Below, in pieces: positions 1-50,821 of a stretch of DNA of 50,821 nt. The notes beneath the pieces were generated by a model, which searched no databases, was not told the DNA's origin, and saw only the letters and a list, made by a program, of their open reading frames with translations. This DNA comes from an uncultured Nitrospinaceae bacterium. GTDB lineage: Bacteria; Desulfobacterota; Desulfobacteria; Desulfobacterales; UBA11574. Every line of letters starts with the position of its first letter. Position 1 is the first letter of the stretch. A program made the translations under genes and the position numbers. The DNA lies in NCBI GenBank assembly GCA_964195835.1, contig CAXMTB010000004.1, positions 1 to 50,821 of the forward strand, given 5' to 3'.

Positions 1-1369
1 CGGCCAGCTCCACGCCGCCCTCGCCGCCATAGCGCCAGTAGTTGCCCTCCGCGGCCCGGACCCCTTCGGCTTCTGCAGCCTGTTTGACCATCTTGACCTC
101 TTCATCGGTGTCGGTGGGGAAGCGGTTGATGGAAATCACCGGTTTGATCCCGGACTTCTTGACGATATTGATATTGTGGATCATATTCTGCATGCCGTCT
201 TCCAGCCAGGCCATGGTCTGGGGGGTGGAGGTGTAGTATTCCTCGGGGACGGGGCGGCCCGGCGGGACGGGCAGGGCTCCGGCGTTGACCCCGTGGTGCT
301 TCAGGGCCCGGATGCTGGTGGTGAGCACCGCCACGTTGGGTGTGAGCCCGCTCTCCCGGCACTTGATGTTCCAGAACTTCTCGAAGCCCAAGTCGCAGCC
401 GAAGCCGGACTCGGTGACGTGGTAGTCGAAGAGCTTCAAGCCGATCTGGTCGGCGACGATGGTGGACTGGGCCACGGCGATGTTGCCGAAGGGCCCGGCG
501 TGCACGAAGACCGGCTGTAATTCCACGGTGGCGCACAGGGTGGGGTTGATGGAGGGCAGCATCCAGGCGGTCATGGCTCCGGCGCACTCCAGGTCCTCGG
601 TGGTGACGGGGTTGCCCTTCTTGTCGTAGGCCACGGTGATCTCGCCCAATCTTTTGCGCAAATCCGGCAGGTCGCTGAACATGGAGAGGATGGCCATCAC
701 TTCCGAGGCCACCGCGATACAGAAGCTGGAGTCCATCTGGAAGCCGTCCATCTTGCTGCCCCGGCCGATGGTGATGTGGCGCAACGCCTGGGCGCACAGG
801 TCAAAGCACCATTTCATCTCCACATTTTTTGGGTCGATGTTCAGCCGTTTTATGCCGATCTTGGCCAGTCGCTCGTCGTCGTAGTTGAACTCGTGCTGCA
901 GCCGGGAGGTGAGCGCCACCATGGCCAAGTTGTTGGCGATCATGATATTGTTGATGTCCCCGGTGAGGCCCAGGGAAAAATCGGCCATGGGAATCAATAG
1001 TGCGATGCCGCTGCCGGCGGCGGTGCCCTTGATGTTCATGGTGGGGCCGCCGGAAGGCTGGCGGATGGCGCCGCCGACGTTCACGCCCCGCTTGGCCAGG
1101 CCTTCAATCAGGCCCATGCTGGTCACGGTCTTACCTTCCCCTAGGGGGGTGGGGGTGATGGCGGTGATATCGATGTAATAGCCGTCCTTCTCGTCCTTCA
1201 GGCGCTCCAGGACCTTCATGTATTCCACCCGGCCGATTTTCCGGCCCATCGGGATGCGCTCTTCGGGCAAGATGCCGATCTTGTCGCACTGCAGGTTAAA
1301 ATCCAGTTCCTCTTCGGCGAGCTCTCCAATCTGCCAGTCTTCCTGTTTGGTGGGGTCATATTTTGCCAT
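1..1369 (-). CDS. fhs: Formate--tetrahydrofolate ligase (FTHFS) homolog, divergent and very GC-rich; 3' end cut by the window edge
   Basis: Absent from the ORF track because it runs off the edge. Hand translation from the ATG at 1369-1367 gives MAKYDPTKQEDW...ITAITPTPLGEGKTVTSMGL...FVHAGPFGNIAVAQS...TESGFGCDLGFEKF...SIRALKHHG...INRFPTDTDEE...WRYGGEGGVELA, with no in-frame stop down to nt 1. GGAGGA RBS (revcomp of 1378-1383). Confidence 0.9.
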   Translation of the reverse strand, partial: MAKYDPTKQEDWQIGELAEEELDFNLQCDKIGILPEERIPMGRKIGRVEYMKVLERLKDEKDGYYIDITAITPTPLGEGKTVTSMGLIEGLAKRGVNVGGAIRQPSGGPTMNIKGTAAGSGIALLIPMADFSLGLTGDINNIMIANNLAMVALTSRLQHEFNYDDERLAKIGIKRLNIDPKNVEMKWCFDLCAQALRHITIGRGSKMDGFQMDSSFCIAVASEVMAILSMFSDLPDLRKRLGEITVAYDKKGNPVTTEDLECAGAMTAWMLPSINPTLCATVELQPVFVHAGPFGNIAVAQSTIVADQIGLKLFDYHVTESGFGCDLGFEKFWNIKCRESGLTPNVAVLTTSIRALKHHGVNAGALPVPPGRPVPEEYYTSTPQTMAWLEDGMQNMIHNINIVKKSGIKPVISINRFPTDTDEEVKMVKQAAEAEGVRAAEGNYWRYGGEGGVELA

Positions 1370-1454
1370 AATACTATTCCTCCTTTATTAAAGTTAACAG
1401 ATACGGGAACCTGCTGTCAGATTTTTACGTCCGATTCCCATTACTTAATTTCAC

Positions 1455-1469
1455 AGGGTTTTAAACCCT
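1455..1469. promoter_or_regulatory. Perfect 7-1-7 palindrome AGGGTTT-T-AAACCCT in the fhs 5' region; possible operator
   Basis: Read directly from the sequence. It lies ~90 nt upstream of the fhs start codon. No T-run follows, so it is not a canonical terminator. Confidence 0.25.
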
Positions 1470-1487
1470 ATACAGCTCATCTGAGAA

Positions 1488-1664
1488 TCAAGTAAAAAAC
1501 AAAGAAACTTTGTCGTAGTCAATCTTAGCGATATACCTGCCGTGGAGCTCGAGCTCCTCATCCAACAGCCCTGCTTTCTTGGCCACATCAGTTATGGGTA
1601 GCATTTCCGCTTCTTGGGCGATTTCAATATCCGATGGCACTGGTGATCTAATTTGTACTGGCAT
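1488..1664 (-). pseudogene. Remnant of a second formate-THF ligase: N-terminal 58 codons only, low GC
   Basis: Hand translation gives MPVQIRSPVPSDIEIAQEAEMLPITDVAKKAGLLDEELELHGRYIAKIDYDKVSLFFT*. This matches the canonical FTHFS N-terminus (xPSDIEIAQ...ELYGKYKAKI) but stops before the PTPxGEGKT P-loop. AGGAGG-like RBS at 1671-1675. Confidence 0.7.
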
Positions 1665-2720
1665 ATCAAACCTCCTTTTTTATATTTGTTTATAATTTCA
1701 ATGCTCTTAGCCTCCGCCATTCCTCAAAGAATGATAACAGGCGCTGGCCCTTATTCTAGATAGAGATTAAAGGAGATAATTGATAAAAAGTCGCTTTATG
1801 AAAGCGGATGAAGTGAAAGGATCGAATTGTGTACCGCTTTCAACCTAACCGCAAAATATGGAGCCTTACCGTAACCCGTCAAGATTTCTAGATGATAAGT
1901 GAGATTGAACAACAGGAATATCAGCGCTGGAGAAAAATAACCCGATAATTACAGGAACAGGTATTTTAAAGGAAGGTAGCTGGGTAAAGAGCAGGAATAT
2001 CTATGAGTTACAGGCTTAGTTTTCAGGACAGATGGATTTTTCGCTATGGTATTTTATCCTCCCAACAGTAAGGATTATCCTCCTGTTAGGGAGCAAGGCA
2101 TGCACATTTTGAGGTGTTTCTCCATAAGGTAACCTCTTGAGTGAGAATTTGAGAATTGCGGGAAACTCTTATTGGGAAAAACCTGAACTATATAAATCTA
2201 TTTTCTTTTGTTACCTTTGTCAATAAGGCGAATGGTTCATTTACATAGGGAAAAACCCCAGAGGATGAGACTTTTTTCCTTGCGAAAGTGCTATGCCTGA
2301 CTATATCCTCTGTGGAGTAAAAAAGATGAAACGTATCATTATATTCGGAAGGAAATGTATCTCTATATTGCTGATGTGTTAGATAGGGAATATGGAATGT
2401 GATTTGCTCATTATTTGATTAACTCCATATGTAGTGATGGGCTATTTAGTTGGAAATGTGTGATACCGTGCCTAAATCACAAATCTCTGAAAATTAAATA
2501 TTCTAACCGAAATCGTAACCTCGATTATTTCCATTTATATAGAAAAAATCTCTAGAGAACAAGTCAGGTTTTGAAATAGCTATTCCGGTTCAGAAGCTTT
2601 ACACAATTTATTTAAAAGTCGAACCCTAATGCCAGATACCTTGCAAATATCTATTTTCACTTATAAAGAGATACGATAATGATATCTCATGAATTATTCC
2701 CCTCTCAATTCCTGACATCT

Positions 2721-2832
2721 CTTGCCATATATACACCATTCACAACAACAATTGATATACAGGTATCATACTTTGCTGGTATCAGGTCAAGTAAATCCTG
2801 TTTTTACCATTTGTCAAATCATCTTTGTCCAT
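2721..2832. repeat. Direct repeat copy 1 (pairs with 5977-6066)
   Basis: Shares cttgcca..acaccattcacaacaacaattgatatacagRtatcata...gtcaagta..ttgtcaaatcatctYYgtcca with copy 2. The core of ~30 nt is identical. Copy 1 carries a ~17 nt insertion. Confidence 0.85.
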
Positions 2833-2848
2833 TTATAAATTTGAAGCA

Positions 2849-3598
2849 TTAAGATTCTGGTTGGTCGAGTATTTGCCTAACAACCTTTTTCATATTAATA
2901 AAATGAGTTCCTTTCCAATAAATTTTATCGCAGGACTGGTATTGAACATATTCATTGCAGAACTCTTTTGTCTTTGGAGGAATTCTATCTAAGATTTTTT
3001 CCTTTAGTACGATATTTAATAGGGTGTTGCAACGAAGACATCTTGAAAAAGGCTTTATGTTATCTTTAATATCCAGGTAATCTATGATTCGTCTTATCTG
3101 TTCTGTGGTTGTACCAGGGCGTATAAAAATTCCATGGCTTACATCTTTGAATTTAAGGAGCTTTCTGCTCTTGGTTAGTATTACTCTGTTTTCTCTTTTG
3201 GATGTTTTAATTATTTCACGAGTGGAAAGTAAGGGTTCGTAATATAAATCAAGTCCCAGGACTCTCATATATTTAACTATATCCCCAAGGTTGATATCAG
3301 CTATAAATTTGTTCCTGCGAAGCGGGATTTTTCTAAGCTGGGTAACATTTGTAATATTGAGGGATTCAAAAACAGGATATACGCTTACTCGGTCTTCATC
3401 TTGGAGAATGTAATTAAAATCTACTGAATTTCCATTCACCAAAATAAGGTCGATTTCTGTATGAGGAACTCCGAGTGCTTCTATCATATCTTTTATTGAC
3501 CTTTTCCCTTTAAACGTTTCTTCAAAATCAGTTTTTCTTCTGTGCTTTGGAAGAAAGTCATTTAATTCCTCATAAAAGCGGAATGTTCCTTTTGGCAT
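2849..3598 (-). CDS. Mut7-C RNase domain protein (PIN-like, DUF82) with an N-terminal Mut7-C ubiquitin-like domain
   Basis: 249 aa ORF. The N-terminus (FRFYEELNDFLP...HTEIDLILVNG..V) is typical of the Mut7-C ubiquitin domain. The C-terminus has the CxxC...C zinc ribbon (FSRCLRCNTLL...QSCDKIYWKGTH) typical of Mut7-C RNases. Confidence 0.75.
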   Translation of the reverse strand: MPKGTFRFYEELNDFLPKHRRKTDFEETFKGKRSIKDMIEALGVPHTEIDLILVNGNSVDFNYILQDEDRVSVYPVFESLNITNVTQLRKIPLRRNKFIADINLGDIVKYMRVLGLDLYYEPLLSTREIIKTSKRENRVILTKSRKLLKFKDVSHGIFIRPGTTTEQIRRIIDYLDIKDNIKPFSRCLRCNTLLNIVLKEKILDRIPPKTKEFCNEYVQYQSCDKIYWKGTHFINMKKVVRQILDQPES

Positions 3599-4030
3599 CG
3601 CTTAAGTTTTCCATCTATGTTTTTATTGATGTTCTGGTTATGTCAGGATTTCAATGACTTAATATGTTCAGGAGCAGGTATCAACAGGTGGAGGTAATGG
3701 CGCAGTTGAGCGGAATTGACAGGCACAGCAAGTGCGGACAGGTTTGCAGTTTATGTGCCTGCTGATTTCCGTCTCCAACTGACTCTGTTATGCAAAAAAG
3801 CAATTATTTTTCCTCTCGGCAAGCTAATAAATAACGGTAGCCATATTCTATTTATAGTACAGGTCTCGGATTGAAGATTTCAAATCGAAATCGATAAAAT
3901 TATAGGGCTCTCAGTATTACGTATAGAAGGCAGAAATGGCAAATTTCTGAGGTAATTGTGTGACTACTATATTTAAAGTAATCCCATGCTTGCTGTCCAA
4001 GTCGTTCAGAAGGGGATATATTGATAATAG

Positions 4031-5209
4031 TCAAAGGGCTCTCTCGGCAGCCTCTTCTTTTGTTTTGCAATCAATGCAATGCATCGTAACAGGTCTCGCT
4101 TTGAGACGAGCAAAGGAAATATCTTCACCGCACTTTTCACAAACTCCAAAAGTATTATTTTCAATACGGTCAAGAGACTTTCTAATCTTCTTGATAAGTT
4201 TGTTTTCTCTATCCCTTATTGAATAGTCGGAATTTTCTTTCCAGTCGTCTTTTAAGAATGGGACAAATTTACTTATAATTCCAATTGCTCTAAACTTTTT
4301 TCCTCCTGCACTATCATCTTCAACTTCTAAAACAAGGCCCCCGCTATTTCCGAAAACTACAGGACAATCCAATATAATAGTCTTGTAAATTTCATTCTTA
4401 CCAGCAACCACACCCTTCCTTAGCAATGGTCTTTTAATATCAATTTCAGGACTAATTGAAAGCGATGTTGGATATCCAAATATGTATACTTCGTTTCCCA
4501 CAAGAACATCTTCGAATTTCTTTGTCGATGGCTCACTTAGTTGAACACTTGACCTTGGACCACTTATTTTCTTGACAGCCTTTTTATAATATCTAATTTG
4601 GTATCCACCATCCTTGTTTTTACTTACCTTTCCAAGTTCTACCGCAGCAATGTCACGAAATTTATTGTATAATATCAAATTCGCTTTATTCAGTGCTTCA
4701 AAATCTACACTTAGCTCGCTCGCCGCCTTTTCGTTTAAATCGGGTGCGTAGGATATTAGTATTGCCTTTTTGCTTTTAAGTTTTAGCATCTGCGAAAGAA
4801 TATAAAGTTCAGTAATTTTATTTATAAACGATGTGTTATCCGGAACGAGGCTTGTTATTTCATCTTTCTCATTCTGACTCATCGTTCCAAAAAAGGACAA
4901 ATGTTTTAATTTCTTATCAAATGATAATTTCCGTAGAAGGTGTGCAGGTGGACGCAAATTTTTTGGCAAATCGGATAAACTAACATAAGTATTTTCAAAT
5001 AAGACATGCCTTGCAGTAACCAGATAGTATTTACCGGCATGTCTGTAAAAGACGCCACTTCCTGTAGCATGTTTAGTCATTATTAGCACGGGATAAGCCA
5101 AATTATTATCAGGTATCGCCCTGCGGCCTAAAGCTTTTCCTGAAAAAACCAAGATAGCGAATATCGAGGCGATCATAATAAGTTTTGGCCTTGAGCATGT
5201 GAGGTTCAT
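4031..5209 (-). CDS. Trypsin-like serine protease (Trypsin_2 type) with an N-terminal hydrophobic anchor or signal and a C-terminal DksA/TraR C4 zinc finger
   Basis: Catalytic motifs TARHV (His), RDIAAVEL (Asp) and VFGNSGGLV (Ser). The C-terminus LDRIENNTFGVCEKCGEDISFARLKARPVTMHCIDCKTKEE fits zf-DksA/TraR. I prefer the start at the ATG at 5209 (MNLTCSRPKLIMIASIFAILVF), which is preceded by GGAGGGAGG. The ORF track extends to 5272. Confidence 0.75.
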   Translation of the reverse strand: MNLTCSRPKLIMIASIFAILVFSGKALGRRAIPDNNLAYPVLIMTKHATGSGVFYRHAGKYYLVTARHVLFENTYVSLSDLPKNLRPPAHLLRKLSFDKKLKHLSFFGTMSQNEKDEITSLVPDNTSFINKITELYILSQMLKLKSKKAILISYAPDLNEKAASELSVDFEALNKANLILYNKFRDIAAVELGKVSKNKDGGYQIRYYKKAVKKISGPRSSVQLSEPSTKKFEDVLVGNEVYIFGYPTSLSISPEIDIKRPLLRKGVVAGKNEIYKTIILDCPVVFGNSGGLVLEVEDDSAGGKKFRAIGIISKFVPFLKDDWKENSDYSIRDRENKLIKKIRKSLDRIENNTFGVCEKCGEDISFARLKARPVTMHCIDCKTKEEAAERAL

Positions 5210-5429
5210 CAGCCTCCCTCCTTTTGGTATTCGGGTAAAGATTGAACTCAAGATACCTTGCCATAAGTACAACCTGAAACCGAGTCTCGTTCAATACATA
5301 TATCGTGTTTCTTACAAAATTGCAAAAAAGGCAAACCCGGTGAAAAGGATTTGCCCTTATTGAAAAATGATACCCCCATTTTCATATCAAATAGTCATGC
5401 GGCATGCACAAATTCTGGTGAATCACTTT

Positions 5430-5642
5430 TTATTCTAATGGTGCTTTGCCCGAATCGACATGGGCTTTTAATTCTTTAAGGATCATTTTTAATTCTTTTT
5501 GACGATTAGCCCTTATCTCTGACCAAATCTCTTGACAGGACTTGCATTCAGATGCGTCCACCATATAGTTGTCATATCGATAAAGGCTTTTTGATATTAT
5601 TGTAATAGTTTCCATGAGATTGTAATTGATATTTTTCAGCAT
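5430..5642 (-). CDS. Small hypothetical protein (~70 aa, predicted helical, CxxC)
   Basis: ORF 5430-5672. The internal start MLKNINYNLMETI is preceded by AAGGGGGTGG. I recognise no family. Confidence 0.5.
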   Translation of the reverse strand: MLKNINYNLMETITIISKSLYRYDNYMVDASECKSCQEIWSEIRANRQKELKMILKELKAHVDSGKAPLE

Positions 5643-5976
5643 TGGTTCCACCCCCTTTCTCCTGCCAGGCACACCGCATAACTATAATTTATATAAATAA
5701 AGATCTGTTAATAATAATCCCCTTCTGGACCAGGTGGAATAGAGGATAATCAATAGAAGACCAAGGTTAAAGCATGAAGTGCGAATCGAGAGTAAGGTCA
5801 GTAGAATAAGAATTGTTAAACAATGGAAACCAAATCGAGGTGGAGGGCAGGTTTCAAGAAAAAACATAATGTTAAATCCTTAATAATGTCAAGAAAATTA
5901 AATATATTTACCACTTTGTGGTGTCGATTGGTGGGATGAATCGATTGAAATAAGGGGTGGGCGTGATTAAAGATAT

Positions 5977-6066
5977 CTTGCCAGTATCAACACCATTCAC
6001 AACAACAATTGATATACAGATATCATATAGTTCTGGCGTCAAGTATTGTCAAATCATCTCCGTCCA
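5977..6066. repeat. Direct repeat copy 2 (pairs with 2721-2832); contains TGATAT-acag-ATATCA inverted core
   Basis: See copy 1. It lies ~200 nt downstream of the integrase stop codon. Confidence 0.85.
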
Positions 6067-6260
6067 CAAACACTCTATGAGCCGCTGTAAGGCCGTATAC
6101 GGGGCGATCTCTGTTTAGTCCAACCCAAGCATGGGCATATATGGCCCGTAGCTGCAACCTACATAAACCATTGGGAAAATAACCACTGAAAAAGCTCCAT
6201 CAGTGTATTTTGAAATTTCCTATCCCTTAAATCGTCTCTCAGATGTGGCGTGTAAATTTA

Positions 6261-7493
6261 TTACCCCTCAACAGCTTCTGGCTGAGTCTGTTTTTCTTTT
6301 TCTTTGTTTGAGGCTTTCATACTGTCTTCAAGTTTCTTAACAGCATCTTTAAGGTTCTTACTGGCCAAATGGCTATATCTCTCAGTCATTGCCATGGTTG
6401 AGTAGCCCAAGAGTTCCTTGACAGTGTAGAGGCTTTCTCCACTTTGGACAAGCCAAGAGGCAAACGTATGACGGAGTGTATGGAAATACGCCTTCTGACG
6501 TGGGTCGTCAATGCCATTATTGAAGCCAAGATCTTTTACAGCTCTCCCGAATGCATTTGAAACTTCTTTGATCATACCACCTTTTCTATTCTTAAATATA
6601 AGACTTGTTGGTGCGGCTTTCTCCTTAGATGAAAATATTTCACGTACTTTCTCTGTCATATGAGCAGTTCTATTTAGACCACCCTTAGAATCCATTACTC
6701 TTATTGTGCCTTCATCGCAGTCTATACAGCTCCAAGTTAGCTTGAATATTTCTCCAGCCCTCAGGCCGCAATGAAGGGAGATACAGGCAATTTCGTAGAG
6801 TTGTTGGCTTCGAACTATAAGGTCTTCCAGTAACAGTTGGGCTTCCTCTTGTTTCAGGAATCGTTCCCTTTTATTATCCACCTTCGGTCTGGTGACCTTT
6901 TTTGTAGGTGACTCACCAGCAAATATCTCGTTCTTAATAGCATGATTGAACACTTGCCTGACTACCGCAAAGGCATACTGGATAGATCGAGCAGACCTTC
7001 CTGCATCTGCCAAATTTTTCTTGATCCGTTCAAGGTGGAAGGGACGAATATCCTTAAAAGGCATCTTGCCGATCACAGGTTCTATCCAAAGCCTATGTAA
7101 GCTGTCTTCCCTTTGGTATGACCTCCAACCTTTATTGACCTTGGCTTCAGGAAAATACCGCTCTCTGAAATAATCTGAAAAGGATAGGGTTTCGTTTTCA
7201 ATTCGTTTTTTTTCCAATCGTTCCTGCTCTCGTCTTTCATTCTCAAAAGCACGTTGCTCAGCTAAGGTCTGAGGCCCTTCACCAGTCAGATGAGCTTTTC
7301 TAAGGTCTGCAAGAACAAGGGAAGCCTTTTTTGCATTCCAGCCCTCACTTGACCATCCTATTACCTCTTCCTTTAGTTTTCCGTTTAACCGATACCGAAT
7401 ATAAAAATGGCGGTCAGGCTTACCATTGACCTTACGTTTTTTTTCCTTGTACCTTACTCCGGGAAACTGAGTTGGATACTTTTTCGATGACAT
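6261..7493 (-). CDS. Tyrosine-type site-specific integrase (phage/ICE integrase family)
   Basis: C-terminal catalytic signature LHCGLRAGEI...HTLRHTFASWLVQSG...LLGYSTMAMTERYSHL (R..HxxR..Y). I prefer the start MSSKKYPTQFPGVRY at 7493, which has an AGGAGG RBS. The ORF track extends to 7586. Confidence 0.9.
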   Translation of the reverse strand: MSSKKYPTQFPGVRYKEKKRKVNGKPDRHFYIRYRLNGKLKEEVIGWSSEGWNAKKASLVLADLRKAHLTGEGPQTLAEQRAFENERREQERLEKKRIENETLSFSDYFRERYFPEAKVNKGWRSYQREDSLHRLWIEPVIGKMPFKDIRPFHLERIKKNLADAGRSARSIQYAFAVVRQVFNHAIKNEIFAGESPTKKVTRPKVDNKRERFLKQEEAQLLLEDLIVRSQQLYEIACISLHCGLRAGEIFKLTWSCIDCDEGTIRVMDSKGGLNRTAHMTEKVREIFSSKEKAAPTSLIFKNRKGGMIKEVSNAFGRAVKDLGFNNGIDDPRQKAYFHTLRHTFASWLVQSGESLYTVKELLGYSTMAMTERYSHLASKNLKDAVKKLEDSMKASNKEKEKQTQPEAVEG

Positions 7494-7627
7494 AAAACCT
7501 CCTATAGCCCCACAATAGCCCCACATTTTACGGGTTTTCAGGGGAAGTCTTAGGAAACTTATTGCATATAACCTATTGAATGTCAATGCAAATATGATTT
7601 AAGGGAAATGTAGGGAAACTATATTGA

Positions 7628-7677
<50 letters not shown>

Positions 7678-7686
7678 AAAAATATG

Positions 7687-7724
7687 CAGGTGAGGGTTAT
7701 GCACAAACCTCAACCTGTATTTTT
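7687..7724 (+). terminator. Hairpin plus T-run immediately after the tRNA fragment
   Basis: CAGGTGAGGGTT..AACCTCAACCTG imperfect stem followed by TATTTTT. Confidence 0.45.
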
Positions 7725-7838
7725 CGTTGCTTCCCATAAGCCCCCTCCTCACTTTCTCCCTGTGGGTTATCTATGGCAGGGGCCAAGGACATCCTTTTCA
7801 GCCGTGCGCACCTGTCCATAGGGTTATTTATGAACTTC

Positions 7839-7866
7839 TTGACATACCATTATGTGGTATTATTAT
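7839..7866 (+). promoter_or_regulatory. Sigma70-like promoter, TTGACA-16 nt-TATTAT
   Basis: The -35 TTGACA is at 7839-7844 and the -10 TATTAT at 7861-7866. Both were read directly from the sequence. Confidence 0.5.
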
Positions 7867-7872
7867 TTTAAA

Positions 7873-7945
7873 TGTTAGGCTTAAAATACCCTATAGTAGC
7901 CTGACCTCCTCTAGCCCCTGGTAACCGCATCCAGGGGCTTTTTTG
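7873..7945 (+). ncRNA. Candidate ~70 nt small RNA between a consensus promoter and an intrinsic terminator
   Basis: Bounded by the promoter above and the terminator AGCCCCTGG-taaccgcat-CCAGGGGCT-TTTTTT (7913-7945). An internal AGGCT/AGCCT hairpin is followed by a single-stranded CCUCCUC stretch. No credible ORF is present. Confidence 0.35.
7913..7945 (+). terminator. Rho-independent terminator
   Basis: Perfect 9 bp GC-rich stem, 9 nt loop, T6 tail. Confidence 0.7.
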
Positions 7946-7982
7946 CTGTAATCATAAAATCGTGTAACAATTTTATGAAACT

Positions 7983-8117
7983 CCCGCAGGTAAACCCTCC
8001 AGAGGCGGATAAACCTGCGGGATCTTATAAGCGAAAGTCTTGTCCGCCACTGGCGGGTTTATTCGCCTTCGGCGGGATAAAATTCCTATCCCCTAGCCCC
8101 GATAGGCGGGATTTCCT
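7983..8117. repeat. Cluster of REP-like GC-rich hairpins built on GGCGG(G)ATAAA / CTTGTCCGCC motifs
   Basis: Hairpins read here: CCCGCAGGT..ACCTGCGGG, CCGCC-actg-GCGG, CGCC-ttcg-GGCG, ccccgataggcggg. Homologous motifs recur at 21397-21470, 17401-17420 and 28293-28316. Confidence 0.6.
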
Positions 8118-8474
8118 CTACGCTTCAACAAATTATGAATATGATTTAGTTTTTGAACAAAATTCTTGACATTTTGCATAACGTTGATATATGAAGGATC
8201 TTCGTGTAAGTTGGGTTGTCCTTGTATGGGAGTGCTTGGGCAACCCGTTCTTTTTTTGATCTATAGTTTCCCTCTTTCCAAACAAAAGCGTCCATATTTA
8301 TTAAGTGGATTCCTGCCCCCGCAGTTCGGGATTTCACATCATTTGGTTTAAATAGCTGTATTTCAGATGGTTTTGTGATAACCGTGATGCTGGTCAGCTA
8401 TCTGAAAGCCATTTGGCGATAGACCAATTTCACTAACCCGAATATTTCATGAAATTTTTCGAGAGGCCTTTTTA

Positions 8475-8700
8475 TTAATAATGAAAACAGTTTGTATTTT
8501 TGCGATAAAAGCATCTGCTTTTTAATGAACACTGTTTGCAATCTTTCTCACCAGCCAGATAGCGACGATAGATGTTGCGATCTATTATATGCTTCTTAAT
8601 GTTGAGTTTGAGTATTTTGCCATCCGGACAAATGTCTTGTTACAATAAGAAACGTTCATCTGGAGTGTTAACATGGCACATAACCCTGTAACCACGAATA
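8475..8700 (-). pseudogene. Decayed transposase fragment (Cys-rich C-terminal region of an IS1182/IS5-like DDE transposase)
   Basis: Hand translation of the minus strand gives ...VNTPDERFLL*QDICPDGKILKLNIKKHIIDRNIYRRYLAGEKDCKQCSLKSRCFYRKNTNCFHY*. This is the CPxG...CxxCxL..xC pattern, with an in-frame stop. The family assignment is from memory only. Confidence 0.35.
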
Positions 8701-8993
8701 AAGAAAATAAGTTGTCAAGAAAAGAACGGCGTAATTTGTTAAAGCACATTAAAAATATAGACAATAAATACCAGTCAACATTTTGACGACCACTACCCAT
8801 CTTTGTCAAATTTTTATCACAAAATCGACTCACATTCCTCGATAACCAGCTAATTTTACTAAAACTTAATCATTTCTTTCTTCATAAAACTTCGGCACAC
8901 TTATTGCTTATCTAACACTGAACAAAATCTTTTTATTTAAAACAATCGCTGGGTTCAACTTTTGGACAATATTTTTTCATCTGCTATAATCAT

Positions 8994-10772
8994 ATGAAAC
9001 TGAGCAAAAAACTCATATTGACCACCTTGTGTACGGTCCTATTGCCGCTTGTAATCGTAACGACGGTATCCCTTTGGTATATCACCGGGCAATTCCGCAA
9101 CCTGTATGTCGATTCGGCTCAGGGGCATCTTCGGGCTGGAGCGGAAAAACTCTCGGGATATTTTGCACAGCGTGTTTCTGAGGTTTCCGCTTACGCCAAC
9201 ACTTCCCTGATACGCACCATGGACTGGCAGGAAATCGGACCATTTTTGCATAAGGAGTTTAAGCGCTATAATGGAGCGTATGAAAAGCTCTTTCTGGGAG
9301 CGCCAAACGCCAATTACTATGTGACATCAGGAGGCAATCCAGCCTATGGCGGATTGGCCAGTTTTGACGATGCAAACCCAAAAGCCAAGCTGAAATCCAT
9401 CGCCAAACGTAACTACTGGCAATACCTGGTGGGCAACAATCCCATGGCGGATACACGGACCTATGTATCGGATCCCATCATCTCATACACCACCGGTGTC
9501 CGTCAGGTGGTGGTCGGTGCTACTATTTTATCCGAGTCGGGCAACAGGATCCTGGGCATGGTGGGCGGAACAATACAATGGAATGTTATCGAATCGCTGA
9601 TCAACGAAGTTCAAGACATAATTCTAAAAGATTTCGGCAGTTTGGCAAAAGTATGTCTGGTCGAACATAACGGCATTTACGTGTACCATTGGGATCCTGC
9701 TAAAGCCATACATCTCAAACTGAACAATAATGGCGAACCCATCCTCAATGAGATCGGTGAAAAGGTCGCTGTGCGGATGAAGATTACCGAGGAGCCATCC
9801 AAAGAACTGGCTCTGATCGGCAAAGAAATGATCCAAGGTCGAGAGGGCTTTGCTTTCTTTACCGATCCGGAGCTTGGTCAGGAGATGGCCATCATATTTG
9901 CGCCCGTACGATCGGCCAATTATTCCATGGCAATGGTCGTCCCAAAGGTTCAGATTCTATCTTCGCTAAAATACCTTCGATGGTTCTTTGTCGCAATTGC
10001 CCTGGTCTCTATCTTGCTTGTTATGGTGATTTATTTGTCGGTGGCCAAAAGAATTACCCACCCTATTGAAGCATTGAGCATAGCGGCTAAGAATTTGGCA
10101 AAAGGAAACTGGCAAACACACATTTCTCCCAATGGAAGTGATGAAGTCCGTGATCTAACTTTGGCCTTCGATGAAATGACCTCTTCTTTAAAAAAACGTG
10201 AAGCGGCTTTAAAAGAGAGTGAAGCCCGATTTCGGGCCATTTTTGAATCGACATCGGACTGCATTCTGGTTTGGGACAAAAAATACAACTGCCTGTTTGC
10301 GAATCAGGCTGCAACACATCATTTATTAACAGCGCGCGATAATATATCGGGCAAAAATATAAGGGATGTTCTGGACCATATACCGGATCTTGCGAATTCC
10401 TGGGTTCAACGCATCGACAAGGTCTTTGAAAAAGGTGAAGGATTGAGGGCCGAAGATGCTGTTTTTATGAACGGCAAAACCGTTTACAATGAATCTGTCT
10501 TTTCCCCCATAAGAAATGCTGAAAAACATGTTATTGCCGTTGGTATCGCGTTTCGCGATATTACCGAGAGAAAAGAGGCAGCGGAAAAAATTGTCCAGCA
10601 CAACAAGGAAGTATCAGAAGCCAACACACGCTTCGAAGTGCTGGTGGCAAACACAACCGAAAGGGAGAAACGGATGCTTGAACTTAAGCAGGAAGTCAAT
10701 GATCTGCTTGTGTCAGCTGGAAAAGAGATGAAATACAGCGCGCCCAAGAAGGTGGAAGAGCTGCTCAACTAA
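8994..10772 (+). CDS. Membrane sensor protein with TM, Cache-like periplasmic domain, TM, HAMP, PAS and coiled coil, but no transmitter or output domain
   Basis: 592 aa. TM1 is LILTTLCTVLLPLVIVTTVSLWYI and TM2 is FFVAIALVSILLVMVIYLSV. The HAMP region reads PIEALSIAAKNLAKGNW...VRDLTLAFDEMTSSL and the PAS region reads SEARFRAIFESTSDCILVWD. The C-terminus is a heptad-rich tail only. Confidence 0.8.
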   Translation: MKLSKKLILTTLCTVLLPLVIVTTVSLWYITGQFRNLYVDSAQGHLRAGAEKLSGYFAQRVSEVSAYANTSLIRTMDWQEIGPFLHKEFKRYNGAYEKLFLGAPNANYYVTSGGNPAYGGLASFDDANPKAKLKSIAKRNYWQYLVGNNPMADTRTYVSDPIISYTTGVRQVVVGATILSESGNRILGMVGGTIQWNVIESLINEVQDIILKDFGSLAKVCLVEHNGIYVYHWDPAKAIHLKLNNNGEPILNEIGEKVAVRMKITEEPSKELALIGKEMIQGREGFAFFTDPELGQEMAIIFAPVRSANYSMAMVVPKVQILSSLKYLRWFFVAIALVSILLVMVIYLSVAKRITHPIEALSIAAKNLAKGNWQTHISPNGSDEVRDLTLAFDEMTSSLKKREAALKESEARFRAIFESTSDCILVWDKKYNCLFANQAATHHLLTARDNISGKNIRDVLDHIPDLANSWVQRIDKVFEKGEGLRAEDAVFMNGKTVYNESVFSPIRNAEKHVIAVGIAFRDITERKEAAEKIVQHNKEVSEANTRFEVLVANTTEREKRMLELKQEVNDLLVSAGKEMKYSAPKKVEELLN

Positions 10773-10832
10773 AAACCAAAGAATCAAAAACAGGTGATAG
10801 TTTAGTCCTTTGAAACAAATGGCGTTCAACGG

Positions 10833-11033
10833 AGCTTCAGGTATGATTAAATTTTTGACTGGAAGCTGTCTGAGTGAATTAGGGATCGTTTTGAAAGAAC
10901 CATAGGCGATTAAGCTTTATGAATGAAACCCTTTGTTAAAGCAGAGACTTTTATGAATAGCATAGGCAGGTTCTTTCATTACGAGCCCTTATTCACGAGT
11001 TCTTTCAGCAAAAATTTAATCATACCTGAAGCT
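10833..11033. repeat. ~200 bp palindromic MITE-like element (family A/B)
   Basis: Outer arms are agcttcaggtatgattaaattttt and aaaaatttaatcatacctgaagct. Inner arms are ctgagtgaattagggatcgttttgaaagaacc and ggttctttcattacgagcccttattcacgag. The core tagggatcgtt..gaaagaac is shared with 17457-17570 and 28330-28645. Confidence 0.8.
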
Positions 11034-11085
11034 GAAATGTTTTTATAAGGCTAACGTGTTACAAAAACAGGAGGTATAATAAAAC

Positions 11086-12024
11086 ATGTCCTTAACCCTT
11101 TACTGGATGCATTGCGGTGGATGCGGCGGAGATACTCACGCCTTGATCAATGCCCACTCTCCTGATTTTCCTGAGCTTTTTGATTCACTTGATATTCAGC
11201 TTCTTTGGCAACCTTCGTTATCAAACATCACTGCAAAAGAACATCATGATCTTGTTGATAAGATGCTTTCCGGCGAGCAACAGTTAGACATTCTTTGTGT
11301 TGAAGGTGCTGTTGTACGAGGTCCTTCAGGAACGGGTATGTTTGAAGCCATAGAAGGCAGGCCCAAAAAAAACATTTTGGCCGGTCTTTGTACCAAAGCA
11401 AAGTTTGTGGTGGCTGTGGGTACCTGTGCCAGTTTCGGTGGAATCAGTGCAGAATGTGAAATTGAAGCCAGCGGTTTGCAGTTCCTCAAACAAAGAAAAG
11501 GCGGTTTTCTGGGTGAATCCTTTAAATCCCAAAGCGGTATGCCCGTCATTAACTTGCCTGGCTGCCCCTGCCATCCATCGATAATGACAGGGGTATTAAC
11601 TGCACTGGTCCATGAAAAACCGTTAGCCCTTAACCGATACAATTCTCCACTTGAATGGTATGGCCTTCTGGTTCATCAGGGTTGTACGCGGAATGAATAC
11701 CACGAATACCGGGTTGAAGACAGCATTTTTGGTGAAAAAGGGTGTATGTTTTTCCATCTGGGTTGTCGCGGTCCGCTCGCCTTTGGATCATGCAACAAAA
11801 TCCTGTGGAATGGACGGAGTTCTAAAACCCGTGTCGGCGTACCCTGTTTTGGATGTACGCTTCCAGACTTTCCACAATCTTCGCCCTTTTATGAAACACC
11901 AAATATTGAAGGCATTCCTGATGAACTCCCTGACGGCGTGGATCGAGCTCACTATATGGCTTACAAGGCTATGGCGGCCGCAGCAGCTCCTGAAAGACTG
12001 AAAAAGCGAAAAACAGAGGTGTAA
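11086..12024 (+). CDS. [NiFe]-hydrogenase small subunit, cytoplasmic (no Tat signal); sensor-type
   Basis: It starts directly at the proximal-cluster motif (MSLTLYWMHCGGCGGD). Further cluster motifs are GTCASFGG, PGCPCHP, HQGCTRNE, GCRGPLAFGSC and PCFGCT. There is no RRxFxK leader. Confidence 0.9.
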   Translation: MSLTLYWMHCGGCGGDTHALINAHSPDFPELFDSLDIQLLWQPSLSNITAKEHHDLVDKMLSGEQQLDILCVEGAVVRGPSGTGMFEAIEGRPKKNILAGLCTKAKFVVAVGTCASFGGISAECEIEASGLQFLKQRKGGFLGESFKSQSGMPVINLPGCPCHPSIMTGVLTALVHEKPLALNRYNSPLEWYGLLVHQGCTRNEYHEYRVEDSIFGEKGCMFFHLGCRGPLAFGSCNKILWNGRSSKTRVGVPCFGCTLPDFPQSSPFYETPNIEGIPDELPDGVDRAHYMAYKAMAAAAAPERLKKRKTEV

Positions 12025-12027
12025 AAT

Positions 12028-13566
12028 TTGAATAATCCAAGAACGAAAATAATAAATGCTCCGTTGAATCGAGTTGAGGGAGACCTTGAAATTCGCGTAC
12101 GTCTGGAGGACGACAGGGTATCCGAAGCATGGAGTGTCGGGGTGATGTTCCGCGGCATTGAAAACATGCTAAAAAATCGTGGGCCCCTTGATGGATTGGT
12201 CATCACGCCACGTATTTGCGGCATTTGCAGTACGGCTCATTTGACCGCTGCCGCTAAGGCATTGGATGCCATTTCAGGGGCCAAAGTGCCGGCCAATGCC
12301 ATTATTGTTCGCAATCTAGCGCTCATGGCGGAACATGTTCAAAGTGATATGCGTCACGGATTCCTGATGTACATGGCAGACTTCGCGAATTCAGCGTACA
12401 GCAAGCGGCCACTTTATGATGAAGCGGTAAAACGCTATGAGCCGTTCAAAGGAAAGACGGTTATTGATGTCATTAAGCGTACGAAAGAGATACTGGAAAT
12501 GGTTGCGATTTTTGGAGGACAATGGCCCCATTCGTCATATATGGTGCCCGGAGGTATCGCTTCGAACCCCAATATGAATGATATCATGCAATGCAAATAC
12601 CTGATCGACAAATTTTCATCCTGGTATGAAAAAAGAATCCTCGGATGTTCTCTTCAAAGATGGTTGAACATTCAAAACGGTGCGGATCTGGACGCGTGGC
12701 TGGATGAAAGCGAATCTCATCATAACAGCGAACTCGGATTTTTTATCCGATATGCCCGTGATATCGGTCTTGATAAAATCGGGCAAGGCCACGCCAATTT
12801 TATTAGCTTCGGTCAACTGGATCTGCCCGAAAATTCAAAAGTCATGGGTCGGAGCCAAAACTCACATTTTCTAATTCCGGCAGGCTTTGCTCGAAATACA
12901 GAGATTGAACCGTTTGATCAGAAAAAAATCTTCGAACATGTCGCATTTTCCTGGTATGCAGACGATAACGGCGGCAAACACCCTTTTTCAGGTGAAACAC
13001 ATCCTTACGCTACAGGCGAAGAAAGCGAAAAATATTCCTGGACTAAAGCGCCACGATATGATGGCACGCCCGCTGAAACCGGGCCGTTGGCAGAAATGAT
13101 CATATCTGGACATCCGCTTTTCACAGATCTGGTCAATACAATCGGCTCCAGTGCTTTTGTCCGTGAACTTGCCCGTCTGACTCGGCCTGCAGAACTCATT
13201 CCTGCAATGAAACAATGGATCATGGAATTGAATCCTCAAGAAAAGTTTTATGCGCATTCTCCGGACATCACCGACGGTGAGGGATTTGGATTGACCCAGG
13301 CCTCGCGTGGTGCCCTTGGCCATTGGGTCAGCATCTCGGACAAAAAGATCAACCACTATCAGATTATTACACCTACAGCTTGGAACGGATCTCCTCGAGA
13401 CGCCGACAGCATCAGAGGACCTTGGGAGGAAGCACTTATTCACACACCGGTGAAAGATTCGGAAAACCCCGTAGAAATCGGACATGTGGTACGGTCGTTT
13501 GACCCCTGCCTGGTATGTGCGGTGCATGCAATCCAGGGGAAGAAAGAAAACATATGGAAAATATAG
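12028..13566 (+). CDS. [NiFe]-hydrogenase large subunit
   Basis: N-terminal Ni-Fe ligand motif RICGICSTAH and C-terminal motif DPCLVCAVH, followed by a 12 aa tail (AIQGKKENIWKI). TTG start 3 nt after the small-subunit stop, with an AGAGGTG RBS. Confidence 0.9.
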   Translation: MNNPRTKIINAPLNRVEGDLEIRVRLEDDRVSEAWSVGVMFRGIENMLKNRGPLDGLVITPRICGICSTAHLTAAAKALDAISGAKVPANAIIVRNLALMAEHVQSDMRHGFLMYMADFANSAYSKRPLYDEAVKRYEPFKGKTVIDVIKRTKEILEMVAIFGGQWPHSSYMVPGGIASNPNMNDIMQCKYLIDKFSSWYEKRILGCSLQRWLNIQNGADLDAWLDESESHHNSELGFFIRYARDIGLDKIGQGHANFISFGQLDLPENSKVMGRSQNSHFLIPAGFARNTEIEPFDQKKIFEHVAFSWYADDNGGKHPFSGETHPYATGEESEKYSWTKAPRYDGTPAETGPLAEMIISGHPLFTDLVNTIGSSAFVRELARLTRPAELIPAMKQWIMELNPQEKFYAHSPDITDGEGFGLTQASRGALGHWVSISDKKINHYQIITPTAWNGSPRDADSIRGPWEEALIHTPVKDSENPVEIGHVVRSFDPCLVCAVHAIQGKKENIWKI

Positions 13567-13569
13567 AAA

Positions 13570-14010
13570 ATGAATACAAAAAAACGAATTATCTGCGTCG
13601 GCAACCGATACAGGCCCGAGGATTCGGCCGGGCCTATGGTTTATGATCAGCTTGTGAGCGACAGGCTTCCAAAAGATATAGAAGTGATTGACGGTGGATT
13701 GGCCGGGCTGAATCTGCTCCGCTTCATACATGGTGCAGATCGCGTGGTTTTTATTGATGCCGTGAATGGTTTCAGGCCCTCCGGCGGTGTGATCGTTCTC
13801 GATGCAAAAGATGCATCGCGACATGCAGATACGATCTTCGGTCATAGCGCGGGGATAGCCTATTGTTTACGGGTATTGCCCGAAGTACATGACGGCAAAT
13901 TACCTGAAATTTTCGTTGTCGGAATCGAAGGCACCACAGACCCTGATAAAATTTTAAGAGCTGCTGAAATAAGTCTTAAAATTGCTACCCAGGGGTATTC
14001 CTTGAACTGA
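13570..14010 (+). CDS. Hydrogenase maturation endopeptidase (HyaD/HybD/HupD family)
   Basis: 146 aa with ICVGNRYRPEDSAG, DGGLAGLNLL, FIDAV and GHSAG, matching the HybD metal-binding pattern. It starts 3 nt after the large-subunit stop. Confidence 0.85.
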   Translation: MNTKKRIICVGNRYRPEDSAGPMVYDQLVSDRLPKDIEVIDGGLAGLNLLRFIHGADRVVFIDAVNGFRPSGGVIVLDAKDASRHADTIFGHSAGIAYCLRVLPEVHDGKLPEIFVVGIEGTTDPDKILRAAEISLKIATQGYSLN

Positions 14011-14020
14011 TTAAAGAAAA

Positions 14021-16357
14021 ATGAGCGATATAGCATCTGACAATCTGATCGACAGACTCCATAAAGAGAACGAAATATTGCGTGAAGAAATCCGTGTTTC
14101 CAGAAGGGCAGCGGATATCACGGCTGATCTTGTGGTTCAACAGTTTGCAAAGGCCGATGAGATTCTTATGGAACTCGAGGAAAAGGCAGATAAAGAAAAG
14201 CACCTCAAGAATCAGCTGAAGAAGCAACTTGAAGAAGCTGTTCATCGTGAGCAGGAACTCAATCGAGAAAAAAATCGGCTTCGTGATATGCAAATTGCAT
14301 CCATCAACATGATGGAAGACCTTGCGTTATCCCAACAGATTGCCGAAGCAGCCACCATTGCCAAAAGCGAATTTTTAGCCAACATGAGTCACGAAATCCG
14401 TACACCCATGAACGGGGTCATTGGGATGACGAACCTCCTTTTGGATACGCAGCTGAACGCTGAACAGGGTGAGTTTGCGGAAACCATTAAAAACAGCGCA
14501 GATTCACTGTTGATAATTATTAATGACATTCTCGATTTTTCCAAAATAGAAGCCGGCAAGCTTGAACTGGAAATCATTGATTTTGATTTAAGGGGCACTC
14601 TTGATGAAGTGGGAGATCTTATGGCCTTAAAGGCGCATGAAAAGGGTTTGGAATTTGTCTCCAATATTCATCGACATGTCCCACTTTTATTGTTTGGAGA
14701 CCCCGGCAGATTGCGTCAGATATTGATAAACTTGGTCGGCAATGCGATCAAGTTTACTGAAAAAGGTGAAATAGCCATCCACGTTTCTTTAGAAGAAAAT
14801 GATAGAACACATGCCACCATCCGATTTGAAATCGTCGATACAGGAATCGGTATCCCCCATGATCGAATGGAGCAGCTTTTCAAGCCTTTCTCCCAGCTGG
14901 ACAATTCCAGCACCCGCGAGTTCTGCGGAACAGGTCTGGGGCTCACTATATCCAAACAGCTTTCTGAAAAGATGGGTGGACGGATCGGTGTAGAGAGCCA
15001 CGATGGCAAAGGCTCTATTTTTTGGTTTACGGCTGTATTTGAAAAGCAGCTTGAACGATCGAGGAGAAGTGAGATTCTTCCAGGAGACATCAGAAATAAA
15101 TACATCCTGATTGTCGATGATAATGCAACCAATCGACATGTTTTAAGGGAGCAGTTGAAGTCATGGGGCTGCCGATTTAATGAAGCATCCAGCGGTAAAG
15201 AAGCGCTGAGTAAAATGCGACAGGGAATCGATGATAATCGCCCGTTTGATCTTGCCATACTTGATATGCAGATGCCTGAAATGGACGGAGAAGCGCTTGG
15301 GCGAAAAATCAAACAGGATTCTGATTTGAAAAATACGATACTTGTATTGATGACTTCAATAGGTAAACGTGGTGATGCCAAGCGACTCGAAAAAATCGGT
15401 TTTGTCGGATATCTCACGAAGCCGGTCAAACAGTCACAGCTTTATGATTGTCTTGTAACGGTTTCCGGACTGCGGAATGAAACAGCATTGGTACAACCGA
15501 TGTCTATTTTCACCCGACACACCATTTGCGAGAAACAGCAGCGAACGGTTCGCATTCTTATGGCTGAAGACAACATCACAAACCAAAAGGTGGCCTTGAG
15601 CACCTTAAATAAATTCGGATACAGTGCTGATGTCGTTAAAAATGGCAAAGAAGCGGTCGAAGCTCTCAAAAAGATTCCATATGATATTGTTTTGATGGAT
15701 TGCCAAATGCCAGAAATGGATGGTTACGAGGCAACAGATGAAATCCGAAAATGGGAGAAAAAACTTAAAGACGGATCGGATCATTGTTCAGATTCAAACC
15801 TTGAATATACGGCCGGATCGAAAAGAGTTCCAATTATTGCAATGACGGCTCATGCGTTGAAAGGTGATCGCGAAAAATGTCTCAATGCCGGCATGGATGA
15901 CTATATCGCCAAACCGATCCATCCAAAGAAACTGTGTGATGTGATTGAAAAGTGGCTCAACGAACCGGAAGGGGCACATGAGGCGGAAATTGTCCATGAA
16001 TCATTACCAGAAGACGATATTTTTGATAAAAACAGTTTTCTCGACCGGCTCTTGGGTGATGAAGATCTCGCAAAAGAGATCATTAAAGGGTTCATTGAGG
16101 ATTCTCTGCGTCAAATCGGTACCATAAAAGAAGCGCTTGAGAACAGGGACACGAATGTGATATATGGTAGAGCTCACTCCCTCAAAGGTGCCGCTGGAAA
16201 CATCAGTGCAACGGCCTTGAAAGATCTTGCGTATCAAATTGAAATTGCAGGCGAAACAGGAGATCTGATTAAAGCGGCTTCACTGATCCCGAAACTTGAT
16301 GAACAATTCGAGGTATTGAAAAAAAGTTTGACCCTAAAATTACTATCGGAAAATTAG
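14021..16357 (+). CDS. Hybrid histidine kinase: N-terminal coiled coil, HisKA, HATPase_c, REC, REC, Hpt; no recognisable sensor domain or TM segment
   Basis: H-box [16 protein letters not shown] and G-box [15 protein letters not shown]1 reads [11 protein letters not shown]...[11 protein letters not shown] and REC2 reads [11 protein letters not shown]...[11 protein letters not shown]...DDYIAKP. Hpt reads [13 protein letters not shown]. Confidence 0.9.
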
Positions 16358-16366
16358 GAGTGTTTA

Positions 16367-17278
16367 ATGAGAATATTAATTGCTGAAGACGATGTTACAT
16401 CCCGTCTTATTCTGGAAAACATGTTGACCAAGTGGGGCTACGATGTCGTCTCTGCTACCGATGGGAATGATGCGTGGAAAAAGCTTCAAGAAGAGGATTC
16501 GCCAAAACTGGTCATCCTTGATTGGATGATGCCGGGTATGGAGGGCATCGAGATTTGCCGAAAGATTCGTGAAAATTCAAAAAGTGAAGACCAATATACA
16601 TATGTAACGTTGCTTACTGCAAAAGAATCAAAGGAGAACATCGTCACCGGCATGGATGCCGGTGCAGATGATTACATAACCAAACCTTTTGACATGCATG
16701 AACTTCGTGTGCGCGTCCGGGCCGGCCAACGAATCGTTCAGTTGCAGTCTGAATTGCTGGAAGCTAAAAAAGACATGGAAATACAATCGCGGACAGATCC
16801 GTTGACAGGCGTTCTGAATCGCCGGGCTATTCTATCGCAGATTGACAATGAACTTTCCAGGGCAAAAAGAGATAACGCGCATATAAGTATTTCAATGCTC
16901 GACCTCGACCATTTTAAGAAAATCAATGATACTTTCGGGCACCTTGCAGGTGATGCAGTACTTCGAGAAAGTATGAATCGGGTCGAAGAAACCATCAGAA
17001 CATATGATGCTGTCGGAAGATTTGGCGGAGAGGAATTTATTGTTGTCTTGCCTGGAGCAAAAGAGGCAGATGCATTTATCATTGCCGATAGGATTCGAAT
17101 AAAAATAAATGAAAAAAATGCAAATATTGACGGGGTAAGCATCCCTTTTACAATCAGCCAGGGTCTGGCAACCTGTAACGGAGAATTGACCGCGGATGAG
17201 TTGATTGCAAAGGCAGACGAAGCCTTGTACCGCGCCAAACAAAACGGCCGCAACTGTGTTGATAAGGCTTCTCTTTAG
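16367..17278 (+). CDS. Response regulator with REC-GGDEF architecture (PleD/WspR-like diguanylate cyclase)
   Basis: REC reads ILIAEDD...ILDWMMPGMEG...DDYITKP. The GGDEF domain has an intact GGEEF active site and an RxxD I-site (RTYD) five residues upstream. Confidence 0.9.
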   Translation: MRILIAEDDVTSRLILENMLTKWGYDVVSATDGNDAWKKLQEEDSPKLVILDWMMPGMEGIEICRKIRENSKSEDQYTYVTLLTAKESKENIVTGMDAGADDYITKPFDMHELRVRVRAGQRIVQLQSELLEAKKDMEIQSRTDPLTGVLNRRAILSQIDNELSRAKRDNAHISISMLDLDHFKKINDTFGHLAGDAVLRESMNRVEETIRTYDAVGRFGGEEFIVVLPGAKEADAFIIADRIRIKINEKNANIDGVSIPFTISQGLATCNGELTADELIAKADEALYRAKQNGRNCVDKASL

Positions 17279-17456
17279 GAAGAACAGAAGGTGTTTTCAT
17301 CATAACTCGTTGAATTTAATATGCTTAGATCCACACTTTAAGACCTTCGAGAAATTTACACCCCAAACCCGCTTTTGTGTTAGATTAAAATTTTATTTGC
17401 CCTCTGCGGATTAACCCGCCTCAACAATATAATGTGTCTTTGTGCTCTATTTGTTT

Positions 17457-17570
17457 GAGGGGTTGGGGAGTTTTTAATTATAAACTCTTATTTATCAGCC
17501 TCCGGCTCGGAGAGCGGAATGGATAATCTTTTAGAAAAAGCGTGTACTGTTTAATTTGTTTAGGGATCGG
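17457..17570. repeat. Half copy (left arm) of the palindromic family A element
   Basis: tgaggggttggggagtttttaattataaactct..cagcctccggctcggagagcggaatggataat..aaaagcgtgtactgttta..gtttagggatcgg aligns with 28330-28460. Confidence 0.8.
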
Positions 17571-17829
17571 TGAGGTAGATATGGTTTACAAAAAAAAAAT
17601 ATCATGATACGTGACCAACTCAAGTTTCGAACCCATATGTATTTGTGAGTTCATTTTAGAATAGTATTTTTATCTGATGTTGAAAGTGAAGGATCATCGC
17701 CATGCCCATCGAGATTGCTTGGATGAGACCTGCCAAGTGACATTAGATAAAGCTTCATGTGAATAAAAAAGTGCAAAACTTGAGTTACAAACTTTTTTAA
17801 CTGATATTAACATTCGAGGTTCAAAAAAA

Positions 17830-19503
17830 ATGGATATTGAGCGTGAAAAAATCGATTTTGATGTGCTTTTTGTGGGCGGTGGTCCCGCAAGTCTTGCAGG
17901 CGCCATCCGGCTAATGCAACTCGCCAAGGAAAAAAATATGACTCTTGAGGTGGCGCTGATCGAAAAGGGTGCGGAAATAGGATCTCATGCATTGAGCGGC
18001 GCTATTCTGAATCCGATTGCCTTAAAGGAGCTGCTTCCGAATTATTTGGAAAAAGAGTGCCCCATCGAATCAACCGTAAAAGAAGATGGGTTCTATTTTT
18101 TGACTCGAAAAAAACACTACCGCGTTCCGATAGTCCCCAGGTATATGCACAATAAAGGCTTCTCTATCATCAGTCTTTCCAGGTTCACCAGGTGGCTGGG
18201 AAGCATCGCCGAAGACCTCGGCGTAAATATTTTTCCGGGTTTCGCAGGCAAGGAAGTTCTCTATGCTAAAGATCAGAATACGATTATCGGCGTACGCACC
18301 GGTGACAAAGGTCTTGACAAAGATGGACGTCCCAAGAGCAATTTTGAACCTGGAATCGATTTGCTGGCCAAAGTGACGGTGTTCGGCGAAGGGGCAAGGG
18401 GAAGCCTGACAAAGGATATCTCACAAAAAATAAATCTGTTTCCCGATAAAATGCCCCAGGTATTTGAATCCGGCATCAAAGAAGTGATTCAGCTTCCGGA
18501 AAATAATTACTTTACGTTAAGCGACACAAACGACATTCACACCCTTGGATATCCACTGGGCTTGGATATACCGGGGGGCGGGTTTATTTATGAGATTAAA
18601 AACAACATGGTGGCCATCGGCTTTCTTATGGGACTCAGCTACCAGAACCCCATGCTGGATCTATATGACGAATTCATAAAATTCAAACAGCATCCTTTTG
18701 TAGCAGACATCATTAAAAACGGAAAAGTCTTGGAACAGGGTGCAAGAACCGTTTCATCCGGAGGCTATTTCACCATCCCCGGGTTAGCCGTAGACGGCGG
18801 TGTTTTTGTGGGTGGATGTGCAGCAATGCAGAATACGCCGGGTTTAAAGGGGGTGCATTTGTCCATGAAGTCGGGTATGCTGGCGGCAGAGGCGATCATA
18901 AACGCTCTTGAAAAGAATAATTTTACACAAGAAACCCTCGGGGTTTATTCTGAATTGTTTGAAAACAACTGGGCAAGCAAGGAAATTTATGAGGCCAGGA
19001 ATTTTTCCCAAGCCCTTTCAAAAAAGGGCCCGATAAAATGGATTCACATCGGTGCTCAATATATCACCAAGGGACGGGGTTTCGTCGATAAAATGCCGAT
19101 CCAACCCGATTCCGATACGTTAAATCCCGCAAAAGAGAGCCATGAGGATGTTCGTTCGGCGCCTGAAAAGAAAACGCTGGACGGCGTTTTGTTTGTAGAC
19201 AAACTTACCGGTGTTTATCTATCCAAAACCATGCACAGGGAGGATCAGCCCGGTCACATTATCGTTCACGATAAAGACCTTTGCGTCAATGAATGTTTTA
19301 CAACCTATAAATCTCCATGCACAAGATTCTGTCCGGGCGATGTATACGAAATCGAAACCGACCCAAAGACATCAACACGTCGACTCAAGCTGAATCCATC
19401 CAATTGTCTGCACTGCAAAACTTGTGATATAAAGGATCCGTACGGAAATATAACATGGACATGCCCGGAAGGAGGAGAAGGACCGGGATATACAATGCTA
19501 TAA
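17830..19503 (+). CDS. Electron-transferring-flavoprotein:quinone oxidoreductase (ETF-QO)
   Basis: FAD motif DVLFVGGGPASLAGA and C-terminal 4Fe-4S region CPGDVYEI...NCLHCKTCDIKDP..NITWTCPEGGEGPGY. Confidence 0.9.
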   Translation: MDIEREKIDFDVLFVGGGPASLAGAIRLMQLAKEKNMTLEVALIEKGAEIGSHALSGAILNPIALKELLPNYLEKECPIESTVKEDGFYFLTRKKHYRVPIVPRYMHNKGFSIISLSRFTRWLGSIAEDLGVNIFPGFAGKEVLYAKDQNTIIGVRTGDKGLDKDGRPKSNFEPGIDLLAKVTVFGEGARGSLTKDISQKINLFPDKMPQVFESGIKEVIQLPENNYFTLSDTNDIHTLGYPLGLDIPGGGFIYEIKNNMVAIGFLMGLSYQNPMLDLYDEFIKFKQHPFVADIIKNGKVLEQGARTVSSGGYFTIPGLAVDGGVFVGGCAAMQNTPGLKGVHLSMKSGMLAAEAIINALEKNNFTQETLGVYSELFENNWASKEIYEARNFSQALSKKGPIKWIHIGAQYITKGRGFVDKMPIQPDSDTLNPAKESHEDVRSAPEKKTLDGVLFVDKLTGVYLSKTMHREDQPGHIIVHDKDLCVNECFTTYKSPCTRFCPGDVYEIETDPKTSTRRLKLNPSNCLHCKTCDIKDPYGNITWTCPEGGEGPGYTML

Positions 19504-19509
19504 TCGTAC

Positions 19510-21207
19510 CTATAATCTTCCTTTTTTTAATATCGCGATAAGAAGCCAGAATCCCATAATTGCAGCGGTTGAAAACAACACAATTCCAATCAGGGATATC
19601 CCGTAAAAAAGGGGCGGGATTTCGGAAATAACGATAAGTGCTGAACCAATAATCAGTGCTGCAATAATGATTGAAAATGATATTCTGTTGCTGACCCTGT
19701 CATGGGTCGCCAGCATGGTATCAAGCCCTTTATGCTCCATTTTTAAAGACAGTTTCTGAAGTCGGACCAGCCGTGTAATCTCAAGCACATCTTTAGGAAA
19801 CTGCTGAGCAAATTGCAGCATTTGCGATCCGAGCTGGATCATATCATCCGTGATTCTTCCGGGATAGAACCGTTCAAATTTAACTCGTTTTATGAAAGGT
19901 TCAGCTTGAGCGATCATGTCAAAATCCGGATCGAGTGCCAGGGCTACTCCCTCCACCATCGTCAACGTCTTCATCATAAGGAAGATATCCGGAGCAATCA
20001 TAAGACGATGGCGTGACGCCAGCTCAAGCAAATTGTTCAATACCTTTCCGATCTCAATATCCTTCAAAGGCTTGTGAAGATGCCGGCCCATGAAGTCTGA
20101 TACATCCTTTTCGAGCTGTCTAATATGAGGCTCTTCTTCCCAGTGCGTCAGTTTTAAAAGCACCTGAGTCACCCTTGCTTCGTGCCGATGGATAACGTTG
20201 CCTATTAAATCAACAAAATCTTCTCTGGTCTGACGATCCACTGCCCCGGTCATACCGAAGTCGATGAGACAGATGACATTTTCAGGAAGTATAAAAATAT
20301 TTCCCGGGTGAGGGTCCGCATGAAAAAAACCGAGATCAAACACCTGTTTTAGATAAAAATCGGCACCACGGGCAGTAACCTTCTTCCGGTCGAGGCCTGC
20401 CTCTTCAAGCCTGTCGATTTCAGATACTTTGATGCCGTCCATCAGTTCCATGGTGAGAACATGCTCGGTTGACATGTTTCTGAATACCGTTGGTATATAA
20501 ATGTTAGAATCGTCCAAAAAGTGGCGGGCAAATCGTTCCATACTGCTGGCTTCAATGGTGTAATCAATTTCCCGTTCAAGAGTTCTGGCAAATTCTTCCA
20601 CGATTTTAACCGGTCGATACCGGGCCATCTCTTCTATGTTTCGCTCTACCAGTGTTGCCAAATGAAGCATAATTTCAAGATCGATTTCTATGATCTTTTT
20701 GATGCCGGGTCGTTGAATCTTTACCGCCACCATTTCACCATCCTTTAATCTGGCTTTGTGTACCTGGCCGATGGAGGCAGCGGCAACCGGTGTTTCGCTA
20801 AAAAAAACAAAAAGTTCTTCAAGGGGTTTACTGAACTCCGATTCAATGGTCCTTTTTGCTTCATCGAAAGAAAAGGAGGGGACTTTATCCTGAAGTTTGG
20901 AAAGTTCTTGTGTAAAATCAATCGGAATTAGATCAGGGCGGGTGGAGAGAATCTGCCCGAGTTTTACATAGGTGGGGCCAAGTTCTTCAAAGGCCATTCT
21001 CACCCTTTCTGCCCTTGAAAGTTTTTCAAGGCGCTTGGGCCGATTTTTTGAAATGAGCTGAAGCCCGACCTCTATGTACTGATCGATCTTCAGGAGTTCT
21101 ATTAGGTCGCCAAAACCATACTTAAAAAGAATCGTCAGTATCTGACGGTATCGATTAAAATTTCGGTAAGTTCGGCCTACGACACCGATTTTTCTTATAC
21201 TCAGCAT
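19510..21207 (-). CDS. ubiB: UbiB/ABC1 (AarF) atypical kinase family protein with C-terminal TM helices
   Basis: Motifs ELGPTYVKLGQILSTRPDLIP, AAASIGQVHKA and FFHADPHPGNIF. Confidence 0.85.
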   Translation of the reverse strand: MLSIRKIGVVGRTYRNFNRYRQILTILFKYGFGDLIELLKIDQYIEVGLQLISKNRPKRLEKLSRAERVRMAFEELGPTYVKLGQILSTRPDLIPIDFTQELSKLQDKVPSFSFDEAKRTIESEFSKPLEELFVFFSETPVAAASIGQVHKARLKDGEMVAVKIQRPGIKKIIEIDLEIMLHLATLVERNIEEMARYRPVKIVEEFARTLEREIDYTIEASSMERFARHFLDDSNIYIPTVFRNMSTEHVLTMELMDGIKVSEIDRLEEAGLDRKKVTARGADFYLKQVFDLGFFHADPHPGNIFILPENVICLIDFGMTGAVDRQTREDFVDLIGNVIHRHEARVTQVLLKLTHWEEEPHIRQLEKDVSDFMGRHLHKPLKDIEIGKVLNNLLELASRHRLMIAPDIFLMMKTLTMVEGVALALDPDFDMIAQAEPFIKRVKFERFYPGRITDDMIQLGSQMLQFAQQFPKDVLEITRLVRLQKLSLKMEHKGLDTMLATHDRVSNRISFSIIIAALIIGSALIVISEIPPLFYGISLIGIVLFSTAAIMGFWLLIAILKKGRL

Positions 21208-21396
21208 TTGAGAAGAATGTTGTTTGTATTTAACCTTAAACTATTAGAATTATCTTTTGATTATTAATAATGGATGTGTTCCTGACGACAAAAATTTTCG
21301 GTATGAGCCTCAAAATCTTTGAGTCCGTTAGGCCGGTTGGTCGGTTGAATCGGTTTGCCCGTTTTTAATAATTGATCGGTTTTATTAACGGGTCAA

Positions 21397-21470
21397 CCCC
21401 GATAAATCGGGATCCTCCAAAGGCGGATAAATCTCCGCCACACGGCACAGGCGGACAAGTCCGCTTCGCT
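21397..21470. repeat. REP-like hairpin cluster (same family as 7983-8117)
   Basis: Hairpins CCCGAT-aa-ATCGGG, GGCGGA-taaatc-TCCGCC and GCGGAC-aa-GTCCGC. The motif cctccaaaggcggataaatct matches cctccagaggcggataaacct at 7996-8016. Confidence 0.6.
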
Positions 21471-21485
21471 ACAACTGGTTAAACC

Positions 21486-21800
21486 TTACTTGGAAGTATC
21501 CCCTGCTTCGCTGATCGCTTTTTTAAGATCCCTTATTTCCTTTTTCAACCCCTTCAATTCATCTCCGGTGACAACATCAGCTTTTTTCATAAAATCCTTA
21601 ACCGCTCGTTGAACCTTTTCTTCCAGCTTTTTCTGGGTCTCATCATACCTATTCTGAAGATCTTCCAAAAACTTCGTTCCTTCATTTTCTGACATTTTGC
21701 CCTTATTGACAAGTTCCTTGGCCAAATCTTCAACCTCGTCCTTTGCGATGAGGGCCAAGCCGATACCGGTCAACATGGATTTTTTGATAATATTCAACAT
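21486..21800 (-). CDS. Phasin-like / PHA-granule regulator family small coiled-coil protein
   Basis: 104 aa. The sequence MLTGIGLALIAKDEVEDLAKELVNKGKMSENEG..FLEDLQ resembles COG3937-type phasins. The assignment is from memory. Confidence 0.5.
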   Translation of the reverse strand: MLNIIKKSMLTGIGLALIAKDEVEDLAKELVNKGKMSENEGTKFLEDLQNRYDETQKKLEEKVQRAVKDFMKKADVVTGDELKGLKKEIRDLKKAISEAGDTSK

Positions 21801-21819
21801 AAGACCTCCTCTTTTATAT

Positions 21820-22974
21820 TTATTTCAACCTTCCGATAACAGCACCGGCAATGGTGTTTTTCTGAATCTCCTTGGTGCCCTCATAAATTTCCGTGATCTT
21901 GGCATCCCGGTAAAAGCGCTCGACTTCATATTCTGCCATATATCCGTACCCGCCAAGCAGTTGGATGGCTTCATCGGCAACTTCCACCGCAGTGCGGGCA
22001 GCATACATCTTTGCCATGGATGTTAGTTTTGGATCGATACGCCCCTGATCAAAATTCCAGGCAGCCTTGTAAGTAATTAGCCTGGAAAGTTCAATTTTTG
22101 TAGCCATATCTGCCAGTTTGTGTTGCGTGACCTGGAACTGTGCAATCTTTTTACCGAACTGTTCTCTCTGTTTTACATAGGCCAACGCACGATCAAAAGC
22201 GCCCTGGGCAATTCCAAGTGCCTGGGCGGCAATTAGTATCCTGCTTTCATCAAAAAATTCGAGAACATGATAGAACCCTTTTCCCTCTTTTCCGATAAGA
22301 TTTGAAACCGGAACACGAACATCTTTAAAATTTACCTCTGATGTGGACATCATGTGGATCCCCATCTTTTCACCCACATCCATCGCAGAAACTCCGTTCC
22401 GGTCTGCCTCCACCAGGATCAAGCTTATTCCACGGTAGGTTGGTTTGCTTTCCGGATCGGTCTGGCAGAGAACACAGTAATAGCCGGCAATATCACCATT
22501 AGTAATGAATATTTTTGACCCGTTTATGACCCATTCGCCCCCATCCTTTTGCGCTGTCGTATCCATCCTTGTAATATCGGAACCGTGATCAGGCTCTGTA
22601 AACGCTCCGGCGGAAAGCATTTTACCCTCTGCAACGGGCGGCAGAAATTTTTCTTTAAGGGCGTCGCTGCCAAAACGCAAAACGCATTCAGATGCAAAAC
22701 CGGCAAGTATCACCGCACTGCCGATGGTGGAATCCCTGCTGCAGAACTCTTCTGCAACCAAAATGTTCTCAATAACACCGAGCCCTTGCCCGGAATATTG
22801 TTCCGGAAAGTGAATACCGATGAATCCCAGATCGGCGGCTTTTTTCCATATCTTTTCCGGAAATTCGTGCTTTTTGTCCAACTCAAGAGCAAGATCTTTG
22901 TCAAATTCGCCTTTGGCAAAATCCCTGGCAGCTTTCTGGATTTCTTTTTGCGATTTTGTCAACTCAAAATCCAT
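21820..22974 (-). CDS. Acyl-CoA dehydrogenase
   Basis: Motifs MDFELTKSQKEIQ..., AFTEPDHGSD, ITNG, YEGTKEIQ. I prefer the start at 22974, preceded by AAGGGGA. The ORF track extends to 23022. Confidence 0.9.
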   Translation of the reverse strand: MDFELTKSQKEIQKAARDFAKGEFDKDLALELDKKHEFPEKIWKKAADLGFIGIHFPEQYSGQGLGVIENILVAEEFCSRDSTIGSAVILAGFASECVLRFGSDALKEKFLPPVAEGKMLSAGAFTEPDHGSDITRMDTTAQKDGGEWVINGSKIFITNGDIAGYYCVLCQTDPESKPTYRGISLILVEADRNGVSAMDVGEKMGIHMMSTSEVNFKDVRVPVSNLIGKEGKGFYHVLEFFDESRILIAAQALGIAQGAFDRALAYVKQREQFGKKIAQFQVTQHKLADMATKIELSRLITYKAAWNFDQGRIDPKLTSMAKMYAARTAVEVADEAIQLLGGYGYMAEYEVERFYRDAKITEIYEGTKEIQKNTIAGAVIGRLK

Positions 22975-23243
22975 TTTATTCTCCATCCCCTTAAAAGTTT
23001 TATTTTTTTCGAAATTTAACATATGCTCCAGCCTATTGCAAGGAGTTTGAGATGGTCGGGCATCCCCGACTATCTTGATTTCTTAAATGCTGCAAACCTA
23101 AAAGAAACTTGACGGAACCTTTCAACTGGAATATTTACACAAAAATGATTATAGTTTAAATATGATGGTTTCGTAAGAGTTAAAAATAAATGTTAATTTT
23201 TAAATAAGACTTTAATAATATTTTAGAAAGGAAATTAGATACC

Positions 23244-23993
23244 ATGCCGTTTTCAATTGCACTTGCAGGTAAAGGAGGCACCGGAAAAACAACTGTTGCG
23301 GGAATGCTTATCAAATACCTGGTAAAGATGGATAAAACACCCATCCTTGCAGTGGATGCCGACAGCAACGCAAACCTAAATGAAGTTTGTGGCCTTGAAG
23401 TCACAGATACCATTGGCAACGCCCGTGAAGAAATGAAAAAAGGAATCGTGCCCAGCGGAATGACAAAGGACATTTTCATGAACATGAAACTGCAGCAGGC
23501 GGTTGTGGAGGACGATGGATTCGACCTCGTTGTTATGGGACAGCCTGAAGGTCCGGGATGTTATTGTGCTGCAAATACGCTTTTGACAGGATTTCTGGAA
23601 AAACTGACCGGAAACTATCCTTATATCGTTATGGATAATGAGGCTGGAATGGAACATATCAGCCGTTTGACCACCAGCAACGTAGACGTTCTTCTCATTG
23701 TTTCGGACACGTCCCGTCGCGCCCTCCAGGCGGCCATTCGAATTCATGATCTGGCAAAAAATCTGAACATCGGTGTCTCCAAAAGCTACCTCATCATAAA
23801 CCAGGTTAAAGACGCTCCGTCTGACGCGGTTTTAAATATGGTTAAAAAAAATGGCCTGGAAATTGCCGGGACCATACCTGAAGATAACGACGTATATGAA
23901 TATGATTTAAACGGGCGCCCGACCATTGAAATTCCGGAAGACAATGAAGCGGTTAAGGCTGCGTTTGAAATATTCGATAAAATAATTCCATAG
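23244..23993 (+). CDS. cooC: CooC-type Ni-insertion ATPase (CODH/ACS accessory protein)
   Basis: Deviant Walker A GKGGTGKTT and the CxC metal motif GPGCYCAAN. Confidence 0.75.
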   Translation: MPFSIALAGKGGTGKTTVAGMLIKYLVKMDKTPILAVDADSNANLNEVCGLEVTDTIGNAREEMKKGIVPSGMTKDIFMNMKLQQAVVEDDGFDLVVMGQPEGPGCYCAANTLLTGFLEKLTGNYPYIVMDNEAGMEHISRLTTSNVDVLLIVSDTSRRALQAAIRIHDLAKNLNIGVSKSYLIINQVKDAPSDAVLNMVKKNGLEIAGTIPEDNDVYEYDLNGRPTIEIPEDNEAVKAAFEIFDKIIP

Positions 23994-24008
23994 CCCCTTT
24001 TGAAATCA

Positions 24009-24959
24009 ATGAAAAGAACTGGGTTTTTGTATGATGAAAGATATCTGCTCCACGACACTGGACCCGGCCATCCTGAATCGCCCGATAGACTCAAGGCCAT
24101 CTATCAAGGGATAAAAGATGCCGGTCTTCTTTCAAAGCTGACCATAATCCAGGCCAGTCGTGCGGATTTGAAATGGGTCGAAACCGTCCATGCAAAAAAT
24201 TATATTGAACGCTTTGAAGCTGCTTGCCGCTCTGGCAATTCAATGTTTGACTATCCGGACAACCAGATATGCGCCGAAACTTTTGAGACTGCCCTTCTGG
24301 CCGTTGGCGGCATACTTAACGCCGCAAGCCGGGTAATGATGGGCAAACTGGACAATGTTTTCTGCGCTGTCAGACCCCCTGGTCATCATGCGGAATATGA
24401 CCAGGCCATGGGATTCTGCTATTTTAACAATGTTGCAATAGCCGCCAGATATCTACAAATAGAATGGGGCATACAAAGGGTTGGAATCGTCGATTTTGAC
24501 GTTCATCATGGTAACGGCACCCAGCACATTTTCGAAGAAGATCCCGATGTATTCTACTACTCCATTCATCAGCATCCGACATTTGCGTTTCCCGGAACCG
24601 GGCGTGCTTTTGAAGCCGGTAGTGGTGAAGGGACCGGATCGACACGAAATTATCCGGTTTTGCCGGGTCATGGAGACAAAGAATACCTGGGACTTATACA
24701 AAGAGACCTCATCCCGGTTATAGAAGCATTCAGTCCTGAAGTGATCATCGTATCGGCAGGGTTTGATGCCCATGTTGACGACGATATGTCAGATATAAAC
24801 CTGTCAACACAAGGATATACAAGGATAATGGAAAGGATCGTCGCTTTGGCCGAACTTTACTCAAACGGGAGAGTGATTTCCGTGCTTGAGGGGGGATACT
24901 GCCTTAAGCGACTTCCGGAACTGGCAGCAAACCATGTCAAAGTTCTATTAACTATTTGA
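24009..24959 (+). CDS. Histone deacetylase-family Zn-dependent deacetylase (AcuC/HDAC-like)
   Basis: Motifs RPPGHHA, GFCYFNN, DFDVHHGNGTQ, EGGY. ATG at 24009; the ORF track starts at a TTG at 24000. Confidence 0.85.
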   Translation: MKRTGFLYDERYLLHDTGPGHPESPDRLKAIYQGIKDAGLLSKLTIIQASRADLKWVETVHAKNYIERFEAACRSGNSMFDYPDNQICAETFETALLAVGGILNAASRVMMGKLDNVFCAVRPPGHHAEYDQAMGFCYFNNVAIAARYLQIEWGIQRVGIVDFDVHHGNGTQHIFEEDPDVFYYSIHQHPTFAFPGTGRAFEAGSGEGTGSTRNYPVLPGHGDKEYLGLIQRDLIPVIEAFSPEVIIVSAGFDAHVDDDMSDINLSTQGYTRIMERIVALAELYSNGRVISVLEGGYCLKRLPELAANHVKVLLTI

Positions 24960-25037
24960 AAGTAAAACGTTTTACTGCAAATACATAAATTTCGTCACAA
25001 CCCTGTTAGGCAATATTTTTAATTATCGGAGGCTAAA

Positions 25038-25688
25038 ATGTTTATCAGCAAAGTAATGACCAGAAATGTTGTTACCATTGACAAAGATGCTGATATCTCA
25101 GAAGCACAGAAAAAAATGTCAAAACATCTCTTTCGCCATCTTCCTGTGGTCGATGAGAATAATCGACTCATTGGAATCGTCACAGATCGCGACATTAGAA
25201 GCGTATTGCCATCTTCTCATTTGACCCAAGAAAATAGCCCGGAAGAATGGAAAAGTTTTTCAAAGTGTAAAATAGAAGATATCATGACAAAAAATCCTGT
25301 TACCATTTCTCCTATAGACACCATTCAAGACGCGCTTTTTTTATTTCACAAAAAAAAATTCGGAGCACTTCCCGTTGTTGTCGAACAACAAAAACTTATC
25401 GGTATTATTTCCGTCCGTGATCTTTTACGTGAGTTTATCAATGTTCTGGGTTTAGAAGAGCCCGGAACGCTTCTGTGCATTATCGTAGAGAATAAAATCG
25501 GACAAATGAAAAAAATTGTCGATGCCATTTCCGAAGAGAACATCTCATTCGGGAGTGTTCTGGTTTCAAGATACTGGGAAAAGGGAAAGCGGGCTGTTTT
25601 TCCGTATCTCTTGACTCAAAATATCGGGCCGTTAAAAATAAAACTAAAAAAAATGGGGTTTACATTGCTTGACCCCATGGACTGGTAA
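25038..25688 (+). CDS. CBS-pair domain protein with an ACT-like C-terminus (AcuB-like)
   Basis: Two CBS repeats (VMTRNVVTI...HLPVVD; IMTKNPVTI...ALPVVV) are followed by a ~70 aa ACT-like tail. Confidence 0.7.
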   Translation: MFISKVMTRNVVTIDKDADISEAQKKMSKHLFRHLPVVDENNRLIGIVTDRDIRSVLPSSHLTQENSPEEWKSFSKCKIEDIMTKNPVTISPIDTIQDALFLFHKKKFGALPVVVEQQKLIGIISVRDLLREFINVLGLEEPGTLLCIIVENKIGQMKKIVDAISEENISFGSVLVSRYWEKGKRAVFPYLLTQNIGPLKIKLKKMGFTLLDPMDW

Positions 25689-25707
25689 ATGGATTGTTCC
25701 CTCGAAA

Positions 25708-26577
25708 ATGACTAAAACAGTACACCGCTTCAAAAATCAAAAAGAATTTACAGACAACCCTTACAAAGAACTCTATATCTACTATCTCCATGGCCGATTG
25801 AAACCGGGCAATAAAATATGTGGAAGCGATTTTATCGGCAACTGGCAGGAAGATGATTTTTCTTTTCTCTTTTTTTCCAAACCTTCCCCGGACGAAGTCT
25901 CAAAAATACTCGGCTCGAATCCCGGGTTGGCCCTTCTCGATGAATTTCATATGACATATGACCAATGGCAGGGAGGTAAAACAGCTCCTGAAAAAATCGG
26001 TCGATTTTGTATTGTACCACCATGGAGAAAAAATGGGAAGAAAATGAACTTGTGTCATAAAGAACTTACCATTTTGCTTGATCCGGGTGTTGTATTCGGC
26101 AATGGTTTACATACCACAACACGAGACTGCCTCGAAGCGCTGGAAATGGTATTCTTGCGTGATCGCATAGAGTTTGCTATAGATATCGGAACAGGGACGG
26201 GAATTCTTGCATTGGCTGCATCCCTCCTTGGATGCAAAAGTACGCTTGCCGTTGACTTTAATTTTTTAGCCGCACATACGGCATTGCGAAATGTACGCCT
26301 AAACAGCTTGGAAAATAGAATTCTGGTTACCCAGGGACGAGCAGAGGATTTTATTGACTCACCTTCAGATCTTGTGATAGCAAACATCCATTATGATGTT
26401 ATGAAACATCTAACCGTTTCCCAGGGTTTTTATAATAAAAAGTGGTTCATTCTCTCCGGTCTGCTGAGAAGCCAGGCAAGGGATGTGAGCTTTAATTTAT
26501 CCCAGAATCGGATAAACATCATTAAGACTTGGGAATGTGACGGTATCTGGCATACCTTTTTGGGAAAGAAGGATTGA
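25708..26577 (+). CDS. prmA: Ribosomal protein L11 methyltransferase-like (PrmA family)
   Basis: Motifs LDPGVVFGNGLHTTT, DIGTGTGILALAA and LVIANI. The ATG at 25708 avoids an overlap with the upstream gene. Confidence 0.7.
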   Translation: MTKTVHRFKNQKEFTDNPYKELYIYYLHGRLKPGNKICGSDFIGNWQEDDFSFLFFSKPSPDEVSKILGSNPGLALLDEFHMTYDQWQGGKTAPEKIGRFCIVPPWRKNGKKMNLCHKELTILLDPGVVFGNGLHTTTRDCLEALEMVFLRDRIEFAIDIGTGTGILALAASLLGCKSTLAVDFNFLAAHTALRNVRLNSLENRILVTQGRAEDFIDSPSDLVIANIHYDVMKHLTVSQGFYNKKWFILSGLLRSQARDVSFNLSQNRINIIKTWECDGIWHTFLGKKD

Positions 26578-26579
26578 CA

Positions 26580-27419
26580 ATGATTATCAAATGCTGGGGG
26601 TCGCGAGGCTCCATCCCAGTTTCAGGGGAAGAATATATCAAATATGGTGGTGATACCACCTGTTTAGAAATTAGAACAAAAAGTGACGACATTATCATCG
26701 TCGATGCCGGAACCGGCATACGAAGGCTTGGCAGCAAACTGATCGATGAAAACCGCTACAAGTACAACCTCATTTTCACCCATTCCCACTGGGATCATTT
26801 AATGGGATTTCCTTTTTTCAAACCCCTGTTTGAAGAACAGGCTGAATTCATGATGTACAGATGTCCCTTTCACAGCAAATTCGTGGAAACCATTCTCTCC
26901 AGAATCATGACCCCGCCGAGCTTTCCTGTCAGATATTCTGAAATTAGCGCAAAAATGGAATATGTTGATGCATTTACCTCGTCGTTTGATATCGGCTCTG
27001 TTACCATAACACCGATCCCGATCAGCCATCCTGATAAAGGCAGCGGATATAAATTTACGGAAGACGGAAAATCATTTGTCTTTCTGACAGACAATGAACT
27101 GGGTTTTATACACCCCGGCGGTCTGTCCTATAAAGATTATATGGAATTTTCCGAGGGTGCTGATCTTTTGATTCATGATGCCGAGTACCTCCCTGAAGAG
27201 TATCCCTCCAAAATAGAATGGGGACATTCGGTATTTACAAAAACCCTTGATCTTGCCATTGAGGCCGGGGTCAAACAGTTTGGTCTGTTTCATTTAAACC
27301 AGGAGCGAACCGATCAGCAGGTTGATGAAATGGTCGAGTCTTGCAGGCGGATCATCGCTGCCGGAGGCCACAATCTTGAATGCTTCGCCGTGGGCTGCGA
27401 TATGACATTCACGCTATAA
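26580..27419 (+). CDS. MBL-fold metallo-hydrolase
   Basis: N-terminus MIIKCWGSRGSIP and HxHxDH motif THSHWDH. GAAGGA RBS. Confidence 0.8.
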   Translation: MIIKCWGSRGSIPVSGEEYIKYGGDTTCLEIRTKSDDIIIVDAGTGIRRLGSKLIDENRYKYNLIFTHSHWDHLMGFPFFKPLFEEQAEFMMYRCPFHSKFVETILSRIMTPPSFPVRYSEISAKMEYVDAFTSSFDIGSVTITPIPISHPDKGSGYKFTEDGKSFVFLTDNELGFIHPGGLSYKDYMEFSEGADLLIHDAEYLPEEYPSKIEWGHSVFTKTLDLAIEAGVKQFGLFHLNQERTDQQVDEMVESCRRIIAAGGHNLECFAVGCDMTFTL

Positions 27420-27471
27420 ATAAGTGCTTACCTGTAGAGTTTTTCAATTTATTCCAAAGACTTAAAAACAA

Positions 27472-28224
27472 ATGAACGAACTTATTTATCGGGCTGCCGG
27501 AGATCTTGTCCGGTCAAAAAACGCTGTCGCCTTAACCGGCGCCGGGATATCCGTTGAGAGCGGAATCCCCCCTTTCAGGGGGAAAGGTGGGTTGTGGGAA
27601 AGATTCGATCCCATGGAATATGCCCACATTGACGCCTTTATGAAAAATCCGGCCAAGGTCTGGGATGTTTTGATTAAAGAAATGAAAGGAATCATTGACA
27701 ATGCCAGACCCAATAACGCACATAAAGGACTGGCAAGACTCGAAAAGCTGGGAATCTTAAAAACGATAATTACCCAGAATGTCGACGGGCTTCACCAGAT
27801 GGCCGGGAATACGGATGTTATCGAGTTTCACGGAAATTTTGCATGGCAGCGATGCATGGAATGCAACAATAGATGTGAAACAACAAAAATCGACATCGAA
27901 CAAATTCCTCCCCGCTGTGAATGCGGCGGAATTTATAAACCCGAATGTATCTTTTTCGGTGAGATGATCCCACCACAGTATCTGCGACGATCTGAAATGG
28001 CCGCTTCGGCGTGTGATACCATGCTGGTCATTGGAACATCGGCAGGTGTTCAACCTGCCGCCTCTATACCCCTGATTGCAAAGCAGGCCGGTGCGAAGGT
28101 CATAGAAATCAATCTTGAAAGAACACCCCTTTCAATAGAAATCAGTGATTATATCATCGTGGGAAAGGCCGGAGAAGTTCTGAAAACCTTAACCACCGAA
28201 ATTGAGCGTCTTCTTAATATTTGA
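27472..28224 (+). CDS. cobB: NAD-dependent protein deacylase (Sir2/CobB family)
   Basis: Motifs GAGISVESGIPPFRG and TQNVDGLH, plus the Zn ribbon CMECN...CECGG. Confidence 0.9.
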   Translation: MNELIYRAAGDLVRSKNAVALTGAGISVESGIPPFRGKGGLWERFDPMEYAHIDAFMKNPAKVWDVLIKEMKGIIDNARPNNAHKGLARLEKLGILKTIITQNVDGLHQMAGNTDVIEFHGNFAWQRCMECNNRCETTKIDIEQIPPRCECGGIYKPECIFFGEMIPPQYLRRSEMAASACDTMLVIGTSAGVQPAASIPLIAKQAGAKVIEINLERTPLSIEISDYIIVGKAGEVLKTLTTEIERLLNI

Positions 28225-28329
28225 TTTTTTCAAAAAAGCTTTCAGATTTTCCGGCAACTTTCGCAAAGCATAGTGGGCCGTGAAAATTTTTTCTTGTCCG
28301 CCTCAGGCGGGAAGGCAAAATAAGATATA

Positions 28330-28645
28330 TGAGGGGTCGGGGAGTTTTTATTGTAAATCTCTATATATCAGCCTCCGGCTCGGAGAGCCTACGCCTCGGA
28401 GAGCGGAATGGATAATGTTTTTTTTAAAAGCGTGTACTGTTTGAGTGGTTTAGGGATCGTTAGAAAGAACAGACGCTTACCGAAACATTTCAACAGCAAG
28501 GAAGTGTTTATTCTAAGTTGAACCCATTGTTTTTATATTGAAATCTGTTCTTTCTTTACGATCCTTTAACCACGAGTTTACACGGTTTTAAAAAAAACAT
28601 TATCCATGGAGCGATTTAACAAATAAAAACACCCCGACCCTTGAG
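28330..28645. repeat. ~316 bp long imperfect palindrome (full family A element)
   Basis: Left arm gaggggtcggggagttttta...ggataatgttttttttaaaagcgtgtactgtttgagtggtttagggatcgttagaaagaacag. Right arm ctgttctttctttacgatcctttaaccacgagtttacacggttttaaaaaaaacattatcc...taaaaacaccccgaccc. The left arm carries an extra ctccggctcggag hairpin unit, duplicated. Confidence 0.85.
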
Positions 28646-28692
28646 ATATATACGATAACCAAACAGATTCAACAGGAAAGTAGGAGGATGTG

Positions 28693-29313
28693 ATGCTCCG
28701 GGCAGATCTTTATGAGAAAAAAATAAACGTCGAATCTTATATCTCTTCCAATGACTGCAGGGCTTGTGGATTTCACAGCCGGGAAGAGTTTTTGGAAAAA
28801 CTTCGCTCCGGAAGACTCAAACCCTCACATTGCAAGATGGCAAGGATGCGTTTCTTCTCCCTGCTCTGGGCAGTCAAACCGGATGAGATCCTGCCCGATG
28901 TAGAGGTTTTGCAGCTCCCCGCTCCAGGCCCCACGGGTCTTTTTCCCATCAATCACCCGGGAAAGGATTCACCGATTCTGGTGTCCGGCAACTCAAAAAT
29001 CACCGGTGAAGTTCTCACTGCGGTTCTTTCCACCACATTGAGTCCGTTCTGGTATCTAGTAGTGAATACGGATGGGCATACTGTAGACATGGCAATTGTC
29101 TATAAGGTTATGACCGCCGAACGGGTAATGCAGGAAATCAGCCGTGAGAATGTAGATCAAATCGCTCCTGAGTCAACCCTTTTTCTCCCCGGCTTTGCAG
29201 CAGCGATTCGGGACAATCTAACTGAGCAAAGCGGACGGCATGTCAAGGTAGGTCCGGTATGCGCCGCCGAACTTCCGCTGTTTTTCGGGGATGAAAACTG
29301 GACGGTGGCTTGA
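28693..29313 (+). CDS. Short CFeSP (AcsC/CdhE)/HgcA-like protein: Fe-S-like N-terminal motif plus corrinoid-domain-like core with a non-canonical cap region
   Basis: The N-terminus reads DCRACGFHSREEF..x..SHC (CxxCxxH...C). The core reads SPILVSGNSKITGEVL...WYLVVNTDGHTVDMAIVY...LFLPGFAA...VKVGPVCAAELPLFF. From memory, this parallels HgcA/AcsC (SPVLVTANYKLT...WLLVLDTKGINVWCAAGKG...). AGGAGG RBS. Confidence 0.45.
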   Translation: MLRADLYEKKINVESYISSNDCRACGFHSREEFLEKLRSGRLKPSHCKMARMRFFSLLWAVKPDEILPDVEVLQLPAPGPTGLFPINHPGKDSPILVSGNSKITGEVLTAVLSTTLSPFWYLVVNTDGHTVDMAIVYKVMTAERVMQEISRENVDQIAPESTLFLPGFAAAIRDNLTEQSGRHVKVGPVCAAELPLFFGDENWTVA

Positions 29314-29317
29314 AGGT

Positions 29318-30175
29318 TTATCTGACTTCAATGCAGTAAATGTGTTTTTTTTCGTAATAGACTTGATTTATGAAGTAATTCTTCGAAGGATTAAGGTCCA
29401 ATACAATTCGCAATTTTTTAGTGCCAGGGTGTAGATGTGTTCGGATCTGCCTGATCAGATTTCCCTTTACCGGGGTTCTATCACTTCCGCTCCAAGAAGA
29501 AACAGGCTTAATATCAATAACAATCCTTGGCTTATCACCTTCAAACGTCAGGATCTTTGGAACAAAAAATGTGTTTGAAGCAATAAATACATTTTCTCGA
29601 TCCTTTTTAGGTTCAAATTTGATACTTTTAATAATGATACCATTTTGCAAAATGGCTTTAATCTCATGGTCCTGTCCGGCTTTATCAGCTGGAAGAGACA
29701 CTGAGCCCAATTCCTTCGGGTTTGACCGCGGCGCCATTTTTTTGGTGATTCGGGCAGACATTACCAGTGGTTTCCACGCTTCCGAGACGATTTTCCATTT
29801 TCCGTTTGAGTTGACCATGGTCAAGGTTTTTTCCCCAACATCCGAAAACTTCGAATCGTGATACCGCTGAACGAACCTTGCCGTGGCATATTCTGCTTCG
29901 ATAAAAACCCCAAGATCGGTTATCTCCACCTGGATATCACCCGAGGTTTTAAAAAGCTTGGTCTTTTTTTGCATCCAACTCTTGTAATCAAGCCCTTCTG
30001 ATCGAAAATCCGGACTATAGAAAGACATATAACTGCTTATATCAAGGTTTTGCCAAGACTTGTGCCAAGCATATACGTTGGCACGAACGTCATCGATCTG
30101 GCCGGCTGATGCAATCCCTGCAAGACAAAACTGTACCATGCAAAAAATCTGTATCACTATCGATTTCAAGTTCAT
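29318..30175 (-). CDS. Secreted protein with an NTF2/SnoaL-like (DUF4440-like) domain and a C-terminal AMIN domain
   Basis: A signal peptide is followed by VYAWHKSWQNLD..YMSFYSPDF. The C-terminus VFIASN...PRIVIDIKP...LRIVLDLNP is typical of AMIN. Confidence 0.55.
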   Translation of the reverse strand: MNLKSIVIQIFCMVQFCLAGIASAGQIDDVRANVYAWHKSWQNLDISSYMSFYSPDFRSEGLDYKSWMQKKTKLFKTSGDIQVEITDLGVFIEAEYATARFVQRYHDSKFSDVGEKTLTMVNSNGKWKIVSEAWKPLVMSARITKKMAPRSNPKELGSVSLPADKAGQDHEIKAILQNGIIIKSIKFEPKKDRENVFIASNTFFVPKILTFEGDKPRIVIDIKPVSSWSGSDRTPVKGNLIRQIRTHLHPGTKKLRIVLDLNPSKNYFINQVYYEKKHIYCIEVR

Positions 30176-30610
30176 TATTCGATTAATTCAGTCATTGTAT
30201 TTATGCGCCGAATAAATTCTTCGTGGGTTAATCGAGATTAGAATCAACATCATCTTGAAAGGCGATGTCTCTGATTCTTTTTTCTTTTGTCATTTTAAAG
30301 GTTATGGATAATATTATGACTATCATCGGAATTGGGTGTTAGTCAAACTTTAAGTCCGTGTTCACGGGGGTTGCTTCCCCGAGTAACGATACCTGCCCGC
30401 TCGTGCCTTGCATGGCAGGCGGGTTGGCGTAGTGGCTTCGTTATTTCAATGACTTATTAGTGGGGAGACCGCGGAGGGAGCAGGAATGCCAATTAACAAA
30501 ATATGCATAAAACTAAATGGTTAACCTTTAAGGATCATCTCCAATTGAGCAGATGTGATCCAAAAGGGTACCCCGGTTAAATGGTCTACGAATTTAACAG
30601 GGCAGGCAAG

Positions 30611-30677
30611 GGGATTCAAGGATTCGAGTGAAATGCTTTAAAAACCACCGAAGGGTCCAAGGATTCAAGTGAAAAGC
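30611..30677. repeat. Tandem pair of family D repeat units (GGRTYCAAGGATTCRAGTGAAAWGC)
   Basis: gggattcaaggattcgagtgaaatgct and gggtccaaggattcaagtgaaaagc. The same unit occurs at 48335-48362, and inverted at 48502-48537. Confidence 0.75.
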
Positions 30678-30815
30678 AAAAAAATATTCAAAGAAAGGAA
30701 CCCAGATTTTGTTGGCAGGGGATTTAGATTTAATTGGAGAAGAACCACCTTTAAATTATAGGTCGATTAACGTTGACCCTGTCCGTTAAAATATTTACCT
30801 TGCTATACGCTTTTT

Positions 30816-31142
30816 TCAGTTATTTAGGAAGTCTCTTCTCCGCTCTCTGCCAGATCTGTGCTCAGGAGTGTGAATAGCATATGAAAATTCACGTCGATCA
30901 GCGCCGAAGCGCCTATCCTCGCCATCTTTAACAGACATCGCCATGTTCTCACCAAAAACCTTGTCCTTATCTGACGTTTTTAACCCCAAAGCTAAAACAA
31001 TCTTTCGTTTTGTTTCCATCCTGCATGGCTCGCCTCGCTCTATTCGTGTGATGGTGAGGGGTGAAATGTTGGCATTTCTGGAAAGCTCGGCCTTGCTTAT
31101 CATAAGAGATTCTCTTATTTCCCTAAGGTTGTTCTTACTCAT
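30816..31142 (-). CDS. XRE-family HTH protein with an Arg-rich C-terminal tail
   Basis: HTH region LMISKAELSRNANISPLTITRIERGE and tail DRRFGADRREFSYAIHTPEHRSGRERRRD. Confidence 0.7.
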   Translation of the reverse strand: MSKNNLREIRESLMISKAELSRNANISPLTITRIERGEPCRMETKRKIVLALGLKTSDKDKVFGENMAMSVKDGEDRRFGADRREFSYAIHTPEHRSGRERRRDFLNN

Positions 31143-31575
31143 TTCTTAAATCCTGTGTCATTGGTTTGATATTTTTATGTTTGGCCGGCCTGGTGGCCGC
31201 TGTAGGCCTTTCCTATAACCGGATTTATTCCCCTTGAATATTATCATTATGGTATATTGATTTTAATCTTGCAAAAACCATGCAAAAAACAGCTTTCTAT
31301 TTATAACAACAATAATATCATATACTTATACAATATACACAAACGTTCAACAGAACGAGCATTTGGCTAAATGTTTAAAATTATGAAGTAAATATCTTAA
31401 AATATATGTAAACATTTACTTAACGCAAATGCCGGTCTGTTTTTTATAACCGGCCATAACAACCGCACCTTTAATATAAATGTGTTATGGGTCATTAGAT
31501 TTTGACGATAATATTCTTTTATGTTATTTAAAGTCGTTCTGATAAGATGATTCTTAATTAATACCTCTTGATGAA

Positions 31576-33276
31576 ATGCTGAAACCAACTAAAAATACTT
31601 CTCGACACCTTGTTTTAATCGTTCTTTTGCTGATCGCTTTTCAAGCACTGTCAAACACCCAAATCTTTGCTGGTAGTACCGCTTCCATCCTCATCAAAAA
31701 TCATCTGAAAAAGAAAATCGAACTTGAAACAACCCAAAAAAGGTTGCGCTGCCGTGGAGAGTTGATCTGCGGGCTTTCACAAATTCCGCTTTTTTACCAA
31801 CGCCGAGGGTTTTTCCCTGCTTGGTGTACAGACACGGGTATGTTACCTCAAGCTGAATCTCTCATCACAGAGATCAAAGGAGCTCATGACGAGGGCCTGG
31901 AACCTAATGACTATCATCTTACCAACATTCTATCATTAATAGAAAAGATCAAAAACCAACAGGTCCTGGGAAACACGGTCAATCCTGAACTGTGGGCGGA
32001 TCTTGATTTGCTTTTAACCGATGCCTTTATGCTATATGCGTCGCATTTACTTGCCGGCCGTGTAAATCCTGAAACTATCCATACCGATTGGACGGTATCG
32101 ATCCCAACGGCCAACCTGACAAATATTCTCCAATCCGCACTCGATACGAATCAAATAAAAAAAGCGTTAATAGATTTTCGTCCTAATCATCCCGGATATT
32201 CAGCGCTCAAAACACATTTGGCGCATTACAGGAATATTGCAAAAGAGGTTCGCGAATTACCTCTGTTGGGCGGAACCCATTTGAAAAAAGGTAATAAAGG
32301 ACCATCTGTTGAAAGTCTGCGTAAACGATTGATCATCCTTGGAGATCTTTACGCTGACAATAAAGAGCAAGCTGATATTTTTGATGAAACCATTGAAGAA
32401 GCCGTTCTTAGATACCAGAAACGGCATGGATTAAAACAAGACGGTATCGTTGGACCCAGCACACTGGAAATGTTAAACACATCCCTTCAAAAAAGGATTC
32501 GTCAGATAGAACTTAACATGGAACGTTGGCGCTGGATCCCCCGCAATATTGAGAATCGATATCTTATTGTAAACATTGCTGATTTTAAATTATGGGTAAC
32601 TGAAAATCGCCGCCGTGTGCTTGACATGCGTGTTGTTGTGGGAAGACCTTATCGTCGCACACCGGTTTTCAGCGCAAAAATGACCTTCATGGTGATCAAT
32701 CCATACTGGAACATTCCGCAAAGTCTTGCCATCAAAGATGTTCTTCCAAAAATTCAGAAAAATATTCACTATATTGAACAACAGAAAATTAAAATTTTCA
32801 AAGATTGGAGTGAAAATGCGGTAGAAATAGATCCGGAAACCATCGCCTGGAATAAGATCGATCCCGAAAACTTCACTTACAAACTTCGCCAGGAGCCAGG
32901 GCCAAGAAATGTACTGGGTCGAATGAAATTTATATTTCCCAATAAGTTCGCAGTATATCTACATGATACGCCCAATCGTTCACTCTTTAAAGAAAATAAT
33001 CGTGATTTTAGTTCGGGGTGTATTCGAGTGGAAGAACCCATCAGCCTTGCCGTCTATCTTTTGCAGGATGATCCGAGTTGGACACGGGAAAGATTAATGG
33101 AAACCATTGAAAACAAAACACCTCAGATTGTCGGGCTCAAAAGACCCCTTACCGTTCATTTACAATACTGGACGGCATGGGTGAACGAAACTGGCAGACT
33201 GAGTTTTCGCCATGATGTTTACGACCGTGACAGGCCGCTGGATCGTGCCTTGAAAGAGCGACGCCCCGAGGGTTAG
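31576..33276 (+). CDS. Murein L,D-transpeptidase (YcbB/LdtD-like) with a PG-binding domain
   Basis: PG_binding_1 region LRYQKRHGLKQDGIVGPSTL and YkuD active site YLHDTP...FSSGCIRV. Confidence 0.9.
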   Translation: MLKPTKNTSRHLVLIVLLLIAFQALSNTQIFAGSTASILIKNHLKKKIELETTQKRLRCRGELICGLSQIPLFYQRRGFFPAWCTDTGMLPQAESLITEIKGAHDEGLEPNDYHLTNILSLIEKIKNQQVLGNTVNPELWADLDLLLTDAFMLYASHLLAGRVNPETIHTDWTVSIPTANLTNILQSALDTNQIKKALIDFRPNHPGYSALKTHLAHYRNIAKEVRELPLLGGTHLKKGNKGPSVESLRKRLIILGDLYADNKEQADIFDETIEEAVLRYQKRHGLKQDGIVGPSTLEMLNTSLQKRIRQIELNMERWRWIPRNIENRYLIVNIADFKLWVTENRRRVLDMRVVVGRPYRRTPVFSAKMTFMVINPYWNIPQSLAIKDVLPKIQKNIHYIEQQKIKIFKDWSENAVEIDPETIAWNKIDPENFTYKLRQEPGPRNVLGRMKFIFPNKFAVYLHDTPNRSLFKENNRDFSSGCIRVEEPISLAVYLLQDDPSWTRERLMETIENKTPQIVGLKRPLTVHLQYWTAWVNETGRLSFRHDVYDRDRPLDRALKERRPEG

Positions 33277-33332
33277 CGCAATTCTTTTAAAAAGAGATTT
33301 TTGTTATGGCAACAGCCCGTGGAGTAATAGGT

Positions 33333-33884
33333 TTACCAGTACCTTACATCACCGATATCCACATGTACAAAATCGGACCTCGAATAGTACCCTACGCCGC
33401 CGGCTTGCAGCTTCATACAGACGTTCCGCAACCATCTTGTATCATAACCGGGGATTCGGATGTCGACTGCTTCACCTTGCATGTGTAAACTATGCTTGGC
33501 AACATATTTACTTCTTTTTCGTAGAATGGCGTTTGTTTCAGGAGAACGATATCCGGAAACAATGTGGAACCGGACCGGCTGGTCAAGGGTCATCGAAATG
33601 GAATGAAGAAGATTCAGCAGTCCTTTATTGATGTGTCTAACTTCCTCCGTGCGATGATCACGGAGGATATGGTCAATTTTTGTCAGTGACTTGAACGAAT
33701 ATTGACCCTGGGCGTAATAACACACATCAAGACTTTCACGGGTGTGCGTGTTATACAAGGACAGCATACGTTTTGATCCCAATAACCGATTAATGGAGGC
33801 CATGGCCGATACGGGGAATGCGCTGCACAAAGCCGCTTGCGCCGAAATTTTTAAAAAACGTCGTCGATCTATAAACAAATTCAA
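33333..33884 (-). CDS. Peptidase M15A / DUF882 (YcbK/MepK-like murein endopeptidase) with a Tat signal
   Basis: RRRFLK twin-arginine leader, with motifs SGYRSPETN, HMQGEAVD and FVHVD. Confidence 0.85.
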   Translation of the reverse strand: MNLFIDRRRFLKISAQAALCSAFPVSAMASINRLLGSKRMLSLYNTHTRESLDVCYYAQGQYSFKSLTKIDHILRDHRTEEVRHINKGLLNLLHSISMTLDQPVRFHIVSGYRSPETNAILRKRSKYVAKHSLHMQGEAVDIRIPGYDTRWLRNVCMKLQAGGVGYYSRSDFVHVDIGDVRYW

Positions 33885-34076
33885 AGTTTTATTTTTGCTC
33901 CTAAAATATTTGCCCGTCTATTAAAACAAGCATGATGTAAATTCAACTTCTTTTTTCCAGAACCCAAAATACGCACAAAATATGCCAGTCTGAATGAAGA
34001 TTTGAAAATCATCCCGGATCACGGTTAAATCCGCTCTGTACGAATCGTAAAAACGGATCGGCGGCTTTAAAGAATA

Positions 34077-34916
34077 TTATTGTTTTATCTTTTTCTCTCT
34101 ATACTGAAGATAAGAGTTCCGCATTGCGACGTAAGGATCTACGGACGCTTCTTTTAATGCTTCATACTCACCGATATGAAAAGAGGTTCGATTGACGAGG
34201 TTAAACCCTCTGACAGCCAATCCCGCCTCAACAGGATCAATATAAGTGAGCGGATTTAAATATGCGTCACCTACCGATCCTATAAAATCACGCAGTGTTG
34301 AAGGTCCCAGAATCGGCCATACAAGGAAAAATCCATTGCCGATGCCATATTTAGCGAATGTTTGGCCAAGATCTTCATCATCGGAAAGATTAAGTTCGGG
34401 ATGTTGACTTGCCGGATCTCCTAATCCAAGGACACCGATTGTGGTGTTTACAACAAACCTGGTAAATTCAGATGCGGCAGCATTCCCTTTGCCCTGAAGA
34501 ATACAGTTGACAAATCGCGCCGGCATCATCAGGTTATAGAAAAAATTTCTCACACCGGTCCTGAAAATATCCGGAGTAATCGCCGTGTACCCTCTTGCCA
34601 GAGGTTTGAGCAACCAGAAATATAGCTTGTCATTGAAATGGTACATTCCCTTATTCCAGATATACAAAGGATCTGCCACCTCCAATTGATTCGTTTCAAA
34701 CTCTTCTTCAAAAAGCCCGTTTTCAAAATTATCTTCAACATCCGGATTTTGAGATATCTCTTCTATCTTGTCTTCTGTTGTCGTTCTGTTTTTATCGAGC
34801 GCGGCATTGTTGGTTGTTTCATGTAAGGAGTTCAGAGGTTTGTGAGCACAACCGGTGGATAAAAAAGCAAAAAACAAGAGAATCAGTAGCAAGTGGCTGA
34901 ACAGTTTTTTGCTCAT
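34077..34916 (-). CDS. mlaA: MlaA/VacJ family outer-membrane lipoprotein
   Basis: Lipobox LSTGC and motif DPLYIWNKGMYHFND..Y....KPLARGY. Its start overlaps the RND gene stop (ATGA). Confidence 0.85.
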   Translation of the reverse strand: MSKKLFSHLLLILLFFAFLSTGCAHKPLNSLHETTNNAALDKNRTTTEDKIEEISQNPDVEDNFENGLFEEEFETNQLEVADPLYIWNKGMYHFNDKLYFWLLKPLARGYTAITPDIFRTGVRNFFYNLMMPARFVNCILQGKGNAAASEFTRFVVNTTIGVLGLGDPASQHPELNLSDDEDLGQTFAKYGIGNGFFLVWPILGPSTLRDFIGSVGDAYLNPLTYIDPVEAGLAVRGFNLVNRTSFHIGEYEALKEASVDPYVAMRNSYLQYREKKIKQ

Positions 34917-37444
34917 GTTAAAAAATCCCTTTGCCCTTTAGCCTCGGGTCCAAAGGGTTTAAAAACGGCTATGAGTTGGGGCAACAGCGTCAGCGCAGCG
35001 ATTAAGGCAATGAACATGGCCAATCCTGTCAAAAGCCCGAAATATAGACTCGGAATAAAATTGGACAAAATCAGAATTGAAAAACCGATGATGATGGTCA
35101 CCGACGTATAGTACATTGCATGGCCGATGCTTCCATGACACCGATGCAACGCCCGTATATAATTCTGATCGATTTTAATCTCATGAGCAAACCTGTGAAT
35201 ATAGTGAATGGTATCATCCACAGCTATCCCTACACTGATGGAGGCAATAGTGATGGTCATCATATCCAGCGGGATATTCAGCCATCCCATAACACCCAGA
35301 ACGATCCCGATGGAAAGCAAATTGGGGAAAATGGCGATAAAAGCAATTTTTATCGACCTGAACAAAATCATAAACATGACCATCAACACCAGAATAACAA
35401 CTCCCAGTGTAAGGATTTGTGATCGAAACAGACTCTGCAGCATATTGTTATACAATACCAGCATTCCGCTCAAATGGACACGATCTTGTTTTAATCCGAG
35501 TTTGTTCACCAATTCATATTCGATTTTTTTTAGCAGCTGATTCCGCTTCAATGACTTTTCGGAGTCCCTGACACGGATTGAAAAACGGACCTGATCGTTC
35601 GTTATAGACACATAAGGTGATAGAATCATGTCCCTGAACTTAGGGGGAAGTTGGGTATACAAAAGCGCCAGTTGGAAATTATCCAGAGGTTTGCCGTCGT
35701 TGAGCTTTTCGGCAATTTTCACCATGGTTCCCAATGACAAAACTTTGCCGGTTTCCGGCAGGGAATCCAGATAATCATGTATTTTTATAACACGGGCTAT
35801 CTTATCAGAAGTAAACCAGTATTTGTCTTGGTTTTGGGCGTCATCAAATTCATTGAACTCTTCGAATTCATCATTTTTTTTCATACTGGATTCAGATGTC
35901 GCGACAGGCGCTGTCACTTCAGATTTTTCTAAATCGACAGTAACGTCCAGAGGGGTGGTTCCGCCCAATTCCTGGTCGACAACCTTCATTCCCTGATAAA
36001 TTTCGGTGGTATGTTTAAAGTAATCAATAAAGCTGTTCTCAACCGTCAATCGGCTTATTCCAACAGCACTGAGTATCAAGGCGATGCCGCTGGCTACCAG
36101 GATTATTGTGCCGTGTGCTTCGGTAAATTTAGCCAATAATGGCACTATCGAAAATTTTGATTTCCTGTTGTTTGACAGTGTGTCTTTAGGCATCAGCATC
36201 GACACCGAAGGGAACAGAAGAAATGTCATGACAAGAGAAACCATGATACCGGCGCTCATCATCCATCCAAAGTTTATAACAGGCAAAATATCACATAGAA
36301 GCAGAGAACCGAACCCGGCAATGGTCGTCAACGCAGCATACAGGCAGGGTTTGCCCATCAACTTAACGGTATCGAGGACAAGCTCACGTTGTTCAGCATC
36401 AGGATTTTTAATACAAAGTTCACGGTAGCGCACCGTCAAATGGATCGTTATGGCCATGGTAATGATGAGTTGCAGGGATATAAAATTAGACGATATCACG
36501 GTGACTTCCCATCCAAATAATCCCAGCAGTCCGACCATGGAGATCGCAGAAAAAGCGCAGCAAAGCATCGGCAAAAAGACCCATCGTATCCTTTTAAAAA
36601 TAATGCTCAGGGTAAGGATCAGAAAAAACAGCACCCCGAGGCCGAATACTTTCAGATCGTTTTTAATGAAACTGATCAAATCGTCTGCGATCATGATGAC
36701 ACCGCCAAGAAAGAGTTCTGCATCTTTCCGAAAGTTATCCATAATCGCACGAATTTCGGCGATGTCTCGATGCCTTTTCTTCCTCATCTTGTCTCGATAG
36801 AGATTAAACTCTTTGACAACTTTCCTAAATTCAGCAGTTTCTTTGGCAGACAGTCCTTTTGTTGCCTGTTTTTCTCTGAATTGGTTACGCCGGATCAGTA
36901 AATCTTGATAAACTTCATCAACGGGAAAGTAAATCAGCAGGGAAGTGGTCTTAAGATCGGGACTTACCAGAAGGTTTTGATAGAGCGGACTGTTGTCAAA
37001 CTCGAGTTTCGCCAGTGCTTTGTCAACCGTTGGGGATTTAAGTGTCTGAATATTTGCGGCCAGTTCTTTGATTGGAACCGGCGGGCTCTCCAGCAAGGGA
37101 ACGTCCAGTATTGATAACACAGACGATACTGTCTTTAAGGCCCGTATTTCATCACACAGATTGGACAAGTTTGCCAGTGCTTTATCTGAAAACAGATCAT
37201 CCCTGGGTGCAAAAGTCATCACCAAATAGTCTTGCAGCCCGTAGCGGGAGTCAATCAGCCGGGAGTATTCTAGGTCTTTATCATTCTCGAGCACCAGCGT
37301 TTCCGCTGATGCGTCAAGCCTGAAGTTTTTTGCTTGATAGCCTAAAAAAGCAACTGCCGCTATAATTAAGAGAATGATGAGCTTCGGCCGTGCAATGATG
37401 ACCTTATCGAAAAACCGAGTTATCAAGGAAGAAAATTTAGCCAT
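34913..37444 (-). CDS. RND-superfamily exporter (MMPL/HpnN-like, two 6-TM bundles with large periplasmic loops)
   Basis: 843 aa with a duplicated TM-bundle architecture and an SSD-like first bundle. It is coupled to mlaA. Confidence 0.8.
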   Translation of the reverse strand: MAKFSSLITRFFDKVIIARPKLIILLIIAAVAFLGYQAKNFRLDASAETLVLENDKDLEYSRLIDSRYGLQDYLVMTFAPRDDLFSDKALANLSNLCDEIRALKTVSSVLSILDVPLLESPPVPIKELAANIQTLKSPTVDKALAKLEFDNSPLYQNLLVSPDLKTTSLLIYFPVDEVYQDLLIRRNQFREKQATKGLSAKETAEFRKVVKEFNLYRDKMRKKRHRDIAEIRAIMDNFRKDAELFLGGVIMIADDLISFIKNDLKVFGLGVLFFLILTLSIIFKRIRWVFLPMLCCAFSAISMVGLLGLFGWEVTVISSNFISLQLIITMAITIHLTVRYRELCIKNPDAEQRELVLDTVKLMGKPCLYAALTTIAGFGSLLLCDILPVINFGWMMSAGIMVSLVMTFLLFPSVSMLMPKDTLSNNRKSKFSIVPLLAKFTEAHGTIILVASGIALILSAVGISRLTVENSFIDYFKHTTEIYQGMKVVDQELGGTTPLDVTVDLEKSEVTAPVATSESSMKKNDEFEEFNEFDDAQNQDKYWFTSDKIARVIKIHDYLDSLPETGKVLSLGTMVKIAEKLNDGKPLDNFQLALLYTQLPPKFRDMILSPYVSITNDQVRFSIRVRDSEKSLKRNQLLKKIEYELVNKLGLKQDRVHLSGMLVLYNNMLQSLFRSQILTLGVVILVLMVMFMILFRSIKIAFIAIFPNLLSIGIVLGVMGWLNIPLDMMTITIASISVGIAVDDTIHYIHRFAHEIKIDQNYIRALHRCHGSIGHAMYYTSVTIIIGFSILILSNFIPSLYFGLLTGLAMFIALIAALTLLPQLIAVFKPFGPEAKGQRDFLT

Positions 37445-37493
37445 ATGGATCGCTGAAACAGAGGTATTCGCGCTGAGAAAGTTTATAAATCAA

Positions 37494-38075
37494 CTATTTA
37501 TCCTCCGGTTTTTCAAGTCTCTGCAGGAGTTCATCAATGGTACCTTTGCTGAGGACCTGGTCAAACTGGGACCGGTATGTCGAAATAATACTGACGCCTT
37601 CAATCTCAACATCATAAATTTTCCAGTCTTTTTTGGATTTATACATTTTATAGATCATGGATATCCTGTTGTTATTCGATATAATTTCAGTCGGAATACT
37701 GACTTTCCTCTTATCTTGAACAGGTGTTTTAAAGAAAACTTTTTCATCTGTATAAAGGGATAGTTTCTCGAGATACGCCGCTTGCAAGCGTTTAATAAAA
37801 AGATCGGTGAATTCATCTTTTTTTTCTTCTGAAAGGCCGGGCCAGTACTTTCGCCCCAGAGATAGTTTGGCCATGAGGTGAAAATCAAACATGGGTTTTA
37901 CGATTTCCACCAGTTGCTCGTACTTTTTTTGTTGGTCCAAATCTTTTTTCTGCAAAACGGCAATCGCTGCATCAAGCTTGGTTTTCAATAACGCTTGCGC
38001 TTCGTTTTCATTACTCGTCAAGCCGGTTTGTGCCGTAATGAACAAAATGAGAACCGTATAAATTAAGCTCCTCAT
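37494..38075 (-). CDS. mlaC: MlaC/Ttg2D-family periplasmic lipid-binding protein
   Basis: A signal peptide is followed by VKPMFDFHLMAKLSLGRKYW...F..L...Y and WKIYDVEIEGVSII.YRSQF. Confidence 0.8.
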   Translation of the reverse strand: MRSLIYTVLILFITAQTGLTSNENEAQALLKTKLDAAIAVLQKKDLDQQKKYEQLVEIVKPMFDFHLMAKLSLGRKYWPGLSEEKKDEFTDLFIKRLQAAYLEKLSLYTDEKVFFKTPVQDKRKVSIPTEIISNNNRISMIYKMYKSKKDWKIYDVEIEGVSIISTYRSQFDQVLSKGTIDELLQRLEKPEDK

Positions 38076-38471
38076 AATTCATTCCTTTATCATTTTTTTT
38101 AAATATTTCTAGCCGATATATTTTTTTTATGCAACCATTAAGTTTATCATCGTTTTATGATTTATTTTGACTTTAAGGTTGCTTTTTTGTTGTTTATTTA
38201 TTTGAAAAGCTCAATAAGCGTTAACATCAGGTTGACCAACTTGGATCTTCTGCAGGATTTATGCCAATACCCCCAAAATATAAAATGTCTAAAAAAATCA
38301 TAAAATTGAGATCATTTCGACCGGAATTTTATATTTTAATTTAAGGAAAGAATGATATTATGTCAAAATTTTGACTAATTTTGGCGATTGAGAGGCGGAG
38401 AATTGGAGTGGAAACCAAGTTTTTGCAATGTAAAACTTGAAATATTATTTTCACACCATGTCAAAAGTGAA

Positions 38472-39440
38472 TCAAGAATTGTTGGTTGCAAAAGCTGCAA
38501 TCCTTTTTTCATGCCAGTATTCACCGTTCGATTTAAAATCCACAAAACCCACATGTCCGCCTGATTTCGGCATTTCAAAAAAAAGATACGGATTTTTTTT
38601 CGCTTCTTCAACAGGATAACACGCTTCACCCAAAAAAGGGTCGTTCTGAGCGTTGATTAATAACGCCGGGATGTTGATGTCGGCAAGAAATTGTTTGCAA
38701 CTGCATTTAGACCAGTAGTCTTTTGCATTTAAAAACCCGTGAATGGGTGCCGTATATCTGTTGTCAAACGCTTCGAATGTCTTGATTGAATGATAATCCG
38801 AATCATTGATTTTACCCGGCATAATTTGCATCTTTAACCGTATCTTGTCGTGAAACATCCCCAGAAAACGCTTCATGTAAAGCATGTTAGATCTTTCTGC
38901 CAGTTTTCTTGAACTGGATTCAAGATCACAGGGTACTGAAACAGCAGCTGCGCTTTTAATCAAAGAAGACAGGATGTCATTCTTTTCTCCAAGATACATT
39001 AACGTTAAATTGCCGCCCACACTGAAACCCACAAGTGAAATACACGAATAACGCTTTTTGTCAATCACATGACTCACCACGGTATGTAGATCTTCCGTAG
39101 CACCGCAATGATATGAGCGAATCAGGCGATTGGGTTCACCGCTGCAACCCCGAAAATTGAAAGCAATACCATCCCACCCTCTCGTGTTAAATGCTTTTAT
39201 CATTCCAAGTACATACGAACGTCGGGAATGACCTTCCAGACCATGTGAAACAATAACCGCCCTGTCTGCACCAACCCGTGACCAGTCCAGATCAATAAAG
39301 TCACGATCAGGTGTGTAAATTCGTTCCCGAACATAATCGACACCCTCTACTTTTCTGAAAAGGGTGGGATAAATGGTCTGGAAATGCGCATTTGAAAATA
39401 AAAACAATGGATTGTAGTCTGAATTCGAAATTAACGGCAT
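38472..39440 (-). CDS. Alpha/beta hydrolase (YheT/ABHD-like)
   Basis: HGLEGHS oxyanion region, nucleophile elbow GFSVGGN, C-terminal GGHVGF. Confidence 0.8.
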   Translation of the reverse strand: MPLISNSDYNPLFLFSNAHFQTIYPTLFRKVEGVDYVRERIYTPDRDFIDLDWSRVGADRAVIVSHGLEGHSRRSYVLGMIKAFNTRGWDGIAFNFRGCSGEPNRLIRSYHCGATEDLHTVVSHVIDKKRYSCISLVGFSVGGNLTLMYLGEKNDILSSLIKSAAAVSVPCDLESSSRKLAERSNMLYMKRFLGMFHDKIRLKMQIMPGKINDSDYHSIKTFEAFDNRYTAPIHGFLNAKDYWSKCSCKQFLADINIPALLINAQNDPFLGEACYPVEEAKKNPYLFFEMPKSGGHVGFVDFKSNGEYWHEKRIAAFATNNS

Positions 39441-39664
39441 CTGAAGCGTCCTGGTATGATCATTTCACGTTGAATCTATATTTTTTGCATGATAGGAAAA
39501 ATTGATCAAGCAACTTTTAACTCAGGTTTTGCATCCTTAATTTTCAGCAACGACGGTATAGCCCAGCAGGCCGGGAAAATTTTTTTGAGGTTTAATTCAA
39601 CCGGGTTTGAAACCGGCGATTAAATAACATCGGAACATTTTGGAATAAATCTTGTCTAAATCAA

Positions 39665-40273
39665 ATGAATAATCGCATAAAAAAGCCAGGCGGTTCATCC
39701 TGCCCAGACACTGTGTTGATTCGGGCTGTTCAAGCGGGTGATATGGCTGCATTTGACGAACTGGTTCTTAAATACAAAGATCGATTATTCAACCTGGTCT
39801 ACTGGTTCTTGGGAGATTATCAGGACGCCAACGACTGCGCCCAGGAGACCTTTATAAAAGTCTTCAAATCGATAAAAAAATTCAGGTTTGAATCGGCATT
39901 TTCCACCTGGCTCTATCGGATTGCCATCAATACGTGTAAAAATAAAATAAAATCATCTGCATACAGATGGAAGAAAAAGACTGTTTCACTCGAAACCTCG
40001 AATAGCTCAAAAAACGGCAACCCTTTTTCCGAAATTGTGAACGGCTCTCCAACTCCGGTAGTGGCACTTGAAAAAAAGGAGAGAATGATGCGGATTCAAA
40101 AAGCCATCAATTCATTGCCCGAGGAACAAAACAAAGTGGTGGTGCTGCGTGACATCCAGGGACTTTCGTACCAGGATATTTCAGATATCACCGGTCTGAA
40201 CCTCGGTACGGTTAAATCGAGGCTCGCAAGGGGAAGGCTGGCACTGAAAAACCGACTTAAAGGAAGGATATAA
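39665..40273 (+). CDS. ECF (sigma-70 group 4) sigma factor
   Basis: Region 2 reads DANDCAQETFIKVF..FSTWLYRIAINTC. Region 4 reads VVVLRDIQGLSYQDISDITGLNLGTVKSRLARGR. Confidence 0.9.
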   Translation: MNNRIKKPGGSSCPDTVLIRAVQAGDMAAFDELVLKYKDRLFNLVYWFLGDYQDANDCAQETFIKVFKSIKKFRFESAFSTWLYRIAINTCKNKIKSSAYRWKKKTVSLETSNSSKNGNPFSEIVNGSPTPVVALEKKERMMRIQKAINSLPEEQNKVVVLRDIQGLSYQDISDITGLNLGTVKSRLARGRLALKNRLKGRI

Positions 40274-40274
40274 A

Positions 40275-41306
40275 ATGGATTGTGCCGGAATTCAGGAATT
40301 ATTGTCCGAATATATCGATGGCACTTTGGATGCAAAAACCGTTCAAGTGGTTGAGGAACACCTGTCGGTATGCGTGGACTGTAAAGAAACACTTGCTTCA
40401 TTGAGTGCAATGGTTGAAGAATTGAACGCTCTTGAACCGGTGAAAGCCCCGGCTGATTTTTTAGAAAAAATCCACCAGCGCATGGAACCGCGTTCAGATT
40501 TTAGCCGGCTCTTCAGGAAGCTTTTTGTTCCTTTTAAAATTAAAATTCCATTGCAACTGGCAGCAGCAGCCACCGCATCTATCCTTGTTGTTATGGTTTT
40601 AAACCTTCAACAATCAGAATATCAGAAGATGGAGCCCCTAAAGGCATCCAAATCCGAATGGTTCGCCGAAAAACCAAAAGCAGATCATCTAACACCTGAA
40701 TTTAAAACGAAAACAAAACCTCCGGCCCCTGTTCTTGAAGAAGCCCCGGGAAGGTTGTCGGACAGCGAACAGGGCATGCCGACCCGAAGATCCATGGTAA
40801 AAAAACCCGTTCAACCGTCCATTCAAATGGAATCTGAACGGTCTTCTTCTGTTGTGGCAAAGGCTGGGCCATCTGCTGGAACAGGACAACTCATAGAACT
40901 TGTCCTGTTGCTCAAACCCGTCGTCATCGGCGATGCTTATTCACCTCATATAGCCATGCAAAAGATGCCTTTAGCTAAAGGCGATAAAAAAACCATTGAA
41001 AAGGAAAGGACCGATAAAGATACCTTTGGAAGAAAATTTGAAACCAAGCAACAATACCAGGTCGATGACCTGCTCTTTAGGATAAACCGTATTATCTGGC
41101 CTTTAAAAGGCACAATTTTGACAAAAGAATACCACAGACACAAAGATCGATTAAAATCGATTTATGTTCAAATACCTGCCAAAAACTACGCATCTTTTTG
41201 CAGAGAACTCACCCGTTTGGCCACTCTCAAAACCCCGCCGCCCGCCCTTGCTGATAAAAGTTTCGATACAGTAACGCTTCATATCAATTTCACCTTCCCG
41301 GAATGA
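40275..41306 (+). CDS. Anti-sigma factor (zf-HC2) with a single TM helix
   Basis: The motif EEHLSVCVDCKE (Hx3Cx2C) is followed by the TM segment LQLAAAATASILVVMVLNL. The start is 1 nt after the sigma-factor stop. Confidence 0.8.
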   Translation: MDCAGIQELLSEYIDGTLDAKTVQVVEEHLSVCVDCKETLASLSAMVEELNALEPVKAPADFLEKIHQRMEPRSDFSRLFRKLFVPFKIKIPLQLAAAATASILVVMVLNLQQSEYQKMEPLKASKSEWFAEKPKADHLTPEFKTKTKPPAPVLEEAPGRLSDSEQGMPTRRSMVKKPVQPSIQMESERSSSVVAKAGPSAGTGQLIELVLLLKPVVIGDAYSPHIAMQKMPLAKGDKKTIEKERTDKDTFGRKFETKQQYQVDDLLFRINRIIWPLKGTILTKEYHRHKDRLKSIYVQIPAKNYASFCRELTRLATLKTPPPALADKSFDTVTLHINFTFPE

Positions 41307-41436
41307 TTAAAAACTCAACGGGTTGTTGCCCAAATATTTTTTTTGGGAACCTTTTTGTAACCTCCTTGTCTAATGAAACCAAAGAACAAAAATTGGAACT
41401 TTTTACGAGTTTATCAAAATATAGGAGGTAAAAAAA

Positions 41437-43812
41437 ATGATTCTCAAGAAAAAACTTTGTATCATCGTCATTCTCGCTGTTATGTTGATGACAACCCCTG
41501 TTTCGTACGCACAGCAAGAAACCAATGTTGACAAAACCTTGTCCCCTTATTTCCTGGTCAAGAGCGATGACCCGGATGTGGATCGGCTCCCTTTGAAATC
41601 CACACATGCTGAAGTCCATATTTCAGGGGTCATTGCCGATGTCAATGTCACACAGGTCTATAAAAACGAAGGCAAAAAGCCGATAGAGGCCATCTATGTC
41701 TTTCCGGCCTCCACAAAAGCCGCTGTTTACGGGATGAAAATGACCATCGGCGAACGGACCATCACAGCTAATATTCGCGAGCGCGAGCAGGCGCGACATG
41801 AATACAATCAGGCAAAACAGGCCGGAAAAAGCGCATCGCTTCTGGAACAACACCGGCCAAATGTTTTTCAGATGAATGTGGCCAATATCCTGCCTTCCGA
41901 TGTTATAAAAGTTGAACTCAAATATACCGAACTTCTTGTTCCCACAGACAAAGTGTACGAATTCGCATATCCCACGGTTGTGGGGCCACGGTACGTGGAT
42001 CAGCAGTCCGATGAAGCAGGCTCTGCTGAAACGTGGACGTCCAATCCATATCTTCGCCAGGGAGAACCGCCGACCTATATGTTTAATATGGCTGTCCATA
42101 TTGCAGCAGGTCTTCCCATTAAAGACATTGCCTGTGCTTCACACAAAACCCGGATCGATTACAAGGGTCCTTCCTTTGCCACCATTAATCTTGATCCCTC
42201 AGAAAACCAGAGCGGCAACCGGGACTTTATTTTGAAATATCGGCTTGCCGGCGATAAGATTCAAACCGGCCTTCTTCTTTTTGAAGGAAAGGATGAAAAA
42301 TTTTTCCTGCTCATGATGCAGCCCCCCAAAAAGGTAAAAAAAAGTCAGATCCCGCCCCGTGAGTATATTTTCATCGTTGATGTATCCGGATCCATGCACG
42401 GCTTTCCTCTGAATATTTCCAAAAAATTACTCAAGGATCTCATCGGCAACCTTCGCCCAACAGACCGGTTCAATGTTCTCTTGTTTGCCGGCGGTTCCCA
42501 GTTGATGGCGGAACAATCTTTGCCGGCCACTTCCCAAAACATCACCCGTGCCATAAACACCATTGAAGGGCAACGGGGGGGCGGTGGCACCCGGCTTTTG
42601 CCGGCACTTCAAAGAGCACTCTCTCTTTCTAAAACCGAAGGATTCTCTCGAAGCATCGTTATCGCTACCGACGGGTATGTTTCCGTTGAAGCAAAGGTTT
42701 TTGACCTGATGCGAAAGAATCTAGGAGATGCCAATATGTTTGCTTTCGGCATCGGCTCGAGTGTCAACCGTCATCTGATCGAAGGCATGGCCAGAATAGG
42801 AATGGGAGAACCCTTTGTCATCACAAAACCTGATCAGGCACTGATAACGGCAAAAAAATTTCGCAAACTCATTGAATCACCGGTATTAACGGGAATCAAG
42901 GTCGACTTCGGCAAATTCAAGGCTTACGGCGTGGAACCGCCAAGTATTCCCGACGTGCTGGCAGATCGCCCTGTTATTGTTTTCGGTAAATGGCGCGGCA
43001 GTCCTCGAGGCACCATTTCTTTACAAGGCTACACCGGCAAACACCGCTTTTTGAAAAAAATCGATGTCTCAAAAACAAAGGCCCTGGAATCAAACTCGGC
43101 CCTTCGCTACCTCTGGGCGCGGCACCGAATTGCCTTGTTAGCCGACTACAACAAACTCAGCAAACAAGACGAACGGGTCAAAGAAGTGACAAACCTTGGT
43201 TTAACCTACAACCTCTTGACCGCCTACACCTCATTTGTTGCTGTGGACACGAAGGTTCGCGTTGAGGATGGGCAGACTGTCACCGTCAAACAGCCCCTTC
43301 CCTTGCCCCAGGGTGTTTCCGACTATGCAGTGGGAGGAAACAGGGCTATTGCCGGAAAAGCTTATTCTTTCCATGGCCCTGCGCCCTCGGTATTGGGCAT
43401 GAGAAGTAAAGTTGTTGAAGAAAGTATGGCCCAAAAAAAGGAAGATCGGCTGACCACTGAGCCTGAAATGGATGCTGCTGCCCGTGATAAGAACGTCATC
43501 GAACTGGGAGAAATTACGGTTACCGGAGGTTTGTCTGAAACATCCATTCGGGAACTTTTAGAAAAACAGATGCACTCTTTTAATAACTGCTACAAACAGG
43601 CACAGAAAAAACAATCTCAATTGAAAGGAAAGATTGTTTTCAGACTGGTCGTAGATCCCGTCGGTCAGGTCATCAACGTTCATCTGGATAAAGGTGTCAA
43701 TAACGCCAAGGCGTTTGAGACCTGCATGCTTCACAAACTTAAAAAGCTGCGCTTTCCAGCACCCAAAAAGGGGATAAAAACCGTGATTCAAATTGCATTT
43801 TTTCTGAAATAA
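41437..43812 (+). CDS. Secreted VIT plus von Willebrand A domain protein with a C-terminal TonB-C/AgmX-like domain
   Basis: Signal peptide, then VIT (LPLKSTHAEVHISGVIADVNVTQVY) and a vWA MIDAS motif (DVSGSM...ATDG). The C-terminus reads NNCYKQ...GKIVFRLVVDPVGQV. Confidence 0.8.
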   Translation: MILKKKLCIIVILAVMLMTTPVSYAQQETNVDKTLSPYFLVKSDDPDVDRLPLKSTHAEVHISGVIADVNVTQVYKNEGKKPIEAIYVFPASTKAAVYGMKMTIGERTITANIREREQARHEYNQAKQAGKSASLLEQHRPNVFQMNVANILPSDVIKVELKYTELLVPTDKVYEFAYPTVVGPRYVDQQSDEAGSAETWTSNPYLRQGEPPTYMFNMAVHIAAGLPIKDIACASHKTRIDYKGPSFATINLDPSENQSGNRDFILKYRLAGDKIQTGLLLFEGKDEKFFLLMMQPPKKVKKSQIPPREYIFIVDVSGSMHGFPLNISKKLLKDLIGNLRPTDRFNVLLFAGGSQLMAEQSLPATSQNITRAINTIEGQRGGGGTRLLPALQRALSLSKTEGFSRSIVIATDGYVSVEAKVFDLMRKNLGDANMFAFGIGSSVNRHLIEGMARIGMGEPFVITKPDQALITAKKFRKLIESPVLTGIKVDFGKFKAYGVEPPSIPDVLADRPVIVFGKWRGSPRGTISLQGYTGKHRFLKKIDVSKTKALESNSALRYLWARHRIALLADYNKLSKQDERVKEVTNLGLTYNLLTAYTSFVAVDTKVRVEDGQTVTVKQPLPLPQGVSDYAVGGNRAIAGKAYSFHGPAPSVLGMRSKVVEESMAQKKEDRLTTEPEMDAAARDKNVIELGEITVTGGLSETSIRELLEKQMHSFNNCYKQAQKKQSQLKGKIVFRLVVDPVGQVINVHLDKGVNNAKAFETCMLHKLKKLRFPAPKKGIKTVIQIAFFLK

Positions 43813-44135
43813 ACACTACCTCAATTGAGCGAAAGTCGATTTTATATATTGGCCAGCATTTTGTTTACGCTCATTTGAGGTTCAAAAAACAGCGATGCAC
43901 CAAAACGAAGATAGCCGTCTTTCTCAGAAATCGAGACAGACGGCTATCTTGATATTGAGTATCCTGATTATATCGGGCCACAGGGCTATTTTACCTTACA
44001 AAATTTATTCCAGCCCGCTACTTCAATAGCCTTTTAACCTTAGTCAGGTGCGAAACTTAAGTGATACCTCAATTGAGCGTTTTAGCACCAAAAAAAGACG
44101 CAACATTCTTTATAAAGATCCAGATGGCAAATGGG

Positions 44136-44525
44136 TTATTCATCTTGATCAAGCCATTCCACAGCCTCATCCTTGATGCGAAAAATCTTGAGTTGGGTTG
44201 GGAAGTCCTCTACTTCATAGAGTGTCCCCAGAATTCTTGAGAGGCCATATTGAAGATCAGACGATGCCACAACCGCTGATTTACCGCCTTTACGCTCTTC
44301 AAAACGATGCGTGTACTGACCAATAAGCGCTGTAATACGCTCCATATCTGAAGATTCAAGGTTGGTCAATTTAGCGTTTCGTGCATCCCACAATGTATTC
44401 AACGTCAACTCATGAGCTTCCCAAAACGCTTTTAATGTACTTTGAATATCATCTAAAGTCAGCTCTCCGGTCAGAGCATAAGTGGTCAAGTTCCTTGTTT
44501 TGTCAACTTGCGTTGTTGTCGGCAT
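44136..44525 (-). CDS. Hypothetical protein (possibly a STAS/SpoIIAA-like fold)
   Basis: 129 aa ORF in a clean intergenic context. The fold guess comes from the sequence pattern only. Confidence 0.4.
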   Translation of the reverse strand: MPTTTQVDKTRNLTTYALTGELTLDDIQSTLKAFWEAHELTLNTLWDARNAKLTNLESSDMERITALIGQYTHRFEERKGGKSAVVASSDLQYGLSRILGTLYEVEDFPTQLKIFRIKDEAVEWLDQDE

Positions 44526-44675
44526 CGTTTAATTTCCCTGTATGACCTGAATTTAACCCTTGATATTTACTATCGTTTATGTCGTTATATCACTGGTATA
44601 TTAACTATACGCCAACCGATTTGCAAGAAGAATTTATTTGGGTGAGAAAACATTCATATTTAAGGACAATGAACG

Positions 44676-45488
44676 ATGCCACACAATTTCTTGGAAACAA
44701 CACTGGGTGACACCGGGCTCAACGTTCATCGTTTGGGACTTTCCGCCTCTTATTGGCCCGGCAAAAAGACCATTTACAACGCCATTGATAAGGGGATTAA
44801 CTATTTTTTCGGTTATGGATTCGACAATCAGATGATATCTGTTCTGCGTGATGTCTTCAAAAAAGAACGCGAGCGTTATATCATTGCCACCGGCGCTTAT
44901 AACCTGCTCGTCACGCATCAAAACCTTCGAAAAACCGTAGAAAAGCGTCTTAGACAACTTAAAACCGACTATATTGATATTTTCTTATTTTTGGGCGTGA
45001 CAAAACCCGGACACTTTCCGGAAAATCTGCGTGAAGAGTTGCGCGAATTGAAGAAAACAGGAAAGGTTCGTTATGTGGGAATGTCCTGCCACGACCGCCA
45101 ATTTGCCGGCAAATTGGCTACCGAGAATGAACTGGATGTCTATATGATCCGATACAACGCCGCCCACCGTGGTGCGGAGCACGATATCTTCCCGCATTTG
45201 ACTGCTTACAACCCCGGTGTCGTCAGTTACACGGCAACCCGCTGGAGTTATCTTATCCGGCGAAACAAAAAATGGCCCAAAAGCCGTCCCATACCCACCC
45301 CGGGGCTGTGTTATCGTTTCGTGCTTTCCAATCCGCATGTGCATGTCTGTATGACAGCCCCTGCCAATGCCAGGCAGTTTGAAGAAAACATCGGTGAAGT
45401 CCGCAAAGGGCCTTTAAATGAAGAAGAATTATCCTTTGTCAAAGAATATGGCGATCTTGTCCGTCACACCAAAAAATGGTTTATGTAA
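44676..45488 (+). CDS. Aldo/keto reductase family oxidoreductase
   Basis: LGDTGLNVHRLGL...INYFFGYG...YIDIFLF...VRYVGMSCH. Confidence 0.8.
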   Translation: MPHNFLETTLGDTGLNVHRLGLSASYWPGKKTIYNAIDKGINYFFGYGFDNQMISVLRDVFKKERERYIIATGAYNLLVTHQNLRKTVEKRLRQLKTDYIDIFLFLGVTKPGHFPENLREELRELKKTGKVRYVGMSCHDRQFAGKLATENELDVYMIRYNAAHRGAEHDIFPHLTAYNPGVVSYTATRWSYLIRRNKKWPKSRPIPTPGLCYRFVLSNPHVHVCMTAPANARQFEENIGEVRKGPLNEEELSFVKEYGDLVRHTKKWFM

Positions 45489-45503
45489 TCGGGATTTTAG
45501 ATA

Positions 45504-46088
45504 ATGAAAAACAATGAACAGACCTGTTCCTGGCCAAAAGGAGATCCGCTTCTTATAAAATATCATGATAAAGAATGGGGCACTCCGCTGCATAACGACA
45601 AAAAACTTTTTGAATTTCTTATCCTTGAGGGATTTCAGGCAGGATTAAGCTGGCTGACAATTTTGAGAAAAAGAGAAAATTTCCGGAAGGCTTTTGATAA
45701 ATTTGATTTCAACAAAGTTGCAACGTATGATCAGCGAAAAACAAACTCCCTGCTACAAGACAGCGGAATAATCCGAAACAAATTAAAGATTGAAAGTGCA
45801 GTTACAAATGCAAAGGCTTTTATTGAAGTCAGAAAAGAATTCGGAACCTTTAATAAATACATATGGAAATTTACCGGCGGCAGGCCAATCCACAATAGAT
45901 TTGAATCTCTGAAAGAAATTCCCGCAAAAACAGAACTGTCCGATCTTATCAGCAAAGATTTAAAAAAGAGAGGATTTAAATTTGTCGGGTCAACAATTGT
46001 ATATGCGCATATGCAGGCAACCGGTATGGTGAATGATCATATTAAAAGTTGCTTCAGGTATAAAGAGATTATCGAAAAGTACGGATAG
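45504..46088 (+). CDS. tag: DNA-3-methyladenine glycosylase I
   Basis: YHDKEWGTPLHNDKKLFEFLILEGFQAGLSWLTILRKRENF. Confidence 0.9.
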   Translation: MKNNEQTCSWPKGDPLLIKYHDKEWGTPLHNDKKLFEFLILEGFQAGLSWLTILRKRENFRKAFDKFDFNKVATYDQRKTNSLLQDSGIIRNKLKIESAVTNAKAFIEVRKEFGTFNKYIWKFTGGRPIHNRFESLKEIPAKTELSDLISKDLKKRGFKFVGSTIVYAHMQATGMVNDHIKSCFRYKEIIEKYG

Positions 46089-46098
46089 CAAGGGAAAA

Positions 46099-46270
46099 AG
46101 TTTGAAGTTTGAAGTGCCTAAAGTGAGCTAAAGCCCGCCCTGGTGCGAATCGTTCATATATCGATCTGGCTTAGGCACCATTACAAACATGACTTTTTGA
46201 GTATACAGTATTGGTTATCGTTCTGGGCCAGGGTTGAGGAACGCGCTTTCAGCGCGATCAATTATAATTA
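46099..46270. repeat. Family C structured repeat, copy 1 (right arm truncated)
   Basis: aagtttgaagtgcctaaagtgagctaaagcccgccctggtgcgaatcgtt.atata..gatctg.ctta...acaaacat...agtattggt.atcg.tctgggccagggtt aligns with 50381-50525. Confidence 0.8.
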
Positions 46271-46700
46271 AAATTGATAGTGTACCTTAACTTCCCCCTT
46301 TAATGCGGGATAAATAGGCACAACCTGACAATGGAGGCCACGAGGAACAGCGTCAATAAAGGAATGAGCATAGGATGCTTTGCTCCCGCTAATGTTGACG
46401 AATCACATTTATATGGTTAATGGTGCCGTGTCCTATATAGAGCCTTTTCCCATGATATCTGTCAAGAATGAAGATTTATCCTGTTAAATTCGGAGCATAT
46501 TTAACCGGGACCTGCCCCCCTTGTTTTCTCTGGAGATTGCTCTGTCTGTGCTAAAAGGCTGATTCGTTATTTAGTGTCCATACATAAATAAGGATTTTTG
46601 TTCGAAATCAAGGCATGCGAAAAAAATAACCGCAGGCATATAGTTGATATTCCGAGGATTATTTTTTGAGCATCACGCAGAGATTGGGCAAAAAGGCTAT

Positions 46701-47372
46701 TTATGGATGGACACTATTTAGATATTCTCCCATAAGCAGCCTGTTTTTGGGCGTGATATCGTTGGGAATTTTCTGGGTCACAATCCGGTATCCCTTTGAT
46801 CTAAGCCTCACCGCTCTTACCGTATCCACGGCAAGGGTTTTATCCATCCAACCTTCAAGGCCGTCTGTGGAAGATTCCTTCAAATCATGACAGCAGGGCA
46901 GAACCGCTACCCTGGCATGCTGTTCAATGGCCTTGTCAATAATCAGATCGGTTAAAGATCCACAGGCATGGGCTGAAACCACAATATCATCCGGAAGAAT
47001 GGTGATCTCCTGGAAAGGTACTTCTTTGTAGATGACTCTGTTTTTCAGTCTCGGCCAGGATGTGATCAATGCGTTGGACAATTTTCCTGCATTTAAAGGG
47101 ATTTTTTTGTCCACGGCAATGGCTGTCTTTGAACTGTCATCAAGGATGAGCATGATATGCGCCAAAAGGCCATGACCGCAGGCAAGATCTATAATCCTGC
47201 CGCCCCTGTATCTTCGCCGGACCCTTTTTGCCATTTCCCATGCTTCATAGAGCTCTTTTCTCGGAAGCGTTCCGGCGCGGCAGACAGCCCTTGCAATTTT
47301 ATCGAAAAGGCTGTTGCCGAAAAAGAGTGACTGCTGCCGGAGTGTCAATCTGTTCTTTGAAGATTTATTCAT
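46701..47372 (-). CDS. SAM-dependent methyltransferase (Methyltransf_32-like)
   Basis: IIDLACGHGLLA, SAHACGSLTD, VLPCCH. Confidence 0.65.
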   Translation of the reverse strand: MNKSSKNRLTLRQQSLFFGNSLFDKIARAVCRAGTLPRKELYEAWEMAKRVRRRYRGGRIIDLACGHGLLAHIMLILDDSSKTAIAVDKKIPLNAGKLSNALITSWPRLKNRVIYKEVPFQEITILPDDIVVSAHACGSLTDLIIDKAIEQHARVAVLPCCHDLKESSTDGLEGWMDKTLAVDTVRAVRLRSKGYRIVTQKIPNDITPKNRLLMGEYLNSVHP

Positions 47373-47560
47373 GATCCATAAAATCTGCTTTTTTACATGT
47401 ATGTTTTTAGTTTTTCAGTTATATTTTTAAGCCTCGAAACTCTCTGGTGATAAGACAAAATCAACGTTATACTCTTCTCTTTTACCATCAAGGGTCAAAC
47501 ATAGACTTAACCCAATTTCTGAAAAATTATAAAGAACTCAAGGTTTTGCACTGTCGCAAT

Positions 47561-47941
47561 TTAGATCTGTACCCGAAAATTAAGAACATCTTTCATTAGG
47601 CTGAAATGATTGTCCAGAGAGTAAATTTCACAATGATTTTTTTTTGCGTTTTGGACAATTATTAGATCCGGTATACCAACCCCATTCAATCCATTTTTGA
47701 GGCATTTGTATTGATACTCAATAATTTGATCCCAATTGATGGACAAATTTAGCTTTTTGATTTTAAACAATACATTGATAATATTTCTTTTGTTTTGTAT
47801 TTTCAAAAATGGTACCAGCTCTGCCAAAATGAGATCATTTGTTACAAGGAGATTTTCATCAATTAAGAAATCAAGTTTTTCAGAATTAATTCCTTTCCTG
47901 AAATACTCAATCCATACTGAAGTATCGACCAATACCGACAT
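47561..47941 (-). CDS. vapC: PIN-domain toxin, VapC family
   Basis: MSVLVDTSVWIEYF... with further conserved acidic positions. Its start overlaps the antitoxin stop by 1 nt. Confidence 0.85.
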   Translation of the reverse strand: MSVLVDTSVWIEYFRKGINSEKLDFLIDENLLVTNDLILAELVPFLKIQNKRNIINVLFKIKKLNLSINWDQIIEYQYKCLKNGLNGVGIPDLIIVQNAKKNHCEIYSLDNHFSLMKDVLNFRVQI

Positions 47942-48132
47942 TAGCGCCCTCTGATAGTGTCTAAATCAATATCCAAATCGACTTTTCCCTTAAATTTTTT
48001 TAACTCTGAAATTTTTGATTTTCTAATTAATTCTTCCAAGGCTACGGTAATCACTTTTGTCTTTGTCTTAATGTGTGTTACCTTCATGGCCTCATCTAAT
48101 AAATTCTCGGGTAAATCAAGCGTTGTTCTCAT
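47941..48132 (-). CDS. vapB: VapB-type antitoxin (DUF2191-like)
   Basis: MRTTLDLPENLLDEAMKVT..KTKVITVALEELIRK. Confidence 0.8.
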   Translation of the reverse strand: MRTTLDLPENLLDEAMKVTHIKTKTKVITVALEELIRKSKISELKKFKGKVDLDIDLDTIRGR

Positions 48133-48334
48133 AATCAGCCCCCCTTTTTACTTTATGCATAAAATTATCATATTATGCATAAAGTGTCAATTTTTATATG
48201 CCGAACGCCGTGCAAACGTGAACTATCCGGGCGAAAAATTATAGAGGGAAATGGGGATGGGAAATACTGGAAATGGAAATTTAGGCGCAGATTCCCCCGA
48301 TAACGGGATCTTCGTTTCACTACGAAAGGCATCG

Positions 48335-48537
48335 AGGGTTCAAGGATTCAAGTGAAATGCTGAAAAATTATAAAGTGCTCAAGGTTCGGCAAAAGTCCTG
48401 TCAACAACGCAAACATTATTATCCGGGGATCTGGGCTATCCTAAGAAGGAAGGTCTATCAGGACCCCGGAGGGACATCGGTGAAGTAAAATCGAAAACAA
48501 ACACTCGACCCCTTGACTCCCTGAATCCTTGAACCCT
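48335..48537. repeat. Inverted pair of family D units bracketing ~140 nt
   Basis: agggttcaaggattcaagtgaaatgct (48335-48362) versus cactcgaccccttgactccctgaatccttgaaccct (48502-48537, inverted). Confidence 0.7.
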
Positions 48538-48557
48538 TTTCTCGCTTTTAAGGCATT

Positions 48558-49544
48558 TTATCCTTTTATCTCATTGATCCGGTCCGTGAGATCGGGAATA
48601 AAATCGAGGATGTCATCCACAACGCCAACATCCGCAGCCTGAAAGATGGGTGCTTTGGGGTTTTTGTTTACGGCAACAACAAAAGGCGCGCCCTTGAGGC
48701 CGCCAAGGTGCTGAAATGACCCGCTGATCCCTAATGCCATATAGACCTTCGGTTTGACGATCTTGCCCGAGGTTCCAACCTGACGGGATTTTTCCAGCCA
48801 TTTTGCATCTACTATGGGTCTGGAACATGACACATCCGCGCCCATGGCTTTTGCCAGATCGAATACCATCTCCAGGTTATCCTCATCTTCGATTCCCCTG
48901 CCCACCGATACCAGGATATCCGACTTGGTGATATCGACATCGCCGACTTCAGCCTCGACAATTTCCAGAAAGCGGCGAACACCATCTGCGAGACCGCCCT
49001 CCATGGCTTCGGCAGTTTTGTCAACGATGTTGCCGTTGGCACTTTTGCTTTCATCTGCTTTGAAAGATCCCGGGCGGATGGTGATCACGACACCCCGGGA
49101 GATATCGCAAAGTACGTGTGTGCTGACCTGTCCGCCGTATTCCTCACGAACAGCTTTGAGTTTGCCGTCTTCGATGCCTTCAAAATCGACAGCATCCGGA
49201 AGATATGCCGCGTCAAGCTTTACGGAAAGGCCCGGCGCCAGATCCATACCAAAATGTTCATGGGGAATCAGAACGATGCCTTCCTTTGGCAGAATACGGG
49301 TCAGCATCGGCCGGATCACTTCTGCATTAATATAAGCCAGAGCTTCATTATCGATCTTCCAGACCTCGGAGAAAGAAGACGCAACATCCTTGCACACCCC
49401 ATCGAGTTCGGCGCCGGAACCTGCAATCACGGCAGTAAGCGAAGCATCTGTATTGAGTTTTCCGGCCGCGGTGATCATTTCAAGGGCCGTATCGTCTACA
49501 ACACCATTCTTGTGTATAATATATGCAAAAACCTGTTGGGCCAT
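48558..49544 (-). CDS. etfA: Electron transfer flavoprotein alpha subunit
   Basis: 328 aa with the C-terminal FAD region VGTSGKIVKPKVYMALGISGSFQHLGG..GAPFVVAVNKNPKAPIF..ADVGVV. Confidence 0.9.
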   Translation of the reverse strand: MAQQVFAYIIHKNGVVDDTALEMITAAGKLNTDASLTAVIAGSGAELDGVCKDVASSFSEVWKIDNEALAYINAEVIRPMLTRILPKEGIVLIPHEHFGMDLAPGLSVKLDAAYLPDAVDFEGIEDGKLKAVREEYGGQVSTHVLCDISRGVVITIRPGSFKADESKSANGNIVDKTAEAMEGGLADGVRRFLEIVEAEVGDVDITKSDILVSVGRGIEDEDNLEMVFDLAKAMGADVSCSRPIVDAKWLEKSRQVGTSGKIVKPKVYMALGISGSFQHLGGLKGAPFVVAVNKNPKAPIFQAADVGVVDDILDFIPDLTDRINEIKG

Positions 49545-50335
49545 TATTTGATCCCTCCCTTGGTTTTTAAGAGTTCGACGAGTTTATCGATGATTTCATC
49601 GGTGTCCCCTTCCAGAATCTCTGCGCCCTCGGCCGTGTCAGGCACAAAATAATCGAGACGCTTTATTCGAGCCCCGGATTCTCCGACAGTGTCCCCGGCA
49701 ATCCCGAGATCGCCGGCGGTTTGAACCGGTATTTCAAGTGACGACACCTTCCGGATTCCGCGAATACCCACATACCGCGGCTCGTTGATGCCGGTCTGAA
49801 TAGAGAGAACACAAGGGAGATCGATTTCATTCATCTCCTGGTTTCCGCCGGCAATTTCACGACCGACTTTAATTTTTTTGTCATCGATAACTTCCAGAAG
49901 ATTGACCAAAGAAGCATAGGGCCAGTCGAGCATGGCGGCCAGCATGCCGCCCACCTGGCCTGCCCCGTCATCTGCCTGGGCGCCGGTCAAAATCAGGTCA
50001 TAATTCCCCTTTTCAACCGCTGCTTTTAAAACAGCGGCAATCCCTTTTCCATCAGATCCATTAAACGCATCGTCTGAAAGGAGTACGCCGTTATCAGCGC
50101 CCATGGCCATCTCTCTTCGAACGATCTCCTCATCTTCCTCGTCGCCAACGGTAACGACGGTAATGCTGCCGCCGACCTTGTCTCGAATCTGAATGGCTTC
50201 TTCAACAGCATAATTGTCCCATTCGTTTACAGAATATACCAGGTCATCCCGTTCGATATCCGTACCGTCTCTGTTGACCTCGATCTCATTTTCCGAGGTG
50301 TCCGGAACCCGCTTAACACACACTAATATTTCCAT
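49544..50335 (-). CDS. etfB: Electron transfer flavoprotein beta subunit
   Basis: MEILVCVKRVPD...NEWDNYAVEEA...LILTGAQADD. I prefer the start at 50335, preceded by AGGAGGG. The ORF track extends to 50356. Confidence 0.9.
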   Translation of the reverse strand: MEILVCVKRVPDTSENEIEVNRDGTDIERDDLVYSVNEWDNYAVEEAIQIRDKVGGSITVVTVGDEEDEEIVRREMAMGADNGVLLSDDAFNGSDGKGIAAVLKAAVEKGNYDLILTGAQADDGAGQVGGMLAAMLDWPYASLVNLLEVIDDKKIKVGREIAGGNQEMNEIDLPCVLSIQTGINEPRYVGIRGIRKVSSLEIPVQTAGDLGIAGDTVGESGARIKRLDYFVPDTAEGAEILEGDTDEIIDKLVELLKTKGGIK

Positions 50336-50380
50336 ATTTTCCCTCCTAATATTCAATCATCAATCAACAATCATCAATAA

Positions 50381-50612
50381 AAGTTGCAAGTGACTAAAGT
50401 GAGCTAAAATGAGCTAAAGCCCGCCCTGGTGCGAATCGTTAATATATTGATCTGACTTATATATCAATACAAACATAGCTCCTTTAGTATAAAGTATTGG
50501 TAATCGGTCTGGGCCAGGGTTAAGGAATTTTTAGCCAATTATATTTTAATGACAGCGCGTTAGCGCTACCTCAACTTTAGGCACTTTAGATCACTTCAAA
50601 CTTTAGACACTT
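50381..50612. repeat. Family C structured repeat, copy 2 (complete, with inverted CTAAAGTG-rich arms)
   Basis: The left arm aagttgcaagtgactaaagtgagctaaaatgagctaaag and the right arm actttaggcactttagatcacttcaaactttagacactt are mutually inverted. The core is shared with 46099-46270. Confidence 0.8.
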
Positions 50613-50627
50613 GTTATCTGTTGCTCA

Positions 50628-50821
50628 TCAATTATCAATTATATGTTGGTTAACCAATTCCACCAGATCTATGGCCTCCATCTCCCCTTCCAGGCCGCTG
50701 GTTTTGATGGCATCTTCTATATTGACCATGCAAAAGGGACAGGCGGTAACGATGATGTTCGCTCCGGCTGCTTTTGCCATTTCAACCCTGACCTGCCCCA
50801 TCCGTTTTTCCTCTATGGGTT
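50628..50821 (-). CDS. C-terminus of a CCG-domain (HdrD/GlcF-like) Fe-S oxidoreductase; 5' end outside the window
   Basis: Hand translation gives ...PIEEKRMGQVRVEMAKAAGANIIVTACPFCMVNIEDAIKTSGLEGEMEAIDLVELVNQHIIDN*. It is co-oriented with etfBA. Confidence 0.6.
   Translation of the reverse strand, partial: PIEEKRMGQVRVEMAKAAGANIIVTACPFCMVNIEDAIKTSGLEGEMEAIDLVELVNQHIIDN

Follow-up and report, generated by a model that had tools for sequence, protein, structure and literature searches.

A putative H2-sensing group 2 [NiFe] hydrogenase module linked by a predicted phosphorelay to a diguanylate cyclase

In the HoxBC-HoxJ system a [NiFe] hydrogenase signals through a bound kinase. HydDB lists a further [NiFe] group, 2c, as "diguanylate cyclase-linked (putative)" and predicts for it an H2-sensing, c-di-GMP-linked role; the group is defined by such gene linkage, and most of its reported members come from aquatic sulfate reducers and methylotrophs. 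A literature search found no experimental study of group 2c or of any member of the clade to which the hydrogenase described here belongs. The present locus, in a window of 50,821 nucleotides (the whole stretch of DNA analysed) from a bacterium of sulfate-reducer type, fits this class of H2 sensors, which was already known as a prediction. It is probably a cytoplasmic H2-sensing complex that sets c-di-GMP levels through a phosphorelay, rather than an energy-conserving hydrogenase; that H2 is the signal and controls c-di-GMP, and the direction of the effect, are points that we infer.

The core of the locus consists of five genes on the + strand, separated by gaps of only 3, 3, 10 and 9 nt, and the co-directional arrangement given in a first-pass annotation was borne out by the ORF coordinates. 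The genes encode a [NiFe] hydrogenase small subunit (11086-12024; 312 aa; Pfam Oxidored_q6 and NiFe_hyd_SSU_C), a large subunit (12028-13566; 512 aa, TTG start; Pfam NiFeSe_Hases, 1.6e-90), a HycI/HyaD-type maturation endopeptidase (13570-14010; 146 aa; matches to PF01750 and TIGR00072), a soluble hybrid histidine kinase (14021-16357; 778 aa; Pfam HisKA, HATPase_c, two REC and Hpt) and a REC-GGDEF response regulator (16367-17278; 303 aa; Pfam). The third gene, a maturation protease, had been counted but not named in the first-pass annotation, and each motif string quoted there was located in the translated ORFs. The same order of genes was found again on independent contigs belonging to several phyla, and the arrangement is thus not a product of chance. 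Promoter and terminator scans of the locus gave results no better than chance, and the operon structure is therefore taken from spacing and synteny only. Pfam and NCBIfam annotation of the neighbours found no cytochrome b, diaphorase or ferredoxin gene adjoining the locus, in agreement with the earlier observation that an electron-acceptor partner gene is missing there. A gene for an ETF-quinone oxidoreductase (ETF-QO; Pfam) lies 550 nt downstream of the unit; this adjacency recurs in a single related locus (L001, 96% identical), and in another (L004) no ORF was found within 350 nt downstream of the corresponding genes.

The small-subunit ORF begins at the first start codon past an in-frame stop, with AGGAGG 8 nt upstream, so that a Tat leader is not possible, and its start aligns with the mature N-terminus of Tat-bearing group 1 small subunits. 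The in-frame stop and this alignment uphold the claim that there is neither a twin-arginine leader nor an upstream start that would reveal one. Because both the leader and an electron-acceptor partner gene are absent, no energy-conserving role is suggested. Cluster ligands were assigned by aligning the protein to reference sequences of 2a, 2b and group 1, and by conservation across 24 clade small subunits. The putative proximal ligands are C13, C114 and C160 together with D16, C10 or both, and C162 is additional (residues 1-16 are MSLTLYWMHCGGCGGD); the medial cluster has C236, C254 and C257, with Lys247 in place of a fourth Cys; and the distal ligands are H197, C200, C220 and C227. With Asp16 nearly invariant in the clade, and Cys10 and Cys162 as extra residues, the proximal-cluster motif is unusual.

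Both Ni-Fe ligand pairs are present in the large subunit, as annotated, in the L1 motif RICGICSTAH (residues 62-71) and the L2 motif SFDPCLVCAVH (residues 490-500, with DPCLVCAVH at 492-500). The TTG start, with a GAGGTG ribosome-binding site, is kept in three relatives. A C-terminal extension of 12 residues (AIQGKKENIWKI) is presumably cleaved off by the protease, the gene for which follows the large subunit in many members of the clade. In three loci (L006-L008) extension and protease have been lost and the final His is the last residue of the large subunit, a loss that parallels the characterised sensor HoxC. The isoleucine of CGIC, previously read as a mark of regulatory hydrogenases, was found in every 2a, 2b and clade sequence that was examined; as 2a uptake enzymes carry CGIC too, it is uninformative on sensing, and that argument falls. 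The second gas-channel residue is Met, as against Phe in 2b sensors, and an L1 residue is His, not Gln. Speaking against a sensor, the extension with its protease, the L1 His, the three-Cys medial cluster and the gas-channel Met are catalytic-type or non-2b features.

The solved structure closest to the large subunit is Huc (7UTD, E=1e-136), with group 1 matches at 1e-73 or weaker. Sequence identity amounts to 42-44% with 2a and 35-37% with 2b, and this greater nearness to the 2a uptake enzyme Huc than to the 2b sensors likewise counts against a sensor. In the NJ tree, the large subunit fell in a group 2 clade (88% bootstrap) apart from 2a (Huc-type) and 2b (HoxBC/HupUV-type); the clade joined 2a in 0 of 200 replicates, and support for the 2b clade was 96%. 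Tree and structure matches agree on a cytoplasmic group 2 [NiFe] hydrogenase outside the 2a uptake and 2b clades, and the phylogenetic check suggested earlier gave a separate group 2 clade, with no clustering with 2a uptake enzymes. As judged from tree and gene context, the clade best fits HydDB 2c.

In the kinase, an N-terminal motif and a coiled coil precede HisKA (residues 114-179), HATPase_c (226-338), REC (362-476), a second REC (from ~513) and Hpt (687-766); the H-box SHEIRTP spans residues 123-129, with H124 as the phospho-accepting His. No hydrophobic segment was found in the protein (maximum 19-residue Kyte-Doolittle mean 1.02). The description of a kinase with neither TM segment nor known sensor domain is correct as far as it goes, and has to be extended by an N-terminal motif that is conserved in transducers linked to hydrogenases and specific to them (14048-14170, + strand; residues ~10-50; consensus L..EN..LR.EIRVaR.AaeITA.LVV.QFeeTe..L.), which was found by regex and profile search and has no Pfam or PDB match. 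AlphaFold2 modelled residues 1-250 with one continuous helix (2-145) running into the H-box, with pLDDT >90 at ~10-100. When motif regexes were run on 5015 ORFs from 100 loci (window included), the N-terminal motif was recovered in 29, in each case the next gene after a large subunit or protease of the clade. A profile search against 5.8 billion proteins returned 29 short matches, and all three that were looked up (L100, L101 and L102) lie directly after small- and large-subunit genes, with or without the protease. The motif is present in Magnetospirillum AMB-1 and Methylococcaceae loci, and a cultured species, Paramagnetospirillum magneticum AMB-1, carries a homologous module. Wherever the downstream DNA of a relative could be read, this helical motif of ~45 residues heads the gene after the hydrogenase. 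Its fusion partners vary (kinase-REC-REC-Hpt, PAS-kinase or, in L032, directly PAS-PAS-GGDEF), as would be expected if it served for input or docking; in a sister Sulfurimonas locus, a PAS-GGDEF-EAL gene is apparently headed by a divergent motif (hhalign E=1.6e-4, probability 50%).

The response regulator comprises REC (residues 3-117) and GGDEF (143-296). The active site and I-site, reported as intact, were both located, as GGEEF at 220-224 and as RTYD (RxxD) at 211-214, five residues upstream of GGEEF and thus at canonical I-site spacing. The protein scores below the NCBIfam equivalog cut-offs for PleD and DgcR and is accordingly not an orthologue of either. By Pfam and motif positions, the relay residues are intact from H-box through REC, Hpt and REC to GGEEF.

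In each of the 30 clade loci whose downstream DNA could be read, a signalling transducer lies right after the hydrogenase, and linkage to a motif-bearing transducer is seen in eight or more phyla and at identities as low as 52%. In about 50 Huc-like loci no transducer of this kind follows the hydrogenase, and DUF1641, NifU and NHL accessory genes are found instead; the DUF1641, NifU-like and NHL-repeat genes, present in almost all longer 2a loci, are absent here and in all clade members. The synteny expected among homologs was thus found for the transducer in every readable locus, and for c-di-GMP enzymes in only 12 of 26, with other outputs elsewhere. PAS domains occur in cis or in trans in most clade loci. 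Many members have hydrogenase and transducer alone, with no upstream sensor, and for this reason the hydrogenase is the constant input.

Upstream of the five genes, an ORF at 8994-10772 (+ strand; 592 aa) encodes an output-less TM-HAMP-PAS membrane sensor (Pfam HAMP and PAS, hydropathy), with TM 3-32, a periplasmic domain of ~290 aa, TM 324-355, HAMP 350-400, PAS 412-528 and a C-terminal helical motif; Pfam identified no kinase or other output domain in it, and the PAS domain yielded no identifiable cofactor-binding signature. The periplasmic domain has weak dCache-like similarity and a weak PDB match (3LI8, a double-PDC sensor domain, E=0.013). The C-terminal motif (SEANTRFEVLVANTTEREKRMLELKQEVNDLLVSAGKEMKYSAPKKVEELLN; 10614-10769, + strand, ~52 aa), a region covered by no Pfam model, was located by pattern match; the pattern [DE]RE.RM[LVI].LK.E[VI]N.L. 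occurred in 9 of the 5015 ORFs, all nine immediately upstream of a clade small subunit. The sensor is also directly 5' of the small subunit in L001, L003 (gap of only 33 nt) and L004, and in L017, L018, L021 and L040 a different sensor part with the same C-terminus takes that place. The first-pass annotation had called the circuit complete; its five genes stand, and by conserved place and C-terminal motif the upstream gene belongs as well. We therefore propose the sensor as a sixth component of the module that would take part in signalling. The kinase N-terminal and sensor C-terminal motifs probably couple parts of the system and may serve as contact elements. Phylogeny confounds the association between the upstream sensor and kinases that lack a PAS domain. 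The spacer between sensor and small subunit holds a nested inverted repeat, found by repeat search (10833-11033, no strand), with perfect outer arms of 25 nt (10833-10857 and 11009-11033) and inner arms of 28 nt (86%; 10874-10901 and 10969-10996). The repeat had no second copy in the window and was absent from L003; a different palindromic insert occupies the same place in L001 and L004, and the element is probably an inserted palindrome or an RNA hairpin.

In the mechanism favoured here, the two hydrogenase subunits, matured by the co-encoded protease, would bind and slowly oxidise H2, altering the redox or conformational state of the hydrogenase. The N-terminal helix of the kinase (~10-50) would dock on the hydrogenase and read this state, being predicted to be continuous, via a coiled coil of ~100 residues, with the phospho-accepting DHp helix (H124). 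Autophosphorylation would be switched, with the phosphoryl group passing to REC and Hpt of the kinase and on to the REC of the last gene; once phosphorylated, this would activate the GGEEF cyclase and raise c-di-GMP, with feedback via the RxxD I-site. The upstream membrane protein may join the complex, providing in trans the PAS that related transducers have in cis, and may add periplasmic input.

The locus could instead encode a cytoplasmic hydrogenase that works in H2 uptake, like Huc or the cyanobacterial enzymes, and oxidises H2 for energy or reductant, the acceptor being encoded elsewhere and the kinase and REC-GGDEF protein being neighbours that regulate the enzyme or answer other cues. 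Such an enzyme would match the nearest solved relative, the extension, protease and L1 His kept as in catalytic enzymes, the His-ligated distal cluster, as in enzymes handing electrons to partners, and the nearby ETF-QO gene. It is nevertheless unlikely: the 2a accessory genes are lacking in the whole clade, which is phylogenetically apart from 2a, the breadth of the transducer linkage is far past neighbourhood drift, a REC-GGDEF protein is no transcription factor able to regulate the operon, and the ETF-QO adjacency is repeated only in L001 (96% identical). The reverse flow of control, with kinase and cyclase acting upstream on hydrogenase activity or assembly post-translationally and synteny reflecting regulation of the enzyme, appears very improbable. 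Co-transcription alone is silent on the direction of information flow, but the window transducer has no other input domain (motif, coiled coil and kinase core), the motif is joined to many output types with the hydrogenase as constant partner, and in the characterised 2b precedent the signal runs from hydrogenase to kinase.

We also consider it improbable that the hydrogenase serves as a module for redox or O2 status and not as an H2 sensor proper, or that the dCache-like sensor receives the primary signal in the form of a periplasmic ligand, with H2 oxidation only feeding electrons that set the redox state of a PAS partner and the output reporting cellular redox or an H2-gated ligand. The absence of the upstream sensor from many clade members and of a cofactor-binding signature from the PAS domain tells against this, while the large periplasmic domain of the membrane sensor in the unit, the frequency in the clade of PAS domains, which are common redox or ligand sensors, and a proximal motif (Asp16, Cys10, Cys162) recalling the three-Cys, one-Asp cluster of the O2-insensitive group 1h are in its favour.

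The preferred reading, an H2-sensing complex acting on c-di-GMP through a phosphorelay, can be set against several known systems. Resemblance to the 2b sensors (Cupriavidus necator HoxBC-HoxJ-HoxA and Rhodobacter capsulatus HupUV-HupT-HupR), which had been drawn upon earlier, holds in part: both are cytoplasmic, Tat-less and adjoin a soluble histidine kinase, both have CGIC in L1 and no energy-conserving partner, and the same principle, a bound kinase reading the hydrogenase state, is presumed in the window by analogy. Residue comparison shows several characterised 2b hallmarks to be absent. The 2b enzymes form a separate clade with only 35-37% identity to the window; their large subunit ends at the last His, with no protease, L1 Gln and gas-channel Phe, whereas the window has extension and protease, His and Met, and their small subunit has a fourth medial-cluster Cys and a longer C-terminal tail, unlike the window. 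HoxJ couples by its own N-terminal PAS and passes the signal on to an NtrC-type transcription factor; the window has a different helix motif at the kinase N-terminus, together with a hybrid kinase and a cyclase. Huc (Mycobacterium smegmatis, group 2a; PDB 7UTD, 8DQV) shares CGIC and the combination of C-terminal extension and protease, and it too has Lys where a fourth medial ligand would lie, but 2a small subunits have Gly/Asn at the window's Cys10/Asp16 and Gln at its distal His197, and Huc-type 2a loci, in a separate clade, carry DUF1641, NifU and NHL genes and no kinase. According to one source (PMC13104023), the putatively sensory [FeFe] groups C and D (HydS type) are similar in that a hydrogenase of expected low turnover is coupled to PAS/signalling modules, and differ in belonging to an unrelated enzyme family with PAS fused to the hydrogenase polypeptide itself. 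The window cyclase resembles PleD/WspR-type proteins in its REC with phospho-acceptor Asp, GG(D/E)EF site and RxxD I-site, but PleD has two REC domains to its one, and its cognate kinase is hydrogenase-linked. Closest is group 2c: the window hydrogenase is cytosolic, group 2, neither 2a nor 2b, and co-encoded with c-di-GMP enzymes; the window matches Desulfobacterales MAGs, with a Methylococcaceae MAG in the same clade; and its SFDPCLVCAVH differs by one substitution from the published L2 consensus SFDxCLVCTVH. It departs from that group in that, in place of direct fusion or adjacency, a phosphorelay through hybrid kinase and Hpt leads to the cyclase, and in that the constant partner of the clade is the motif-bearing transducer, usually a kinase, with c-di-GMP enzymes in 12 of 26 loci.

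The operon at 11086-17278 consisted of five plus-strand ORFs separated by 3, 3, 10 and 9 nt, as described in the first-pass annotation, every quoted string of which was found in its place. The genes encoded a [NiFe] hydrogenase small subunit (11086-12024, 312 amino acids; Oxidored_q6 and NiFe_hyd_SSU_C in Pfam), a large subunit (12028-13566, 512 amino acids; NiFeSe_Hases, PF00374, 1.6e-90), a HycI/HyaD-type maturation endopeptidase (13570-14010, 146 amino acids; Pfam and NCBIfam), which had been counted among the five genes but left unnamed, a hybrid kinase (14021-16357, 778 amino acids; HisKA, HATPase_c, two REC and Hpt domains in Pfam) and a REC-GGDEF protein (16367-17278, 303 amino acids; Pfam). 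Both CxxC Ni-Fe ligand pairs reported for the large subunit were located, at residues 62-67 (RICGIC, L1) and 492-497 (DPCLVC, L2), and the TTG start and GAGGTG ribosome-binding site of this gene were kept in relatives. The small-subunit ORF opened at the first possible start codon past a stop, with AGGAGG 8 nt before the ATG, and its product aligned with Tat-bearing group 1 small subunits from the point where their mature chain begins; as this left no room for an upstream extension, a Tat leader was excluded, bearing out the claim that the twin-arginine signal is missing. The kinase, described as having an H-box, two REC domains, Hpt and no transmembrane segment, was indeed assigned these domains by Pfam and had no hydrophobic segment; the H-box (SHEIRTP, residues 123-129), receiver motifs and Hpt motif were readable in the translation, and the predicted phosphorelay set (H-box His, ATPase domain, receiver Asp and Hpt His) is all present. 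In the cyclase, the reported GGEEF site (residues 220-224) and RxxD I-site (RTYD, 211-214) were found at the canonical spacing of exactly five residues, the REC domain has its acceptor Asp, and by sequence criteria the protein is predicted to be an active, feedback-inhibited diguanylate cyclase. Annotation of the rest of the window gave no cytochrome b, diaphorase, ferredoxin or hyp gene, in agreement with the earlier statement that none of the first three was adjacent. An Rfam search of the window produced no match and a tRNA scan no tRNA gene, while scans for promoters and terminators gave results at the level of chance, which were left out of the argument.

Among solved structures the large subunit was closest to that of the group 2a enzyme Huc of M. 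smegmatis (1e-136 in a PDB search), with group 1 matches no stronger than 1e-73 and group 3 matches at 1e-23 or weaker. Identities to reference large subunits were 42-44% for 2a (Huc and cyanobacterial uptake type), 35-37% for 2b (HoxBC/HupUV regulatory type) and 29-33% for group 1, and the window enzyme is classed as a predicted cytosolic group 2 [NiFe] hydrogenase. Annotated references were taken from plasmid records (HoxBC, HoxJ, HoxA and HoxKGZ of pHG1; HupUV and HupSL of Bradyrhizobium; Huc-like loci of Mycobacterium, Thermus and Sphingopyxis); for relatives, a genome scan with a single protein gave only 10 loci, and scanning metagenomes with an alignment proved the more fruitful route. 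A neighbour-joining tree (200 bootstraps, group 1 outside as root) was built from 88 large subunits, comprising window relatives from genomes and metagenomes, the annotated references and representatives at 50% identity. In this phylogeny, which had been proposed as a check on the sensor assignment, the window sequence fell into a clade of 33 sequences (88% bootstrap) that stood apart from the 2b clade (96%) and joined the 2a uptake references in 0 of 200 replicates. The clade spans at least eight phyla, its members being named by their sources as Desulfobacterales (the nearest MAGs, at 96% identity), Planctomycetota, Chloroflexi, Acidobacteriota, Elusimicrobiota, Riflebacteria, Thermoleophilia, Sulfuricella, Phaeospirillum, Magnetospirillum and Methylococcaceae, the last represented by a MAG large subunit sitting inside the clade.

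Group 2c, which HydDB lists as putatively diguanylate cyclase-linked, has been reported mostly from aquatic sulfate reducers and methylotrophs, with the L2 consensus SFDxCLVCTVH (PMC4853749). The window L2 (SFDPCLVCAVH) is one substitution from this consensus and the clade consensus is SFDACLVCTVH; since 2a sequences (SFDSCLVCTVH) also fit, the motif was rejected as a test for 2c. The window agrees with 2c on synteny, taxonomy and a motif common to 2a, the Methylococcaceae member of the clade lending indirect support, and its hydrogenase is probably HydDB 2c, a placement made independently of the HydDB classifier and its 2c references. The locus is a further case of the predicted class rather than a kind of its own, and the literature searched contained no experimental work on 2c. 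A neighbouring metagenomic group of large subunits (L039, L041 and L043-L046; 43-45% identical to the window) had the L2 motif SHDACLVCTVH, identical to that of a Thiomargarita sequence termed 2c in PMC4853749, and the readable downstream DNA of these loci contained the protease only (in two loci also hypA and hypB), with no transducer gene detected. As this group matches a "2c" sequence in L2 yet shows no transducer, HydDB 2c may be heterogeneous. A 2024 review (PMC11023054) labels the C. necator and R. capsulatus regulatory hydrogenases "group 2c", for which the HydDB name is 2b; for the C. necator sensor this conflict was taken as a labelling slip, and the discordant labels could confuse searches for 2c.

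The strongest evidence came from synteny. One hundred loci were annotated with seed domains, key cases being confirmed with Pfam, and a signalling gene was located directly 3' of the large subunit or protease in all 30 clade loci with readable downstream DNA, so that the hydrogenase-transducer linkage was kept throughout the synteny survey which the first-pass annotation had suggested. The approximately 50 Huc-like loci were cleanly distinct: they contained genes for DUF1641, NifU-like and NHL-repeat proteins, and their hydrogenase was followed by no transducer of this kind. The post-hydrogenase gene was always headed by a segment of about 45 residues (L..EN..LR.EIRVaR.AaeITA.LVV.QFeeTe..L; the N-terminal motif), corresponding to kinase residues ~10-50 in the window. 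A regular expression for this motif matched 29 of 5015 ORFs, every one directly after a large subunit or protease gene. When 5.8 billion proteins were searched with a profile of the motif, 29 fragments of 47-90 amino acids were recovered, a sample rather than a full-length census; the three examined (L100, L101 and L102) all came directly behind the two hydrogenase subunits and, in loci that have one, the protease, and L100 and L101 repeated the full gene order of the window, REC-GGDEF included. Searches with the motif and the kinase N-terminus gave no Pfam match and nothing meaningful among PDB sequences. Downstream of the motif, the window protein continues with a coiled coil, the kinase and REC-REC-Hpt, and elsewhere PAS-kinase, GAF-kinase or, directly, PAS-PAS-GGDEF (L032) follows. 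An AlphaFold2 model of kinase residues 1-250, computed from single-sequence input, showed one uninterrupted helix (residues 2-145) running into H-box His124, with pLDDT >90 at residues ~10-100 and the remaining model poor. The motif is a candidate input or docking module, because it is conserved, confined to hydrogenase neighbours and shuffled between outputs.

The five-gene unit had been called complete, a description that had to be abandoned when a candidate sixth gene upstream was recognized by its conserved C-terminal motif and its position in relatives. This gene (8994-10772) encodes an output-less membrane sensor of 592 amino acids, consisting of a transmembrane segment, a periplasmic domain of ~290 amino acids, a second transmembrane segment, HAMP, PAS and a C-terminal helix; Pfam and NCBIfam gave no output domain, and the periplasmic domain had only a weak dCache-like match in a PDB sequence search. 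The C-terminal motif (~50 residues; EVL..N..ERE.RM..LK.EVN.LL...G...KY) also occurred on different sensor parts (PAS-only in L017; MASE3-PAS in L018, L021 and L040), in genes immediately upstream of the small subunit and often only 3-33 nt away. Its pattern was present in 9 of 5015 ORFs, all nine immediately upstream of a clade small subunit. Sensors with this motif accompanied 6 of 12 PAS-less transducers and none of 14 PAS-containing ones (Fisher's exact p=0.004, indicative only, the cases being phylogenetically clustered). We infer that the ancestral unit was a six-gene operon, and that the 8994-10772 protein would supply a PAS module and periplasmic input in trans.

The sensor gene is separated from the small subunit by 33 nt in L003, a relative locus, and by 313 nt in the window, because a nested inverted repeat sits there (10833-11033; outer arms of 25 nt, perfect; inner arms of 28 nt at 86%). 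This insert is absent in L003, and in L001 and L004 the site is occupied by another palindromic insert, with terminal GTGTCCATCCAT / ATGGATGGACAC; the spacer resembles a hot spot at which small palindromic elements insert, or else a structured leader. In L005 (66% identical), the gene upstream of the small subunit (1070-2494) encodes HAMP and an H-box-like end lacking the His (AKSTLLATMSNQMEE), and may represent what is left of a degenerated kinase, at the position otherwise held by the output-less PAS sensor.

Enzymes of c-di-GMP metabolism were encoded in 12 of the 26 clade loci with a visible output, as REC-GGDEF (window, L001, L004, L006, L008, L100 and L101), REC-HD-GYP-type (L017, L034 and L055) or direct PAS-GGDEF proteins (L032 and L035), the remaining outputs being single-domain REC proteins, further kinases and unannotated genes. 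The expected synteny of hydrogenase, kinase and c-di-GMP genes in homologues therefore held for the transducer and only in part for the cyclase: c-di-GMP output is frequent, not universal, and the clade-wide constant is the hydrogenase with its motif-bearing transducer. In a sister Sulfurimonas locus the protease is followed by a PAS-GGDEF-EAL gene, the N-terminus of which aligned weakly with the N-terminal motif (hhalign E=1.6e-4, probability 50%). The cultured Paramagnetospirillum magneticum AMB-1 (L103; AP007255.1, 1179862-1197400) has the same module of hydrogenase, protease and motif-PAS-kinase-REC protein, beside which divergent genes encode REC, a REC-SpoIIE (PP2C) phosphatase and a STAS protein, a gene set that suggests H2 input into a partner-switching cascade. 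In some relatives (L026, 380-5633; L027, 12-6474; L102, 1-4315) the sensor-type hydrogenase is closely preceded by another [NiFe] hydrogenase, resembling group 1, which the sensor could regulate; between the two lies a 990-amino-acid protein of unusual architecture, with an MMPL/RND-type membrane domain joined to a histidine kinase core.

The operon is flanked by genes of other kinds. At the start of the window, a minus-strand open frame of 461 codons (2-1384, cut by the window start and beginning MAKYDPTKQEDWQI), which we take to resemble formate-tetrahydrofolate ligase, has a G+C content of 0.56-0.68, compared with 0.31-0.44 over the next 2 kb and ~0.42 for the whole window; the sharp break near 1250 could possibly reflect horizontal transfer or a chimeric assembly. 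The low-GC region 2000-7600 (0.35-0.37) lies shortly before the sensor operon and may be a genomic island; its minus-strand genes encode an RNase combining Mut7-C and ubiquitin-like domains (2849-3598), a protein that ends in a DksA/TraR zinc finger and also gave a weak trypsin-like match (4031-5272), and a tyrosine integrase (6261-7586). On the other side, fatty-acid oxidation and quinone genes adjoin the operon: ETF-quinone oxidoreductase (17830-19503, plus strand), a UbiB/ABC1 kinase (19510-21207, minus strand) and acyl-CoA dehydrogenase (21820-23022, minus strand). The oxidoreductase was considered as an electron partner of the hydrogenase and rejected as part of the conserved module, since its adjacency recurs only in the nearest relative, L001 (96% identical), and in L004 the operon is followed by no ORF within 350 nt. 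Further downstream (24000-28224, plus strand), genes for histone-deacetylase-family, tandem-CBS, PrmA-like methyltransferase, metallo-beta-lactamase-fold and Sir2-family deacetylase proteins form one string containing two different deacylase families.

Whether the hydrogenase is a sensor or a catalytic enzyme was weighed on several features. A sensor is favoured because the protein is cytoplasmic, has no acceptor gene, is universally linked to a transducer and is separate from 2a, and because HoxBC-HoxJ provides a precedent; in addition, both the large-subunit extension and the protease have been lost in L006-L008, as in HoxC. The window enzyme itself retains both, and this, together with His instead of Gln in L1, Lys instead of Cys at the fourth medial position and Met instead of Phe at the second gas-channel site, is against a sensor or neutral. 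On balance we regard it as fairly probable that the hydrogenase senses H2 and that the kinase picks up this signal by way of its N-terminal helix, Hpt then passing it on to the REC-GGDEF cyclase, with the upstream sensor a likely co-input. The first-pass interpretation thus stood in outline and was corrected in several details (among them the sixth gene and the CGIC motif discussed below). A broader and distinctly more speculative proposal, which we put forward only tentatively, is that the clade consists of modular H2 sensors built from three parts, distributed over at least eight phyla and coupled through two elements not described before, with outputs varying by organism. Here the ~45-residue N-terminal helix would plug a [NiFe] sensor hydrogenase into a hybrid kinase, PAS-kinase or PAS-GGDEF protein, the ~50-residue C-terminal helix would bring output-less PAS sensors into the complex in trans as a second (here periplasmic) input, and H2 would, from one organism to another, control the synthesis or the degradation of c-di-GMP, partner-switching phosphatases or CheY-like regulators.

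In anaerobic communities, H2 serves as a central currency. To our knowledge, the only understood H2-sensing pathway is that from HoxBC/HupUV through HoxJ/HupT to HoxA/HupR, which turns on hydrogenase genes in aerobic H2 oxidisers, and a second widespread class of H2 sensor would differ from it in kind. If H2 set c-di-GMP levels, or other second-level signals in the relatives, interspecies hydrogen transfer would be tied to lifestyle decisions (attachment, aggregation and motility) in sulfate reducers, Planctomycetota, Chloroflexi, magnetotactic bacteria and methanotrophs. The putative link from H2 to c-di-GMP has been sharpened, not proven, by this analysis, which adds two conserved motifs, clade-wide kinase linkage, a sixth gene and the AMB-1 homologue. 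It can now be approached in testable parts (a defined clade, a candidate transducer docking motif, a candidate third component and a cultured homologue), and genetics might be feasible in P. magneticum AMB-1.

Compared with known group 2 enzymes, the Ile of the CGIC motif, put forward in the first-pass annotation as a mark of sensors, failed as a discriminator, as Ile66 is common to group 2, 2a included: CGIC was found in every 2a, 2b and clade sequence examined, barring rare CGLC or CGVC variants. In the eleven 2a small subunits, positions 10 and 16 are always Gly and Asn, and position 197 is Gln in 10 of the 11, whereas the window has Cys10, Cys13, Asp16 and His197. Across 24 clade members Cys13, Cys114 and Cys160 were invariant, Asp16 occupied the second canonical Cys position in 23, Cys10 was present in 18 and Cys162 in 21, and the distal cluster consisted of His and three Cys. 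The clade may use a proximal cluster of three Cys and one Asp, and its signature would recall the cluster of this composition described for group 1h enzymes in a review; the unusual ligand pattern is a target for spectroscopy. The DUF1641, NifU-like and NHL genes of 2a loci were found in neither the window nor any clade locus, and the tree, this absence and the small-subunit ligands speak against a 2a identity.

The large subunit of 2b (HoxBC/HupUV) enzymes stops at the last L2 His and they lack an extension or protease, whereas the window protein has a 12-residue extension and an adjoining HycI-type protease gene. At the gas-channel sites (I62 and F110 in HoxC) the window has Ile66 and Met114, all six 2b sequences having Phe or Tyr at the second position; the L1 motif is CSTAH, with His, instead of CSVSQ, with Gln; and the fourth Cys of the medial Fe-S cluster in HoxB and HupU is Lys247 in the window. 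The locus has no sigma-54 activator (NtrC-type HoxA), its kinase is hybrid with an N-terminus unlike that of the HoxJ type, and its large subunit lies outside the 96%-supported HoxC/HupV clade. Together, the extension and protease, Met114, CSTAH, Lys247, tree position and gene context speak against a 2b regulatory hydrogenase.
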